NCBI GenBank assembly: GCA_964611655.1
Contig: CAZTAY010000002.1
Location: forward strand, 1 to 53,633
DNA from: an uncultured Eubacteriales bacterium
GTDB lineage: Bacteria > Bacillota > Clostridia > Lachnospirales > CAZTAY01
DNA: 53,633 nt
Reading direction: 5' to 3'
The notes under the pieces are model-generated. The model was given only the letters and a program-made list of their open reading frames with translations. It had not been told where the DNA came from and ran no database searches. Positions 1 to 53,633 of the stretch are shown here, one piece after another; position 1 is the first letter of the stretch; the number at the start of each line of letters is the position of its first letter. The position numbers and the translations under genes are program-made.

Positions 1-39
1 CAGATTTTTCCTTTTTTTGCATATTTTATATGTTAATAT

Positions 40-231
40 AGCGTTGTGACTTTACATAATTGTTTTTTTGACTTTAAAAGTCACAAAAGCGGAAGGTTTG
101 CTTAGAATAAAAACTTAATCAAAGCAAGCCGCACTAGAAGCGTTGTGACTTTACACAATTGTTTTTTTTACTTTAAAAGTCACAAAAGTGGAAGGTTTGC
201 TTAGAATTAAAACTTAATCAAAGCAGACCAC
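40..231. repeat. Two tandem copies of a ~90-bp hairpin-rich unit, period 99 bp
   Basis: agcgttgtgactttaca... starts at 40 and 139; copies nearly identical; internal inverted repeats ttgtgacttt/aaagtcacaa and ggtttgctt/aagcaagcc. Confidence 0.9.
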
Positions 232-308
232 AATATACTTTCTTACACTCTAAAAAGTAAAAGAGTTTGTCAAAAATTAGTCAAGCTCATATATTAAGGA
301 GGTTTAAT

Positions 309-1754
309 ATGCAAAAGAAAAATGATGTCACGCCTCCGGATACTGTCGAATATCCAAGGCAATTCAAATTCCCGACAAATGTTAAGCAGATAGGAGGTGT
401 TAGTGAGCGACTAAAGATCTATATAGAAGATTATGCTTTTACATATCTGGCACAGCTAAAACATAGCGGAAAAGAAAGAGAAATGCTGGCATTTTTGGTG
501 GGCAGGCAGGCATATGCGGGAGAAGAACCAATACTATTAATTAGTGGAATTGTACCGTCAAATTTCAGTATTAATATGGATGGTGTTGAGTGTTTTGCAG
601 ATGAGGACTGGGAATATGCAGAGTCACAGATCAAAAAGTATTTTAATGGTCTGTATATAGTAGGCTGGGTTCATATTCAAGGGGGATATGGAACTTATCT
701 TAGTGCAAGCGACCAGAAATATCATTCTGAGTATTTCAGCAGGAAAAATCAAGTTATTTATCTTAGTGATCCATTGGAAAAAAGCGATTGTTTCTTTACG
801 TGGGACGAGCATAAAAAGGAAATAGTTCCAATTGAAGGATATTTCATATATTATGATAAAAACAATGGCATGAACAGTTTTATGACTGATCATAAAAAAG
901 GTGAAATAAGGGCATCTGATATAGGTAACTATGAAAACCAAGAAGAAATGGAATTGGACGAATACTCGGATGAATACTCTGAAACAGATCCAAGTTACAT
1001 AAAAGAAAGAGAAAAATTAATAAACAGCTACAGACAAGCACAAAGCCTTAGAAGGATTAATGAAATTTCGCAGCAGAAAAAAGTAATAAACATGCTGCTT
1101 AGTTTAAGTGCTGTGTTGTTCTTAGCTTGTATTGTTATGGGAATTGGTTTGGTTCAAAACGGTGATCGTATTATTGGTGTGGAAACACAGCTTGAAACAC
1201 TTAAAAGCTCATATGATAACCTTGTTACCCAAGCGAAAGACAGCACTTATCCTGTATTTGCTAACCAAAACATAAATAAAGATACAACCACTCCAGAAAT
1301 TTTAGGTGAAGGAAACTTGATTCCAATTATGCCTGCGCCGGAGGCAAAATCCGATACAGCGGCAATTACACCGGAAGCAAACCCTATTTATGACGCAATA
1401 GCAAAAGCAAGAGAAGAAAGCGAAAATCAGGCAGATGCAAATACTACTGAGGCGGCATTGCCGGAAAATAATACAAGTGAGCCAAAACCGGAGGAAGTTA
1501 AGCCTTCTGAGACAACACCGCAAGCTCCAAAAGCAGAAGCTCCAAAAGCACCGGAAACAACAACAGTTTCTCAAACAAGCGACAAGCCATTAATTCCGGA
1601 CTCATATGTTGTTGAAACAGGAGATACTTTAAGTTTTATAAGTGTTAAGTTCTATGGTGATCGGGGAATGACTAAAAGAATAATGGAACTTAATAATATT
1701 CAGGATGCAAATAAAATAGTTGTGGGTGACGTGATAAAGCTTCCAAAACCTTAG
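309..1754 (+). CDS. Membrane-anchored protein: MPN/JAB-like N-terminal domain, TM helix, coiled coil, P/E/T-rich linker, C-terminal LysM
   Basis: RBS AAGGAGG before ATG 309; IYIEDY and GWVHIQGGYGTYLSASD (MPN-like); hydrophobic LLSLSAVLFLACIVMGIGLV; LysM YVVETGDTLSFISVKFYG...I.VGDVIKLP. Confidence 0.8.
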   Translation: MQKKNDVTPPDTVEYPRQFKFPTNVKQIGGVSERLKIYIEDYAFTYLAQLKHSGKEREMLAFLVGRQAYAGEEPILLISGIVPSNFSINMDGVECFADEDWEYAESQIKKYFNGLYIVGWVHIQGGYGTYLSASDQKYHSEYFSRKNQVIYLSDPLEKSDCFFTWDEHKKEIVPIEGYFIYYDKNNGMNSFMTDHKKGEIRASDIGNYENQEEMELDEYSDEYSETDPSYIKEREKLINSYRQAQSLRRINEISQQKKVINMLLSLSAVLFLACIVMGIGLVQNGDRIIGVETQLETLKSSYDNLVTQAKDSTYPVFANQNINKDTTTPEILGEGNLIPIMPAPEAKSDTAAITPEANPIYDAIAKAREESENQADANTTEAALPENNTSEPKPEEVKPSETTPQAPKAEAPKAPETTTVSQTSDKPLIPDSYVVETGDTLSFISVKFYGDRGMTKRIMELNNIQDANKIVVGDVIKLPKP

Positions 1755-1759
1755 AATAT

Positions 1760-1791
1760 AATTAGGGTGTGTCTGTTGGCACACCCTAATT
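1760..1791 (+). terminator. Hairpin, probable terminator
   Basis: aattagggtgtg / cacaccctaatt inverted repeat right after the stop codon. Confidence 0.65.
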
Positions 1792-1808
1792 GGTTTGAAA
1801 TTAAAAAC

Positions 1809-1837
1809 TTTACAAATGAAAGCAAGTGAATTATAAT
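1809..1837 (+). promoter_or_regulatory. Sigma-A promoter for tRNA-Gln
   Basis: TTTACA-17 bp-TATAAT, 18 nt upstream of the tRNA. Confidence 0.65.
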
Positions 1838-1855
1838 ATTGTTTCAGAAAGATAA

Positions 1856-1927
1856 TGGGCTGTCGCCAAGCGGTAAGGCAGTGGACTCTGACTCCATTAT
1901 TCGGGGGTTCAAATCCCTCCAGCCTAG
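1856..1927 (+). tRNA. tRNA-Gln (anticodon CTG)
   Basis: Acceptor TGGGCTG/CAGCCTA, anticodon arm gtgga-ctCTGac-tccat, T loop GGTTCAAATCC; CCA not encoded; followed by a hairpin and T tract. Confidence 0.95.
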
Positions 1928-2143
1928 TATTTGAAACAGCTACAGGGTTATCCTGTGGCTGATTTTTTTTATTTAAGTGTGTAATTTAAACCATAGAGAA
2001 TGTAATGAAATCTGAAAACAACTAGGAAATATAGCTAGTGGTTTTTGTCTTGAATAAAAAAACATTGTCCTCTTATAAAGTTTATAGTACTCTCTTATAT
2101 ATTAAAAAAATTTCGCAGTTATTAGGAGAGGTTGATTTAAATT

Positions 2144-3001
2144 ATGAAACTTAAATATAATTTCCATACATTTGCAATAATTACTGTTATTTTTTGGTCT
2201 TTGGCTTATGTTTATACAAAGCTTACTTTAGAGCATATATCAGCATTTTCACTTGGGTTTTTAAGATATATTGTTGCTTCTATCATGTTAATTATAGCTG
2301 CTTACTTCTTTAAAATTAAACCGCCAAAGAAGAAAGATTTAATTTGGTTTGTTGCATCAGGGTTAACTGGTTTTGCCCTATACATTATTATATTTAATTA
2401 TGGAACAAGTTTTGTTACTGCTGCAACCAGCAGTTTTATTATTGCCACAGTTCCGGTTTTTACGGCATTGTTGGCATCATTTTTTTATAAAGAGAAATTA
2501 AAACCATTCCAATGGATTGCAATTATTATTGAATTTTTAGGTATAGGCGTGCTAACCGTGTATGATGGAGTACTATCTATTAATCAAGGCATAATTTGGC
2601 TATTGATAGCATCAGTACTTCTAAGTTTTTACAATATCATACAACGCAGATTAATACGTACATACCCAGCTTTGCAAACTGCAACATACAGCATTCTAAT
2701 CGGAACCTTGTTTCTGTTTATATTTGCGCCTAAAGCGATTAATGAAATCATTGTAGCTCCTGTTGAAATTATAATCTATGTAATTGTGTTAGGTGTATTT
2801 TCAAGTGCAATTGCATATATTCTGTGGTCTAAAGCATTTGAGTTAGCAGAAAAGACTTCAATGGTAAGTAATTATATGTTCTTAACCCCTGTAGTAACAA
2901 GTGTATTAGGCATTATTATAGCAAACGAAATACCTGATATACCGTCAATAGTTGGCGGATTGATAATCATTATTGGAGCAATAGTCTTTAATAAATCTTA
3001 A
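2144..3001 (+). CDS. DMT/EamA family transporter
   Basis: About ten hydrophobic segments; W.LAYVYTK..LEHIS.F.L.FLRY repeat pattern; RBS AGGAGAGG. Confidence 0.9.
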   Translation: MKLKYNFHTFAIITVIFWSLAYVYTKLTLEHISAFSLGFLRYIVASIMLIIAAYFFKIKPPKKKDLIWFVASGLTGFALYIIIFNYGTSFVTAATSSFIIATVPVFTALLASFFYKEKLKPFQWIAIIIEFLGIGVLTVYDGVLSINQGIIWLLIASVLLSFYNIIQRRLIRTYPALQTATYSILIGTLFLFIFAPKAINEIIVAPVEIIIYVIVLGVFSSAIAYILWSKAFELAEKTSMVSNYMFLTPVVTSVLGIIIANEIPDIPSIVGGLIIIIGAIVFNKS

Positions 3002-3071
3002 ATCAACCATCTTAAAGAAAAGTAAAAACAACCACTGCAATTATATTTCATAGCAGAGGTTGTTTTGAATT

Positions 3072-3611
3072 TTAATAAAACCAAGGACTAAATAGCATTG
3101 AGCCAGCAGGTGATAAGTTGTTGTTTGAGATTTCGGCAGATGTTGGGTTTTGTGTTTGTATATTACGTGCGGCAGTCATAGCCTTTGTGCAATCAATTAC
3201 GTTTTTACTTTCTTTGTTATTGAAAAGTTCGGATATAATTATTTGTCTTACCAAAGAGCGTAGCACACATCTTTTAGAGAACATTCCACTACCATCAATA
3301 TTATCTTTGAACTCAGAAAATTCGGGTATTCTTTCAATTACGATTTCAAAGGCTAAATCAGTAAGTAATTGCAAAGTTTCTTTGTCCAGCTCTTCATAGA
3401 CGAATTTGTTGCTTCCACAAAAACGCTCAATAATTTGATCCACGAAATACCAAATATTCCTAGCCAGTATATCGCTTAACATTCGTTCATAGCTATTATT
3501 TTTCAAACATTCGGCTCTGTCTTCGTTTTTCTTTTTGCTAAACGGAAACTGTGTTATATCTATGACATTGTCTACCATGCGATTACCCCCATTTAATACT
3601 GCATTATCCAA
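3072..3611 (-). CDS. Hypothetical protein (start may be the ATG at 3578)
   Basis: 179-aa ORF with no recognisable motif; occupies an otherwise empty gap. Confidence 0.5.
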   Translation of the reverse strand: MDNAVLNGGNRMVDNVIDITQFPFSKKKNEDRAECLKNNSYERMLSDILARNIWYFVDQIIERFCGSNKFVYEELDKETLQLLTDLAFEIVIERIPEFSEFKDNIDGSGMFSKRCVLRSLVRQIIISELFNNKESKNVIDCTKAMTAARNIQTQNPTSAEISNNNLSPAGSMLFSPWFY

Positions 3612-3811
3612 GTTTATTTCTCACAATAATATATTCGTGAACTTGTTTATTGGAGCTTTTCTTATACATGGTTAAATCACAAAGTCAAATTGAGGTTTAG
3701 TATGAAGGGCATATTGACAAAAACTTTTAAAGTATAATATACTATTACGGTGTCAATAAAATGCGATTAATCGTGCAATTCAGCCATTTTTACGGGTGGT
3801 AACAAACATTT

Positions 3812-4708
3812 ATGTCTGGGGGCATTTTTTTGGATAAGGAATTACGTTATAAAGAGCTTATGAAAACGTCTGTTGTTACTATTGCAGGGAATTTTGTGCT
3901 TGCTGTTTTTAAGGTAATAATAGGATTTATAAGCGGAAGTTCTGCGGTTGTTGCAGATGCTGTTCATACATTGTCGGATGTGTTTTCGACAGTGGTTGTA
4001 ATGGCAGGCCTTAAGTTTTCAAGCAAGGATGCTGACCCAGAGCATCAGTATGGTCATCAGCGTATTGAGTCCATTGTATCACTTATATTGGCCTTTATAT
4101 TGTTTGTTACTGCACTTTCCCTAGGTTGGGAAGGTGTCAAAAAGATTACGGAAAATGAAGTAGTAAAGCCTTCAATTCCTGCACTTGTTATCACTGTGAT
4201 TTCTATTCTGTCAAAAGAAGTAATGTTCAGGTATACTATGAAAAAGGCAAAATTACTTAATTCGTCGTCTCTTATGAGTGATGCTTGGCATCACCGATCT
4301 GACGCTGTCAGTTCAATTGCTGTTTTAATCGGTGTTGTAGGGGTCTTTTTCAATGCATGGATTCTAGAGCCTATTGCCACCATTGCTGTTAGTTTTATAA
4401 TATTAAAAGCCGTATATGACATTGGCAGGCTTGCAATTGATCAGTTAATTGATCGTGCGGTAAGCAAAGAATTGTTAAGCGAAATAAAGGACACTGTGCT
4501 TAGTATTAATGGTGTTAAAGGCATCGATCTTCTGCATACGAGATTAAGCAATAATGTGGTATTTGTTGACCTTGAAATATCTGTGGATTCAAACCTCACA
4601 GTGTCGGAAGGTCATGATATTGCGGAAAATGTTCATGATACTTTGGAAAAAAATATAACACAAATACAACATTGTATGGTCCATGTAAACCCACATGTGG
4701 AAAGATGA
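3812..4708 (+). CDS. Cation diffusion facilitator (FieF-like) transporter
   Basis: ADAVHTLSD, HQYGHQRIE, DAWHHRSDA and C-terminal HCMVHVNP motifs; TTGACA promoter at 3714; terminator 4714-4739. Confidence 0.92.
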   Translation: MSGGIFLDKELRYKELMKTSVVTIAGNFVLAVFKVIIGFISGSSAVVADAVHTLSDVFSTVVVMAGLKFSSKDADPEHQYGHQRIESIVSLILAFILFVTALSLGWEGVKKITENEVVKPSIPALVITVISILSKEVMFRYTMKKAKLLNSSSLMSDAWHHRSDAVSSIAVLIGVVGVFFNAWILEPIATIAVSFIILKAVYDIGRLAIDQLIDRAVSKELLSEIKDTVLSINGVKGIDLLHTRLSNNVVFVDLEISVDSNLTVSEGHDIAENVHDTLEKNITQIQHCMVHVNPHVER

Positions 4709-4810
4709 TAATGCCCGGCGCTTTTAGCCGGGTTTTTTTAATGTTTCAGATTATACACACATAAATAAGATTTGGGGCTGAAGTCCCAAGAACAGCCCCA
4801 AACTGGTTGC

Positions 4811-5377
4811 TTAAACAATGCATCTGTCGTATATACTTTCTTCCCACCAACCAAAAGCAACCCTTCCAGTGGCTGACGTTCCCCCTAGTTCTGGGGTTGA
4901 AATAAATACCAAGAAGGAACCACCCGGTGGAAAAATCAGCTTACCATTTTCTGAATCCACTAATGTGGTTTCAGGTGTTGCATCACGGATAAATGCCTTT
5001 GCTCCTCCAATGGGGTTTCCTGTAACATTTGTAGCGTATTGGATTTGCACCTTTGGTATTGGCGACGGACAAAGCGCTGTATTTGTTGGAGTCACGTTGT
5101 TTGAGTTAATAGGAACTCCAGGAGGAGTTGCGTTGAAATAAAACTCTGCGCGGAAAGGAGTTTCAGTAATATCGGTAACGGTCCACACATTAACAAACAG
5201 ATTAACGCATGAGTTTATAGGGTTATACAGTCTTGCCCATGCGCCTGTGGTAGTGTCAAAACTTAAGCCCTCGGCAAAACCCATGAAATATTCGCCTTGC
5301 ACCGACTTGTACAATTCAATAGGTATGTCAACTGTTTTTGGCATAATACATTTACTACTGTAGTAATGACTTCTCAA
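4811..5377 (-). CDS. DUF6143-like protein
   Basis: TTG start at 5377 after AAGAAGGTG; WARLYNP, FNATPPG, IFPPGGSFL and AFGWWEE motifs recalled from this clostridial family. Confidence 0.7.
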   Translation of the reverse strand: MRSHYYSSKCIMPKTVDIPIELYKSVQGEYFMGFAEGLSFDTTTGAWARLYNPINSCVNLFVNVWTVTDITETPFRAEFYFNATPPGVPINSNNVTPTNTALCPSPIPKVQIQYATNVTGNPIGGAKAFIRDATPETTLVDSENGKLIFPPGGSFLVFISTPELGGTSATGRVAFGWWEESIYDRCIV

Positions 5378-5501
5378 TTTATCACCTTCTTTTTCATGTC
5401 CGAAAGTCGAACTCACATTATAATATATGAAAAATAAGCAAAAAAAGTTCGACAAAATTACCTTTATGGGTAATCCTGTCGAACGAGGTTAAACTTTATT
5501 T

Positions 5502-6929
5502 TTAACACTCAAGTGTTTTAATCTTTTCCACAAATTCATCGTTGGTTTTGGTTTTCACAAGCTGGTCAATTATAGTTTCGGTTACGTCTACAGTTGCCAT
5601 CTTACTCATTGCTTTTCTAATTGCATACACAGCTTCTAATTCTTGTCTTGTAAGCAAATACTCTTCTCTTCTTGTTCCTGATTTATTGATGTCAATGGCA
5701 GGGAAAATCCTTTTTTCAGATAATTTTCGATCCAGTACAAGTTCCATGTTTCCTGTACCTTTAAACTCTTCAAAAACAACATCGTCCATCTTACTTCCTG
5801 TTTCAACCAAAGCAGTTGCTAGTATTGTAAGGCTTCCGCCTTCTTCAATATTCCTTGCTGCACCAAAAAACTTCTTTGGCATATGCAATGCTGCAGGGTC
5901 AAGACCGCCGGATAAAGTTCTTCCACTTGGAGGGATGGTCAGGTTATATGCTCTTGCAAGCCTTGTTATTGAGTCAAGGAGTATAATTAAATCCTTGCCC
6001 TGTTCAACCAGTCTCTTTGCACGTTCAAGCACCATTTCCGCAACTCTTTTGTGGTGTTCTGGCTGTTCGTCAAAGGTAGAATACACAACATCAACGTTTT
6101 GACCGGAAACCTGGCGCTGAATGTCTGTTACTTCTTCAGGTCGCTCGTCAATTAAAAGTATAATAAGGTGCATATCCGGGTGATTGGTGGTAATAGAGTT
6201 TGCTATTTTAGTGAGCAAAACGGTTTTTCCCACCTTCGGCTGTGCAACAATCATACCTCTTTGTCCTCTGCCGATTGGCGCAATAAGGTCAATTAATCTA
6301 GTGGAAAGCTCAAGCTGAGATGTTTCAAGCTTTAGCTTTTGTTTTGGATAAATAGGCGTTAAATCCTCAAAGTTAGGACGTTTTGACGCTTTATCTGGAT
6401 TGTCACCGTTAACGGTTTTTACAAGCAAAAGTGCACTGTATTTCTCGCCTTCTTTTGGTATTCTGATATCACCTTTTACCAAGTCGCCAGTTTTTAAGTT
6501 AAAACGCCTTATTTGTGAGGGTGAGATATAGATATCCTTTGCACCTGGAAGGTAATTATCAGTTCTTAAAAAGCCGTATCCGTCTGCCATAACCTCTAAG
6601 ACGCCTTCTTCGATAATACCGCTTCTAAGGTTATCAAGCTGCATGTTTTTATGGTTTTCATGCCCTGGCTTTGGACATTCTTTTGCTACCACAGGACATT
6701 CAGAGGGTGTAACTTTAATTTCATCTGTTTTATTTTTATCACAGCTACTTAAACAAGGAACTTCTTCCTGATTAGAAGTTTCTTCATCAGCAGTGCTGTG
6801 GTCTTCCGTATTATTTTTGTTAATGTCTGTTATTACACCAATCAGCTCGGCTTTTTTATATCTGACTATATTTTTAACTCCAAGCCCTTTAGCAATAACC
6901 CTTAGCTCAGCCAGACTCAAATCATTCAT
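5502..6929 (-). CDS. rho: Transcription termination factor Rho
   Basis: [55 protein letters not shown]. Confidence 0.98.
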
Positions 6930-7048
6930 TGGGTTGCCTCCTGATAAATATTAGGGGTTTATATTAGTTAAATGTTTAAGATAATTACGGCTGAATAGAT
7001 TTTCCGTAATAAACCTTAAAGCATCTAACTTAGTTTTATTATTTCAAA

Positions 7049-7990
7049 TTAGATCACAGGTATTTTCAGTTTTAAACCGGCATAAATACTGTTTGCATCC
7101 TTTATATTATTCGCTTTCATTATTTCTGTGTAATAATCTCCATTGCCGTATATCTTTTCGCTTATTTTCCACAAGCTATCGCCTTTTTTTACAATATATT
7201 CGGCAGGATATTTACTACCTGGTTCACTGTCTTTATCGGTTTCTTCTTTATTAGCATCCTTGTTAGTACCAGCATCGGTTTTATCCGGAGCTACTACGTT
7301 TTGTGTCTTTCGTGCATCAGCAAGCTCTGATTCAAGCAGTGTATTTTTTACTTTAGCCTGTTCAAGCTCTGTTTTAACCTGATTGTAGGTTTTAAGATCC
7401 ACCGTTTGTTGGTTTGTGCTGGTTTCCTTGCCTTTTATGTCTTCAAGCTCCTTATTCACTGCATTAATCTTAAAAACAAGCATACCCATAATACAAACCA
7501 CCATAGTCATTAAAATGGTTGCAGAGAAAATAATTCTTTTTTTTGGTGCAGTCGTTTCATCCGTGTCTTCGTCATAATCATCATAGTTCATTTTGGGCTT
7601 TTTCCTTTTCTTCCTTTCAATATCCTTATTTAAAAGCCTGGACATTTCATTACCAGTTATATGTTCGTCGGCTCCTGAATATTCTCCCCCTCTTTTTGCA
7701 AAGCCTGATAGGTATGACTCAAGGCTGTCAATATCGGTTTGTGTAAGAACCACAGGTGCAGAGTCCTGAGCGTTTTTTTTCACAAGATCACCGATTGAGT
7801 CCTTTGTTAGTGCTTCAAACTCCGCTGTATTAGTAAATTCAGGAGTGCTTGCTTCTTCAAAGTCGGCTTTTTCGAATTCCGCTGAATCGCCTATGTGTTT
7901 TATATCCTCCATACCATCTTCATAATCATCTGAAATATACTCTAGATCCTCAGAATTGTTTTCGTAATCATCAATTGTCATGTAAGACAC
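7049..7990 (-). CDS. Membrane-anchored LysM protein with acidic N-terminus
   Basis: D/E-rich N-terminus, TM IIFSATILMTMVVCIMGMLVF, coiled coil, LysM YIVKKGDSLWKISEKIYG...IYAGLKLKIP. Confidence 0.85.
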   Translation of the reverse strand: MSYMTIDDYENNSEDLEYISDDYEDGMEDIKHIGDSAEFEKADFEEASTPEFTNTAEFEALTKDSIGDLVKKNAQDSAPVVLTQTDIDSLESYLSGFAKRGGEYSGADEHITGNEMSRLLNKDIERKKRKKPKMNYDDYDEDTDETTAPKKRIIFSATILMTMVVCIMGMLVFKINAVNKELEDIKGKETSTNQQTVDLKTYNQVKTELEQAKVKNTLLESELADARKTQNVVAPDKTDAGTNKDANKEETDKDSEPGSKYPAEYIVKKGDSLWKISEKIYGNGDYYTEIMKANNIKDANSIYAGLKLKIPVI

Positions 7991-8449
7991 CCAACCTTTT
8001 GTTTATTTATTTCATTCATCATCTTGTAATCGGAAAACTTGAGACAGCAGCCAAATCGCCTTCTGGACATGAGATAAAATTTCCTGTTAACAGGAACTCA
8101 AATAATAGGAGTTTCAGGCAGGTACCACGAGCAGTTTAAATTCACGCACTAAAAAGCTATAACCGTTCAATATTTTACAATGAAAAATGGAAAGTGACCG
8201 CCCCATTATAAAATAAGATTACAATAATTATATTATATATTGTAGTCCTCTAAAAATAATATGTCAATGTTAAAATGCATTAAATAATATTTTTTATTTA
8301 AAAAAGGTATTTTACTAATTACAAAAATAGATACAAAACTTACAAAAATACAATAATTGAATAAATAGGAATTGTGAATAAAGGGCTTAGATTTTGCAAT
8401 AACTCATCTGTTTTTACAAAATCATAAAATATTACTATAATAAAATCAT

Positions 8450-9343
8450 TTATTAAATAAATTCCGAAGCCGAGAGTTGAAAATAAGTAAGTTTATCATA
8501 TTCAAAGTTTGTTTTTTCCAGTTGATTTTTGAAATTAAATCTTTGAAAAAAACAAATAAAGCTAAGGCTGAAAAATATACATTTGGCAACAAATTGTCAA
8601 ACAGAGAATCGTTTTGATCTTTTAGTTTAATAGAAATGTAGCTTGTCTCAAAAATAGTTAATATAACACTGACAACACCAAAAATATATATTCAGATTTT
8701 AGTTGCTTTTGAAAGACTATATCTATATAAATAATAGCCCAATACAAAATAACCTGTGTATCCAAGAATAAAATATTGTTGTTTTTTATAAAAGGAGACT
8801 TATTCTAATATATAAATAGAAAAATAATCTAAGAAAATTGATTAAAAAGCAAAAAATAAAGTTTAAAATTAAAAGTATTCGTTAGTCGCTTGTTTTTAGT
8901 GATTTCTCTTAGGAAAGGAACAACCAAATAAAGCCCAACTAATGTGAAAACCATAACTGATAATGACTGAATATGAAGTTTCTTAGAACATTTATTAAAA
9001 AGTTAGATATTGTAGAAAATTTATAAATGTTTTCCATAATAGAATATGCAGCTGACCAAAATACTTATGCTTTAATAATTCGTGAGATGTTTTTAGAAAA
9101 GAGTTCCTTTAAAGTTTATTCGAGATTATTATCTAGAAAAAAGATTCCTGAAATCATAAAAAGGGTGGGAACGCAAAATCTGGATAAACTGTTATAAAAA
9201 TTAGAAATTTGCCATTCAAAAGAATCAACAGATGATGTATACCACTTTTTTGCTGAAATATGTATAATAATGACACAAAATAAAGAGAATATTCTTAACA
9301 AATCCAAATAGACAACTCTATCTGATGTTTTAAAATTACTCAT
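8450..9343 (-). pseudogene. Acyltransferase family 3 (WecH/OafA-like) pseudogene
   Basis: YLDLLRIFSLFCVIIIH and RFCVPTLFMISG, then in-frame TAA at 9116-9118 and 9065-9067; HYQLWF followed by a frameshift into TLVGLYLVVPFL; left boundary approximate. Confidence 0.85.
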
Positions 9344-9502
9344 TATTTTCTCCTTAATAGAGTTATTTAGAATTATTTTACTATAAAAAACAAATAAAAA
9401 AATTAAATTTGAAAAAATGACATAAAGTTGTAATAATCTTTACTAGAATATATAGTCATGTTATAATAATATTCAACAAAAAAATCGAGGAGTGGAGTAA
9501 TA

Positions 9503-10807
9503 ATGACTTATTGGAATCCTTCGGCTGAGTGCATGGACAGAGAAGAAATGACTAAACTTCAAAACGAGAGATTGGTTAAGACTGTTGAGAAGATTTATCA
9601 TAATGTTCCCCATTATCGAGAAAAGATGCAAAAGATTGGACTTGAACCAGGCGACATAAAAGGAATACAGGATTTACATATGCTTCCATTTACAACTAAG
9701 CAGGATTTAAGAGATACATATCCCTTTGGCTTGTTTGCAAGCCCTATGAACGAAATTATTAGAATTCATTCCTCATCAGGCACAACTGGCAAACCAACTG
9801 TTGTGGGTTATACTAAAAATGACTTAGATGCATGGACAGAATGTTGCGCAAGAGTGCTGCATAATGCAGGAGCAACAAAAGATTCCGTAGTTCAGGTTTC
9901 ATATGGATATGGACTTTTAACAGGCGGATTGGGTATGCATTATGGCACAGAAAAAATTGGCGCAACTGTTGTACCAGCTTCAGGGGGAAACACCAGACGT
10001 CAACTGCAAATTTTAACAGATTTTGGTGTAGATATAATTTGCTGTACACCTTCTTATGCAAACTATATTTTTGAAGAACTGCTTGCTTCGGGCGTCACCA
10101 AGGACGATATTAAATTAAAGGCAGGCATATTCGGTGCTGAAATGTGGACTGAAAATATGCGTAAACAAATGGAAGAACTGCTTGATATTAAAGCGATTGA
10201 TATTTATGGATTAAGTGAAATAACAGGTCCTGGAGTCTCCTTTGATTGTCATGCAAGAAAGGGACTACATGTTAACGAGGACTATTTTATTCCTGAAATT
10301 ATAGACCCTGATACAGGAGAAGTTTTGCCATACGACGAAAGAGGCGAGCTTGTTTTCTCAACCATTTCCAAAGAAGGTTTTCCTCTTCTAAGATACCGTA
10401 CAAAGGATCTATCAACGCTTTCTCAAGAAAAATGTGACTGCGGCAGAACCCTTGTGAGAATGGGCAGGGTCATGGGACGCTCAGACGACATGCTTATTAT
10501 AAGGGGTGTTAATGTATTCCCTTCACAGGTGGAAAGCGTATTACTTGAAATGGGTGAAACCGCACCTCATTATTTATTGATTGTTGATAGAGAAGGTAAA
10601 ATGGACAATCTTGAAATTCAAGTTGAAATGAGCGAACAGCTTTTCTCTGATAAAGTAAAGAATATTGAAAGTCTTGAACATAAACTAAAACATTCAATTG
10701 AAAGCCTTTTAGGGGTAAGTGCTAAAATAAGGCTTGTGAACCCGAAAACCATTGAAAGAAGCGAAGGCAAGGCAAAAAGAGTAATAGACAAGCGTAAATT
10801 CGATTAG
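9503..10807 (+). CDS. paaK: Phenylacetate-CoA ligase family protein
   Basis: RIHSSSGTTGKPTVVGYT, DIYGLSEITGPGV, LRYRTKD, GRSDDMLIIRGVNVFPSQVE. Confidence 0.92.
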   Translation: MTYWNPSAECMDREEMTKLQNERLVKTVEKIYHNVPHYREKMQKIGLEPGDIKGIQDLHMLPFTTKQDLRDTYPFGLFASPMNEIIRIHSSSGTTGKPTVVGYTKNDLDAWTECCARVLHNAGATKDSVVQVSYGYGLLTGGLGMHYGTEKIGATVVPASGGNTRRQLQILTDFGVDIICCTPSYANYIFEELLASGVTKDDIKLKAGIFGAEMWTENMRKQMEELLDIKAIDIYGLSEITGPGVSFDCHARKGLHVNEDYFIPEIIDPDTGEVLPYDERGELVFSTISKEGFPLLRYRTKDLSTLSQEKCDCGRTLVRMGRVMGRSDDMLIIRGVNVFPSQVESVLLEMGETAPHYLLIVDREGKMDNLEIQVEMSEQLFSDKVKNIESLEHKLKHSIESLLGVSAKIRLVNPKTIERSEGKAKRVIDKRKFD

Positions 10808-10928
10808 AGCAATTCCATGTTTGATTTGCAATTATCTAAGCTGAAGATAGGTGGATTTGTGCCGTTTTAGGTGTATATAAATTGCTTACGTCAAACGGAA
10901 TTACTATATTAAAAAGGAGGTACTTTTT

Positions 10929-11360
10929 ATGTTAGTAAAACAAGTATCCGTTTTTTTGGAAAACTCTCAAGGCAATCTAGCAGAGGTCATGGAAATACTA
11001 GAAAGCAATAACATTAATACCAGAGCATTATCAATTGCGGAAACAAGCGATTATGGTATTTTAAGGCTCATTGTAAATGATTATGAAAAAGCTGTTAAAG
11101 CTCTTAAAGAAGCAAGCTTCCTTGTAAGCCTTACAGATGTAATAGCAATTGCGGCAGAAGACAAACCTGGTGGTCTTGTAAAACCATTGCAGTTGTTGCA
11201 TAAAAACAATATCTCTGTTGAATACATGTATGCTTTTATTGGCAAAAGTGATTCAACAGCATTCGTAATTCTTAGAATTGATGATACAGAAAAGGCAATA
11301 GCAGTGCTTGCAGAAGGTAATATAAATGTGCTTGAAGCAAACACCCTATATCAGATGTAA
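10929..11360 (+). CDS. Tandem ACT domain protein (usual paaK neighbour)
   Basis: QVSVFLEN..G.L, ALSIAETSDYGILRLIV, DKPGGL...L....ISVEYMYAF. Confidence 0.9.
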   Translation: MLVKQVSVFLENSQGNLAEVMEILESNNINTRALSIAETSDYGILRLIVNDYEKAVKALKEASFLVSLTDVIAIAAEDKPGGLVKPLQLLHKNNISVEYMYAFIGKSDSTAFVILRIDDTEKAIAVLAEGNINVLEANTLYQM

Positions 11361-11363
11361 GCC

Positions 11364-11951
11364 ATGAAAAACTTAGAAAATATTATGAACTTTATTCTTG
11401 AAATTGACAAACTAAAGAATGTTTTTAGAAGAACACCTATAATGAGCGGAGAGCGCCAAGAAAACGACGCGGAACATTCTTGGCATATAAGCGTTATGGC
11501 GCTCTTGCTTAAGGATTATTATAATAAACCTGTTGATATTGAAAAGGTAATTAAAATGCTTCTTATTCACGACCTTGTGGAGATATATGCTGGCGATACT
11601 TATGCTTACGATGAAAAAGCATACCATGATAAAGCAGATCGTGAACAATTAGCAGCAGAGAAATTATTCTCCATTCTTCCTAAAGCATATAAAGGTTGTT
11701 TTATGTCTTTGTGGGAAGAGTTTGAGGCAGACGAAACAAACGAATCCGAATACGCCTCTATTTTAGACAGAACACAACCACTTCTGCTAAATTATCATAA
11801 TGAGGGCAGACCGTGGATTAAACATGGTATCACTAAAACACAAGTGATTACCAGAGTCAGGAAGGTTATAGAACTTAATAACCCTTTATCAAAATATATA
11901 ATGGATATTATTAATGACTCTGTCTTAAAAGGTTATTTGATTGATAATTAA
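11364..11951 (+). CDS. HD domain hydrolase (5'-deoxynucleotidase-like)
   Basis: ENDAEHSWH and HDLVEIYAGD motifs. Confidence 0.88.
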   Translation: MKNLENIMNFILEIDKLKNVFRRTPIMSGERQENDAEHSWHISVMALLLKDYYNKPVDIEKVIKMLLIHDLVEIYAGDTYAYDEKAYHDKADREQLAAEKLFSILPKAYKGCFMSLWEEFEADETNESEYASILDRTQPLLLNYHNEGRPWIKHGITKTQVITRVRKVIELNNPLSKYIMDIINDSVLKGYLIDN

Positions 11952-12150
11952 AAAAGCATCTAAGGTTGACATAATATTTTACTCCAAGTTAATGCACAAG
12001 TTTCATTGTTGGCAGAAACCATTATCGGCTAGACAGTTAAAAAATATTTCAATTTTTAATTACATATTAAAAAGCTAATTACATATAGCCCCCCTTTCTT
12101 TAAAAACTGTCTCTTCGAAAATTTGTCTTTAAGAATGGAGGACAATCTAA

Positions 12151-14367
12151 ATGAAAAATTTAAAAATCCAATCAAAACTTATCGTTGGCTTTAGCGTCGT
12201 AATGTTATTTATGATTATTCTAGGTGCTTCTTCATTTATTAGCCTAAAAAACCTTGAAAGCATCATAGAGGATTATGATACAAAAACAGTTCCTAATTTA
12301 AATTATATTTGGGAAATTAAATATGAGACATTTTCGATTCAGCGTGCTGTCTTAAAAGCGATTCTTGCAACCACGGAGACAGATCTACAGAATTCCGTTG
12401 AGTCAACAAATGAAGATGCAAGAAAAATGAATGAGGCGTTGCAGAAATATAAAGAAAACATGCGGACAGATCCGGAGTTGTTTGAAAAAGTTGTATCAAT
12501 TTTATCGGGAGGCTCTCAAGCCCGTGGTAAGGTTCTTGAACTTTCAAAAGGTCTCACTCCTGAATCAAATGCTTTGGCTTATGAAGCTTTTAAAAAAGAA
12601 TATGAACCTGTTTTTGATGATTTTAGCGAAAATTTAGATATAATACATAATCAGGTTAACGATCTGGCTGCTAAGCAAAGACAAGCGACAGATGATACTA
12701 TAATCTGTATGCAGATATTATTGTTCTCTGTTTTGGTTGTTGCAATTATACTTACTATTATAGTGATTATTTTAATTACAAGATCGATTAAAAAGCCAGT
12801 TTTGGAGCTTGAGAGGGCTGCAAAAGAGTTGTCAGAAGGCAATGTTAACTGTAATATTTCATATAACAGCAAAGACGAGCTTGGACAGCTTGCTAATTCC
12901 ATTAGAACTGTAAATGGTACTATTTCATTGCTTATCGAAAAACTATCTGAATTAATAAATGAATATAATGAAGGTACAATAGAGGTAAGAATAGATGAAG
13001 AGCTATTTAGAGGGGAGTATAGGGAAGTTGCATCGGGAATTAATGCTTTGTGTAAAACCTTTGTAGAGGAAATGCTATCCATAATGGAAGCCTTTGGCAA
13101 AGTGGGAAATGGAAATTTTGAAACTACCCTTGTACAGTTCAAAGGTCAAAAAATAATAGCAAATGAAAATTTTGACTCTCTAAAAAATAATGTAAAATTA
13201 TTAAAGTCTGAAATAACTAGACTTATCGATGGCGCTATAAACGGACAATTAAACCTAAGAATCGATACAAACCAATATCAAGGCGGCTGGAAGGACATTA
13301 CTGAATCACTTAATAATTTGCTTGTATCGGTTAGTGAACCTATTGCAGAAGTCAATGAGGTTTTATCGGAATTGTCCAAAGGTAATTTTGATGTTCAGAT
13401 AGAAAATAATTTTAAAGGCAATTTTTTTGAAATGATGAACTCGCTGGATATTATGATTAAAGAGATAGGCTCTTATATTAATGAGATTACTGATAAACTA
13501 GAAGCCGTTGCAAAAGGCGATTTACGTGAGACAATTGAAAGTGAATATTTGGGTCAGTTTAACCTGATTAAAAATTCTATAAATAATATCAGTAGCGGAC
13601 TTAGAGATACCATTAACGAAATAAAATCTGCCGCTGAGAATGTTCTAGCAGGCGCAAATCAAATTTCTGATTCTGCAATGGACATTGCAGACGGTGCAAA
13701 CACACAGGCAAGCTCTGTGGAAGAATTAAATGCCTCCATTCTATCAATTAATGAGAAGGTCAGGCAGACGGCAGAAAAAACTCAAACAGCAAATGAATTT
13801 TCCCAAAACACAATGTCAAGTGCTAAAGAAGGAAACGAAGAAATGCATAAGATGCTTAAGTCCATGAACGATATTAAGGACGCATCAGGCAACATTGCAA
13901 AGATTATAAATGTTATTGATGATATAGCCTTTCAAACAAACCTCCTGGCGCTTAATGCTGCTGTTGAAGCTGCTCGTGCAGGTGAACAAGGCAAAGGCTT
14001 TGCGGTTGTTGCAGAGGAAGTTCGTTCTCTGGCTGGAAGAAGCTTAGCGGCAGCAAAGGACACTGCGATTTTAATTGAAGATACCATAAGTAAAGTAAAT
14101 GAAGGTACTGCTGCAGCAAATTATACAGCGGAATCTCTGAAAAAAATTGTTACAGACATAAACTCTGTTTCCGACGTAATCAATACCATTTTTTCGGATA
14201 CAAGAGAACAGTCAGAGGGAATTTCTCAAATTACACTAGGAATTAACCAAATTTCACAAGTTGTTCAAGTAAATTCTTCAACCTCTGAAGAATCGGCGTC
14301 TGCTGCACAAGAGCTGAATAGCCAATCTGAAATACTAGTACAAATGGTTGAGAATTTTAAAGTTTAG
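12151..14367 (+). CDS. Methyl-accepting chemotaxis protein (4HB sensor, multiple HAMP)
   Basis: Two TM helices, HAMP (SKDELGQLA), signalling motif [34 protein letters not shown]. Confidence 0.97.
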
Positions 14368-14446
14368 GTATAAATAAATTTTACAAGATTCCGATATAAT
14401 AAGAAATACCTGTTATGGCAGTATAATTATTAGTGGGGGTGAAACA

Positions 14447-15013
14447 GTGAGTGTTTCTTCCGTAGGCGGCAATTTTCAAACAGTATCTCTAACCACGGGC
14501 AGTTTTATATCTTCAAACGCCAATATTTACTTAAAGGATCTTAAGAAGAAATTTCCTGAATGTGAATTTGCAGTGGGTAATGGATATATAAATGGCAAAA
14601 AGAACGGGGTTGTGGTTGATAAGGAGTATCTTGAAAAGTTGGCAAAGGATCCTAAGCTGAAAAAAGAGTTTGAAGATGAAGTTAAAAAGCTTAAGACTTC
14701 CGGAAAGTTTTTAGACGAACGAGCGCCTGTTGATGGAGTTAAAGTATTAGGCGCGGGGATAATGTTTAATAAAGACGGTGAAATGACGGCATATTCAACA
14801 ACTCAAAACTTAAACACTGGACAGAAAAGGAATTTCTTTTCAATCGTCAAGGATCCTCAGGACAAGAGCAATCTTTTTAAAAGCTTTTACAATAAAACAA
14901 TTAAACCTAAACTGGATATGGACAATGCTTTATATCGAATAGCAAAAGAAGAAAACGATGCACGAGCACGTAACAATAATCCAGACTTGGGGACTTTTGA
15001 TTTTAAAGCATAA
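14447..15013 (+). CDS. Hypothetical protein, DUF6033-like
   Basis: YLKDLKKKFP and VVVDKEYLEKLAKDP...KEFE resemble that family; GTG start after GGGGGTG. Confidence 0.6.
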   Translation: MSVSSVGGNFQTVSLTTGSFISSNANIYLKDLKKKFPECEFAVGNGYINGKKNGVVVDKEYLEKLAKDPKLKKEFEDEVKKLKTSGKFLDERAPVDGVKVLGAGIMFNKDGEMTAYSTTQNLNTGQKRNFFSIVKDPQDKSNLFKSFYNKTIKPKLDMDNALYRIAKEENDARARNNNPDLGTFDFKA

Positions 15014-15021
15014 TAAGGCTT

Positions 15022-15065
15022 AAAGGGGCTGTATTGCTAATTAAAAAGCAATACAGCCCCTTTTT
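15022..15065. terminator. Bidirectional intrinsic terminator
   Basis: aaaggggctgtattgct / agcaatacagccccttt between convergent genes. Confidence 0.85.
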
Positions 15066-16462
15066 CATCTAAACCTTCCCCTTTTTTTGACACTAACTAA
15101 CTGACATACAACAGCTATAACCACCCCTGCAACTAACCCTATTGCAGGCCCTGCAATGGCTAATATGCTTCCAACAATGCCTGCAACTCCACGCTCTTCA
15201 GATGTGTTTAACATACCTAGGGCAATGTAAAAACATGCAAATGACTGTATCATAAGAGTAAGTGACATGGACAGGGGCAGTATTGGCTGTATCAGAGCTA
15301 TAAGAGGCATTATAAAACAACAGACAGCCTTTGTTAGGTTAAAGGTTGCAGTACCGCCAATGATTGAATACATTGCCCTACTGCCTTTATATCGCTCAAC
15401 AACAGTGACGGTCATAGCTGACCATAAAGGTCCTGACATTGTAATCGTAGGTGCAAACAAGGATTCTGCTAAATTACGCAGTCCTGTCAAAATATTAGTT
15501 TTATTTGAGTTTATCTGGATTTTTTCGTCTTTTCTTACGGAAGCAGCATCATACAGTAGTTGTTCACCAGCAACAACATCACCAAAAGCTATTATATATG
15601 TTATGATTGCCATTGGTACTGCTTGTATCAAAATTTCTAACGGCGGAAAACCTATACCCATCATACTAAAATTATTATTCACCCATTTAAGACCCGGCAA
15701 AGGATTAAAAATAAGTCCATCCTGTAAAGAAATAACTGGCAAGGGAAGTTCGCCTGTTGCAGCGCCTACAAGGTATCCTGCAAACAGTGCGGGAACAAAA
15801 CCTGCTTTTGTTAGTATTCCCACAAGCCCTCCCGGTTCGCCTTCTTTAATCTCTCTGAAACCCTTAGAAAATAGTAAGAATAGAGACACCAAAACACCGG
15901 TTGAAAAAGCAAAAGGCATTTTTGCAAAGCCTATTCCTCCAAGTTCCCCAGTAGCAAAACCATAACGTCCGATTACTGCGCTAATACCTGCTCCCATTAA
16001 TACACCAGCTTTAATTGAGTTTGGAGTAATACGAACAAGTTTTCCGGCAAGCTTTGATATGCCAAGAACCAAGAATATAACAGCAAGCAAAAACCCCAAT
16101 GATATTAAAGCGTGGATTCTATCGGTGCCTTCAAATGCCAGCAAGAATGTAGTTATTAAAGGGATTGCAGGGGTAATCCATCCACCGATTAACACGTCTC
16201 CAAATAGCTGATGGATACAGTAAAGACATTCATGAACAATTATAATTGAAAGAGCGACTGCAAATGGCAGACCGAATATATTTTCTAAGTAAGCGGTTGC
16301 TGAAACTCCTGTAACGAAAACAAAGCAAGCCTGAATAACTTCTGGAATTTCAATTTGATAATGAATGATTGGAAAACGTAATTTATAAGCCTTTAACCCC
16401 GGAATGGGTATATAAGGCTGTTCGCCTCCTTCTTCTCTCCTTGCGGTTGGCAGACTTAGCAA
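15065..16462 (-). CDS. Uncharacterised polytopic permease (DUF3360-like, NCS2-related), paralog A
   Basis: Many TM helices; LFGDVLIGGWITPAIPL, YIIAFGD, GPLWSAM; TTG start after GAGAGGGGG. Confidence 0.8.
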   Translation of the reverse strand: MLSLPTARREEGGEQPYIPIPGLKAYKLRFPIIHYQIEIPEVIQACFVFVTGVSATAYLENIFGLPFAVALSIIIVHECLYCIHQLFGDVLIGGWITPAIPLITTFLLAFEGTDRIHALISLGFLLAVIFLVLGISKLAGKLVRITPNSIKAGVLMGAGISAVIGRYGFATGELGGIGFAKMPFAFSTGVLVSLFLLFSKGFREIKEGEPGGLVGILTKAGFVPALFAGYLVGAATGELPLPVISLQDGLIFNPLPGLKWVNNNFSMMGIGFPPLEILIQAVPMAIITYIIAFGDVVAGEQLLYDAASVRKDEKIQINSNKTNILTGLRNLAESLFAPTITMSGPLWSAMTVTVVERYKGSRAMYSIIGGTATFNLTKAVCCFIMPLIALIQPILPLSMSLTLMIQSFACFYIALGMLNTSEERGVAGIVGSILAIAGPAIGLVAGVVIAVVCQLVSVKKRGRFR

Positions 16463-16892
16463 AAAATAACCCCCTCTCTTTAAATGAGTATACTATAAAA
16501 AAGAAATTTATCCGATTATAAACAAAATTCAGGTATTATTTTATTTTATTTTGTTTGTTCCTGTCAATTAATTTAATTTAATTAATAAAATTTTTTAAGT
16601 AGAATATAATCAATAGATTAGACTATGTTTTGCAAAGGCTTGATTGTTGACAATTAGTATAAACCTTGGAGTTTTGCCCCGAACCTCCTTTTTTCTTAAA
16701 AGAAAGATGCAAAGAATTTTAACAGAAATGCCGCAAATTCGGCAAAGTATTGGAAAACTTCAACACAAGAACTTCTCCAAGTCAAGTCTTAATAATTTAT
16801 GTAAATATTTACGAATTATTATAATTTCAATTATTACATATTGTTAGTAATATATCAATGGTTATGGTGGGATATAGTGAAAATTGTTAATC

Positions 16893-16921
16893 TTGACTTT
16901 TTTTTTCAAATATATTACTAT
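16893..16921 (+). promoter_or_regulatory. Sigma-A promoter ~250 nt upstream of the LysR gene
   Basis: TTGACT-17 bp-TACTAT. Confidence 0.55.
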
Positions 16922-17174
16922 TTTTTTAACTAAACAATTAAACTTTATGAATAGAAACCAGTATACGATAATGGGTTGACCGATTAAACAGTATCTCCAT
17001 TTACTGCCAGGGGGTAGAAATGGTAACGGTTTGTTTAATACTAATTCTTGGCTGCAGTGCAGCTCAATTGCCAAGTAAAGGACAGTTTCCGGTGATTTTG
17101 CCGTTTATTGTGAGAACATAATCATAGTAAGGCGTTCAACAGTAATTTGGGTTTAGGCTTGGGAGTGTTTACTA

Positions 17175-18131
17175 TTGGAACTAAGATATGAATATTTACT
17201 GGTTGTGGCTAAAGAACTTAATATAAGCAATGCTGCTAAAATTCTTCATATGACGCAGCAAGGGCTTTCGAATCATATTAAGGTTATTGAAGAATATTAT
17301 GGTGCAAAATTATTCTATAGGAAGCCAAGCTTAAAGCTAACTCCCATTGGTGAGCGTGTTATTCAAACTATAAAACAAATACAACTATTGGAGAATAATC
17401 TGAAAAAGGAGATTCAGGATATAGAGGACGGAGAATCCGGAGTTATTAGAATGGTTGTTCCTCAGTCAAGGATTAAGTTATTAATGCCTCAGGTGCTTAG
17501 TGAATATTGCAAAAAATATCCAAAGGTTAAAGTTGAGCTAAACGGTGGTTTAACCGCAGATTCCCAACATAAGCTCCAACAAGGCAATATTGACATGTTT
17601 ATTGGCATAAACCCCCTCACAAACCCTCTTTTTGAATTTATACCCATACTAAGAGAAGAAGTATTTATATTAGGAACAAGAAGTCTTTGTGAGAAATATA
17701 TCAAAAATTTTGATGGCAGGATTTCCGAGATTAAAAAAGGCTTTAAGTTAAAAGAACTTTCAAGAGCTCCTTTTATAGGTATTCATGAAACAACACCTCC
17801 CGGTTCGGAGCTAATCAAACATTTCAAAAAGATTGGGCTGGAAGAGAATTTCAGAGCAGTAACCAACGATTTTGAACTTCTTTTGCTAATGGCAATGCAG
17901 GGTGAAGCATTTACCCTCTGTACCGATTCCATGTTAAGATTAGCAAGAGAAATTTATAAAACTGAAAACTTGCCAGAAAATGAATTGTTTCACTTTCCTA
18001 TCATAGAAATTGATGTGGAATGTAGGCTATATCTTGTGCATAGCAAGGATATGTGGAAACCAAAGTTTATGCGTGATTTTATTGATATATTTGTCAAAAA
18101 GAATACTCAATCCTTTAGTTCTGTAATTTAG
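17175..18131 (+). CDS. LysR family transcriptional regulator
   Basis: N-terminal HTH NISNAAKILHMTQQGLSNHIKVIEEYYGAKLFYRKPSLKLTPIGE; length 318 aa. Confidence 0.93.
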   Translation: MELRYEYLLVVAKELNISNAAKILHMTQQGLSNHIKVIEEYYGAKLFYRKPSLKLTPIGERVIQTIKQIQLLENNLKKEIQDIEDGESGVIRMVVPQSRIKLLMPQVLSEYCKKYPKVKVELNGGLTADSQHKLQQGNIDMFIGINPLTNPLFEFIPILREEVFILGTRSLCEKYIKNFDGRISEIKKGFKLKELSRAPFIGIHETTPPGSELIKHFKKIGLEENFRAVTNDFELLLLMAMQGEAFTLCTDSMLRLAREIYKTENLPENELFHFPIIEIDVECRLYLVHSKDMWKPKFMRDFIDIFVKKNTQSFSSVI

Positions 18132-18235
18132 TGTGAGCCAGATGAATATTAAAAGGCCAAGCGTTTATTAGGGTTGACCTTTTATGAAATACTAATAATA
18201 TAAGAATCTGACTAAAACAACAATTCTAAGTGAAG

Positions 18236-19630
18236 TTATCTACCGAAAGGTCCATCAAGCTTATGTATTCTTACCAGATATCCCATTGCCAGTGCAATAA
18301 ACGATGCTAGTAGCCCTAAGAACAATGGATCGATATTATGCGGAAGTATAAATTTTCCTATTATTAAAATTATAGGCGAAATTATCATTGATACATTAAT
18401 AAACAAAGTAGGTATCTTCCCTGGCATAAAAAGAGCCGTACAAAGGGGTAAAAATGCGACTGCACCTCTAAAGCCCATTGACAGATAACTCCAGTCCAAT
18501 ATTAATGAGCCGATATTCCCAAAGGTTATAACCACTGTAATGCATAAAACAACGCTTATAATAAGTCTGTTTACAAAAAGGAGTTTTTTGTCGTCTGCAT
18601 TCTTATTAATATGAGCTTTATATAAGTCGTTGCTGAACATGCTACCAATACCAAGTGCAATTCCTGATCCTGTACCTATAATAGTTACTAATAATGTAGC
18701 AAGAACCATTCCTGAAAGCAGGGCTGGTAATTTTTCAATTACAAAAATAGGAAGAGCAAATGAGGGTTCAATGTTTGGGTAGTTTATTTTCATGTACATT
18801 CCTACAAAAATCCCTGCAATTCCTATAAGCGGAATTAAAACAACACATATTAGTACACCAAGTCTTGAATCTTTTAAGGACTTTGCGGAGATTACCGCTT
18901 GTATGTAAGCTTGGGTGGTCATAACACCTATAATCAAAGATGTGCCCGATCCTAAATCTAATACAGCTCCCCTGGAAAGCAAATTAAAATAATCAGTTCC
19001 TGTCAAAACACTTGTAAATCCCTCTATTCCACCTTGTGCACTGATTGCAAGAACACCGCATATGGCTACGCTGATGCTTAGCAAAATGGTTTTTATTATG
19101 CCCACCATACCCACACCCCAGACACCGCCAAACATCACATATATAAGCATAAGACCAATAATAAGGGCTGATGCCAGTAAAGGGTGTATGCTTAAAATAG
19201 CTGTGACAAGTGCAACTCCTGACAGAACCTGTGAGGCAATGGTTAAGAAATTACCCATAGAAGTTAAAACTGTGGATAACGTTCTTGTGGTTTCGCCATA
19301 TTCTCTTGAAAAGATTTCGGGCAATGTTTTAATATGACTGTTATAAAAGGGTTTCACGTAAAACAAAAGCAGGGTTAGGCAGCCTATTCCAGCGCCTAAG
19401 GTAAACCACCAGGCAGAAAAACCATGACTATATGCCAATTGAGCAGTGCCGATTGTTGAAGCGCCTCCCACAAGCGAACCAAAAATAGAACCCATTACAA
19501 TTCCGGCACCGGTTTTCCTGCTACCACTGTCAAAATCAGAGGCTGTCTTAACCTTTTTGCCTGAAAAAACACCCATAAAGGTTATTAAGCAAATAACAAT
19601 CAGTGCACCTAAATAATGATACCCTGTCAT
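18236..19630 (-). CDS. Sodium:solute symporter (SSS) family protein
   Basis: GSLVGGASTIGTAQLAYSHGFSAWWF, TLPE...REYG, about 13 TM helices. Confidence 0.9.
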   Translation of the reverse strand: MTGYHYLGALIVICLITFMGVFSGKKVKTASDFDSGSRKTGAGIVMGSIFGSLVGGASTIGTAQLAYSHGFSAWWFTLGAGIGCLTLLLFYVKPFYNSHIKTLPEIFSREYGETTRTLSTVLTSMGNFLTIASQVLSGVALVTAILSIHPLLASALIIGLMLIYVMFGGVWGVGMVGIIKTILLSISVAICGVLAISAQGGIEGFTSVLTGTDYFNLLSRGAVLDLGSGTSLIIGVMTTQAYIQAVISAKSLKDSRLGVLICVVLIPLIGIAGIFVGMYMKINYPNIEPSFALPIFVIEKLPALLSGMVLATLLVTIIGTGSGIALGIGSMFSNDLYKAHINKNADDKKLLFVNRLIISVVLCITVVITFGNIGSLILDWSYLSMGFRGAVAFLPLCTALFMPGKIPTLFINVSMIISPIILIIGKFILPHNIDPLFLGLLASFIALAMGYLVRIHKLDGPFGR

Positions 19631-19647
19631 GGCTATCCACCTGCTTT

Positions 19648-20442
19648 TTATAAATTTTCTTGATAAAGTTCTTTTAATTTTTCTGCTTTTAATATTGTGG
19701 GCCTGTACTTAGAGTTTTCAATTATTTTATCAAGTTCAGACAAAGCTTGGGTTTTATTTCCGCTACGGAAAAGGTACTCTGCTTCAAGCAATTCTAAAAT
19801 ACCCTGACCGTTTTGCTCAGGAATCTGCTGAAGTTTATTCTTTGCATCTTTTAAATTTCCTTTTTCCATGTCAATTTTAGCCCAAATCAAATTAATAAGA
19901 CTTTCATCTTTTAACGCAATAGCCCCTTTTTCTAGGGTTGATTGTAACTTTATTAGCACCTTTTTCATGTCTGCAAATAAATCCAAGAAGAAATAATTTA
20001 TGCAAGCGGTCATTAAATAAATCATAAGTACAGTATATTCCGGTTCTTTGCTCTTTGTAGATTCTTTATTGTAATTCATCCATTTTTCGTTATATGTATT
20101 GGACTGCTCATGCTCACCCATCTCTAAATATGCTATGCTTTTAATATTAAGGTAATTAAAATCAGTTATTTTATTATTTTTGTGATATGCATCTGCTATT
20201 TTCAATCGCTCTTGTGGGTCTTTAATCCCTGTTATTTTTTTAATCCTTCGGTTTGGAATAACCTTCCTAAAAATTCTTATGCTAATAGATATAGCTACTA
20301 TTACGAATAACACGGCAGTTGCAATCAAACCAAACAAATTGTTTGAATTCCTACTGAAAGTACCTATTACTATTGATAAAAATGCTACAACAATTAACAT
20401 AAGCGCCCGTTGCAATCTTTTTTGGTCAATTTGTTTTTTCAT
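19648..20442 (-). CDS. Hypothetical membrane protein with TPR-like helical repeats
   Basis: Two N-terminal TM helices, then AYLEMGEHEQS, AKIDMEKGNLKDAK, AEYLFRSGNKTQAL. Confidence 0.65.
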   Translation of the reverse strand: MKKQIDQKRLQRALMLIVVAFLSIVIGTFSRNSNNLFGLIATAVLFVIVAISISIRIFRKVIPNRRIKKITGIKDPQERLKIADAYHKNNKITDFNYLNIKSIAYLEMGEHEQSNTYNEKWMNYNKESTKSKEPEYTVLMIYLMTACINYFFLDLFADMKKVLIKLQSTLEKGAIALKDESLINLIWAKIDMEKGNLKDAKNKLQQIPEQNGQGILELLEAEYLFRSGNKTQALSELDKIIENSKYRPTILKAEKLKELYQENL

Positions 20443-20734
20443 GTTTGCCTCCCCATAACCTGTATTTTATAACCTGACACCTATTCAACCCATCATTAAT
20501 TATTAAAAGTATAACATTGCTATATTTAATTTTCAATCGTGATTTGAGGATCTGTACTTCATACATGATTGTCATTTAAAACTGTTGCTTGTAATATTGA
20601 CACAAACATGACACAACTTTAAGCGTGATATAAGTTATAATAATACAAACTTAAAGTGGTGTGAGTTTTCATAAATGTTAGATAAAGTTATATCCACATT
20701 ATTTTAAGTTATTAAAACTTAGGAGTGATATTTA

Positions 20735-21070
20735 ATGAAAAAATTACAATTCGATATTACAACAGAAAAGAAAGAAATTGAAATTAACGGCAAAGTTTTT
20801 CAAATCTTAAAATCTGATGCTGATATTTTAGAAAAGGCGGCAGATTTAACTGACAGCTTTGAAAATATGAAAGACAAAAATGTAAAAGAAATTGCTTCGG
20901 CAATTAAAAGTGCAATTATGTTTACAGATGAGATTTTAGGAGATGGAGCTGTTAAAGAGATTACGAATAACCAGCCAGTCGGACTTGTTAAAATGCTTCA
21001 AATAATGAATGGAGTATGTCAAGCAGTGGTGGAAGAATATGGACTTGGACTAAACGCAAAATATGAGTAA
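20735..21070 (+). CDS. Putative tail assembly chaperone (gpG-like)
   Basis: 111 aa, KEIEINGKVF, DEILGDGAVKEI; position directly before Gp15-like and tape measure genes; RBS AGGAGTG. Confidence 0.65.
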   Translation: MKKLQFDITTEKKEIEINGKVFQILKSDADILEKAADLTDSFENMKDKNVKEIASAIKSAIMFTDEILGDGAVKEITNNQPVGLVKMLQIMNGVCQAVVEEYGLGLNAKYE

Positions 21071-21674
21071 GTACGCAGCATATAAAGCTCCTGAATTCTA
21101 TCTCTGGCAGTCTGAGGACAAGTCTTTTCCAAGAGTTTTGTACATTGACTCAAAAGAATACCCCATAAATTCGGATTTCAGGGTTATGCTGAAAATATTT
21201 CATATGCTTAACGACAATGAGGTAGTGGAAAGACATAAACTTGGACTTTTATGTAAATGGTTCTACGCTGCAGAAATTCCTGATGAACCATATTCAGTAT
21301 TTACTGAATTTTCATTGGGAAAGAGTGTTGGAAAAGGTGAAGAACCCGTAAAAATGATTAAACAATTTGACTTTGACTTTGACGCAAAAGAAATATATGC
21401 AAGCTTTTTAAAAGACTATGGTTTGTCATTAGTTAAAGAACCTTTTATACATTGGTATGAATTTAGGATACTTATGCAAAATCTGTCTCCTGAATCTCCA
21501 ATAAACAGAAAAATACAGGCAAGATTTTTAGAGCTTGATGGTCTAAAGGGAAAGGCATTGTATCAAGCTCAGCAAATCAAAGAATCAGTAGCATTGCCCA
21601 TAAGCTATAGTAAGAAAGAATTACAGGAAAATTCTGATTTTGAAGATGAATGGGGAAATGTTGGTTTAATTTAA
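21063..21674 (+). CDS. Bacteriophage Gp15-like protein (tail chaperone region)
   Basis: EYPINSDFRVMLK, FDFDFDAKEIYASFLKDYGL.L..EPFIHWYEF..L..NL, typical of the Gp15 family; overlaps upstream stop by 8 bp. Confidence 0.8.
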   Translation: MSKYAAYKAPEFYLWQSEDKSFPRVLYIDSKEYPINSDFRVMLKIFHMLNDNEVVERHKLGLLCKWFYAAEIPDEPYSVFTEFSLGKSVGKGEEPVKMIKQFDFDFDAKEIYASFLKDYGLSLVKEPFIHWYEFRILMQNLSPESPINRKIQARFLELDGLKGKALYQAQQIKESVALPISYSKKELQENSDFEDEWGNVGLI

Positions 21675-21841
21675 AATTTACTAATTATAAGTCCACAAAA
21701 AAGTTTTATTAAAGTGAATTAAAAGTATAAACGGTTTGCCTTAATTGTAATAAACAAATGGCAAACCTTATGCAATTTGATTTTAATTAAAATAGAAATT
21801 AAATACAGAATAAAGTCTGTTAACTGCGAAAGGAGGTTTTT

Positions 21842-24800
21842 ATGCAGCAAGATATATTAATTACGGCAAGCTTAGATATGAATGCTTTTGAACAGGCAAT
21901 TAGCCAAATAACAGATACACTAAACTCCGCAATGAGTTCTGCTATGGTGTCTGTTTCGTCTGATTCTGAAAGAATGACATTTTCCATTGGTAAGGCATTT
22001 AGCGGACTAGGCACAAGTTTAAAAGAAAGCGAAGCTCCTTTTAATAAATTTGAGTCAATGATAGCATCAACAGGGAATAGTTTTGTAGATGCATCAGACG
22101 GAACAAAAGAGCTTGGTGGTCAGATGCAAGAGCTTAATTCAGCCCTTAATCCTCTAAGTGCCACCTTTGCAGGTCTTTTATTGACATTTGGAATGATTTC
22201 AAAAGCAAACGAAACGTTGAAAAATGAAATGTCCGGTGCATGGGACAGTATAAAAAGAAGTATAGAGAACGTGGCTTTGTCTATAAAACCAGACTCATTT
22301 AACCAAGAAATAAATATCACGGCAAAGCTTGATGTTGGAGAACTAGAACAATCTATTGTTAGTTTATCGGATACAATAAAACAGTCCATGTCAGAAAGTC
22401 AAGAGGTTGTTGCAAAAGATTCTGAGAATATGAAAGGCTCGTTAACTACAATGGCAACAAATATATTGGATGTGCCAGGCAAAATTCTTTCATTTATGGA
22501 TCAAATGGGTGAAGTAGGTGGAACAATTAGCAATTATGGTGATAATTTTATTGCTTTAGGCGATAAAATGGGCAAATTAGGGGGTCCTTTTAGCTTTCTT
22601 GGAACTATGGCTAAAGGTGCAGGAGAGGCGTTTACTGGTTTATCAGGAGGAGCATCCGGTCTCGGAGGTGCATTTTCAAGTCTTGCAACCCTTATAAATC
22701 CTGTTACATTAATTGTTGGTACTCTGGCAGTAGCTTTTGTTCATCTTTGGGAATCAAATGAGGAGTTTAGAGAAAATATTATACAGTCTTGGAATAATAT
22801 CAAGGAAGGAATCCAAAAAATTGTTACGGCAATAAGCGAAAGTCCTGCTTTTAAAGCATTTGTTGATTACATAATGAAAGTTTGGGAACCCATAGAAAGC
22901 TTTGCTAAGGTTCTGTTTGAAAATATTTTTAAGGTTGTAGAGGAGTGTGTAAACCTGGTATTGTCTTTGGTTGAAGGCGATTGGCAAGGGGTTTGGGATT
23001 CATTCTGCAACATTTTAGGCGGAATAGGCGAAATAATAGAAGCTGGCTTAAATGGGGCGATAGATTTAATTCTAGGAATCTTTGGCTTATCCAGAGACAG
23101 CATTTTTGAAATATGGAACGGAATAGTAACATTTTTCAGTGATATATGGGGAAATATAGTCACCATGGCCGGAGAAATCTGGGGAGGTATAGTAAGCTTC
23201 TTTGGTGGGCTGTGGGATGGAATAAGTACTGCTATATCAGAAGCATGGGCAGCCATAACAAGCTTTTTCAGTGAAATGTGGGGAGGAATAGTAGCCAGTG
23301 CCGGAGAAATCTGGGGAGGCATATTAGACTTTTTTGGAGGACTGTGGGATGGAATAAGCACAGCCGCAACAGAAGCATGGGCAACCATAACAAGCTTTTT
23401 CAGTGAAATGTGGGGAGGAATAATAGCAAGTGCAGAAGAAATCTGGGGAGGAATATTAGACTTCTTTGGAGGATTGTGGGATGGAATAAGCACAGCCGCA
23501 ACAGAAGCATGGACAACCATAACAAACTTCTTTAGTGGAATGTGGGGAGGAATTAGCAAAAGTGCAGAGGAGATATGGGGAGCTATTGCAAGTTTTTTCA
23601 CCGGCTTATGGGAAGGTATAAAAACAAAAGCATCAGAAATCTGGGGTAGTATATCAGGTTTTTTCACAGGGATATTTGATGGAATTAGTAGAAGTGCAAC
23701 TGAAATATGGGGCAAGATATCATCCTTCTTAAGTGGCTTGTGGGGTGGAATAAGCACAAAGGCAACTGAAATTTGGAATGGTATTAAAGAAAGCATTGAA
23801 GGTATTGTAACTAATCTAGTGAATGGGGTTATTGGTTTTTTTCAAACACTTCCAGGAGAAATTATAAAAATAGGCGGTCAAATAATTTCCGGATTATGGG
23901 AGGGGATTTCAGCTTCTATAGGCTGGTTGATGGATCAAATCAATGGGTTCTTGAACACAGTGAAAGAAATATTCTCATTCAGCTTTGAAATTAATTCTCC
24001 TTCTAAATGGGCAAGGCGAATTGGAGCTTTTGTAACAGAGGGTCTTGCAAACGGTTTAGAAGAAGAAAAAAGCTCGGTTTTAGGAGCAGCAAATGGAATT
24101 GCTGATGAAGCCCAAAGTGCATTGTTAAGATTAAAAGATATGGATTATTCTGTTGGTGATATAGAACAGCCTAGCTTAAGCGGTGGAATCAATCTTGAGG
24201 CAGAAGCTTATACACAGGAAGAGTCTCGTAGGATGAGAGAAGAGCATTACATTAAGCTTTTGGAGATGCAAGATGACTACCAAGAAGAGGTATCTGCTAA
24301 AGATGAAAAGCACATCAATAAGCTTTTAGTAAATCTAAATGAGTATCTAATGGCTGGCTTGGAGTTAAAAGCTCAAGCTTCCGCAGAAGAGTATAATCTT
24401 ATTGAGGAAACTAACGAAAGAATTTTATTTATGCTTACGGCTTATTCTAGTAGATGGTTAGATGTTGGTGTATTGTTAATGAATAAATTACTGGAAGGGC
24501 TAAGGAGCAGGATGTCAGATGTTGAGACATTAATAAGCCAGCTTAGGAGAAAACTGGACACTCTTTCTAGCCTGCAAATGAGTGCAAGTGTTCCTATGTA
24601 TGGAGAAGGGGGAATTGTTACATCTCCGCATCTTGCAATAGTAGGGGATGTACCTGAAGCAATAATTCCATTAAATCAGCTAAAAAATATTAGTGAATTA
24701 GTCTCTAGCACACCTTCCTACTCAATTCCAACAGTAAACCAGATAAGCGATAATAGGAAGGAAGTTACTGTTAATCAGTATAATACCATAAATCAACCAT

Positions 24801-24868
24801 GTAAAAGCCCTGCTGAATTAGCAAGAGAAATTAGGCATGTTGCAAAGGAATTGGCGTTCCAAGTTTAA
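21842..24868 (+). CDS. Phage tail tape measure protein
   Basis: HLWESNEEFRENI, Trp-periodic 11-residue repeats, INSPSK...G....GLANG, C-terminal GGIVTSPHLAIVGDVPEAIIPL; RBS AAAGGAGG. Confidence 0.92.
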   Translation: MQQDILITASLDMNAFEQAISQITDTLNSAMSSAMVSVSSDSERMTFSIGKAFSGLGTSLKESEAPFNKFESMIASTGNSFVDASDGTKELGGQMQELNSALNPLSATFAGLLLTFGMISKANETLKNEMSGAWDSIKRSIENVALSIKPDSFNQEINITAKLDVGELEQSIVSLSDTIKQSMSESQEVVAKDSENMKGSLTTMATNILDVPGKILSFMDQMGEVGGTISNYGDNFIALGDKMGKLGGPFSFLGTMAKGAGEAFTGLSGGASGLGGAFSSLATLINPVTLIVGTLAVAFVHLWESNEEFRENIIQSWNNIKEGIQKIVTAISESPAFKAFVDYIMKVWEPIESFAKVLFENIFKVVEECVNLVLSLVEGDWQGVWDSFCNILGGIGEIIEAGLNGAIDLILGIFGLSRDSIFEIWNGIVTFFSDIWGNIVTMAGEIWGGIVSFFGGLWDGISTAISEAWAAITSFFSEMWGGIVASAGEIWGGILDFFGGLWDGISTAATEAWATITSFFSEMWGGIIASAEEIWGGILDFFGGLWDGISTAATEAWTTITNFFSGMWGGISKSAEEIWGAIASFFTGLWEGIKTKASEIWGSISGFFTGIFDGISRSATEIWGKISSFLSGLWGGISTKATEIWNGIKESIEGIVTNLVNGVIGFFQTLPGEIIKIGGQIISGLWEGISASIGWLMDQINGFLNTVKEIFSFSFEINSPSKWARRIGAFVTEGLANGLEEEKSSVLGAANGIADEAQSALLRLKDMDYSVGDIEQPSLSGGINLEAEAYTQEESRRMREEHYIKLLEMQDDYQEEVSAKDEKHINKLLVNLNEYLMAGLELKAQASAEEYNLIEETNERILFMLTAYSSRWLDVGVLLMNKLLEGLRSRMSDVETLISQLRRKLDTLSSLQMSASVPMYGEGGIVTSPHLAIVGDVPEAIIPLNQLKNISELVSSTPSYSIPTVNQISDNRKEVTVNQYNTINQPCKSPAELAREIRHVAKELAFQV
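23171..23566 (+). repeat. Three near-identical 132-bp (44-aa) repeats within the tape measure gene
   Basis: Unit starts at 23171, 23303 and 23435; a degenerate fourth starts at 23567. Confidence 0.92.
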
Positions 24869-24906
24869 CAGATTTAATTTAATCTTGAGGGGGTTATAGG
24901 ATAGGA

Positions 24907-25977
24907 GTGAATACTGCAATGGTTCATGAAGATATTGAGATTATCGTTATAGATAAAAACTTTAAAAGGATAAAGGCTATTAAAAGTTTTAGTTCTTTGC
25001 AATGGAGGGAAAGATATTTTGGTTGCGGAGAATTTGAACTACATTGTGATAAACGTTTTTTAGAACCTCTTTTTGAAGGCGAATATATATTCAGAAAAAA
25101 TAAAAACTATATGGGGATTATAGAATATCGTTTGTTCGACAATATAGAAAATAAAGTGGTTGTTAAAGGAAGATTTTTAGAGTCAATTCTTGAGGATAGA
25201 ATTCTTAGAAGTCAGGAAACATACTCTGGAAAGGCCGAGGATATTTGCAGAAGCCTTGTAAATGACTTCTGTATTAATTCTAATCCTATTGCTAATCTGG
25301 TTTTAGGCAATTACAACGGTTTAGGCTCTGAGATGCAAATACAAAATTACGGAAGAAACATTTATGAAGTAATAACGGATATACTAAATCAGCAAGAGCT
25401 ATCCTTTCGCATAAAATATGACCTAACTTCAAAGAATTTAGCTTTTGAAGTCTTTCAAGGTTTGGATAGAACGAAAAATCAACACCAAAACGGTTGGTGC
25501 GTTTTTTCTTCATCTTTTTTCAATCTTTTAGACGAAAAATACGAAAGTTCAAACTATATTAAAAATTTTGCATATGTTATTGGTAAGGATAAAAATGACA
25601 GAGATTATGTAGTTTCCGTTGATAACTCAAATGGCGATAAGATAAGGGAAATTCAAATAGACGCTGGTGATATAAAATGGAACAGCAATCTTTCGGAAGC
25701 ACAATTCGCTAAATGTTTGCATGACAGAGGATTGGAGAAGCTGGCTGAATATAATATTGCTGAGACGGTCGAATGTGATATTGACGTATATAAAACCTCA
25801 AAATTTGAATTAGGTGACAAATGCACATACGTTCAAAAAGAAATTGATTTAATAGCAGAGGGCAGGGTAACTGAGATACTTGAGGTGATTGAAGCTAATG
25901 GTGTTAAAACAAGGGTTACCCTTGGGAAAGAACAGTTAAGTGTAGTACAAAAGATGAAAAGAGGTTCAATGGTATAG
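24907..25977 (+). CDS. Siphovirus Gp37-like (ReqiPepy6 type) tail-tip hub protein
   Basis: FSSLQWRERYFGCGEFELH, VKGRFLESILEDR, FEVFQGLDRT, KNFAYVIG, RGLEKLAEY, FELGDKCT. Confidence 0.85.
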   Translation: MNTAMVHEDIEIIVIDKNFKRIKAIKSFSSLQWRERYFGCGEFELHCDKRFLEPLFEGEYIFRKNKNYMGIIEYRLFDNIENKVVVKGRFLESILEDRILRSQETYSGKAEDICRSLVNDFCINSNPIANLVLGNYNGLGSEMQIQNYGRNIYEVITDILNQQELSFRIKYDLTSKNLAFEVFQGLDRTKNQHQNGWCVFSSSFFNLLDEKYESSNYIKNFAYVIGKDKNDRDYVVSVDNSNGDKIREIQIDAGDIKWNSNLSEAQFAKCLHDRGLEKLAEYNIAETVECDIDVYKTSKFELGDKCTYVQKEIDLIAEGRVTEILEVIEANGVKTRVTLGKEQLSVVQKMKRGSMV

Positions 25978-26253
25978 TGATTTAATGTCTACTACTAACT
26001 TGAAAACCGCTAAACACAATAAAATAAGCTTATCTACAACCTGCTACTTGTGTCGTGATAACTATAATTTGTAACAATTTTCTGGTTGTGGGTGGTTAAA
26101 TATTAATTGTTTTACAATAATAAGTTAAGTTGGTAATCTGTTATTGTAAAGTATACTAAAGATTTTAGGTTAAGAAATTTAAAATGTTTTAAAATTTTGT
26201 TGAAAACTGCCAAAAGCGAGGTGCCTTGGCTAAGGTGAAAAGGAGGTTTTAAC

Positions 26254-27696
26254 ATGCTTATGTTCCCAAGTGCGAGGCGTGTAGACGGTGAAGAACAACC
26301 TTTTATACCCATTCCGTTTGCAAAGTCCTTTAAAATGCGTTTCCCATTGATTCATTGGGAAATAGAAGTACCTGAACTGATACAGGCTGCGGTTGTGTTT
26401 GTAACCGGTGTATCTGCAACTGCATATTTGCAGGATATTTTTGGATTACCCTTTGCAGTTGCTCTTTCAATTGTAATTGTCCATGAATGTCTGTATTGCT
26501 TGCACCAATTGTTTGGAGATGTTTTAATAGGTGGTTGGATTACACCTGCTGTACCTTTGATTACCACATTTTTATTAACTTTTGAAGGTAATGATCGAAT
26601 CTACGCACTTATATCTATGGGATTTCTGTTGTCAATAATATTCTTTGTTCTTGGAATAACAGGACTTGCCGGGAAGCTGGTAAAGGTTACGCCAAACTCC
26701 ATAAAAGCAGGCATATTAATTGGGGCAGGCGTAAGCGCTGTTATTGGGCGTTACGGTTTTGCATCAGCAGCTGCTAACGGCGTTGGATTTGCAAAGATGC
26801 CTATAGCTTTTTCCTTTGGTGTATTAATTTCACTGTTCCTTCTTTTCTCAAAAGGTTTCAGAGAAATGAAAGAGGATGGCAATAAAGGAATTGTTAGCTT
26901 GCTGGCAAAAGCAGGCTTTGTGCCGGCTCTCGTTGTCGCATACATAATTGGAGTATTTGCCGGAGAGCTGGCAATACCTTCGATTTCTTTAAGTGAAGGA
27001 ATAATATTTAATCCAATTCCGGGGCTGGCATGGGTAAATCAAAACTTTAGTATGCTTGGTATTGGATTCCCTCCAATGGAAATTTTAATTCAAACAATTC
27101 CAATGGCTATTGTTACATATATCATAGCATTTGGAGATATCATTGCAGGGGAACAGCTTCTTAATGAGGCTGCAGTAATTCGTACTGATGAAAAAATACA
27201 GATTGACACAAATAAAACAAATATCTTAACTGGTATCCGTAACTTAATAGAAAGTCTTTTCTCTCCAACGGTTACAATGTCAGGTCCTTTATGGTCGGCA
27301 ATGACTGTTACGGTTGTGGAAAGGTACAAAGGCAGTAAATCAATGTATTCGATTATCGGAGGCGCAGGAACATTCAACCTTTTTAAAGCAATCTTTTGTT
27401 TTGTTATTCCTCTGGTAGCGTTAGTACAGCCAATTCTACCGCTTTCAATGTCACTGACCCTTATGATTCAGTCATTTGCATGTTTTTATATTGCATTTGG
27501 TATGCTTAAAACATCAGAAGAACGTGGTGTTGCAGGGGTTGTAGGCGGAATACTTGCAATAGCAGGACCTGCTGTTGGCCTTACTGCAGGAGTTGCAGTT
27601 GCAGTTGTTTGTCAGGTGCTTGGGGCAAAAAAAGTGAAACCTGAAGTTAAAATTAACGTTGAGAAGGATGAAATACTTGAAACTGAAAAAGAATAA
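26254..27696 (+). CDS. Uncharacterised polytopic permease (DUF3360-like), paralog B
   Basis: Colinear with paralog A (LFGDVLIGGWITPAVPL, GPLWSAMTVTVVERYKGS); RBS AAAGGAGG. Confidence 0.85.
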   Translation: MLMFPSARRVDGEEQPFIPIPFAKSFKMRFPLIHWEIEVPELIQAAVVFVTGVSATAYLQDIFGLPFAVALSIVIVHECLYCLHQLFGDVLIGGWITPAVPLITTFLLTFEGNDRIYALISMGFLLSIIFFVLGITGLAGKLVKVTPNSIKAGILIGAGVSAVIGRYGFASAAANGVGFAKMPIAFSFGVLISLFLLFSKGFREMKEDGNKGIVSLLAKAGFVPALVVAYIIGVFAGELAIPSISLSEGIIFNPIPGLAWVNQNFSMLGIGFPPMEILIQTIPMAIVTYIIAFGDIIAGEQLLNEAAVIRTDEKIQIDTNKTNILTGIRNLIESLFSPTVTMSGPLWSAMTVTVVERYKGSKSMYSIIGGAGTFNLFKAIFCFVIPLVALVQPILPLSMSLTLMIQSFACFYIAFGMLKTSEERGVAGVVGGILAIAGPAVGLTAGVAVAVVCQVLGAKKVKPEVKINVEKDEILETEKE

Positions 27697-27722
27697 CTAA
27701 TTTCTCTTTAGTAATCAAAAAC

Positions 27723-27756
27723 AAACACCTCCAATGTTCTGATTTGGAGGTGTTTT
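27723..27756 (+). terminator. Intrinsic terminator
   Basis: aaacacctccaa / ttggaggtgttt followed by T. Confidence 0.8.
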
Positions 27757-27962
27757 ATATGGAAACGATAGGTAGTAATCATTGTTTTGAAAGTACTAAA
27801 GGAGTTAGGCAAGAGGTACAGAAAGGATTATTACAAAGTAAAACAATTGTAAGAATGACGGATATGCTTAAACCCTAAATGAGTTAATTATTTTAGGAAA
27901 TCATTTAGGCATAAGCTAATAATCTGACTTCAAAATACTAAAGAATATATGGAGGTAATAAT

Positions 27963-28736
27963 ATGATTTTTAATTGTAAATGCGAGGATAAAACCGAAGG
28001 TATGAATGGTTTTCTTAATGGAGAAACAAACCAGTTTCAAATAACACAGGCAGTAATTTGTTGCTGTAATGACAAAAGTGATAGTGAAGAAAAAGATAAT
28101 AATGAAGATAGTAATAATGACAATGTAGAATGCACTTATTCAGTGGATGTAACTGTTGGAATAGGTGGAGATTTTGAAACACTGCAACAGATGTATGACT
28201 GGAGTAACACAATATCAAGCTTTGTGATAAAGGTTACTTTAGTTAGTGATTTAATTAATAATACAGGACATGTTTTAATTGTTGGAAATGGAAAACGTTA
28301 CACAATAAATGGAAATGGGTATACTATCACTCAAAATGCATCTGATGCAAAATATGTGATTGTAGTAACTAATAACTCCTATCTGGAAATTGAGAGTATC
28401 ACTTTAGAAAATTTTTCAAAAGATACTGATGCTAGTTGTCTGGTTGTATCATCAATCTCTACTTGTAGGCTTATAAATAATAATTTTCCAATAACATTTA
28501 TTAATAATAATCAAGTAAGTTCTTATGCTGTGTTGTGTCAAAGAAATTCAAGACTTTTATTTGCAAAACAGGGAAATATAAATATACATAATAGCAAAAT
28601 TGGTATTTACGCATTATATAATTCAACTATAACAATGCCGGCAGGTGGTGCAGTTAATTTCAACAATGTAACTACACAATTTAGTCCTGCGAAAAATACT
28701 TTAAGTAATGGTGGTAGTTTTATTAATGTTCTATAA
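27963..28736 (+). CDS. Cys-rich N-terminus plus putative right-handed beta-helix (tail-fibre-tip-like), copy 1
   Basis: CKC...ICCC, acidic linker, VTVGIGGDFETLQQ, Asn/Ile-rich beta repeats, ends PAKNTLSNGGSFI. Confidence 0.8.
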   Translation: MIFNCKCEDKTEGMNGFLNGETNQFQITQAVICCCNDKSDSEEKDNNEDSNNDNVECTYSVDVTVGIGGDFETLQQMYDWSNTISSFVIKVTLVSDLINNTGHVLIVGNGKRYTINGNGYTITQNASDAKYVIVVTNNSYLEIESITLENFSKDTDASCLVVSSISTCRLINNNFPITFINNNQVSSYAVLCQRNSRLLFAKQGNINIHNSKIGIYALYNSTITMPAGGAVNFNNVTTQFSPAKNTLSNGGSFINVL

Positions 28737-28920
28737 TGGTTATGTTAGTAGATTAATTCTCTTTCCCTTGCTACAAAAGTAATCTAGTACACAGGACAAA
28801 CTAAAACTGTAAGAATATATGATTTGCTTATGACTTAATTAGCTTATTGAATTAGGAAATATTACATAGGAGAAAGTAAATAACAGGATTTGAAATACTA
28901 AAAAAATATGGAGGTTATAT

Positions 28921-29697
28921 ATGGATTTTAAATGTATATGCAACGATCAAAACGTAGATATGGAAGGTTGTTTTAATGGGGGAACAAACCAATTTCAAAT
29001 TTCAAAAGCAGTCATTTGTTGCTGTAATGATAAATATGATTTTGAAGATAAAGATGATAATGAAGAAAATAAAGATGATAATGAAAATAAAAAATGCACT
29101 TATTCAGTAGATGTAACAGTGGGGACTGGTGGAGATTTTGAAACATTGCAACAGATGTATGACTGGAGTAATACTATATCAAGTTATCAAATAACTGTTA
29201 CATTAGTAAGTGATTTAACAAATGATGTAGGAGTTGCCTTATATGTTAGTAATGGAAAACGTTACATTTTAAATGGAAATGGGCATACTATCACTCAGAA
29301 TGCATCTGACACAAATTACGCAATTGCGGTATATAATTACACCTATTTATCTTTAGAGAATATAACAATTAAGAATATGTCAAATATCACTAGCGCAATT
29401 TGTCTGTTCGTATCAACTAACGCTACTTGCCGGATTTTTAATGAGACATACCCTATAACATTTATAAATAACAATCAAACATATTCTATTGCTATAACTG
29501 GTCAAAGAAATGCAAACATTTTATTTGGCCATCTGGGAACTATAAATATGCTAAATTGCAAAACAGGTGTTTACGCAATATATAATTCAAGAATAACTAT
29601 GTCAACAGGTGGGACGATTAATTTCAACAATGTTACTACACAATATATTCCTGCTAAAAATACATTAAGCAGTGATGGAAGTTTTATTTATGCATAG
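28921..29697 (+). CDS. Cys-rich plus beta-helix protein, copy 2
   Basis: Paralog of copy 1; GDFETLQQMYDWSNTISS identical. Confidence 0.8.
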   Translation: MDFKCICNDQNVDMEGCFNGGTNQFQISKAVICCCNDKYDFEDKDDNEENKDDNENKKCTYSVDVTVGTGGDFETLQQMYDWSNTISSYQITVTLVSDLTNDVGVALYVSNGKRYILNGNGHTITQNASDTNYAIAVYNYTYLSLENITIKNMSNITSAICLFVSTNATCRIFNETYPITFINNNQTYSIAITGQRNANILFGHLGTINMLNCKTGVYAIYNSRITMSTGGTINFNNVTTQYIPAKNTLSSDGSFIYA

Positions 29698-29901
29698 TCT
29701 ACTACTATAATTGTTTGAAATGTAACAATGTAAGGAGTTAATTCTTTATTACTTGATTAAAAGTTTATGTACATATCAAAAAACAAACTACAATTGTAAG
29801 AATATCGATTTGCTTATATCTTCAGTTAGTTTATTAAAAAACATAGGCATAAGCAAATAAACCTGACTTCAAAAATACTAAAGAATATATGGAGGTAATA
29901 T

Positions 29902-30672
29902 ATGATTTTTAATTGTAAATGTGACGATAAAACCAAAGGTATTGACGGTTGTATAAATGGGGAAACAAACCAGTTTCAAATTGCAAAAGCAATAATTTGT
30001 TGCTCTAAAAATAAATGCCATAATAAAGCTGACAATGACAATGATAATGAAAATAACACATGCACTTGCACTTATTCAGTTGCTGTAACTGTTGGGACAG
30101 CTGGAGATTTTGAAACACTTCAACAGATGTATGACTGGAGTAATACTATATCAAGTTATGAAATAAAGGTTACTTTAGTTAGTGATTTAACAAATGATGA
30201 AGGACATGTTTTATTTGTAATGAATGGAAAACGTTACATATTAAATGGTAATGGTTATACTATCACTCAAAACGCTACTAATGTAAATTATGCGATAGTA
30301 GTATCTACTTACACCTATTTAGCTTTGGAGAATATAACAATTAAGAACTTATCAAACACAACAAGTACTATGTGTCTGTGGGTATCAACTAATTCTATTT
30401 GCAGGATTATGAATGAAAAATATCCAATAACATTTATTAATGGCAATCAGACAAATTCTACTGCAGTATTTTGTCACAAAAATGCAAATATATTATTTGA
30501 GCATCTTGGTACCACAAATATTCAAAATTCAAGTACCGGTGTGCTTTCATCGCTAAATTCAGCAATAACAATGTCATCAGGTGTGGCACCTAATTTCACC
30601 AATGTAACTACTCAATATACCCCTGCTAAAAATACATTAAGCAGTGATGGAAGTTTTATTTTCGCACCGTAA
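29902..30672 (+). CDS. Cys-rich plus beta-helix protein, copy 3
   Basis: Paralog of copies 1 and 2. Confidence 0.8.
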   Translation: MIFNCKCDDKTKGIDGCINGETNQFQIAKAIICCSKNKCHNKADNDNDNENNTCTCTYSVAVTVGTAGDFETLQQMYDWSNTISSYEIKVTLVSDLTNDEGHVLFVMNGKRYILNGNGYTITQNATNVNYAIVVSTYTYLALENITIKNLSNTTSTMCLWVSTNSICRIMNEKYPITFINGNQTNSTAVFCHKNANILFEHLGTTNIQNSSTGVLSSLNSAITMSSGVAPNFTNVTTQYTPAKNTLSSDGSFIFAP

Positions 30673-30742
30673 TGATCTTTGAGGATTGATGCTCTATCCT
30701 TAACGCTGATATTAATTTAAAAAAACAAGAACCTATTCACTC

Positions 30743-30782
30743 AAACACACCTCCGTTCGGATAATGGAGGTGTGTTTTTTTA
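30743..30782 (+). terminator. Intrinsic terminator closing the triplet
   Basis: aaacacacctcc / ggaggtgtgttt plus T tract. Confidence 0.8.
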
Positions 30783-30812
30783 ATTAAGTGTTTTTATAAA
30801 AACATACGTAAT

Positions 30813-31463
30813 ATGAAGTATAACAATAAACAAGGTTTGCAAACCTGTTTAACAGGGGTTGGTTTATTACAAAACATAATTCACTATATTCCCAAAGAAA
30901 AAAAGGTGGTGTTAAGCTTGCAAGATGATGTTTTAATAAAAAGACTTCTCGAAGGAGAACAAGAAGCATTTGCTTTTATGATTGACAAATACAGCAAACT
31001 GTTGTGGTTAGTGGTTGGGGGAGTTATAGGGAATATTGGAACAAAGGAAGATATTGAAGAGTGTATAAGTGATGTTTATGTTCAGGTTTGGAAAAACCCT
31101 AGGGCTTTTAACAATCAAAAAGGAACTCTAAAAACCTATTTAGCAATTATAGCAAAGAGTAAGGCTCTTGATAAATACAGGAAACTGTCTAAATTAAAGG
31201 TGATCGAGATTGATGAGGCTATTACTGCACCTGACGATGATTTGCTTGACTACATAGTTGAGAAAGAAAAGAGCAAGGCTCTTTATTCAGTATTAGAGAC
31301 ATTAAAAGAACCAGATAAAGAAATACTAATTCGCCGCTACTTTTTTGATGAAAAGCCGTCAAGAATTGCTGAAAAAATTTCGATTCCAGTTAAGGAAGTG
31401 GAAAACAGATTATATAAAAGCAAGCTAAAATTAAGAAAAATATTAAGTAGCAGGGAGGTTTAG
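30813..31463 (+). CDS. ECF sigma-70 factor (true start probably ~30907-30917)
   Basis: LIKRLLEGEQEAF, EDIEECISDVYVQVW, LKTYLAIIAKSKALD, region 4 IRRYFFDEKPSRIAEK. Confidence 0.9.
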   Translation: MKYNNKQGLQTCLTGVGLLQNIIHYIPKEKKVVLSLQDDVLIKRLLEGEQEAFAFMIDKYSKLLWLVVGGVIGNIGTKEDIEECISDVYVQVWKNPRAFNNQKGTLKTYLAIIAKSKALDKYRKLSKLKVIEIDEAITAPDDDLLDYIVEKEKSKALYSVLETLKEPDKEILIRRYFFDEKPSRIAEKISIPVKEVENRLYKSKLKLRKILSSREV

Positions 31464-31465
31464 AG

Positions 31466-32875
31466 GTGGATAATAAAAATTTAATTTCAGAGCTTTCAGA
31501 TGAACAAATTGATGCATTGTTAACCTATGTACCACTGTTTGAGGAGCAGAATAAAGAAAATATTAAAGCTATTGCATTTGAAAAAATTAGTAATAATAGA
31601 GCAAATAATAAAAGATTTTCTTATAAAAAATCCGCATTGTCTGCACTTATTGCGGTTGCAATATTAGTTTCAAGTAGTTTGGTTGTAGCTGCTGCGTTAG
31701 GTGTTGATTTAGGACAAATTTTTAATTCGTTTTTTAATCCAGAAGTAGCGAATGTTATAGATGTAGAACAGATTGCAGAGCAAGAAGGAATTGAAATTAA
31801 ACTAATTTCAGCATATTCAGATGGAAGTCAAGCATATGCGATGCTTGAGATGAAAGATAGAAAAGGAAACAGACTATCTGATAACATGAAACTACTTTTT
31901 AGAAATAGTAACTACAATGCTTATTTATGCACGCCTATAGCCTATGATAAAGTAGAAAACAAGGCTGTGTTTGGAATTAAAATAATATGTCATCAGGAAA
32001 TTGAAGTAGGGGATTTAGTGCCTTTTAACGTAGAAAAAGTTTTATTAGATGTAGATGCTATTCAAGCAAGACCTATAAATTTTCCTTTATACAGTTTGGC
32101 GTTAGAAAAAGAAGTGATTAGCTATCAGCAGTGGGAGGAAGCGGCTTCTGACGGTGATATAGAATCAACAGGAGCAATAGCTGTTAGCGATGAAGTAAAT
32201 ATAGAAGAAATAGGCTTTTTGAAATTGGATGAAATTACTGCAACTCTACCGGGGGTTGATTGGGCTGTTGTTACTAACATAGGTTATGTTGATGGGTTGC
32301 TGCATATTCAATTAAAACGCACTGATGCTTATAACTTTGATTATAATTTTGGTTCTCTATTATTGCAGGACAGTTCTGGTGGAGAGGTTACACCTTTGCT
32401 AGATGTTGAAAAAGGTAATTATCAGGAGCTTGTGTTTAAAGTAGGAAGTATTGAAAAGCTCAAAAATATGAAGCTAACTAATACTGGATTGAACGCAAAA
32501 ACCGTTATATCAGGGCCGTGGAATCTGGACTTCACAATCAAGTCACAAGCAACCAAAAAATTCTTAACTATAAACTTGATAGATTCTCCTTATTTCAAAC
32601 AGCTTGATATAGAATGTTCACCTATGGCAACTTATATCAGGTTTTATGCTAAAGAGCAAACGGGCGAGCTTGAAGATGTAATCAAAATGGGCGATTATGT
32701 GGGGGCCTTTGATGAACCTTACCTAACTTTAAAAGATGGCTCTGAGATAAAGTTGTTGGTGGAGTCAAATATGTTTGATAATGTTGGCGGAACTGCGGAT
32801 TATAACAGTCCATACTTCCAACTCTCTGAACTAAAATCAATTACAGTTTGTGGAGTAGACTATAATTTTGAATAA
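31466..32875 (+). CDS. Anti-sigma factor (DUF4179-like)
   Basis: Directly follows the ECF sigma; single TM helix then EQEGIEIKLISAYSDG beta-rich extracellular domain. Confidence 0.75.
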   Translation: MDNKNLISELSDEQIDALLTYVPLFEEQNKENIKAIAFEKISNNRANNKRFSYKKSALSALIAVAILVSSSLVVAAALGVDLGQIFNSFFNPEVANVIDVEQIAEQEGIEIKLISAYSDGSQAYAMLEMKDRKGNRLSDNMKLLFRNSNYNAYLCTPIAYDKVENKAVFGIKIICHQEIEVGDLVPFNVEKVLLDVDAIQARPINFPLYSLALEKEVISYQQWEEAASDGDIESTGAIAVSDEVNIEEIGFLKLDEITATLPGVDWAVVTNIGYVDGLLHIQLKRTDAYNFDYNFGSLLLQDSSGGEVTPLLDVEKGNYQELVFKVGSIEKLKNMKLTNTGLNAKTVISGPWNLDFTIKSQATKKFLTINLIDSPYFKQLDIECSPMATYIRFYAKEQTGELEDVIKMGDYVGAFDEPYLTLKDGSEIKLLVESNMFDNVGGTADYNSPYFQLSELKSITVCGVDYNFE

Positions 32876-32949
32876 CAAGGCAAGCGAGAGGCAGTCAATC
32901 AGCTCTTAAAGTTGATTGGCTGTTTTTAGGTGAATGGAAATTTTTACTA

Positions 32950-32980
32950 TTGACTTAAAGTAAGTTTAAGGTGATATACT
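32950..32980 (+). promoter_or_regulatory. MerR-type promoter with 19-bp spacer and dyad operator
   Basis: TTGACT-19 bp-TATACT; CTTAAA-gtaag-TTTAAG dyad across the -35 and spacer. Confidence 0.8.
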
Positions 32981-32986
32981 TTGTTC

Positions 32987-33364
32987 ATGGAAAAAATACT
33001 TTCAATTAAAGATGTATCACATTTAACAGGAATTTCACCATCTAATATCCGTTACTACGAAATGCAGGGGTTGATTAGAAATATTAACCGCGATGTAAAT
33101 GGAGTCAGGAGGTTTAGTGAAAAAGATATTGAATGGATACAGTTTCTTGCGAGACTTAAAAGGATGGAAATGCCGATTACACAGATGAAAAAATATGCTG
33201 ACTTAAGGGCGCAAGGAGACAGTACCCTTAAGAGAAGACTGGAAATTCTGATAGAGCATAAAAAACTCTTGCTTCAAAAGATGGACAGACTTTTAATGGA
33301 TATTAATTTGTTGGATGGAAAAATTGAATTTTATAATAAATTGGAGGAAATAAACAATGAATAG
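32987..33364 (+). CDS. MerR family regulator (AdhR/YraB-like)
   Basis: SIKDVSHLTGISPSNIRYYEMQGLI...RDVNGVRRFSEKDIEW. Confidence 0.95.
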   Translation: MEKILSIKDVSHLTGISPSNIRYYEMQGLIRNINRDVNGVRRFSEKDIEWIQFLARLKRMEMPITQMKKYADLRAQGDSTLKRRLEILIEHKKLLLQKMDRLLMDINLLDGKIEFYNKLEEINNE

Positions 33365-33734
33365 TAGCAGCAACCGTTTCGAAAATGGGCTTAAGAAATT
33401 ATTTGAAGTGGATGGTAATGCCGGTGTGGAGATTACTGAAAATCTTGGTGACTTAGGGCGGTATATAGTTGAGTTTGCTTTTGGTGATATATATAGCAGA
33501 GATGGCTTATCACTCAGAGACAGAGAGATTTCAACAATTGCCATGCTGACTTGTCTAGGACGTGAGCCTCAACTTGAGGTACACATTAATGCAGGTCTAA
33601 ATGTAGGTTTGACTAAAGAAGAAATTGAGGAAATCATAATACAAACCGTACCATATGCAGGGTTTCCAACAGCTATTAATGCTCTAAATGTTCTGAAGAA
33701 AATGGAAAACAAGCGAGTGAATTCTTCTATTTAA
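33357..33734 (+). CDS. Carboxymuconolactone decarboxylase family protein
   Basis: FAFGDIYSRDGLSLRDRE, QLEVHINAGLNVG, PYAGFPTAINA. Confidence 0.92.
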   Translation: MNSSSNRFENGLKKLFEVDGNAGVEITENLGDLGRYIVEFAFGDIYSRDGLSLRDREISTIAMLTCLGREPQLEVHINAGLNVGLTKEEIEEIIIQTVPYAGFPTAINALNVLKKMENKRVNSSI

Positions 33735-33930
33735 TATTACTAAGCCCTGCTAAATAATCCAAGCTTATATTATAATATTTAGCTATTAATATAGCAATAT
33801 TAAAAGGAATTTCCCGTTCGCCCCTTTCATAGCGAGTATAAGTGGTTCTAAGCATATTCAGTATTTTCGCCAATTGTTCTTGTGAAAGATCAGCATCTTC
33901 CCTTAAATCCCTTATCCTTTTGTAAGTCAA
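33727..33930 (-). CDS. Small XRE-family HTH regulator
   Basis: RIRDLREDADLSQEQLAKILNMLRTTYTRYERGEREIP...YYNISLDYLAG; TTG start after GGGGTG. Confidence 0.88.
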   Translation of the reverse strand: MTYKRIRDLREDADLSQEQLAKILNMLRTTYTRYERGEREIPFNIAILIAKYYNISLDYLAGLSNIK

Positions 33931-33964
33931 AAAAAACACCCCAATAGACTTTTTATTGACAGTT

Positions 33965-34011
33965 TACACCCCTTGGTGTAAGCTTGCCTAATAATAACAC
34001 CGTATGGTGTT
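33965..34011. promoter_or_regulatory. Two palindromic operators ACACC-N4-GGTGT overlapping a rightward promoter
   Basis: tacacc-cctt-ggtgta (33965-33980), aacacc-gtat-ggtgtt (33996-34011); TTGACA 33956, 17 bp, TAAGCT. Confidence 0.7.
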
Positions 34012-34035
34012 TTGATATCATTTCTTCCAAACACA

Positions 34036-34064
34036 TTGACATTTTTAGATATATTGCATATACT
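34036..34064 (+). promoter_or_regulatory. Sigma-A promoter of the ars operon
   Basis: TTGACA-17 bp-TATACT. Confidence 0.75.
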
Positions 34065-34092
34065 ATATTATATCGAAATTATTAGATGAGAG

Positions 34093-34422
34093 GTGTACCC
34101 TTTGGAAGATAGATTAATTGAAAATGCAAAATTGTTTAAAGCATTTTGTGATGAAACAAGATTAATGGTTTTGGAAATGCTGCAATCAGGCGAAAAATGT
34201 GCTTGTGTGTTATTAGAAAAAGTTGACGTTGGTCAGTCCACATTATCTCATCATATGAAAATATTAGTTGATAGCGGTGTTGTATCTGCCAGAAAAGAAG
34301 GTAAATGGACATATTACTCAATTTGTGATCAAGGTGCAGAACTTGCAAAAAAACTCCTTTCAGAGCTTCTTACATGTTATGAACTTTGTGAGTGTGGGGG
34401 TGACTGTTCATGCAGTCAATAG
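34093..34422 (+). CDS. arsR: ArsR/SmtB family repressor
   Basis: FKAFCDETRL, GEKCACVL, QSTLSHHMKIL, RKEGKWTYY; Cys-rich tail. Confidence 0.9.
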   Translation: MYPLEDRLIENAKLFKAFCDETRLMVLEMLQSGEKCACVLLEKVDVGQSTLSHHMKILVDSGVVSARKEGKWTYYSICDQGAELAKKLLSELLTCYELCECGGDCSCSQ

Positions 34423-35414
34423 GTGATTTTATAAGCAAACAACTTCTTGGCATGAGCTGGCTTGATGGCTTGGTAGGCTCTTTTCTGGATTGGTTAGGCG
34501 TTGACATAAATGAGAAGTTTGGAGCAAGCTTGCAATTTTTTATTTATGACACCATAAAAATAATATGGCTATTGTCTGTGTTGATTTTTATAATCTCCTA
34601 TATACAAAGTTTCTTTCCTCCTGAAAGAACCAAGAAAATACTTGGCAAATACAAAGGTGTTTCAGCAAACCTGATGGGAGCTTTGTTGGGGACGGTAACG
34701 CCATTTTGCAGTTGTTCATCAATTCCTCTTTTCATTGGTTTTACTAATGCAGGTTTGCCGGTTGGGGTAACTTTTTCCTTCCTTATAAGCTCGCCTTTAG
34801 TAGATTTGGGGGCGTTTATATTACTTGTTAGCGTTTTTGGAGGAAAAATAGCTATTGCTTATGTGTTGGTGGGAATTATACTTGCGGTAATCGGAGGTAC
34901 GTTGATTGACAGGTTAGGGCTTGAGAAATATGTTGAGCAATATATAAAGCAGGTAGGAAGCGTTGATGTTGAAGCGCCGGATCTTTCAACTAAAGACCGT
35001 CTTGTTTACGCTAAAGAACAAATGTGGGAAACCCTTAAAAAGGTTTTTTGGTATGTAATTGTAGGGGTGGGGATTGGCGCTGTAATTCATAACTGGATTC
35101 CCAAAGAATGGATTGAAACGGTTCTTGGCGTGGATAATCCGTTTTCTGTGCTGATTGCAACAGTTGTGGGAGTGCCCATGTATGCTGACATATTTGGCAC
35201 AATACCAATTGCTGAAGCATTGTTTGCAAAGGGAGTTGGAGTGGGGACTGTGCTTAGTTTTATGATGGCAGTAACAGCTCTTTCTTTGCCGTCTATTATT
35301 TTGCTTAGGAAAGCGGTTAAACCAAAACTGCTTGGAATCTTTGTTGGAATTGTAACCATTGGAATTGTTATTGTAGGTTATTTGTTTAATACATTTTCAT
35401 TCCTGCTTGTATAA
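34410..35414 (+). CDS. ArsP-like (DUF318) permease
   Basis: TPFCSCSSIPLF, FLISSPLVD, GVPMYADIFG, ALSLPS. Confidence 0.9.
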   Translation: MQSIGDFISKQLLGMSWLDGLVGSFLDWLGVDINEKFGASLQFFIYDTIKIIWLLSVLIFIISYIQSFFPPERTKKILGKYKGVSANLMGALLGTVTPFCSCSSIPLFIGFTNAGLPVGVTFSFLISSPLVDLGAFILLVSVFGGKIAIAYVLVGIILAVIGGTLIDRLGLEKYVEQYIKQVGSVDVEAPDLSTKDRLVYAKEQMWETLKKVFWYVIVGVGIGAVIHNWIPKEWIETVLGVDNPFSVLIATVVGVPMYADIFGTIPIAEALFAKGVGVGTVLSFMMAVTALSLPSIILLRKAVKPKLLGIFVGIVTIGIVIVGYLFNTFSFLLV

Positions 35415-35437
35415 AATTATAGTAAAGGGAGATTAAG

Positions 35438-35773
35438 ATGGGATTATTTAATTTTGGAAAGAAGAAACAAGAGATTACAACAGAATGTAGCTGTGGTGGC
35501 AGCTGCGGTATAAGTGATGTAAAAAACTCACGTTTTATTGTGCTTGGTGCCTGTTGCAAGAAAAGCTCTGACAGTTTTGAGAATACTAAAAGGGCAGTTC
35601 GTGAATTGGGTCTTAATGATGAGGTTTTGAATATTGGTGATGTTGCTGAGATTGCTAAATATGGTGTTATGCAGACGCCTGCGCTTGTGATTGATAGCAA
35701 AGTCGTATCTTATGGTAAGTTGCTTACTATTGATGAAGTTAAAAGGCAGATTGAAAAAGCAGGAGTGAAGTAG
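35438..35773 (+). CDS. Small redox-active thioredoxin-like protein (MTH895-like)
   Basis: VLGACCKKS, IAKYGVMQTPALVIDSKVVSYGK. Confidence 0.85.
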   Translation: MGLFNFGKKKQEITTECSCGGSCGISDVKNSRFIVLGACCKKSSDSFENTKRAVRELGLNDEVLNIGDVAEIAKYGVMQTPALVIDSKVVSYGKLLTIDEVKRQIEKAGVK

Positions 35774-35774
35774 G

Positions 35775-36179
35775 GTGGGAAAAGCTTTGACTAAAATCGC
35801 ATTCATATGTGTTCATAATTCCTGTCGTAGCCAGATTGCAGAAGCCCTCGGAAAACATTTTGCAGGTGATGTTTTTGAATGTTATTCGGCAGGTACGGAA
35901 GTGAAACCAAAAATCAACCAAGACGCTGTCAGGCTCATGAAAGCTCTTTACAATATTGATATGGAACAAACACAATTTTCAAAATTGATTGATGAAATTC
36001 CGACTGTTGATGTGGTTATTACGATGGGCTGTAATGTGGATTGCCCATACCTTCCTTGTAAACATAGGGAGGACTGGGGGCTTGACGATCCAACTGGAGG
36101 AAGCGATGAAGAGTTTGTTAAGGTTATTAAGACTATAGAGAGCAAAGTTCTTGAAGTTAAGGGCATGTTTGGGGCTTAA
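35775..36179 (+). CDS. arsC: Arsenate reductase, LMW-PTP fold
   Basis: FICVHNSCRSQIAEA, SAGTE, ITMGCNVDCPYLP, DWGLDDP. Confidence 0.93.
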   Translation: MGKALTKIAFICVHNSCRSQIAEALGKHFAGDVFECYSAGTEVKPKINQDAVRLMKALYNIDMEQTQFSKLIDEIPTVDVVITMGCNVDCPYLPCKHREDWGLDDPTGGSDEEFVKVIKTIESKVLEVKGMFGA

Positions 36180-36218
36180 AATATTTATTGTGAAAGAATT
36201 GGAGTTTAAGAATAAGTA

Positions 36219-36250
36219 AGGGCTATCCTTGTTTAAAACAGGATAGCCCT
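36219..36250. terminator. Bidirectional terminator
   Basis: agggctatcct / aggatagccct between convergent genes. Confidence 0.75.
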
Positions 36251-36256
36251 GATAGG

Positions 36257-36991
36257 TTACTTTCTTCTGCCGGTAAAATACACTTTCACATTATCGAATT
36301 CTTGATAACACGATACTTCTTTTGTAATTGTTTTTCCAGCTTTGATCTCATTGTCATTGTCGGTAAAATATGTAGTATCATGGTCAACAAGTATATCTCC
36401 CTTAAAGAATAAGGCAGTACCTTCTACGAATTCCGCATTTTTTGTACCGTTATTTGTTACTGCAATAACTGCCTTCTTGCTTGCTGGAGATATTTCGCTT
36501 GTTAAATCAGAGGTTACACATTCGTACCAGCTTTCAGGTTTTGCTGAAATTTCATAATCATAAGAGGCGGGTGATACATCGTTCATAAATGTAAGTGCTA
36601 TTTCACTTCCGCTTTGGAAAGCCTCTTGCCTACCAGATTTTGCACCTACTAAGTTACCGCTTTCATCTTTTAAAGTTAAATTTACATCGATGTTTAAATC
36701 GAATTCGGAATTATTTTTTATTACAAGACAAATCCAAGTGTTTTTTAATATATCTTCATATTGAAACTTTTGCACATCGAGTTTTGAGATTACGTCAGCT
36801 TCATCAAAACTTGGGGTCTTTTGAGCTGTATTTGCTTTATCAGCATCAGGTGATTGGGTATCCTCTGCAGCTGTGGTCTTATCGCTGTCGCCACTCGGCT
36901 CAGGAGGAGGGGTTTTGGAAGTGCAAGCACTAAGTACAATAAAACAGAAAGATAAACATAAAGCGAACACTAAAACTCTTGTTTTTTTCAT
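36257..36991 (-). CDS. Lipoprotein with FxLYD-like domains
   Basis: Signal peptide with lipobox VLSAC; repeated V.NN...D/E...V....L....G.LV pattern. Confidence 0.75.
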   Translation of the reverse strand: MKKTRVLVFALCLSFCFIVLSACTSKTPPPEPSGDSDKTTAAEDTQSPDADKANTAQKTPSFDEADVISKLDVQKFQYEDILKNTWICLVIKNNSEFDLNIDVNLTLKDESGNLVGAKSGRQEAFQSGSEIALTFMNDVSPASYDYEISAKPESWYECVTSDLTSEISPASKKAVIAVTNNGTKNAEFVEGTALFFKGDILVDHDTTYFTDNDNEIKAGKTITKEVSCYQEFDNVKVYFTGRRK

Positions 36992-37133
36992 TTTAAATAC
37001 CTCTCTTTTTTTAATTTTTATTTCATCTAAACATTATAACGAAAATAAGTTAGGATTACAAGTTTCTTTTGTAAGGTAATGATAAAACTAAATAAAAAAA
37101 ACTAGTGAAACTTATGTTCACCAGTTTTTCAAA

Positions 37134-37204
37134 CAGGGGTAGAAGGATTCGAACCCTCACGGACGGTTTTGGAGACCGGAATGCTACCATTACATAATAC
37201 CCCT
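37134..37204 (-). tRNA. tRNA-Trp (anticodon CCA)
   Basis: Reverse complement AGGGGTATTATGTAATGGTAGCATTCCGGTCTCCAAAACCGTCCGTGAGGGTTCGAATCCTTCTACCCCTG. Confidence 0.95.
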
Positions 37205-37256
37205 AAACTTTGTTATGTAATATAAAACAGGGATGCAGATTGCTGCATCCCTTTAA

Positions 37257-37328
37257 CTGGGCTGGCAGGATTTGAACCTACGAATGCCAGAGTCAAAGTC
37301 TGGTGCCTTACCGCTTGGCGACAGCCCA
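37257..37328 (-). tRNA. tRNA-Gln (anticodon TTG)
   Basis: Reverse complement TGGGCTGTCGCCAAGCGGTAAGGCACCAGACTTTGACTCTGGCATTCGTAGGTTCAAATCCTGCCAGCCCAG. Confidence 0.96.
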
Positions 37329-37350
37329 ATATGAAAACGCTGCAAGAAAT

Positions 37351-37379
37351 AGTATAGCAGTAAAATTGATGGTTGTCAA
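37351..37379 (-). promoter_or_regulatory. Sigma-A promoter of the tRNA pair
   Basis: TTGACA-17 bp-TATACT on the minus strand. Confidence 0.75.
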
Positions 37380-37518
37380 CTGTTATTTTTTTGTAAAAAA
37401 ACATTTGGTTCATTGACGTTTTTTAATAAGTATAATAGAATCAAAATTATTAAATAGGTGAAAAATCTGTTACAATATTGTTATATATTGTAACCAATTG
37501 TTGGAATGGAGTGATCTG

Positions 37519-39048
37519 ATGGATACCAAAAAGCTTTATAAGGCAAATCTAAATATAGTTGCCATAATAGCATTGATTTTTGCAGTTATAAATATTGTTG
37601 AAGGATATTACATTGCTACTGTACTAATATTTGCAATATTAGGTGTATTGATTGTCCCAAACTATTTTTTCAAGAACAAGATGAGTGACTCTACAAGATA
37701 TCTGATTGTATCGTTGGTGCAATACTTTACTGTCTATATTGTGGCTATTGTTAAAGGAAATATGATTGAAAATTTTGGATTGCTTATTGCTGCCTGTATT
37801 ATATCATGTATTTACTTTGATAAGAAAATTATAGTAATTGAATCAGTGGTTGTTAATGTGACTCTTATCGGAGCAATTGTTTTTTCAATGGAACATGCCT
37901 TTACGGGGGTTGGTTTAAATACTGTTTTGCGTTTGCTTTTGTCATTTGAAATTGCACTTGTGGTTTTATATATGATTGCAAAATGGGCTAGGGTTTATAT
38001 CGAGCAGGCTCAGGATAAGGCATTACACTCGGAAGAACTTCTAAAAACCATATCGGAGAAAATGGCTGAAAGCGAGCAGCTTAGAGAAAAACAAGAAAGC
38101 ATGTTACAGGAAATGAATGATTCTGCAAAAGAAAGAGAAACACTTATTCAACAAATCCAGCAGAAGATGAAAGAAAGTGAAGAGGCAGCACTATTGCAAG
38201 CCAGAACAGTTGAACAGGTTAATAAGTCTATGGAGGAAAACAAGGTTCTTCTTGAACAGGTTAACCTTAAAATGCAGGAAAGCGAAAGTCTCTCCGAAGA
38301 GCAAGAAAAGATTTTACAGAACACAAAAGAGGTTGCAAAGTCTGTTACAGATTTATCGTCACAGGTCAAGGATGTATCAAGCCAACTTTCAGAAGGTACA
38401 CAGTCTCAGTCAGAAGCTTTAAATCAGCTTAAAGAAGCAGTTGATAAAATTTCAGATGAAATTCAACAAGTAGCGAAGGCAACAAAAAGTTCCGGGGAGT
38501 ATTCAGCTAAAGCAGGAGAAATGGTAAAGGTTTCTAACCTCAAGATGACTTTACTCCTTGAAGCAATGGACTCAATTTCCAATTTATCGGAAGAGATTAA
38601 AAGCATTACCAAAGCAATTGACGTTATTTCGTTTCAAACAAATATACTTGCAATTAATGCATCAGTTGAAGCTGCACATGCAGGAGAAAGAGGAAAGGGC
38701 TTTGCAGTAGTTGCTAACGAAGTTAAAAATCTTGCAGCTAAAAGTGCCGAAGCTGTCAAAAATACGGAAGGCATGATCGAAAAGGTGCTCCTTGCTATTT
38801 TACAGGCCAAAAAAATTGCCACAGAAACAGCGGACAGGCTTAACGAAACTGTATCTATTACAGAAGAAAGTGATAGTATTATTCGCACTATTGTGGACAA
38901 AACAGAAGAACAAACCCAGGGTATAGAAAAGCTGGAAAATGCAATGGCAACAATATCTCAAACCATTGAACAGAACTATAGTACAGTACATGTAAACACC
39001 GAAATTGCTTCACAGCTTTTGGAGCAGTCTAAAAAAATGATTGATTAA
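37519..39048 (+). CDS. Methyl-accepting chemotaxis protein with integral-membrane sensor
   Basis: About six N-terminal TM helices, long coiled coil, [34 protein letters not shown]. Confidence 0.93.
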
Positions 39049-39323
39049 CAAATATTAATTTATTATATAGCTAACTAAATTTAAAAGAGTAAAATTTGTT
39101 TGAGTAAAGAAAATATAGTATTGAATTATGCGCTCTGCTATATGAGTCGAGAAAAGCGAAACGAGTGGCGCAGCTAATTCAGTTGAAAATCGTAAATAGC
39201 AAATTTCTTTGTGCAAGAAGATCCTTATTGGAATTATGCTCTGTTACACGAGTATAGTGAAACGAAAAGAGTGCCCAAGGTGCGTGTTTTTCTAAACAGC
39301 TATAAAAAAGGAGTTATAAATAT

Positions 39324-39770
39324 ATGAAAAAGATATATATAGGAATTTTACTGGTTATTGTGGTTTTGATTTCCTCAGGCTGTGCAAATTCAAATGTGGT
39401 AAAAGATCAGGATTCCTCGTCAATTTTAGCTGAAATGAGAAAAAACAAAATTGAAAATCTAGGTGACAATACGGGTGTTGGTAAGTTGATATCCTTATTA
39501 CCAAACTTAGACAAGAATTATAAGCAGAACTTCTTTTCTTTGCAAACCGAAACAGAGCCATATGGTTTGACTATCTATTATGAGCCTGTAGACAGCTCCA
39601 ATATACCTGAAATGTCAGAAAGTGAAGAAATGAAAACCTATTCACACTATCTATTTGATTGTATTGGGGATCTAGGGTATGTAGAGTATGCATACAGAGC
39701 TACACCTTCAACGGGTGACTTAGTAGAATCAGAGTATAAAGTTATATTATCTATAAATAAAAACATGTAG
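39324..39770 (+). CDS. DUF4825-like lipoprotein
   Basis: Lipobox SSGC; LGDNTGVGKLISLLP...FSLQTETEPYGLTIYY. Confidence 0.7.
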   Translation: MKKIYIGILLVIVVLISSGCANSNVVKDQDSSSILAEMRKNKIENLGDNTGVGKLISLLPNLDKNYKQNFFSLQTETEPYGLTIYYEPVDSSNIPEMSESEEMKTYSHYLFDCIGDLGYVEYAYRATPSTGDLVESEYKVILSINKNM

Positions 39771-39933
39771 TCAATAAAAAAAGTGGAGTTTTCCGCTTTT
39801 TTTATTCCATTTTTTTATTTTTAAATAACGTAGTAATTGTAGGTTCTGTCATATAAAGAACTATGAGTGTGTCATAGGTGTTTTCTCAACAAAAAAGCTT
39901 CCTGATTTTAAAATCAAGAAGCTTCTTTACATA

Positions 39934-42048
39934 CTAAGCTTTAATTTCTTTCATAGCATCTTTAATAGATAGATTAACTCTGCCTTGGGCGTCTATCTCG
40001 GTGCATTTTACGAACACTTTGTCGCCAACGCTAAGCACGTCTTCGACTTTGTTTACACGTTCCTGTGAAATCTTTGATATATGCACAAGTCCTTCTTTTT
40101 CTGGTGCAATTTCAACAAACGCACCAAAGTTAAGGATTCTTGTAACCGTTCCTGAATAAATCTTTCCTGGTTCAGGATCCATCACGATTGAATTAATTAT
40201 ATCCAGTGCACGGTTGATATTGTCTGTGTTTTCACCAGAAACGTAAATTCTACCGTCGTCTTCAATGTCAATATTCGTGCCGGTTTCTTCAATAATCTTC
40301 TTAATTGTCTTTCCTCTTGCGCCAATAACTTCGCTGATCTTGTCCACATCAATGGTTGTGACTGCAATTTTAGGAGCATATTGTGATAGGGTGTCTTTTG
40401 GATTTGCAATTGCCTTATCCATTACTTCATCTAATATATACAGCCTTGCATCCCTTGTTTTGTATATGGATTGCTGGATTATTTCGGGTGTCAAACCGTC
40501 AATTTTAATATCCATTTGAATGGCTGTTATTCCTTCTCTTGTACCTGCAACTTTAAAGTCCATATCACCAAAGAAGTCTTCAAGGCCTTGAATATCTGTA
40601 AGAAGAACAAAATCATCTACAGTATCTCCGGTTACAAGACCTACTGAAATTCCGGCTACTGGTCTTTTAATTGGTACGCCTGCTGCCATTAATGACAATG
40701 AACTTGCGCAAACGCTTCCTTGGCTTGTTGAACCGTTTGAACTTAAAACCTCTGAAACCAGCCTGATAGCATATGGAAACTCTTCTTCTGACGGAATGAC
40801 GGGAAGTAATGCTTTTTCGGCCAAAGCACCATGACCAATTTCTCTTCTGCCTGGACCTCTTGATGGTTTTGCTTCACCAACGGAATATGCAGGGAAATTA
40901 TAATGATGCATATAGCGTTTTGAGTCCTCCAGAATGTCAAGACCATCCAATCTTTGAATCTCCGACAATGCACCTAAAGTGGTTATAGTAAGAACTTGGG
41001 TTTGTCCTCTTTTAAAGAGTGCTGAACCGTGAGTTCTTGGGAGTATATCAATCTCCGCCGACAAAGGTCTGATTTGTTCAAGACTTCTTTTATCAGGACG
41101 TTTATGATCTTTTAGGATCATTCGGCGCACAGTTTTCTTTTCAAACTGATAAAGGGCATCACCTAATTGCTTTTTAAGCAAATCTGAATCACCATCATAA
41201 TCAGTAAGGAATTTTTCTTCTAGCTCTGCTGAGATAGTGCGTATGTTTTCTTCGCGAACTTGTTTAAAGTCCGTAAACACAGCATCTTCCATTCTAGCGT
41301 CTGTAATATATTCAGTAACTTGCTTATAAAGATCTTCAGGAACGCCATACTCCTCATAAGAGTGTTTTTCCTTGCCTTCTTTAGCTACAATTTCATTAAT
41401 AAAGTCAACAACTTTAACATTTTCTTCGTGAGCCATGAAAATTGCTTTAAGCATTAAGTCTTCTGGAATTTCATTTGCACCTGCTTCAATCATCATTACC
41501 TTTTCTTTTGTTGAAGCAACGGTTAATTGTAAGCGGCTTTTTTCTCTTTGCTCTGATGAAGGGTTTAGGATAAGCTGGTCGTCCACATACCCGATCATGG
41601 ATGAGCCGATAGGTCCTTTAAAGGGAATATCAGAGATGGACAGCGCAATTGAGGAGCCTATCATTGCCGCAATTTCAGGCAATGCATCCTGATCAACGGA
41701 AAGCACTGTAAGCACAACTGAAACATCATTTCTATAATCCTTGGGGAAAAGTGGGCGCAAAGGTCTGTCGATTACTCTTGAAGTAAGAATTGCTTTTTCT
41801 GTAGGACGCCCTTCTCTTTTGATGAAACCACCAGGGATTTTACCAACGGAATAAAGCTTTTCTTCGTAATCAATACTAAGCGGGAAAAAGTCAATGCCTT
41901 GTCTTGGTTTTTCTGAAGCGGTTGCTGTGCATAACACAACTGTATCACCGTATGAAACCAAAGCAGCCCCATTTGCAAGCTCTGCCACACGCCCGATTTG
42001 AACCTGAAGCTCTTTGCCGGCAAGCTCCGTTTTATATGTTCTGTACAT
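39934..42048 (-). CDS. pnp: Polyribonucleotide nucleotidyltransferase
   Basis: FFPLSIDYEEK, RREIGHGALAEKAL, SNGSTSQGSVC, DMDFKVAGT, KH and S1 domains. Confidence 0.99.
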   Translation of the reverse strand: MYRTYKTELAGKELQVQIGRVAELANGAALVSYGDTVVLCTATASEKPRQGIDFFPLSIDYEEKLYSVGKIPGGFIKREGRPTEKAILTSRVIDRPLRPLFPKDYRNDVSVVLTVLSVDQDALPEIAAMIGSSIALSISDIPFKGPIGSSMIGYVDDQLILNPSSEQREKSRLQLTVASTKEKVMMIEAGANEIPEDLMLKAIFMAHEENVKVVDFINEIVAKEGKEKHSYEEYGVPEDLYKQVTEYITDARMEDAVFTDFKQVREENIRTISAELEEKFLTDYDGDSDLLKKQLGDALYQFEKKTVRRMILKDHKRPDKRSLEQIRPLSAEIDILPRTHGSALFKRGQTQVLTITTLGALSEIQRLDGLDILEDSKRYMHHYNFPAYSVGEAKPSRGPGRREIGHGALAEKALLPVIPSEEEFPYAIRLVSEVLSSNGSTSQGSVCASSLSLMAAGVPIKRPVAGISVGLVTGDTVDDFVLLTDIQGLEDFFGDMDFKVAGTREGITAIQMDIKIDGLTPEIIQQSIYKTRDARLYILDEVMDKAIANPKDTLSQYAPKIAVTTIDVDKISEVIGARGKTIKKIIEETGTNIDIEDDGRIYVSGENTDNINRALDIINSIVMDPEPGKIYSGTVTRILNFGAFVEIAPEKEGLVHISKISQERVNKVEDVLSVGDKVFVKCTEIDAQGRVNLSIKDAMKEIKA

Positions 42049-42112
42049 GTTAACTCCTTTCTAATGCACTAATGCGCACCATTGATGGCGCGCATTTTAG
42101 TAACGGCTTTAA

Positions 42113-42385
42113 CTACTTTCTAATTCCAAGTTCTGCAATAAGGTCTCTGTATTTGTTGATATCTGTCTTAATAAGATAGTTTAAAAGGCCTCTTCTTTGA
42201 CCAACCATTTTTAAAAGTCCTCTTCTGGAATGGTGATCTTTTTTGTGGATCTTAAGGTGTTCGGTTAAAAGATTGATTCTTTCAGTGAGTAAAGCGATCT
42301 GAACCTCAGGTGATCCTGTATCAGTTGCGGTTCTTCCAAATTTTTCAAATACTGCTTTCTTGTCAATATAAGCTTTCTTAGACAT
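42113..42385 (-). CDS. rpsO: 30S ribosomal protein S15
   Basis: [42 protein letters not shown]; ATG after AGGAGG. Confidence 0.98.
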
Positions 42386-42414
42386 AGTGTTCCTCCTATA
42401 AAAATTATTTATAC

Positions 42415-42460
42415 CAAGTGCCAAGGAATAGGTCGGAGTTTCCTAATACCTAGCACAGGC
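42415..42460 (-). promoter_or_regulatory. Probable S15 autoregulatory leader hairpin
   Basis: Minus strand GTGCTAGG...CCGAC...CCTTGGCAC stem just upstream of the rpsO RBS, as in Firmicute S15 leaders. Confidence 0.5.
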
Positions 42461-42719
42461 ATGCTTTAGCCATTTTAACACAGTTTTTTTTTTAGTTCAA
42501 GAGGAATTTGTTGAAATCAGGATAAAAAAAATCATTTAAAAAATTTTGGTATTCTGTTATACTGTTAAGGACAACAAGGACATTCAAAATTAAAGCTATA
42601 TAACATATTATTATACCATAGAAAATTCCCAGATGTTATATGGTATATACGTATATAAGGCTTTTTTATCCTTTGTTGCGATGCTTTTAAGATAAAGTAT
42701 GACAAGAGGAGTGTTATAC

Positions 42720-45059
42720 ATGCAAATATTACAAGAAACCGATTTTGCCATTCGTGAAATAGTAAAACGTGATGGAAGAAAAACGGTCTTTGATGAAGAA
42801 AAAATAACGGATGCCATAAAGAAAGCTTTTATAGCCACAGGCGAGTTCAAACCTTATTCATACTTCAAGGAAATAAGCGGCGACGTTTTTAGCGAGATTT
42901 ATAAAAGAGGATTTAACACGCCAACCGTTGAACAGGTTCAAGATATAGTTGAAGAAATCTTGATTGCAAGGAACCATGCCCATGTTGCAAAGTCTTACAT
43001 AATTTATAGAGCAGAGAGAAGCCGAATCAGAGAGATGAACGGCAGGCTCATGAAAACTTATGAGGATCTCACGTTTAAGGATGCTAAAGATAGCGATATC
43101 AAGAGGGAAAATGCAAACATAAACGGCGATTCTGCAATGGGCGCAATGTTAAAATACGGTTCCGAGGGTGCGAAACAGTTTTATGAAATGTTTATGTTAA
43201 ACCCCGAACATGCAAAAGCTCACAGGGAAGGGGATATACATATCCATGACCTTGACTTTTTCGGGCTTACAACCACTTGTTGCCAGATTGATATTGTTAA
43301 ACTATTTGAAGGTGGATTCTCAACAGGTCATGGTGTCCTAAGAGAACCTAACAGCATTACAAGCTATTCGGCGCTTGCGTGTATTGCTATCCAGTCAAAC
43401 CAGAACGATCAACACGGCGGTCAAAGTATTGCAAACTTTGATTTGGGTCTTGCCATAGGCGTTCGAAAAACATTTATTAAGCAATATAGAGTAAACCTAT
43501 CAAAGGCTTTTGAGCTTATAATGGATAATGATGACATGGATGATACTCTTAATATTATCCAAAAAGAAATATTAAGCAAGGGCATTGAACTGCGAATTGC
43601 CAATTATGATGCTTACTGTAATGAAGAAAGAAAGATGCTAGTTGACAAAGGTTTTGATGAGAAGGACGTTGAAAGATGCCAGAAGTTTGCAGTTAAAAAT
43701 GCAAGCTCTTCAACTGAAAGAGAAACATATCAAGCAATGGAAGCCTTCATACATAATCTTAACACAATGCATTCAAGGGCAGGTGCTCAAACACCGTTTT
43801 CTTCAGTAAATTACGGTACTGACACGTCATATGAGGGTAGACTTGTCACCAAAAACGTGCTTTTAGCTCTTGAGGCTGGACTAGGAAACGGGGAAACACC
43901 AATATTCCCAATCCATATTTTCAGAGTTAAAGAAGGCATTAATTATAATCCTAATGACCCGAATTATGATCTTTTTAAACTTGCAATTAAAGTTAGTGCA
44001 AAAAGACTATTCCCTAACTTTGCTTTCCAGGATGCTCCTTTTAATATTAAATATTATAAAGAAGGCAGACCGGAAACAGAGATTGCATACATGGGCTGTA
44101 GGACAAGAGTAATAGGAAATGTTTTTAACCCTGATAAAGAAATTACATATGGAAGAGGTAATTTAAGTTTCACCTCTATAAATCTTCCAAGGCTAGCAAT
44201 GTTGGCAGAGCATAGTATAATAAAGTTCTATGAAAGCCTTGACAAAATGCTTGATCTTTGCATGAACCAGCTTGTAGAGAGACTTATGGCAATCTCAAAC
44301 AAAAAAATCAAAAACTTCCCCTTCCTTATGGGAGAGGGTGTTTGGATTGATTCAGATAAGCTTGGAAATGATGAGGAGATTGGCGAGGTTCTTAAGAATG
44401 GAACTTTAACAGTAGGTTTTATAGGGCTTGCGGAATGTCTTGTTTCATTAGTAGGCAAACATCACGGTGAGGATGAAATGGCAAGACAGTTAGGACTTGA
44501 AATTGTTACGCATATGCGTCAGCGACTTGATGAGAGAGCAGCCCAATTAAAGCTTAACTTCTCACTAATTGCAACACCGGCAGAAGGTCTTTCGGGACGT
44601 TTTGTTGAAATTGACAAAAAAGTTTTTGGAGTAATAAAAGGAATAACCGATAAAGATTACTATACAAACAGCTTTCATGTGCCTGTTTATTATGAAATTA
44701 ATGCTTTTGAAAAAATTAAAATTGAAGCACCTTATCATGAGCTTACAAACGCAGGTCATATCACATATGTTGAAATGGATGGCGATATGTCAAAAAACCT
44801 TGAAGCTTTTGAAAGCGTCATAAGGTTCATGAAAGAACAGGGTATAGGCTATGGTTCTATAAATCACCCTGTTGACAGAGATCCTGTTTGTGGCTATAAC
44901 GGCATTATTGATGACACTTGTCCAAAATGCCAAAGAACCGAAGCTGATTTGCCATTTGAAAGAATCAGGAGAATCACAGGATATCTTGTGGGAACGCTTG
45001 ACAGGTTTAATAATGCAAAGCTTTCGGAAGTAAGAGAAAGAGTTAAACACGGCTTATGA
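42720..45059 (+). CDS. nrdD: Class III anaerobic ribonucleoside-triphosphate reductase with ATP cone
   Basis: IVKRDGR ATP cone, HIHDLDF, TTTCCQ, YMGCRT, ATPAEGL, CPKC, RRITGYL. Confidence 0.97.
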   Translation: MQILQETDFAIREIVKRDGRKTVFDEEKITDAIKKAFIATGEFKPYSYFKEISGDVFSEIYKRGFNTPTVEQVQDIVEEILIARNHAHVAKSYIIYRAERSRIREMNGRLMKTYEDLTFKDAKDSDIKRENANINGDSAMGAMLKYGSEGAKQFYEMFMLNPEHAKAHREGDIHIHDLDFFGLTTTCCQIDIVKLFEGGFSTGHGVLREPNSITSYSALACIAIQSNQNDQHGGQSIANFDLGLAIGVRKTFIKQYRVNLSKAFELIMDNDDMDDTLNIIQKEILSKGIELRIANYDAYCNEERKMLVDKGFDEKDVERCQKFAVKNASSSTERETYQAMEAFIHNLNTMHSRAGAQTPFSSVNYGTDTSYEGRLVTKNVLLALEAGLGNGETPIFPIHIFRVKEGINYNPNDPNYDLFKLAIKVSAKRLFPNFAFQDAPFNIKYYKEGRPETEIAYMGCRTRVIGNVFNPDKEITYGRGNLSFTSINLPRLAMLAEHSIIKFYESLDKMLDLCMNQLVERLMAISNKKIKNFPFLMGEGVWIDSDKLGNDEEIGEVLKNGTLTVGFIGLAECLVSLVGKHHGEDEMARQLGLEIVTHMRQRLDERAAQLKLNFSLIATPAEGLSGRFVEIDKKVFGVIKGITDKDYYTNSFHVPVYYEINAFEKIKIEAPYHELTNAGHITYVEMDGDMSKNLEAFESVIRFMKEQGIGYGSINHPVDRDPVCGYNGIIDDTCPKCQRTEADLPFERIRRITGYLVGTLDRFNNAKLSEVRERVKHGL

Positions 45060-45553
45060 AATTAAGAATTGCAGGAATGACGGACGATTCTATTGTTGAC
45101 GGACCAGGGCTTAGGTTTACCTTGTTCTTACAGGGCTGTAACTTAGCATGCAAGGGTTGTCATAATCCTGAAACCCAGGACATGAACGGCGGTAAAGAGG
45201 TTTCAATTGATGAAATATTGCAGCGTATTGAAAGAAATCCGCTGCTTTCAGGTGTGACCCTATCAGGGGGGGAACCGTTTTTGCAGGCGGACGCACTTTT
45301 ATCACTCGTAAACGCTATAAAAGGTAAACTGCCATCGCTTAATATAATAGCTTACACAGGTTATCTGTGGGAAGAACTTTTAACAAATGAATCCTACAAA
45401 AGATTGATGGAAAAAATAGACATAATAATTGACGGAAGATATATCCAGGAACAAAAAAGTCTTGCTCTGAAATTTGTAGGTTCAAAAAACCAGAGAGTTA
45501 TCGATGTTAGGTCAAGTCTTGCAGAGGGCAAAGTTGTATTGCACGAGTTTTAA
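45056..45553 (+). CDS. nrdG: Anaerobic RNR activating radical-SAM enzyme
   Basis: SIVDGPGLR, CNLACKGCHNP, GVTLSGGEP, GSKNQRVID. Confidence 0.97.
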   Translation: MKLRIAGMTDDSIVDGPGLRFTLFLQGCNLACKGCHNPETQDMNGGKEVSIDEILQRIERNPLLSGVTLSGGEPFLQADALLSLVNAIKGKLPSLNIIAYTGYLWEELLTNESYKRLMEKIDIIIDGRYIQEQKSLALKFVGSKNQRVIDVRSSLAEGKVVLHEF

Positions 45554-45830
45554 AGGCGTAGGGAAAGTATATCAACTATGTTTAAAATGTAGACAAATGC
45601 AGACAAAAGGACTAATGTGTTTAACACCTAAAATTAGAGATTCAACTCTTTACCAACATCTCATAAATAATTGATTGTCAATAATCTAAGCATAGAGGAA
45701 AATATAATCCTCTATGCTTTTTTAGTTAAGGTATAATACACAAGGATTGTGTGAATTATGCCAATATGTTATAATTTTAGAATAACCCATGCTCTGACTC
45801 AGTTTAATTAGATAGGTTGTGAATTAGATA

Positions 45831-46865
45831 ATGAACTTAAGACATAGAATTTCTAAATTTAAGCATGTAAAAAGTTTTTTTATTCTGTTTTTATACCTGT
45901 TCTTTTGGCTCTGTTGCGGAATAATGTATTGGGTTATAGCTAACAGCACGCAAGGTGAATCCTTCTTATTTCAGGAAGACATACTTTTAAAGTCAAAGAA
46001 CGTGATTTTCCAAGAAAAAATGAATATCAATATCAACTATAACATCACAAAAGAGCTTTTTAAGAACTTCAATAAAAATGTAATTCCACTTAAACTAACT
46101 TCCAACGATAACCCTGTTATAACTTACAACTATGATTCGGCACGAGGACTTTCTCCCATAGGCAACTATTGGGCTGATTATTATGCAAATAGGTGGAAAA
46201 ACGAGGGATTCAATTTCTTTTATTTACAATTGTTAGAATCCGACGACCAAATTATAGGCAATGAAAAATACAGTAAATTGAGAATGAGTATAATAGAGAT
46301 TCCGGAAGAATATGTGATGCGAAAAAACGTAGGAGAAGTATTGGTTCTCCCTATAGGAGAATATTTTAAATATTTATCAAAGGAATATGACTATTATATC
46401 TGGGTTCCACGTACAGCTCTAAGCCATGAAATCCCAACCACTAATAAATTATACACTTTTCAAGACATGTCAGACAAATTCTTTGATATTAGTCTTATCG
46501 ACTATTACCTGCAAAACTCAATCAACTTTTTTGATGATTCAATAGATGTAATCTATGACATTGAAATAAATAGCCTGACAAGTTATTCGTTAGTTGACTT
46601 TTTGTATTTCAGCGCTATCACTATTTCAACAGTTGGATACGGTGACATATTACCCAATTCATCAACAGTCAGGGTTATAGTAATGCTAGAATCCATGATA
46701 GGTATGGTATTGCTAACAATTTTTATTTCAGCTTTCTATGACGAGTTGAAGCATTTTAATAAAATATCTATTGTGCATACACGAACAAAACCTCATATTA
46801 AAATCAGCAGGAAACATTCAAGGCATTCACATCATAAAAATGAACCCGAGGAAAAGACGGATTAA
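45831..46865 (+). CDS. Potassium channel family protein (2TM with large insertion)
   Basis: FLYFSAITISTVGYGDILP pore and filter; TM helices at both ends. Confidence 0.8.
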   Translation: MNLRHRISKFKHVKSFFILFLYLFFWLCCGIMYWVIANSTQGESFLFQEDILLKSKNVIFQEKMNININYNITKELFKNFNKNVIPLKLTSNDNPVITYNYDSARGLSPIGNYWADYYANRWKNEGFNFFYLQLLESDDQIIGNEKYSKLRMSIIEIPEEYVMRKNVGEVLVLPIGEYFKYLSKEYDYYIWVPRTALSHEIPTTNKLYTFQDMSDKFFDISLIDYYLQNSINFFDDSIDVIYDIEINSLTSYSLVDFLYFSAITISTVGYGDILPNSSTVRVIVMLESMIGMVLLTIFISAFYDELKHFNKISIVHTRTKPHIKISRKHSRHSHHKNEPEEKTD

Positions 46866-46880
46866 AAGGAGGAGACTACT

Positions 46881-47765
46881 ATGAAGCTAATAACCTACAA
46901 GTATGAAGGAGAAGAAGACATAGGCATTTTACGTAATGAGGACAGGGAAGTAGTCCCACTTAAAGAGCTAGGGTATATCTTTGGCAGCATGAACCGACTA
47001 ATTGTGGCTTGGGAGCAGATTGATCATTTAGAACTTGAAAAAAAAGCAGGTGTATATAAGGGGGAATGTTTACATTATTCTGATGTTTTAAAGATGCCGC
47101 CAATCATTACACCTATGCAAGATGTGATTTGTCTTGGGCTTAATTATGAAGAGCATACTAAAGAGACGTCTGTGTTAAAGGACAGTGCTCCAACTGGCAG
47201 ACCACAAAACCCAATTTATTTTTCAAAACGAGTGAATGAAGCTGTAGGTGATGGTGGTTTTGTTGAGACTCATGGAGGATATGCCTTAGAGCTTGACTAC
47301 GAGGTTGAGCTTGGGATTATAATCGGAAAGGATGCAAAAAACGTACCAAAGGATCAGGTTTTTGATTATGTAATGGGTTATACAATTATAAACGATATCA
47401 GTGAAAGGTATTTACAAAGAACCCATACACAGTGGTATCTTGGCAAGAGTCTTGACGGTTTTACGCCAATGGGACCATGTATTGTGACGAAAGACCAGTT
47501 CGAAAACCCGCCTGTTCTTAAAATAATGTCAAGGGTTAACGGTGAATTAAGGCAAAACAGCAGCACAGATAATTTAATTTTCTCTATTCCCCATATAATT
47601 TCAGAGCTTTCAAGGGGGATGACATTAAAAGCCGGAACTATCATAGCAACAGGCACGCCGTCGGGGGTTGGAATGGGCTTTAACCCACCTAAATATCTAA
47701 AACCTGGGGATGTAGTTGAATGTGAAATCCAGGGTATCGGAATACTTCGTAATGTAATTCGTTAA
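46881..47765 (+). CDS. Fumarylacetoacetate hydrolase family protein
   Basis: ICLGLNYEEH, LDYEVELG, YTIINDISER, KSLDGFTPMGP, IIATGTPSGVG. Confidence 0.95.
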   Translation: MKLITYKYEGEEDIGILRNEDREVVPLKELGYIFGSMNRLIVAWEQIDHLELEKKAGVYKGECLHYSDVLKMPPIITPMQDVICLGLNYEEHTKETSVLKDSAPTGRPQNPIYFSKRVNEAVGDGGFVETHGGYALELDYEVELGIIIGKDAKNVPKDQVFDYVMGYTIINDISERYLQRTHTQWYLGKSLDGFTPMGPCIVTKDQFENPPVLKIMSRVNGELRQNSSTDNLIFSIPHIISELSRGMTLKAGTIIATGTPSGVGMGFNPPKYLKPGDVVECEIQGIGILRNVIR

Positions 47766-47844
47766 ATGAAATCTCAAATCTCAAATATTTTATATTTGTT
47801 ATTAATAATAAAATCTTAGACAGAAAGAACTATAGGGTGACTTT

Positions 47845-48279
47845 ATGATAATTGATAAGGCTAAAAGGGAAGACATTAAAGATTTAGGTACATTGTATTT
47901 TCAGTTGTCGGAGAAGGATGCAAATTCAAAAAAAAGTGAGACTATTATTGAAAGAATACTACAAAATGAATTTTATCACTTGATTGTTGTTAGGGATCAG
48001 AATGACAGAGTTATAGGAACTGCCATGGGTATCCTTTGCTATGATTTAGTTGGAGATTGTCAGCAATTTATGGTGATTGAAAATGTTGTAGTATTAGAAG
48101 AATACCGGGGTAAGGGCGTTGGGAAAATGATTCTGACACATTTAGAGTCCATTGCTTACTCTAATAATTGCAGCTACATAATTTTGGTTTCCAGTAGTGA
48201 CCGAATAAATGCACATAAATTTTACAGAAGCTTAGGTTATACCGAGGACAAAGGGTTTAAAAAGGAAATTAAATATTAA
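47845..48279 (+). CDS. GNAT family acetyltransferase
   Basis: IENVVVLEEYRGKGVGK, AHKFYRSLGY. Confidence 0.92.
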   Translation: MIIDKAKREDIKDLGTLYFQLSEKDANSKKSETIIERILQNEFYHLIVVRDQNDRVIGTAMGILCYDLVGDCQQFMVIENVVVLEEYRGKGVGKMILTHLESIAYSNNCSYIILVSSSDRINAHKFYRSLGYTEDKGFKKEIKY

Positions 48280-48521
48280 TTTCAAGGGTTTGCGAAGTCG
48301 AATAAGCCCGCATAGGGTTTTGCACGGCATTATTTAATGTATGAGTGAGATTTGTAGTGCTTTTGTCACAACTGCGGATATAAATACTAAGTTTTCAGAG
48401 AAGCTTTTTGAACGTAGACTAAACCCTCAACCAAGTTGACAATTTACAAAAGCTGTTGTATAAATAAAGTATTGTTATTATTATATATTCGTAACAACAT
48501 TTTGTATTATGGAGGTGTGCT

Positions 48522-48986
48522 ATGAAAAGAGTTGAAGATTCATATACTGTACAGGTGCGTGGGCTACGTTATCAATATTTAAACGGACAGAGGCGTCTTT
48601 TCGGGGGTTCTCTTATGCAATGGATTGACGAGGTTGCCGGAATTGTTGCAACAAGACATTCAGGTTCAAACTGTATAACCGCTGTTGTTGACAGCCTTGT
48701 TTTTAAAGAACCTGCATATGTTGGGGATCTTATAGTATTAAAAGGTGAAATGACATATACAGGAAGAACATCAATGGAAGTTAAGGTTGATACCTTTAGG
48801 GAAAATCAACAGGGAGAAACAGTGCTTATAAATAGAGCATACCTTGTTATGGTTGCAATAGATGATAACGGCAAACCTAGGGAAGTTGAGTCTTTAGTTC
48901 CTGAAACTGATGAACAGAAACGCGAATGGGCTATGGGCGAAAAACGTTATAAACTGCGTACTGAACGCCGTAAAGAAGATTATTAA
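48522..48986 (+). CDS. Acyl-CoA thioesterase (hotdog fold)
   Basis: LFGGSLMQWIDEVAGIVA, YTGRTSMEV, YLVMVAIDDNGKP. Confidence 0.93.
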   Translation: MKRVEDSYTVQVRGLRYQYLNGQRRLFGGSLMQWIDEVAGIVATRHSGSNCITAVVDSLVFKEPAYVGDLIVLKGEMTYTGRTSMEVKVDTFRENQQGETVLINRAYLVMVAIDDNGKPREVESLVPETDEQKREWAMGEKRYKLRTERRKEDY

Positions 48987-49085
48987 TTACAAGTTAGTTT
49001 TAGTGACAGCCGGCATTTTTGCCGGCTGTTTTTTAATTCCTCCTATTGGACAACCTTCCTTTGTGCTAAAATTAATAATAATACA

Positions 49086-49130
49086 TTGACAAAACACATA
49101 ATATTGAATATAGTATATATATACAATATT
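49086..49130 (+). promoter_or_regulatory. Sigma-A promoter with overlapping dyad, probable GntR operator
   Basis: TTGACA-17 bp-TATAGT; aatattgaatata-N5-tatatacaatatt (12 of 13 match). Confidence 0.65.
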
Positions 49131-49150
49131 ACTGCGGAGGGCAATACTTT

Positions 49151-49525
49151 TTGGATATTTTAATAAGTAACTCAAGTGGTCAACCAATATATGACCAAAT
49201 TTATACTCAAATAAAATCTAAAATCGTTTCCGGTGAACTACATGAAGGCCAAACATTGCCATCAATGCGTTTGCTGGCAAAAGAACTTCGCATAAGCGTA
49301 ATTACAACTAAGCGTGCTTATGAAGAACTGGAGCGTGATGGATTTATCGTTTCTGTCACAGGCAAAGGAAGTTTTGTTGCAAGTAAAAATGTAGAATTAA
49401 TCAGAGAAGAAATTTTACGAAGGATTGAAGAGCATATGCAAGAAATTATCGAACTTTCTTCAAGCTGCAATTTAAGTCTTGAGGATTTGCATCAAATGCT
49501 TACACTGATTTACAAAGTGAATTGA
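49151..49525 (+). CDS. GntR (YtrA subfamily) regulator
   Basis: PIYDQI, LPSMRLLAKELRISVITTKRAYEELERDG, GKGSFV; TTG start. Confidence 0.95.
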   Translation: MDILISNSSGQPIYDQIYTQIKSKIVSGELHEGQTLPSMRLLAKELRISVITTKRAYEELERDGFIVSVTGKGSFVASKNVELIREEILRRIEEHMQEIIELSSSCNLSLEDLHQMLTLIYKVN

Positions 49526-49578
49526 TTCAGAAACAAAACCATGCAAAAAAGTCAGATTTCTACATATGGAGGATAAAA

Positions 49579-50421
49579 ATGACTAATGCAATTAAGATTA
49601 AAAATCTCACAAAACGATATAAAGACTTTACTTTAAATAATGTGAATCTAACCTTGCCTTCAGGCTGTATCATGGGTTTTATCGGAGAAAATGGAGCAGG
49701 AAAAAGCACTACAATTAAGCTTATACTTGATTTAATCAAGCGTGACAGTGGCCAAATAGAGGTTCTTGGAAATGCAGATTTTAATAATAAATCATTAAAA
49801 GAACATATTGGTGTTGTAATGGACGAAAGCAGTTTTCCTGAAAATTTGTCTGTCAAAGAAATAGCAGTATTAATGAAAAATTGTTATAAAACATGGAACG
49901 AAAAGTCTTTTGAGAAGTATGTTATAAGCTTTTCGCTGCCAACCAAAAAACCTATAAAAGAGTATTCAAGAGGAATGAAAATGAAGCTTTCTATTGCCGT
50001 TGCACTTTCTCATGACAGTAAGCTCTTGATATTGGATGAGGCAACTAGTGGACTTGACCCTATTGTTCGGGATGAAATTCTTGATGTATTCATGGATTTT
50101 ATACAGGATGAAAACCACAGTATACTTATATCTTCACATATTATAAGTGACCTTGAAAAAATATGTGATTATATTACATTTATACATAAAGGTAGTATAA
50201 TATTTTCTGAAGAAAAGGATGTACTTCTCAGTAAATATGCTCTTATTAAGTGTTCCGAGGCAGAATATGAGTTTGTTGACAAATCAGCTATAATAGGTGC
50301 TCGAAAAAGCAGTTTTGTTGTTGAAGCCCTAGCACTAAAAAGTAAAATTAGAGCTGACATCAAAACGGACATAACCACCATTGAAGATATCATGCTTTAT
50401 TTTGTCAAGGAGGGTAAATAA
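49579..50421 (+). CDS. ABC transporter ATP-binding protein
   Basis: GENGAGKST, YSRGMKMK, LILDEATSGLD. Confidence 0.95.
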   Translation: MTNAIKIKNLTKRYKDFTLNNVNLTLPSGCIMGFIGENGAGKSTTIKLILDLIKRDSGQIEVLGNADFNNKSLKEHIGVVMDESSFPENLSVKEIAVLMKNCYKTWNEKSFEKYVISFSLPTKKPIKEYSRGMKMKLSIAVALSHDSKLLILDEATSGLDPIVRDEILDVFMDFIQDENHSILISSHIISDLEKICDYITFIHKGSIIFSEEKDVLLSKYALIKCSEAEYEFVDKSAIIGARKSSFVVEALALKSKIRADIKTDITTIEDIMLYFVKEGK

Positions 50422-51029
50422 TGAAAAGTCTTTTAATAAAGGATATATATAACCTAAAGCAACAAGGAAAAATTTATTTAATTCTTATAGGGTTTTGGCT
50501 GATGTTTAGCATCCTATATAAAGAGGACTATTTATTCTCGGGTGTCATGATGATTTTTACAGTATTAATTCCAATTAACTCAATGGCTTATGACGAAAAA
50601 GCAAATTTCTATAAGTATTCGCTAACTATGCCTGTTTCTAGGACTGACATAGTAGCTTCAAAGTATTTACTTTCTTTAATTTGTGCATTATTCAGTATTG
50701 TTATATCAGCAGCTATAGGGGCTGTTCTCTCTAAAAACCCAACAGAATCAATACTAACATCAGTGACTTCCATGTCAATTGGGATTACTCTTGCAGCACT
50801 TATTTTACCGTTCATATTTAAGTTAGGTGTTGAAAAAGGCAGGTTGATTATGATTGTCTTGTTCCTTGTTCCCACGGCGGTTATAATGTTTTTTTCAAAT
50901 ACAACTATCAAACCTCCTAGTGAAGAGGTTGTTATGCAATGGATGCATTTGTCTCCGGTTATTGCACTTGCTGTAATTGCTATTTCTTTTTTTATTTCTA
51001 CTAGGATTTTTAATAGTTTGGAGTTTTAG
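50421..51029 (+). CDS. ABC-2 type permease
   Basis: About six TM helices; YSLTMPVSRTDIVASKY, FKLGVEKGR. Confidence 0.9.
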   Translation: MKSLLIKDIYNLKQQGKIYLILIGFWLMFSILYKEDYLFSGVMMIFTVLIPINSMAYDEKANFYKYSLTMPVSRTDIVASKYLLSLICALFSIVISAAIGAVLSKNPTESILTSVTSMSIGITLAALILPFIFKLGVEKGRLIMIVLFLVPTAVIMFFSNTTIKPPSEEVVMQWMHLSPVIALAVIAISFFISTRIFNSLEF

Positions 51030-51171
51030 ATTGTAGTAGTAAAATACAAATAACCGTGTTGCTATCCGTTTTGTAATAACGATAGGAATTGCTAGAAATT
51101 TATCACAATTATACATAGTACGAAAAGTTTTAAGTTCTGTTTTTAATTATTTAAGGGAAAGGAAGAGAGTT

Positions 51172-51642
51172 ATGAGGTTTTTAGATTTAGCAAATAAATT
51201 GACAGGTATAAGTTGTCCAATATTTGGCGTATCTTGGAATCCTTCCGTAACAGAAAGAGAGGTCGCACGACAAATTATTATATTTCTTGAACCTAGACGT
51301 GTATTATATTCGGAATACGACCATGAATCAGTACATCAATGTGTTTCTTCAATTATTGATATTAAAAATTACTTAACAAAAAAATTAAGTTGTATAAGCG
51401 AAAAGTCTGAATTAAATTCGTATATTAGAGCAATGAGAATTGCATGTAATAAATGTTTGAGTCAATGTGCAGATAATGATGGTTTTAGGCGTTTTGCAGT
51501 TTGTAGGGGTACTGATTATAACCGGATATTTACATCCGCTATTGGAGAACTAAGATGTACGTTTGGAATAATGATTGGTCAAATAGCAATATCATACGGA
51601 ATAGATGTTGAGGATGATTTGGCACAAATTATACCAGATTAA
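51172..51642 (+). CDS. DUF6650-like protein
   Basis: LTGISCPIFGVSWNP...AR..IIFLE.RRVLY motif recalled from this family. Confidence 0.65.
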   Translation: MRFLDLANKLTGISCPIFGVSWNPSVTEREVARQIIIFLEPRRVLYSEYDHESVHQCVSSIIDIKNYLTKKLSCISEKSELNSYIRAMRIACNKCLSQCADNDGFRRFAVCRGTDYNRIFTSAIGELRCTFGIMIGQIAISYGIDVEDDLAQIIPD

Positions 51643-51819
51643 AATAAAAAATATACAATAAAACAAAAGCAAGACTTTGAAGTTATTTGAAGCGTATGGA
51701 ATCTTGATCCCAGGTGCAGCATATTCTGTTTATGCTTTGAGGAGATACAATCCAGCACTTGAGAAGGTAAAGCCCGTATCTATACTTTCAAAGGAGGCTT
51801 TTTGCTTGAAGCTAAAGTT

Positions 51820-52958
51820 TATAGTAAAATTCAAATAAAAAAGTTATGATATATGGTAAAATAAAACCATGAGCTAGGATATAAAATTTTACAAACAAAC
51901 AATTAAATATTTGGGAAAGGGACACACATCTAAGGAGACAGCCCAAGTATTTGGCATATCAGAAACTACGCTAAGCACTTGGGTAAAAAGAAACCGAGAA
52001 AAAACAAAGAACGTATGTCTCTAAGGTGCCGCTTGAAAAGCTGGAGGAGTATATAAAATCTAATCCTGACGCTTATCAAAAAGAAGTGGCAAAACAGTTT
52101 GGTTGTGCACAATCAACCATATGCAGACTACTAAAGCACTTGGGAATTTTGCGTAAAAAAGACAAAACGCTACAAAGAACAAGATCCAAGAAAGATAGCT
52201 GATTTCATTGAAAAACTGTCCTAAACACCAAAAAACTCCATCGCATATGTAGACGAAACCGGCATTGATACATAATTACACCGATAATACTGCTATGCCA
52301 AAAAAGGGGAATATGTAATTGTCTGTGTTTCGGTAAAAAGTATCATAGAGTCGGCATTGTTGCTGCAAAGCTCGGAAAAAGAATTCTTGCGCCGTTGCAG
52401 TAGGATGGTACAATGAATAGCTTACTATTTGAAGTATGGTTTGAAACCCGTCTCTTGAATGAACTCCCGTCCAATTCCGTTATTGTAATGGATAACGCGA
52501 GACTGTCCCAAATTTTGTGCTAATTCTCAACCCAAGAAAGCGAAAAGCTAATAACCTGAAACATTTCTTTTATTGCAACCATGATTTCTTTAGTGCTTCC
52601 AAACTGCTCTTCTTTCACGAGTTGACGCAATAATTCCTTCGTTACTTTAGACATAATATTCTCCTTTCGGGAGTTTGTTTCATGTTATTTCCAGTCTTGC
52701 CTTCTTGGAGTTTTTTAGTCAATTAGCACAAAATTATTTACATACCCGATAACCGCCGCCTTTAACAGAAAGAATAGGCTTATTTCTATTGCGGAAAAAT
52801 TCGGGCATACCCTTTTATTCTTACCCCATTTTTTTTCCAGAGCTTAATCCTATCGAAAAGTTCTAGGCTTGGCTCATAAATAAGCTTAGTGCTCTTCTTT
52901 CTAACTACTCTAATTTTTACGACGTTCTTCACTTCTGTTTTAATTGCATTTGACTATA
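51820..52958 (+). mobile_element. Decayed IS630-family element
   Basis: Ends tatagtaaaattcaaat and (reverse) tatagtcaaatgcaatt at TA; broken transposase with ETAQVFGIS, DETG, VIVMDNA and ELNPIEKF; many stops and frameshifts. Confidence 0.88.
52499..52747 (-). mobile_element. Internally deleted IS256-family miniature element
   Basis: 27-nt terminal inverted repeats (20 of 27 match, core aattttgtgctaatt); flanks gataacgc / gataaccgc; 44-codon N-terminal remnant MSKVTKELLRQLVKEEQF at 52654-52520. Confidence 0.82.
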
Positions 52959-53006
52959 TTATATTAACACCTCCGGATATGCCTTGGGTGTTAATATAAT
53001 ATAGTC

Positions 53007-53050
53007 AAACCAAAGGCTGTTGATAATTTAATATCAACAGCCTTTGGTTT
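53007..53050 (-). terminator. groEL terminator
   Basis: Perfect 19-bp inverted repeat aaaccaaaggctgttgata / tatcaacagcctttggttt. Confidence 0.8.
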
Positions 53051-53096
53051 TCTAGATGACATAGTTTTTAGTTTTTAGCTCTGTAAGTGTAGGTGA

Positions 53097-53633
53097 TTAC
53101 ATCATGCCGCCCATGCCGCCCATTCCACCCATGCCGCCGCCTGGGAGTGCTGGTTCTTTTTCAGGAATTTCTGCAACGATTGCTTCTGTTGTTAAGAATG
53201 TAGAAGCAACTGATGTTGCGTTTTGGATTGCACTTCTTGTAACCTTTGTTGGGTCAATGATACCTGATTCAAACATGTTTACATATTGCTCTGAAAGAGC
53301 GTTGAAACCTGTGCCTGTAGGCATTTCCATAACTTTATTAACGATTACTGCGCCTTCAAAACCTGCGTTGATAGCGATTTGAGTCATAGGTGCTTCTAAA
53401 GCTTTAATAATGATTGCAGCACCTGTTTTCTTGTCGCCTTCAAGTGAATCAAGAAGAGGTTTAACTTCTTTGATTGCGTGTACGTATGCACTACCTCCGC
53501 CAGAGATAATTCCTTCTTCAACAGCAGCTCTTGTAGCTGCAAGTGCGTCTTCCATACGAAGTTTCTTTTCTTTCATTTCTGTTTCTGAAGCAGCGCCAAC
53601 TTTGATTACAGCAACACCGCCTGAAAGTTTTGC
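53097..53633 (-). CDS. groL: Chaperonin GroEL, 3' part (continues beyond the window)
   Basis: [48 protein letters not shown] tail. Confidence 0.98.

Follow-up and report, generated by a model that had tools for sequence, protein, structure and literature searches.

The chromosome of an uncultured Lachnospirales-like Clostridia bacterium carries four isolated phage tail genes, which raises the question of whether they are a small tail-derived system that the cell keeps for its own use or what is left of a prophage. They occupy positions 20735-25977 of a stretch of DNA of 53,633 nucleotides, a whole contig that we analysed at its full length and that is called the window hereafter. An earlier note on this DNA described them as a stand-alone tail-tip module in which all reading frames are intact.

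Four tail genes among host genes

The region encodes, one after the other, a chaperone-like protein, a Gp15-family protein, a tape measure and a Gp37-family hub. We found all four to be siphophage tail genes of full length, arranged as in a phage. On this point the open reading frames and the family searches agree with each other and with the earlier description. The features of the locus and its borders are the following.

20443..20734, no strand: left junction, an AT-rich divergent intergenic region between a 264-aa host gene and the first phage gene
20735..21070, plus strand: tail assembly chaperone-like gene, 111 aa, full length; phrog_1061 8e-05
21063..21674, plus strand: Gp15-family gene, second presumed chaperone, 203 aa; PF06854 2e-26, phrog_706 4e-30
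21675..21841, no strand: spacer between the Gp15 and tape measure genes, 167 bp, non-coding, with a hairpin GGTTTGCC..GGCAAACC
21842..24868, plus strand: tape measure gene, 1008 aa, full length; phrog_58 6e-92 and about 20 other tape-measure PHROGs
24869..24906, no strand: junction of the Dit loss, 38 bp, including the RBS of the hub gene
24907..25977, plus strand: Gp37-family baseplate hub, 356 aa, full length; PF14594 2e-47, phrog_538 7e-69
25978..26253, no strand: right junction, non-coding, ahead of a host permease gene
26254-27696: host permease gene, with a 75%-identical inverted paralogue at 15065-16462

The first gene has phrog_1061 as its sole family match and shares 8 nt with the Gp15 gene, the two frames being related as they are in a complete prophage, L012, described below. 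Three of the genes keep clear RBSs, as had been claimed: AGGAG ahead of 20735, AGGAGG ahead of 21842 and GGATAGGAG ahead of 24919, the ATG at which the database gene call for the hub starts (352 aa). No obvious RBS was seen ahead of 21063, where the Gp15 gene begins. The 167-bp spacer, with a predicted fold of -31.8 kcal/mol (z -2.3), is atypical, as the Gp15 and tape measure genes abut or overlap in the related loci L001, L012 and L014.

In the tape measure protein, residues 156-330 have an old duplicate at residues 1-155, and 44-aa W/G-rich tandem repeats extend over residues ~445-660 (DNA 23123-23751, period of 132 bp). No PF10145 domain was detectable in it, and its homologues are all distant (≤44% identity over part of the length), the best partial match being the tape measure of the loci L016-L019, with 27% over 66% of the query. 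The hub is the short form of its family, with no C-terminal extension. Its PF14594 match covers positions 2-370 of the 370 of the profile, and all 14 family-invariant residues of our alignment A2 are kept. Sequence comparison of the hub with the PDB gave nothing useful, and a literature search on PF14594 / Sipho_Gp37 found no papers. Its AlphaFold model (pLDDT 84) is matched in Foldseek, at 1e-14 to 5e-19, by the diffocin baseplate, Mu gp44, the monocin tip chain L, Listeria prophage gp18 and the 80alpha baseplate. In agreement, the Gp37-family protein is predicted to have the tail-hub fold, with a Tal N-terminal, gp27-like architecture.

Host genes stand on both sides. The left neighbour is a membrane/TPR-like gene of 264 aa on the minus strand and, as the earlier note had said, no tail tube gene precedes the set. 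The left junction contains no trace of such a gene, and promoter-like hexamers occur in it at chance level only. When all proteins of the L012 and L014 prophage loci were compared with the window by tblastn, no match fell upstream of 20771, and the tube and terminator proteins of L001, L002, L012 and L014 had none in the window at all. Likewise, the right junction holds no remnant of downstream tail or lysis genes, and tblastn searches of both flanks for remnants of the tube, Dit or downstream genes were negative with an E-value cut-off as loose as 1. A link between the inverted permease paralogues and the phage junction was considered and rejected: the duplication is old (72-74% DNA identity), and the repeat ends just 13 bp upstream of the permease start codon and is therefore unrelated to the junction.

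Elsewhere the window consists of core chromosome, with rho, pnp, nrdDG, chemoreceptors and transporters. Family searches of its ORFs found no head, packaging, lysis or integrase family, including no holin or lysin, and neither an att-like repeat flanking the module nor an adjoining tRNA was seen. The claim that the window has no capsid, portal, terminase, integrase, att repeat or lysis gene is borne out by these family and repeat searches. Furthermore, no regulator, lysis gene or fibre gene is attached to the four-gene set. The GC content of the module (35.8%) equals the host average and its tetranucleotide distance is at the 68th percentile. Composition is thus uninformative as a marker of foreign origin; to judge from these values, it would fit a phage of this host, with no sign of a special origin.

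Relatives and the missing Dit gene

The best match of each of the four genes lies in one complete prophage, L012, on Logan contig SRR29082274_584. Identity is 43% between residues 12-110 of the chaperone-like protein and the product of the 110-aa gene preceding Gp15, 43% between the Gp15 proteins, 28% over the C-terminal 280 aa of the tape measure, up to its last residues, and 50% between the hub and P0002 of L012, which is the nearest Gp37 among 5.8 billion proteins. L012 encodes scaffold, capsid, a tube-position gene, chaperone, Gp15, tape measure, SPP1_Dit, Gp37, holin, amidase and integrase and, like L134 and L135, is a complete prophage morphogenesis region. The four genes therefore originate in a complete-phage lineage. 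The complete prophage at high identity that the earlier note had named as a point against its reading exists as a complete prophage, but at 43-50% its identity is not high.

The Dit gene of the relatives, of ~0.85 kb, lies between the tape measure and Gp37 genes in all eight close contexts (L001, L002, L012, L014, L134, L135 and, in the same genome as the window, contigs C129 and C43). Among 30 loci of the same order, 25 have it ≤1.5 kb upstream of Gp37, and in three of the five without a Dit match the available upstream sequence is shorter than 0.9 kb. In none of the 30 does a long tape-measure-like ORF directly abut Gp37. Since Dit is so regularly present, its absence here is a loss. The gap of 38 bp at 24869-24906 was checked in the sequence as the note gave it, and there is no Dit-like sequence anywhere in the window.

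A search of the genome for partners did not favour unlinked tube or Dit genes serving the set, as the earlier note had proposed to look for. Matches to PF22768/PF05709 (Dit) occur on C129 and C43 only, in the order tape measure-Dit-Gp37, and no orphan Dit was found in the genome. The single tube-like gene found lies on C99, within the operon of another prophage, where the genes run from TerL to Gp15 and are followed by a lipoprotein-like ORF. Holin- or lysin-like matches occur on other contigs (C43, C17, C72, C77). These tube-like and Dit genes belong to other, very divergent prophage pieces: the tail genes of the genome's other prophages share 22-29% (Gp37) or 31% (Gp15) identity with those of the window, or nothing detectable. 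No missing part was found at comparable identity elsewhere in the assembly, and the rest of the same prophage is not among its contigs, which carry different, distant phage lineages. Given these other partial prophage pieces, prophage acquisition and decay are ongoing in the host lineage.

We also considered that the locus might be an artefact of assembly or binning, that is, a chimeric contig or a collapsed minority deletion variant of a real genome with a fuller prophage, or with no phage genes, at this site. The assembly is indeed a fragmented draft (185 contigs, 90% complete, 3.7% contamination) with N-scaffolded gaps elsewhere, for example in contig C43. However, the 53.6-kb contig is free of N and has the module in its middle part, and the composition of the module is identical to the genome mean. 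Its junctions share no repeat with other contigs, there is no related phage DNA elsewhere that could cause a mis-join, and an artefact would require three mis-joins, independent of each other and each precisely at a gene boundary. We regard an artefact as very unlikely.

Scans of viral, genome and metagenome contigs did not find the locus in any other genome, virus or metagenome contig. It is known from one genome and so, in the words of the earlier note, is present in one strain only. The ten proteins that were looked up, host genes included, are all singleton clusters. No other member of the family of this species is among the genomes searched, and those that were found share only its order.

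Known tail modules and tailocins

Families, order and orientation are as in the tail modules of Gram-positive temperate siphophages (L012, Acutalibacter phage Fontainebleau, Clostridium phage phiCD6356), in which the chaperone and Gp15 genes overlap by 8-14 nt with the same frame relation. The window has the chaperone pair, tape measure and hub of such a module. Unlike them, it lacks the tube gene, the terminator, Dit, the post-hub genes and the head, packaging, lysis and lysogeny genes, and it differs in the spacer between Gp15 and tape measure and in a tape measure with a duplicated N-terminal segment and no detectable PF10145.

Monocins share the same broad TP901-1-like tail origin. The four genes have their counterparts in the presumed chaperones FtbH and FtbI, the tape measure FtbJ and the hub FtbL of the monocin, and our hub model matches the monocin tip chain L (9j1k_L) with an E-value of 1e-14. 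The monocin is encoded by 18 genes, among them the cap FtbF, the tube FtbG, the Dit FtbK, FtbM, the side fibres FtbN, FtbO and FtbP, regulators and a holin-lysin cassette (PMC11830787), and every one of these named components is absent from the window. Of a complete tail the set has the tape measure, the hub and two chaperones only, and it has neither lysis cassette nor regulators. It is smaller than any described F-type tailocin, as the earlier note had stated.

Related tail genes also occur in head-less clusters. One of them, L014, is in a chromosomal setting on a 411-kb ENA contig, and four others, L016-L019, adjoin leuS in mouse-gut metagenomes. As in the window, L014 has Gp15, tape measure and a Gp37 hub (37% identity to ours) without head genes. 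In contrast to the window, L014 and L016-L019 keep a sigma-like regulator and a tube-position gene; L014 also keeps Dit and a fibre, and L016-L019 a Dit-position gene, followed by a 750-772-aa ORF and holin and lysozyme genes. L014 and L016-L019 are thus plausible as tailocin loci, which the set of the window is not.

A larger domesticated tail system could be envisaged if its tips were provided by three 257-aa paralogues, which lie in tandem downstream (27963-30672) and share the strand of the tail genes. Their C-terminal 200 aa model as a right-handed parallel beta-helix with pLDDT above 90, a fold that is used by phage tailspikes, and there is a weak Foldseek match to CBA120 TSP1 (E 0.26). 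The best structural matches, however, are pectin methylesterases (E 0.009 or worse) and the fold is generic. The paralogues have no PHROG, Pfam or NCBIfam match to tails and no N-terminal tail-attachment domain, residues 1-58 being Cys-rich and disordered. Only 6 remote homologues were found among 1.84 billion representatives, and the single context retrieved had no tail genes. In addition, the host permease gene, with its own RBS, stands between the hub gene and the paralogues, and Dit, the usual platform for fibre attachment, is missing. We consider this arrangement extremely improbable, and a link of the tail genes to the three paralogues was rejected as unsupported.

Prophage decay or retention by the host

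We consider the locus an ordinary cryptic prophage remnant, most likely young and of unusually tidy shape, with a probability of roughly 0.7. Its nearest relatives are in complete phages or prophages, essential phage functions are absent and host genes flank it on both sides. In this reading, a temperate siphophage whose tail module was of the Gp15/Gp37 type, with a TP901-1/A118-like layout, would once have been integrated between the host membrane-protein gene and the permease gene. The four full-length genes would be what remained after deletions had removed all that lay ahead of the chaperone genes (lysogeny, replication, packaging, head and tube), the Dit gene, and all that followed the hub (fibres and lysis). 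The four cannot build a tail or a tailocin: a subunit that could polymerise into a tube is lacking, as are a Dit ring from which a tube would nucleate, a receptor-binding protein, and a holin or lysin to release the particles. They are presumably functionless at present, and their intactness probably reflects the short time since the deletions.

Like other cryptic prophage remnants, the locus consists of few phage genes between host genes, with essential functions deleted and other partial prophages in the genome. Most prophage remnants have truncated or frameshifted genes. The window differs from them in that the survivors are all full length, the breakpoints are at gene boundaries and one gene was removed precisely from the middle. 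Several findings count against the remnant reading. The four ORFs have native N- and C-termini, with no stops, frameshifts, truncations or accelerated change, and all four deletion breakpoints are at gene boundaries, which is unusual, since phage operons are tightly packed and breaks made at random would seldom all fall there. This apparent improbability is inflated by the choice of a region that looked intact. If the genes have evolved neutrally, the intact ORFs allow a divergence since the loss of function of ~0.2-0.6% at most, calculated for 5,022 coding nt with 5.2% of substitutions nonsense and an assumed indel:substitution ratio of 0.05-0.2. Amino-acid change in the window lineage has been no faster than in the intact prophage L012 (relative-rate counts of 32 vs 30, 36 vs 27, 12 vs 16, 16 vs 16, 11 vs 7 and 5 vs 6). 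The hub, moreover, keeps the family-invariant residues and gives a confident model, whereas two true pseudogenes of the window are badly fragmented. All these points fit a very young remnant and purifying selection equally well.

In this sense, the module might be kept under selection because the cell uses the chaperones, tape measure and hub, the loss of Dit being part of the design. Selection could act through dominant-negative interference when infecting phages with related tail genes assemble their tails, through complementing or exchanging with the tails of resident prophages, or through tape measure and hub at the membrane. The full-length ORFs, the good RBSs of three of them, the four gene-boundary breakpoints and the lack of rate acceleration all agree with it, as do the head-less, apparently domesticated clusters in which related tail modules occur (L014). 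Pseudogenes elsewhere in the window are fragmented, which also favours selection: an Acyl_transf_3 gene at ~8.2-9.44 kb and a frame-split IS630-type transposase at ~51.88-52.2 kb are both badly broken, as the earlier note had pointed out, but they lie 11 and 26 kb from the module and are not near it. Against selection, both the species and the locus are singletons, and with no regulator, lysis gene, fibre, tube or Dit no known tail-derived machine is buildable. The tail genes of the other prophages of the genome share just 22-31% identity or nothing detectable, which makes mixed assemblies unlikely. Defence-family models gave no match to the module, and the odd 167-bp spacer together with the absent Gp15 RBS suggests a disturbed operon structure. 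Taken together, selection on the set appears unlikely. Its narrower form, a minimal module of two chaperones, tape measure and hub that the host has kept after the tube and Dit were shed, is more doubtful still. Possible uses of such a module would be as a decoy initiation complex on which incoming siphophages with related tail genes would waste their tail proteins and fail to assemble tails, or as a membrane-active complex of tape measure and hub.

The anatomy of the earlier proposal thus stands: chaperone, Gp15, tape measure and hub are there, and tube and Dit are not. A working or domesticated stand-alone module has no positive support, since the nearest relative belongs to a prophage that is complete, Dit, head, lysis and integrase genes included, the tube-like and Dit genes of the genome are inside other divergent prophage fragments, and the locus is known from one genome only. 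There is no support for a functioning module beyond intactness.

As a prophage remnant, the locus is one more case of phage gene debris in an uncultured Clostridia lineage and matters little; it is a small curiosity for its four complete genes and the one gene cleanly excised from their middle. If the minimal module were real, it would be a tubeless tail-derived system smaller than any described tailocin. Furthermore, if the set were met again in genomes of relatives, this would suggest that tape-measure and hub proteins have found a new use away from the tail.

Four tail genes and their closest relative

Between 20735 and 25977 we found four ORFs, all on the same strand, and both the ORF calls and the family matches agree with the earlier description of a tail set in siphophage order with every reading frame intact.

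Tail genes of the module
20735-21070, + strand: chaperone-like gene, 111 aa (phrog_1061, 8e-05)
21063-21674, + strand: Gp15-family gene, 203 aa (PF06854, 2e-26; phrog_706, 4e-30)
21842-24868, + strand: tape measure gene, 1008 aa (phrog_58, 6e-92)
24907-25977, + strand: Gp37-family gene, 356 aa (PF14594, 2e-47; phrog_538, 7e-69)

The tape measure also matches about 20 further tape-measure PHROGs and carries the W/G-rich repeats usual for such proteins, here of 44 aa each; its residues 1-155 are an old duplicate of the following 175. The Gp37-family gene covers positions 2-370 of the 370 in the PF14594 profile. An AlphaFold model of its product, built with 15 homologues (mean pLDDT 84), matched in Foldseek the diffocin baseplate, Mu gp44, Listeria prophage gp18, the 80alpha baseplate and monocin tip chain L, which is the hub FtbL, with E-values of 1e-14 to 5e-19. 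As these are known baseplate and hub structures, the protein is rightly called a hub.

All four genes find their closest relative in a single complete prophage, L012 (Logan contig SRR29082274_584), with amino-acid identities of 43% for the chaperone, 43% for Gp15, 28% for the tape measure C-terminus and 50% for the hub; for this reason the module is a fragment of a phage of that kind. L012 encodes scaffold, capsid, a tube-position gene, chaperone, Gp15, tape measure, SPP1_Dit and Gp37, and also holin, amidase and integrase.

The missing Dit gene and the module ends

The gap between the tape measure and Gp37 genes is 38 bp, and the absence of the distal tail (Dit) gene, already pointed out in the earlier note, is confirmed by comparison: a Dit gene encoding about 280-316 aa occupies this place in each of the eight close contexts compared (Acutalibacter phage Fontainebleau, phiCD6356, L012, the head-less tail cluster L014, two further prophage morphogenesis regions, L134 and L135, and contigs C129 and C43 of the same genome). 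Among 30 Gp37 loci from 400 same-order genomes, 25 have a Dit profile match within 1.5 kb upstream of Gp37 (for three of the other five, the stored upstream sequence is shorter than 0.9 kb), and in none is a long tape-measure-like ORF seen to abut Gp37 directly. Alignment with L012 shows native ends on both sides of the gap, the tape measure matching through its final residues and the hub from residue 1; on the left the chaperone gene is full length, and on the right the hub terminus lies within one residue of its homologue's. A tblastn search of the flanks with every L012 and L014 protein found nothing left of tube, Dit or downstream genes, so the reported lack of an upstream tube gene stands, as does that of an att-like repeat, for which a repeat search around the module was empty; no adjoining tRNA was found either. 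Four breakpoints at gene boundaries are unlike the outcome of random deletions. Such cuts could come from recombination between RBS motifs, which are alike in packed phage genes.

Genomic setting and other prophage pieces

The draft assembly (2.56 Mb, 185 contigs, 90% complete) is the sole representative of its family among the genomes searched, and species and locus occur once across all the protein, viral, genome and metagenome contig collections searched. The host PNPase shares 70-73% identity with its counterparts in Defluviitaleaceae/Vallitaleaceae-like and unclassified Clostridia MAGs, against 61-66% with those of Lachnospiraceae, so the host is an uncultured Lachnospirales-like Clostridia bacterium. 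By family searches, the window ORFs outside the module are host genes, including rho, pnp, nrdD/nrdG, chemoreceptors, transporters, GroEL and a pair of ECF sigma and anti-sigma factors. We consider it very improbable that the module is an artefact of assembly or binning.

The permease gene downstream of the module (26254-27696, +) has an inverted paralogue 10 kb away (15065-16462, -; 75% amino-acid and 72-74% DNA identity), the repeat ending 13 bp before the start codon. These multi-pass membrane proteins match no Pfam or NCBIfam family, and they bracket a 9.8-kb block of LysR regulator, SSF symporter, TPR-like membrane protein and tail genes. The stretch 27963-30672 holds a tandem set of three paralogues, each about 257 aa long and 61-68% identical to the others. 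In each, roughly 58 Cys-rich, disordered residues form the N-terminus, and a parallel beta-helix is modelled with confidence; among 1.84 billion representative proteins they have only 6 homologues, all remote. They are followed at 30813-32875 by the ECF sigma factor and anti-sigma genes. That these paralogues are tips of a larger tail system including the module is the least credible reading, because their beta-helix is generic and its best structural matches are pectin methylesterases (E 0.009 or worse). Defence-family models did not match the module, and nothing that we found ties it to neighbouring genes.

The same genome holds further fragments, on C99, C129 and C43, from siphophages unrelated to that of the module. 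The C99 fragment encodes TerL, portal, minor head, capsid and tail completion proteins, a tube-like protein of 170 aa, the chaperone and Gp15; C129 and C43 carry tape measure, Dit and Gp37 plus more. Their tail proteins show 22-31% identity to those of the module (Gp37 22-29%, Gp15 31%) or nothing detectable, the module chaperone and tape measure having no BLASTP match among them; we therefore reject these pieces as missing parts of the same prophage, and by sequence they are not likely partners in a mixed assembly. The genome-wide check for an unlinked Dit gene gave none, as the only two Dit genes sit inside the C129 and C43 modules. By tblastn, the tape measure is 22% identical to one on C14, a 27.6-kb contig (44-47% GC) with strongly deviant tetranucleotide usage (99th percentile); this contig may have been acquired recently or may be contamination from binning.

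The C99 locus is a second truncated prophage, whose morphogenesis operon spans TerL to Gp15. In the interval 8753-10630, a 198-aa lipoprotein-like ORF replaces the expected tape measure start, and the contig then ends in a fragment of an ImmA-like metalloprotease gene. On C43, a tandem array of about 1.3 kb (about 4670-6050) lies between the tape measure (2036-4666) and Dit (6058-6975) genes. Its unit, about 97 bp long, occurs at least 12 times and contains in every copy the inverted repeat GGTTGCTTT...AAAGCAACC. An N scaffold gap breaks the array, which is not CRISPR-like, because unique spacers are absent.

Remnant or retained module

Head-less tail clusters were also seen elsewhere. L014 (4534-12788 of the 411-kb ENA contig k141_7756), in a chromosomal setting between GGDEF and RNase T genes, encodes a DUF722 sigma-like regulator, two small ORFs, chaperone, Gp15, a 662-aa tape measure, SPP1_Dit, Gp37 (37% identical to the module's) and a Peptidase_S74 fibre, which gives this Clostridia genome what appears to be an F-type tailocin-like locus. 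A conserved cluster adjoining leuS (L016-L019) is widespread in mouse-gut and other metagenome contigs, with entries in 77 blocks of the collection. It encodes a sigma-70-like protein, holin, three small ORFs, GH25 lysozyme and a 726-729-aa tape-measure-like protein, then a 127-130-aa ORF, a 750-772-aa ORF and more ORFs; since head genes are absent, it is tailocin-like.

In monocin, the model F-type tailocin, 13 structural genes are required within a cluster of 18 (PMC11830787), whereas the module has four, without tube, Dit or lysis genes. Searches of the window found no accompanying tube, Dit, fibre, regulator or lysis genes, and because these are missing the four proteins cannot assemble a tail or an F-type tailocin. 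The reading as a functional stand-alone module, which the earlier note implied, is unsupported, the best relative being a complete prophage.

Could selection nevertheless have kept the module? We judge this unlikely, even with several observations in its favor. There is no stop or frameshift in its 5,022 coding bases, where 5.2% of possible substitutions are nonsense; if the indel:substitution ratio is taken as 0.05-0.2, neutrality would leave a chance above 5% of four intact genes only up to about 0.2-0.6% divergence. Relative-rate counts against intact L012 (32 vs 30, 36 vs 27, 12 vs 16, 16 vs 16, 11 vs 7 and 5 vs 6) reveal no acceleration in the window lineage. The two true pseudogenes of the window are badly fragmented: Acyl_transf_3 (about 8200-9440, -), with only the first ~60 profile positions in frame and lying in a 25%-GC stretch, and an IS630-type transposase (about 51880-52200, +) split over two frames. 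Moreover, all four breakpoints respect gene boundaries. The module was, however, flagged for looking intact, a selection effect, and intactness, rates, pseudogenes and breakpoints are as compatible with purifying selection as with a very young remnant. Taken with the missing genes and the kinship to L012, we conclude that the module is probably (about 0.72) a cryptic prophage remnant.

Follow-up and report, generated by a model that had tools for sequence, protein, structure and literature searches.

We examined three tandem genes on the + strand of the window, by which we mean the whole analysed stretch of 53,633 nucleotides. The open reading frames lie at 27963..28736 (gene 1, 257 aa), 28921..29697 (gene 2, 258 aa) and 29902..30672 (gene 3, 256 aa), and the three proteins share one architecture. 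In gene 1, whose boundaries were taken from the ORF list, the alignment and the family alignment A5, a Cys-rich N-terminal module (aa 1-37) is followed by a linker rich in D, N, E and K (aa 38-56) and by a predicted beta-helix domain (aa 57-257; nt 28131-28733, +). The same domain occupies aa 59-258 of gene 2 (nt 29095-29694, +) and aa 56-256 of gene 3 (nt 30067-30669, +). All three proteins contain C5-x-C7 and an I-C-C-(C) motif at residues 32-35, and in all three the acidic/Asn-rich linker runs to 21-24 residues, that of gene 3 having additional Cys residues at C39, C54 and C56. The domain begins with V-T-V-G-x-x-G-D-F-E-T-L-Q-Q-M-Y-D-W and ends with P-A-K-N-T-L-S-x-x-G-S-F-I in 3/3 proteins. 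The preliminary description of this locus, which had reported the tandem arrangement, the Cys motifs, the linker and the domain ends, matched the ORFs and the alignment exactly. It was also correct in finding neither a signal peptide nor a transmembrane (TM) segment in the triplet, the maximal Kyte-Doolittle mean over 19 residues being at or below 1.24.

Pairwise identity within the triplet is 61-66% for the proteins and 74-78% for the DNA. Across all three proteins, residues 59-98 are 85% identical, residues 99-238 30-60% and residues 239-258 70%, as anticipated from the earlier observation of conserved ends and variable inner rungs. Pairwise dS is about 0.53-0.60 and overall dN/dS is 0.38-0.43, the latter indicating that the copies have been maintained as coding genes. 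Analysis of dN/dS was run by region, and gave pairwise values of 0.08-0.17 for the domain start, 0.29-0.60 for the middle and 0.19-0.33 for the end. The middle is less constrained than the ends, but no region of the triplet has a dN/dS reliably above 1. A value above 1 was obtained just once, in a stretch that has about 19 synonymous sites, so the variation in the middle of the domain represents relaxed constraint and not demonstrated positive selection.

The structure of the gene 2 protein was predicted as a monomer with AF2. Using an 11-sequence alignment, the ~200-aa C-terminal domain was modelled as a right-handed parallel beta-helix with a pLDDT of about 90 over residues 60-258, containing about 20 short strands with a three-strand periodicity and an N-terminal capping helix. 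The Cys-rich part (aa 1-59) had a pLDDT below 50 and gave no confident model. This run replaced an earlier one based on three sequences, for which the pLDDT was 57 and the fold search was non-significant. Foldseek matches to the model were almost all beta-helix proteins, and the model agrees with the fold first proposed for the domain. Matches in the PDB included pectin methylesterase, PL3 pectate lyase, LH3 and tailspikes, these being weak (E 7e-3 or worse, TM 0.3-0.45). Matches in BFVD included a 236-aa protein of Campylobacter phage Los1 (E 3.6e-6), Siphoviridae tail proteins, RBP2 of phage F374 and Bacillus phage tail fibres. One family member matched PF13229 Beta_helix at 4.5e-4. Note that the triplet shares with the HK620/CBA120 tailspikes, the pectin methylesterases and the PL3 pectate lyases a right-handed parallel beta-helix with an N-terminal capping helix, but differs from them in having a much shorter helix (about 200 aa), no sequence-level match and no conserved catalytic residues.

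Neither the three proteins nor their profile yielded a usable match in Pfam, NCBIfam or PDB sequences. A 21-bit NCBIfam match to the MnmM methyltransferase arose from the G-x-G-G-D cap motif only and was rejected on the basis of fold. Six relatives outside the window came from an exhaustive HMM search against 1.84 billion representatives. A seventh (P0010) was added by searching a word index with the family alignment, and the eighth is a partial tandem neighbour of P0009. Only about eight relatives were found among 15 billion proteins, all of them phage-linked. No further members were found in IMG/VR, in JGI metagenomes or in 60 same-order genomes, and among GTDB representative genomes an Anaerovorax MAG was the only match. 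A weak match on contig C77 proved to be a CARDB-like repeat surface protein beside an ABC transporter and is not a relative.

Two of the relatives, P0007 (445 aa) and P0008 (873 aa), are Anaerovorax prophage tail fibres that end in the domain (MAG GCA_964461765.1). Their C-terminal ends were recovered with E values of 1e-7 to 1e-10 against the 1.84 billion representatives, and they contain the same domain from the cap to the C-terminus at 24-28% identity. Common to these tips and the triplet is the motif F-x-N-V-T-T-Q-Y-x-P-x-K-N-T-L/V-x-x-x-x-S-F/Y-I. P0008 occupies the fibre position of an intact prophage in which the gene order is Gp15, tape measure, baseplate-like genes, fibre, lysin and holin; the Anaerovorax host belongs to the Clostridia, and its prophage has a Gp15-type tail module. 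The Anaerovorax fibre has an N-terminal virion-attachment domain and collagen-like Gly-x-y repeats, whereas the triplet has the Cys-rich stub instead. Taken with the 96% hhalign probability for RBP4 of phage F356 described below, these matches show true homology of the domain to phage tail-fibre tips, in line with the resemblance noted in the preliminary description.

Five other relatives are proteins of 233-246 aa with Cys-rich N-termini. P0009, which derives from a frog-gut metagenome (PMC12259888), is located directly 3' of a Phage_holin_1 gene; a second paralogue comes next, so that at least two tandem copies follow the holin gene at this locus (L011). P0004 has an XkdX-like gene on one side and an Amidase_2 endolysin gene on the other, and P0006 lies directly before the small terminase gene, which places it outside the tail module. 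Terminator-like hairpins precede every phage homologue. In the lytic cassette of Bacillus subtilis PBSX, XepA, which has no signal peptide and is not a beta-helix, lies between XkdX-like and lysis genes. P0004 occupies a slot like that of XepA, but the two are unrelated in sequence and fold.

The pectin-lyase fold is the classical fold of depolymerases and esterases, and the best PDB matches are to pectin methylesterases and PL3 lyases. The proteins could on this basis be free depolymerases or deacylases of a lysis cassette, serving virion escape through, or later entry of, secondary cell-wall polymers or capsule, and homologues do adjoin holin and endolysin genes. However, none of the charged residues (D, E, K, R and H) is invariant in the family, no CAZy-type Pfam family was matched, and the fold matches in the PDB are weak as noted above; we regard enzymatic activity of this kind as quite unlikely. 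The residues that are invariant are G, F, N, V, P, T and I, which, as read from the alignment, are cap and Asn-ladder residues. The absence of an invariant charged residue argues weakly for binding over catalysis.

A tblastn search of GenBank phages matched only 'rbp4' of Fletchervirus (27-29% identity, E 7e-4), and hhalign against RBP4 of Campylobacter phage F356 gave a probability of 96.3% (E 2e-9). On these comparisons, the domain is remotely homologous to Fletchervirus RBP4. The available portions of PMC8713573 and PMC10877375 describe as many as four proteins that bind receptors (RBPs, receptor-binding proteins) with pectin-lyase domains in Fletchervirus (RBP1-RBP4; Sorensen et al. 2021, as cited in both papers, RBP4 having been named by its authors); according to these portions RBP1 binds the MeOPN capsule receptor, and a receptor is given for RBP1 only. 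The F356 rbp4 product (234 aa) and the triplet proteins are small stand-alone proteins of the pectin-lyase fold, and share the cap motif T-I/V-G-x-G-G-x-F-x-x-L and a similar C-terminal end. Tandem arrays are also common to both: the gene order in F356 is rbp1-rbp2-rbp3-rbp4-chaperone-antiholin-holin, with four rbp genes next to the holin, as compared to three copies in the window and at least two holin-adjacent copies in L011. In Fletchervirus, several RBP copies supply several receptors. Differences are also apparent. Fletchervirus phages are lytic myoviruses of a Gram-negative host, and their proteins have an ordinary N-terminus of 20-25 residues without the Cys cluster and acidic linker found in the triplet. 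Their RBPs are further associated with polyG phase variation and a downstream DUF4376 chaperone. Both are absent at the triplet, where positions 27700-30800 contain a single G5 run as the only polyG tract and the next genes are an ECF sigma/anti-sigma pair.

We also considered the origin of the Cys-rich stub, since the preliminary description had proposed that phage receptor-binding domains were grafted onto a spore anchor. The N-terminal modules of the triplet proteins can be aligned with those of the phage proteins, and the module is found on the small phage homologues adjoining holin, endolysin or small terminase genes. Since phage-borne homologues carry it too, the stub belongs to the phage proteins themselves and is not a graft made by the host. 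A word search with residues 1-50 of P0004 for the module on other proteins found P0004 alone. The back-translated GVNVCVHV pattern had 0 matches in viral contigs, and its 58 metagenome matches were discarded as GT-repeat or out-of-context chance matches. The literature search turned up nothing relevant on phage RBPs rich in Cys or on spore proteins of phage origin.

There are nonetheless features that would suit spore-surface proteins, in which the Cys-rich N-terminus is cross-linked into the coat or exosporium and displays a phage-derived lectin. The host carries Spo0A (Spo0A_C), SpoIVA and SASP genes above family cut-offs, and is probably a spore former. The lack of a signal peptide fits deposition by the mother cell, and the CotY/ExsY and CdeC/CdeM proteins of the coat and exosporium are, like the triplet, Cys-rich and without a signal peptide. 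BclA-type exosporium proteins, which join an anchor to a fibre-like protein, provide a precedent for fibre-like spore appendages. However, the triplet has no sequence or family match to CotY/ExsY, CdeC/CdeM or BclA-type proteins; no Pfam family and no relevant NCBIfam family of coat or exosporium proteins was matched at E up to 10. In the 60 same-order genomes the family is missing, and its module occurs on phage-encoded homologues in lysis cassettes. Upstream of the genes, CATAAGCTA fits a sigma-K -10 element by eye, but only gene 1 has it upstream; the gene 2 upstream region does not conserve it, and there is no AC at the -35 spacing. No CATA-type -10 conserved with correct -35 spacing was recognised by eye upstream of all three genes, and reading for sigma-E, -K, -G and ECF motifs likewise revealed no clear promoter. 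The spore-anchor proposal is accordingly not supported by these results, and we consider a role on the spore surface very unlikely. The triplet is phage-derived material, and its assignment to a spore structure is without support here.

The nearest phage genes in the window form a prophage tail remnant at 20735..25977 (+), which contains four intact genes encoding a chaperone-like protein, Phage_Gp15, a tape measure and a Sipho_Gp37 minor tail protein. This stump was also compared with the Anaerovorax prophage, and membership in that lineage was rejected, the two being only distantly related (Gp15 25% identical). No recognisable prophage end remains by the triplet, and in the window, where the prophage is a four-gene stump, there is no virion left onto which the triplet proteins could dock. 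Given that the triplet lies 2 kb from the intact chaperone, Gp15, tape-measure and Gp37-like genes, its products might be imagined as alternative tips of a domesticated F-type tailocin built from this tail module. We found no tail tube, baseplate hub, lysis or regulator genes in the window, however, and the two blocks are separated by a permease gene (26254-27696) and a terminator. The blocks also differ in codon composition, with GC3 of the triplet being 0.17-0.21 as compared to 0.23-0.35 in all neighbours. A tailocin of this type appears extremely improbable.

The triplet is bounded on both sides by terminator-like elements. The 5' border of the cassette is a hairpin with a 12-nt loop and a T-run after the permease gene (27723..27757, +; read from the sequence), and the 3' border is an intrinsic terminator with a 15-bp stem and a T-run after gene 3 (30743..30782, +). 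Each gene has a private upstream spacer of 185-230 nt and a GGAGG ribosome-binding site 7 nt 5' of the ATG. Within the spacers are conserved blocks at 27845..27962 (gene 1), 28805..28920 (gene 2) and 29792..29901 (gene 3), all on the + strand and composed of the same elements: TGTAAGAAT-N5-GATATGCTTA, an imperfect hairpin, and AAATACTAAAGAATATATGGAGGT (ribosome-binding site). The shared leader hairpin shows weak covariation only, as judged from three sequences, and no Rfam family was found in the conserved leaders. In the 2.56-Mb genome the composite upstream motif has 3 sites, all at the triplet; due to its absence elsewhere, no regulon could be inferred. The private upstream regions, together with the hairpins before the homologues, fit independently regulated cargo genes better than structural genes of a late operon.

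These features might also suit a lysogenic-conversion 'moron', made in the lysogen from its own promoters or released at lysis, that binds or masks the glycan targeted by the fibre, with the effect that superinfecting phages are excluded or progeny are kept from adsorbing to debris. In addition to the AT-rich composition, the private conserved block of each gene and the terminators at both borders, the lysis/cargo end is where phage genomes carry the homologues, with terminators 5' of them, and the triplet genes have stayed intact despite prophage decay. On the other hand, proteins without a signal peptide, lipobox or TM segment have no way of reaching the surface of living Gram-positive cells, and a scan for sigma-70 promoters gave none on the + strand upstream of the triplet genes. 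Intactness need not imply selection either, because the four prophage tail genes are also intact. We consider conversion of the lysogen in this manner to be unlikely.

Most likely, the triplet is an AT-rich, terminator-bounded array of stand-alone phage RBPs beside a decayed prophage. More specifically, we propose, with a probability of about 0.55, that the triplet consists of diverged copies, in tandem, of a rare phage gene for a stand-alone tailspike-like receptor-binding protein, with varied specificities, and are now cargo or relic. The body of each protein is a predicted right-handed beta-helix of eight or so rungs, and in related prophages this same domain is the distal, C-terminal tip of a long tail fibre with collagen repeats. 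In the triplet and in a handful of uncultured phages, this tip is mounted on a Cys(/His)-rich module of 35-60 residues rather than on a fibre shaft. The beta-helix may bind a host cell-envelope glycan, and the combination of conserved caps with rungs that vary between copies suggests three specificities for the three copies. The arrangement would parallel the RBP1-RBP4 array next to the Fletchervirus holin. The location of an AT-rich, terminator-bounded cassette beside a decayed prophage suggests that in the present genome it is phage cargo or a relic.

Since it stands in the place of the shaft, the Cys-rich module could by analogy serve in oligomerisation and docking, possibly stapled by metal ions or disulfides, as the CxC, HxH and CC motifs on alternating positions would allow. 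A docking role counts as pure inference, because the stub was modelled at a pLDDT below 50 and has no detectable relatives on other 'heads'. Several of the observations above also weigh against the proposal as a whole: the lack of a virion in the window, the difference in composition between stump and triplet, the cargo-like upstream regions and hairpins, and the position of P0006.

The family, comprising about a dozen sequences, is extremely rare and is unnamed in databases; its first annotation is given here. This one small family uses two tip formats, the end of a long fibre and a stand-alone protein of 235-260 aa on a Cys/His-rich stub, the latter connecting phages of uncultured Clostridia with the multi-RBP arrays of Campylobacter phages. 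It is also conceivable, if very improbable, that a spore-forming Clostridia lineage kept the triplet after the prophage decayed, and makes the proteins in the cytoplasm to decorate its own spores or envelope, with the stub as a covalent or metal-stapled anchor. If so, phage lectins would have been co-opted together with a previously undescribed anchoring module. Receptor-binding proteins determine the host range of phages and are the components that engineers exchange; if the stub of the proposed stand-alone RBPs is a docking or trimerising plug, it would represent a compact new mount for interchangeable heads.

The three tandem plus-strand genes of the triplet (27963-28736, 28921-29697 and 29902-30672) encode proteins of 257, 258 and 256 aa, with pairwise identities of 61-66% at the protein level and 74-78% at the DNA level. 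All three proteins contain C5-x-C7 and I-C-C-(C) at residues 32-35, a D/N/E/K-rich linker of 21-24 residues, and a domain that starts V-T-V-G-x-x-G-D-F-E-T-L-Q-Q-M-Y-D-W and ends P-A-K-N-T-L-S-x-x-G-S-F-I. No signal peptide or transmembrane helix was found in them (maximal Kyte-Doolittle mean over 19 residues ≤1.24). The ORFs and alignment confirm the gene layout and motifs of the preliminary description, as the hydropathy profile does the absence of export and membrane signals. Three-way identity is 85% over residues 59-98, 30-60% over residues 99-238 and 70% over residues 239-258, with dN/dS over these ranges of 0.08-0.17, 0.29-0.60 and 0.19-0.33, respectively. The proposed pattern of conserved ends and variable inner rungs is thus supported; across the three sequences there is no evidence of positive selection, but relaxed constraint in the rungs. 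Whole-gene dN/dS is 0.38-0.43 with a dS of approximately 0.55; these are old copies that were retained as coding sequence.

A GGAGG site precedes the ATG of every gene by 7 nt, and every gene has a private upstream spacer of 185-230 nt, the final ~110 nt of which are conserved based on sequence comparison (27845-27962, 28805-28920 and 29792-29901 for genes 1, 2 and 3, respectively). These leaders consist, in order, of TGTAAGAAT-N4-5-GAT(T/A)TGCTTA, an imperfect hairpin (TTTGCTTAT...ATAAGCAAA), and AAATACTAAAGAATATATGGAGGT. Within the 2.56-Mb genome, the composite of TGTAAGAAT-N4-5-GATWTGCTTA and the hairpin occurs at the three triplet sites only. Judged by sequence, TGTAAGAAT may serve as a TG-extended -10 element accompanied by a 5'-terminal stabilizing hairpin; a scan upstream of the genes found no plus-strand sigma-70-type promoter, and an Rfam search of the leaders found no matching family. 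The cassette is bordered on its 5' side, past the permease gene, by a hairpin resembling a terminator (27723-27757, read by eye) and, at its 3' end, by a strong terminator located by a terminator scan (30743-30782). GC3 is 0.17-0.21 in the triplet genes compared to 0.23-0.35 in every neighbor, the prophage remnant included.

AlphaFold gave a poor model with the three paralogues alone (pLDDT 57). With an 11-sequence alignment (A5) that included distant homologues, pLDDT was approximately 90 for residues 60-258 and below 50 for residues 1-59, the domain being modeled as a stack of some 20 short strands capped by a helix. Foldseek matches in the PDB were pectin methylesterases, family-3 pectate lyases, the adenovirus LH3 beta-helix and phage tailspikes, weak (E 7e-3 upward) yet all alike in kind. 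The top matches in BFVD were a Campylobacter phage Los1 protein of 236 aa (E 3.6e-6), Siphoviridae 'tail proteins', receptor-binding proteins (RBPs) 1 and 2 of Campylobacter phages, and Bacillus phage tail fibers. One family member matched Pfam Beta_helix (PF13229, 4.5e-4). Judging by the confident model and the uniform beta-helix type of the Foldseek matches, the C-terminal domain is a right-handed parallel beta-helix, in agreement with the earlier expectation.

The sequence family lacks any annotation and is exceedingly rare. The triplet proteins had no match in Pfam or among PDB sequences and no relevant match in NCBIfam, and searching 5.8 billion proteins by word index returned nothing beyond the three themselves. 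Exhaustively searching 1.84 billion cluster representatives with a profile yielded six further relatives, and a second indexed search one more. No members were found in IMG/VR, JGI metagenome contigs, or 60 same-order genomes; the genome of the window is the sole representative of its taxonomic family among the same-order relatives compared.

Two relatives, P0008 (873 aa) and P0007 (445 aa), are tail fibers from one uncultured Anaerovorax MAG, in which an N-terminal fiber domain is followed by collagen-like Gly-x-y repeats and, at the C-terminus, a triplet-type beta-helix. An intact prophage carries P0008 exactly in the slot of the fiber gene, with the order minor capsid genes, Gp15, tape measure, three baseplate-like genes, fiber, 125-aa gene, lysin, holin. 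P0007 lies in another apparent prophage stump (L006 1445-2782, contig CAYWVS010000043.1), with a head-tail-connector-like gene (read by eye) on one side and a 122-aa gene, then host genes, on the other; the one MAG holds both the full prophage and this stump.

The other five relatives (P0004, P0005, P0006, P0009 and P0010; 233-246 aa) have a Cys/His-rich N-terminus ahead of the beta-helix (e.g. MGNKCCNHDHHGVNVCVHVDGCC...CTCVP). Their contigs are short, and all interpretable ones are phage-like. Directly 5' of P0009 is the C-terminal end of a Phage_holin_1 holin, and P0009 has another, diverged paralogue on its 3' side. P0004 has an XkdX-like gene on one side and an Amidase_2 endolysin on the other, with a beta-propeller repeat protein upstream, and P0006 is immediately 5' of a small terminase. 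A terminator-like GC-rich hairpin is found 20-80 nt 5' of the start codon of every phage-borne small homologue (L005 619-846; L009 79-266; L010 1-171; L011 138-200 and 923-995), so that these homologues may need read-through or antitermination to be expressed; the triplet leaders have a hairpin at the matching position, but without a T-run. The phage fragment encoding P0009 (L011/L012) comes from SRR29713752 and SRR29713736, runs listed in a plateau brown frog metagenome data paper (PMC12259888), so that at least part of the family lives in animal-gut anaerobes.

A tblastn search of 50,697 GenBank phage records with gene 2 matched Campylobacter Fletchervirus phages only (27-29% identity over residues 61-223, E 7e-4), in a gene labeled 'receptor binding protein 4' in some of the records. 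By profile comparison, the family matched RBP4 of the Fletchervirus phage F356 with 96.3% probability (E 2e-9); F356 RBP2 has the cap motif alone in common with the family profile. The likeness to phage tail-fiber tips noted previously is borne out by this remote homology and by the C-terminal ends of P0007 and P0008. Two published accounts (PMC8713573, PMC10877375) describe up to four RBPs in Fletchervirus, flanked by an endonuclease gene and the antiholin, with RBP1 containing a pectin-lyase domain and recognizing the MeOPN capsule modification, and several RBPs allowing a phage to use alternative receptors. The gene order in F356 is rbp1-rbp2-rbp3-rbp4-chaperone-antiholin-holin. Small stand-alone beta-helix RBPs in tandem by lysis genes are therefore an established phage arrangement; the triplet and the pair formed by P0009 and its paralogue resemble a Firmicutes counterpart.

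Upstream of the triplet is a prophage tail stump of four intact genes (20735-25977; chaperone-like, Phage_Gp15, 1008-aa tape measure, and Sipho_Gp37 minor tail protein), with open frames throughout and host genes on both flanks. No tube, head, lysis or integration/integrase genes were found anywhere in the 53.6-kb contig. The stump and the Anaerovorax prophage are no more than distant kin (Gp15 25% identical). A plus-strand permease gene (26254-27696) parts it from the triplet and is 75% identical to an inverted, minus-strand paralogue (15065-16462); recombination between the two could have inverted or trimmed the intervening block. Both encode unnamed multi-pass membrane proteins of 465-480 aa, for which a weak MFS_MOT1 match is the sole Pfam trace, and they bracket a LysR, an SSF transporter, a membrane protein and the stump. 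An ECF-type sigma factor (Sigma70_r2/r4_2) and a 469-aa DUF4179 anti-sigma factor (30813-32875) directly follow the cassette terminator, with MerR, a CMD-family protein and an ArsP permease also downstream; no promoter motif common to the triplet and the sigma/anti-sigma pair was seen. The triplet, which adjoins a decayed prophage, is most readily viewed as cargo or a relic of a phage, and its differing composition means that it need not derive from the same phage as the stump. That it is cargo masking a receptor is unlikely, though worth bearing in mind, and that it supplies the tips of a domesticated tail is very improbable.

The phage and window proteins can be aligned across their N-terminal modules (M-x-x-N/K-C-(x)-C ... 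G-x-N/D-x-C ... C-C ... C-T-(C)), with 11 residues inserted and the acidic linker lengthened in the window copies. By this comparison the Cys-rich module is not a host addition, being carried by phage-encoded homologues in lysis cassettes, which argues against the preliminary view that it anchors the triplet proteins to the spore surface. Although Spo0A, SpoIVA and SASP genes make the host a probable spore former, and the absent export signal would suit mother-cell deposition, the module matched no coat or exosporium family in Pfam or NCBIfam, and reading by eye recognized no sigma-E or sigma-K type element conserved 5' of all three genes; we consider a spore role quite improbable.

Neither the fold nor the general role is new. 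The beta-helix is the distal end of actual tail fibers and a remote homologue of named RBPs, and the family is phage-borne. Literature searches, as far as they reach, suggest that the Cys-rich stub architecture is undescribed. The stub takes the place of the fiber shaft, which serves in trimerization and attachment, and so may provide one or both; the CxC, HxH and CC motifs that alternate in the stub are reminiscent of the three-fold axes of phage fibers and spikes, which are lined with metal. The beta-helix would bind a host envelope glycan. A free depolymerase of the lysis cassette is an unlikely alternative; the family has no invariant charged residue, which argues weakly for a binder over such an enzyme. 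In such a binder the conserved N-cap and C-terminal strand would be structural and the variable rungs would carry specificity, so that the three copies would differ in target.
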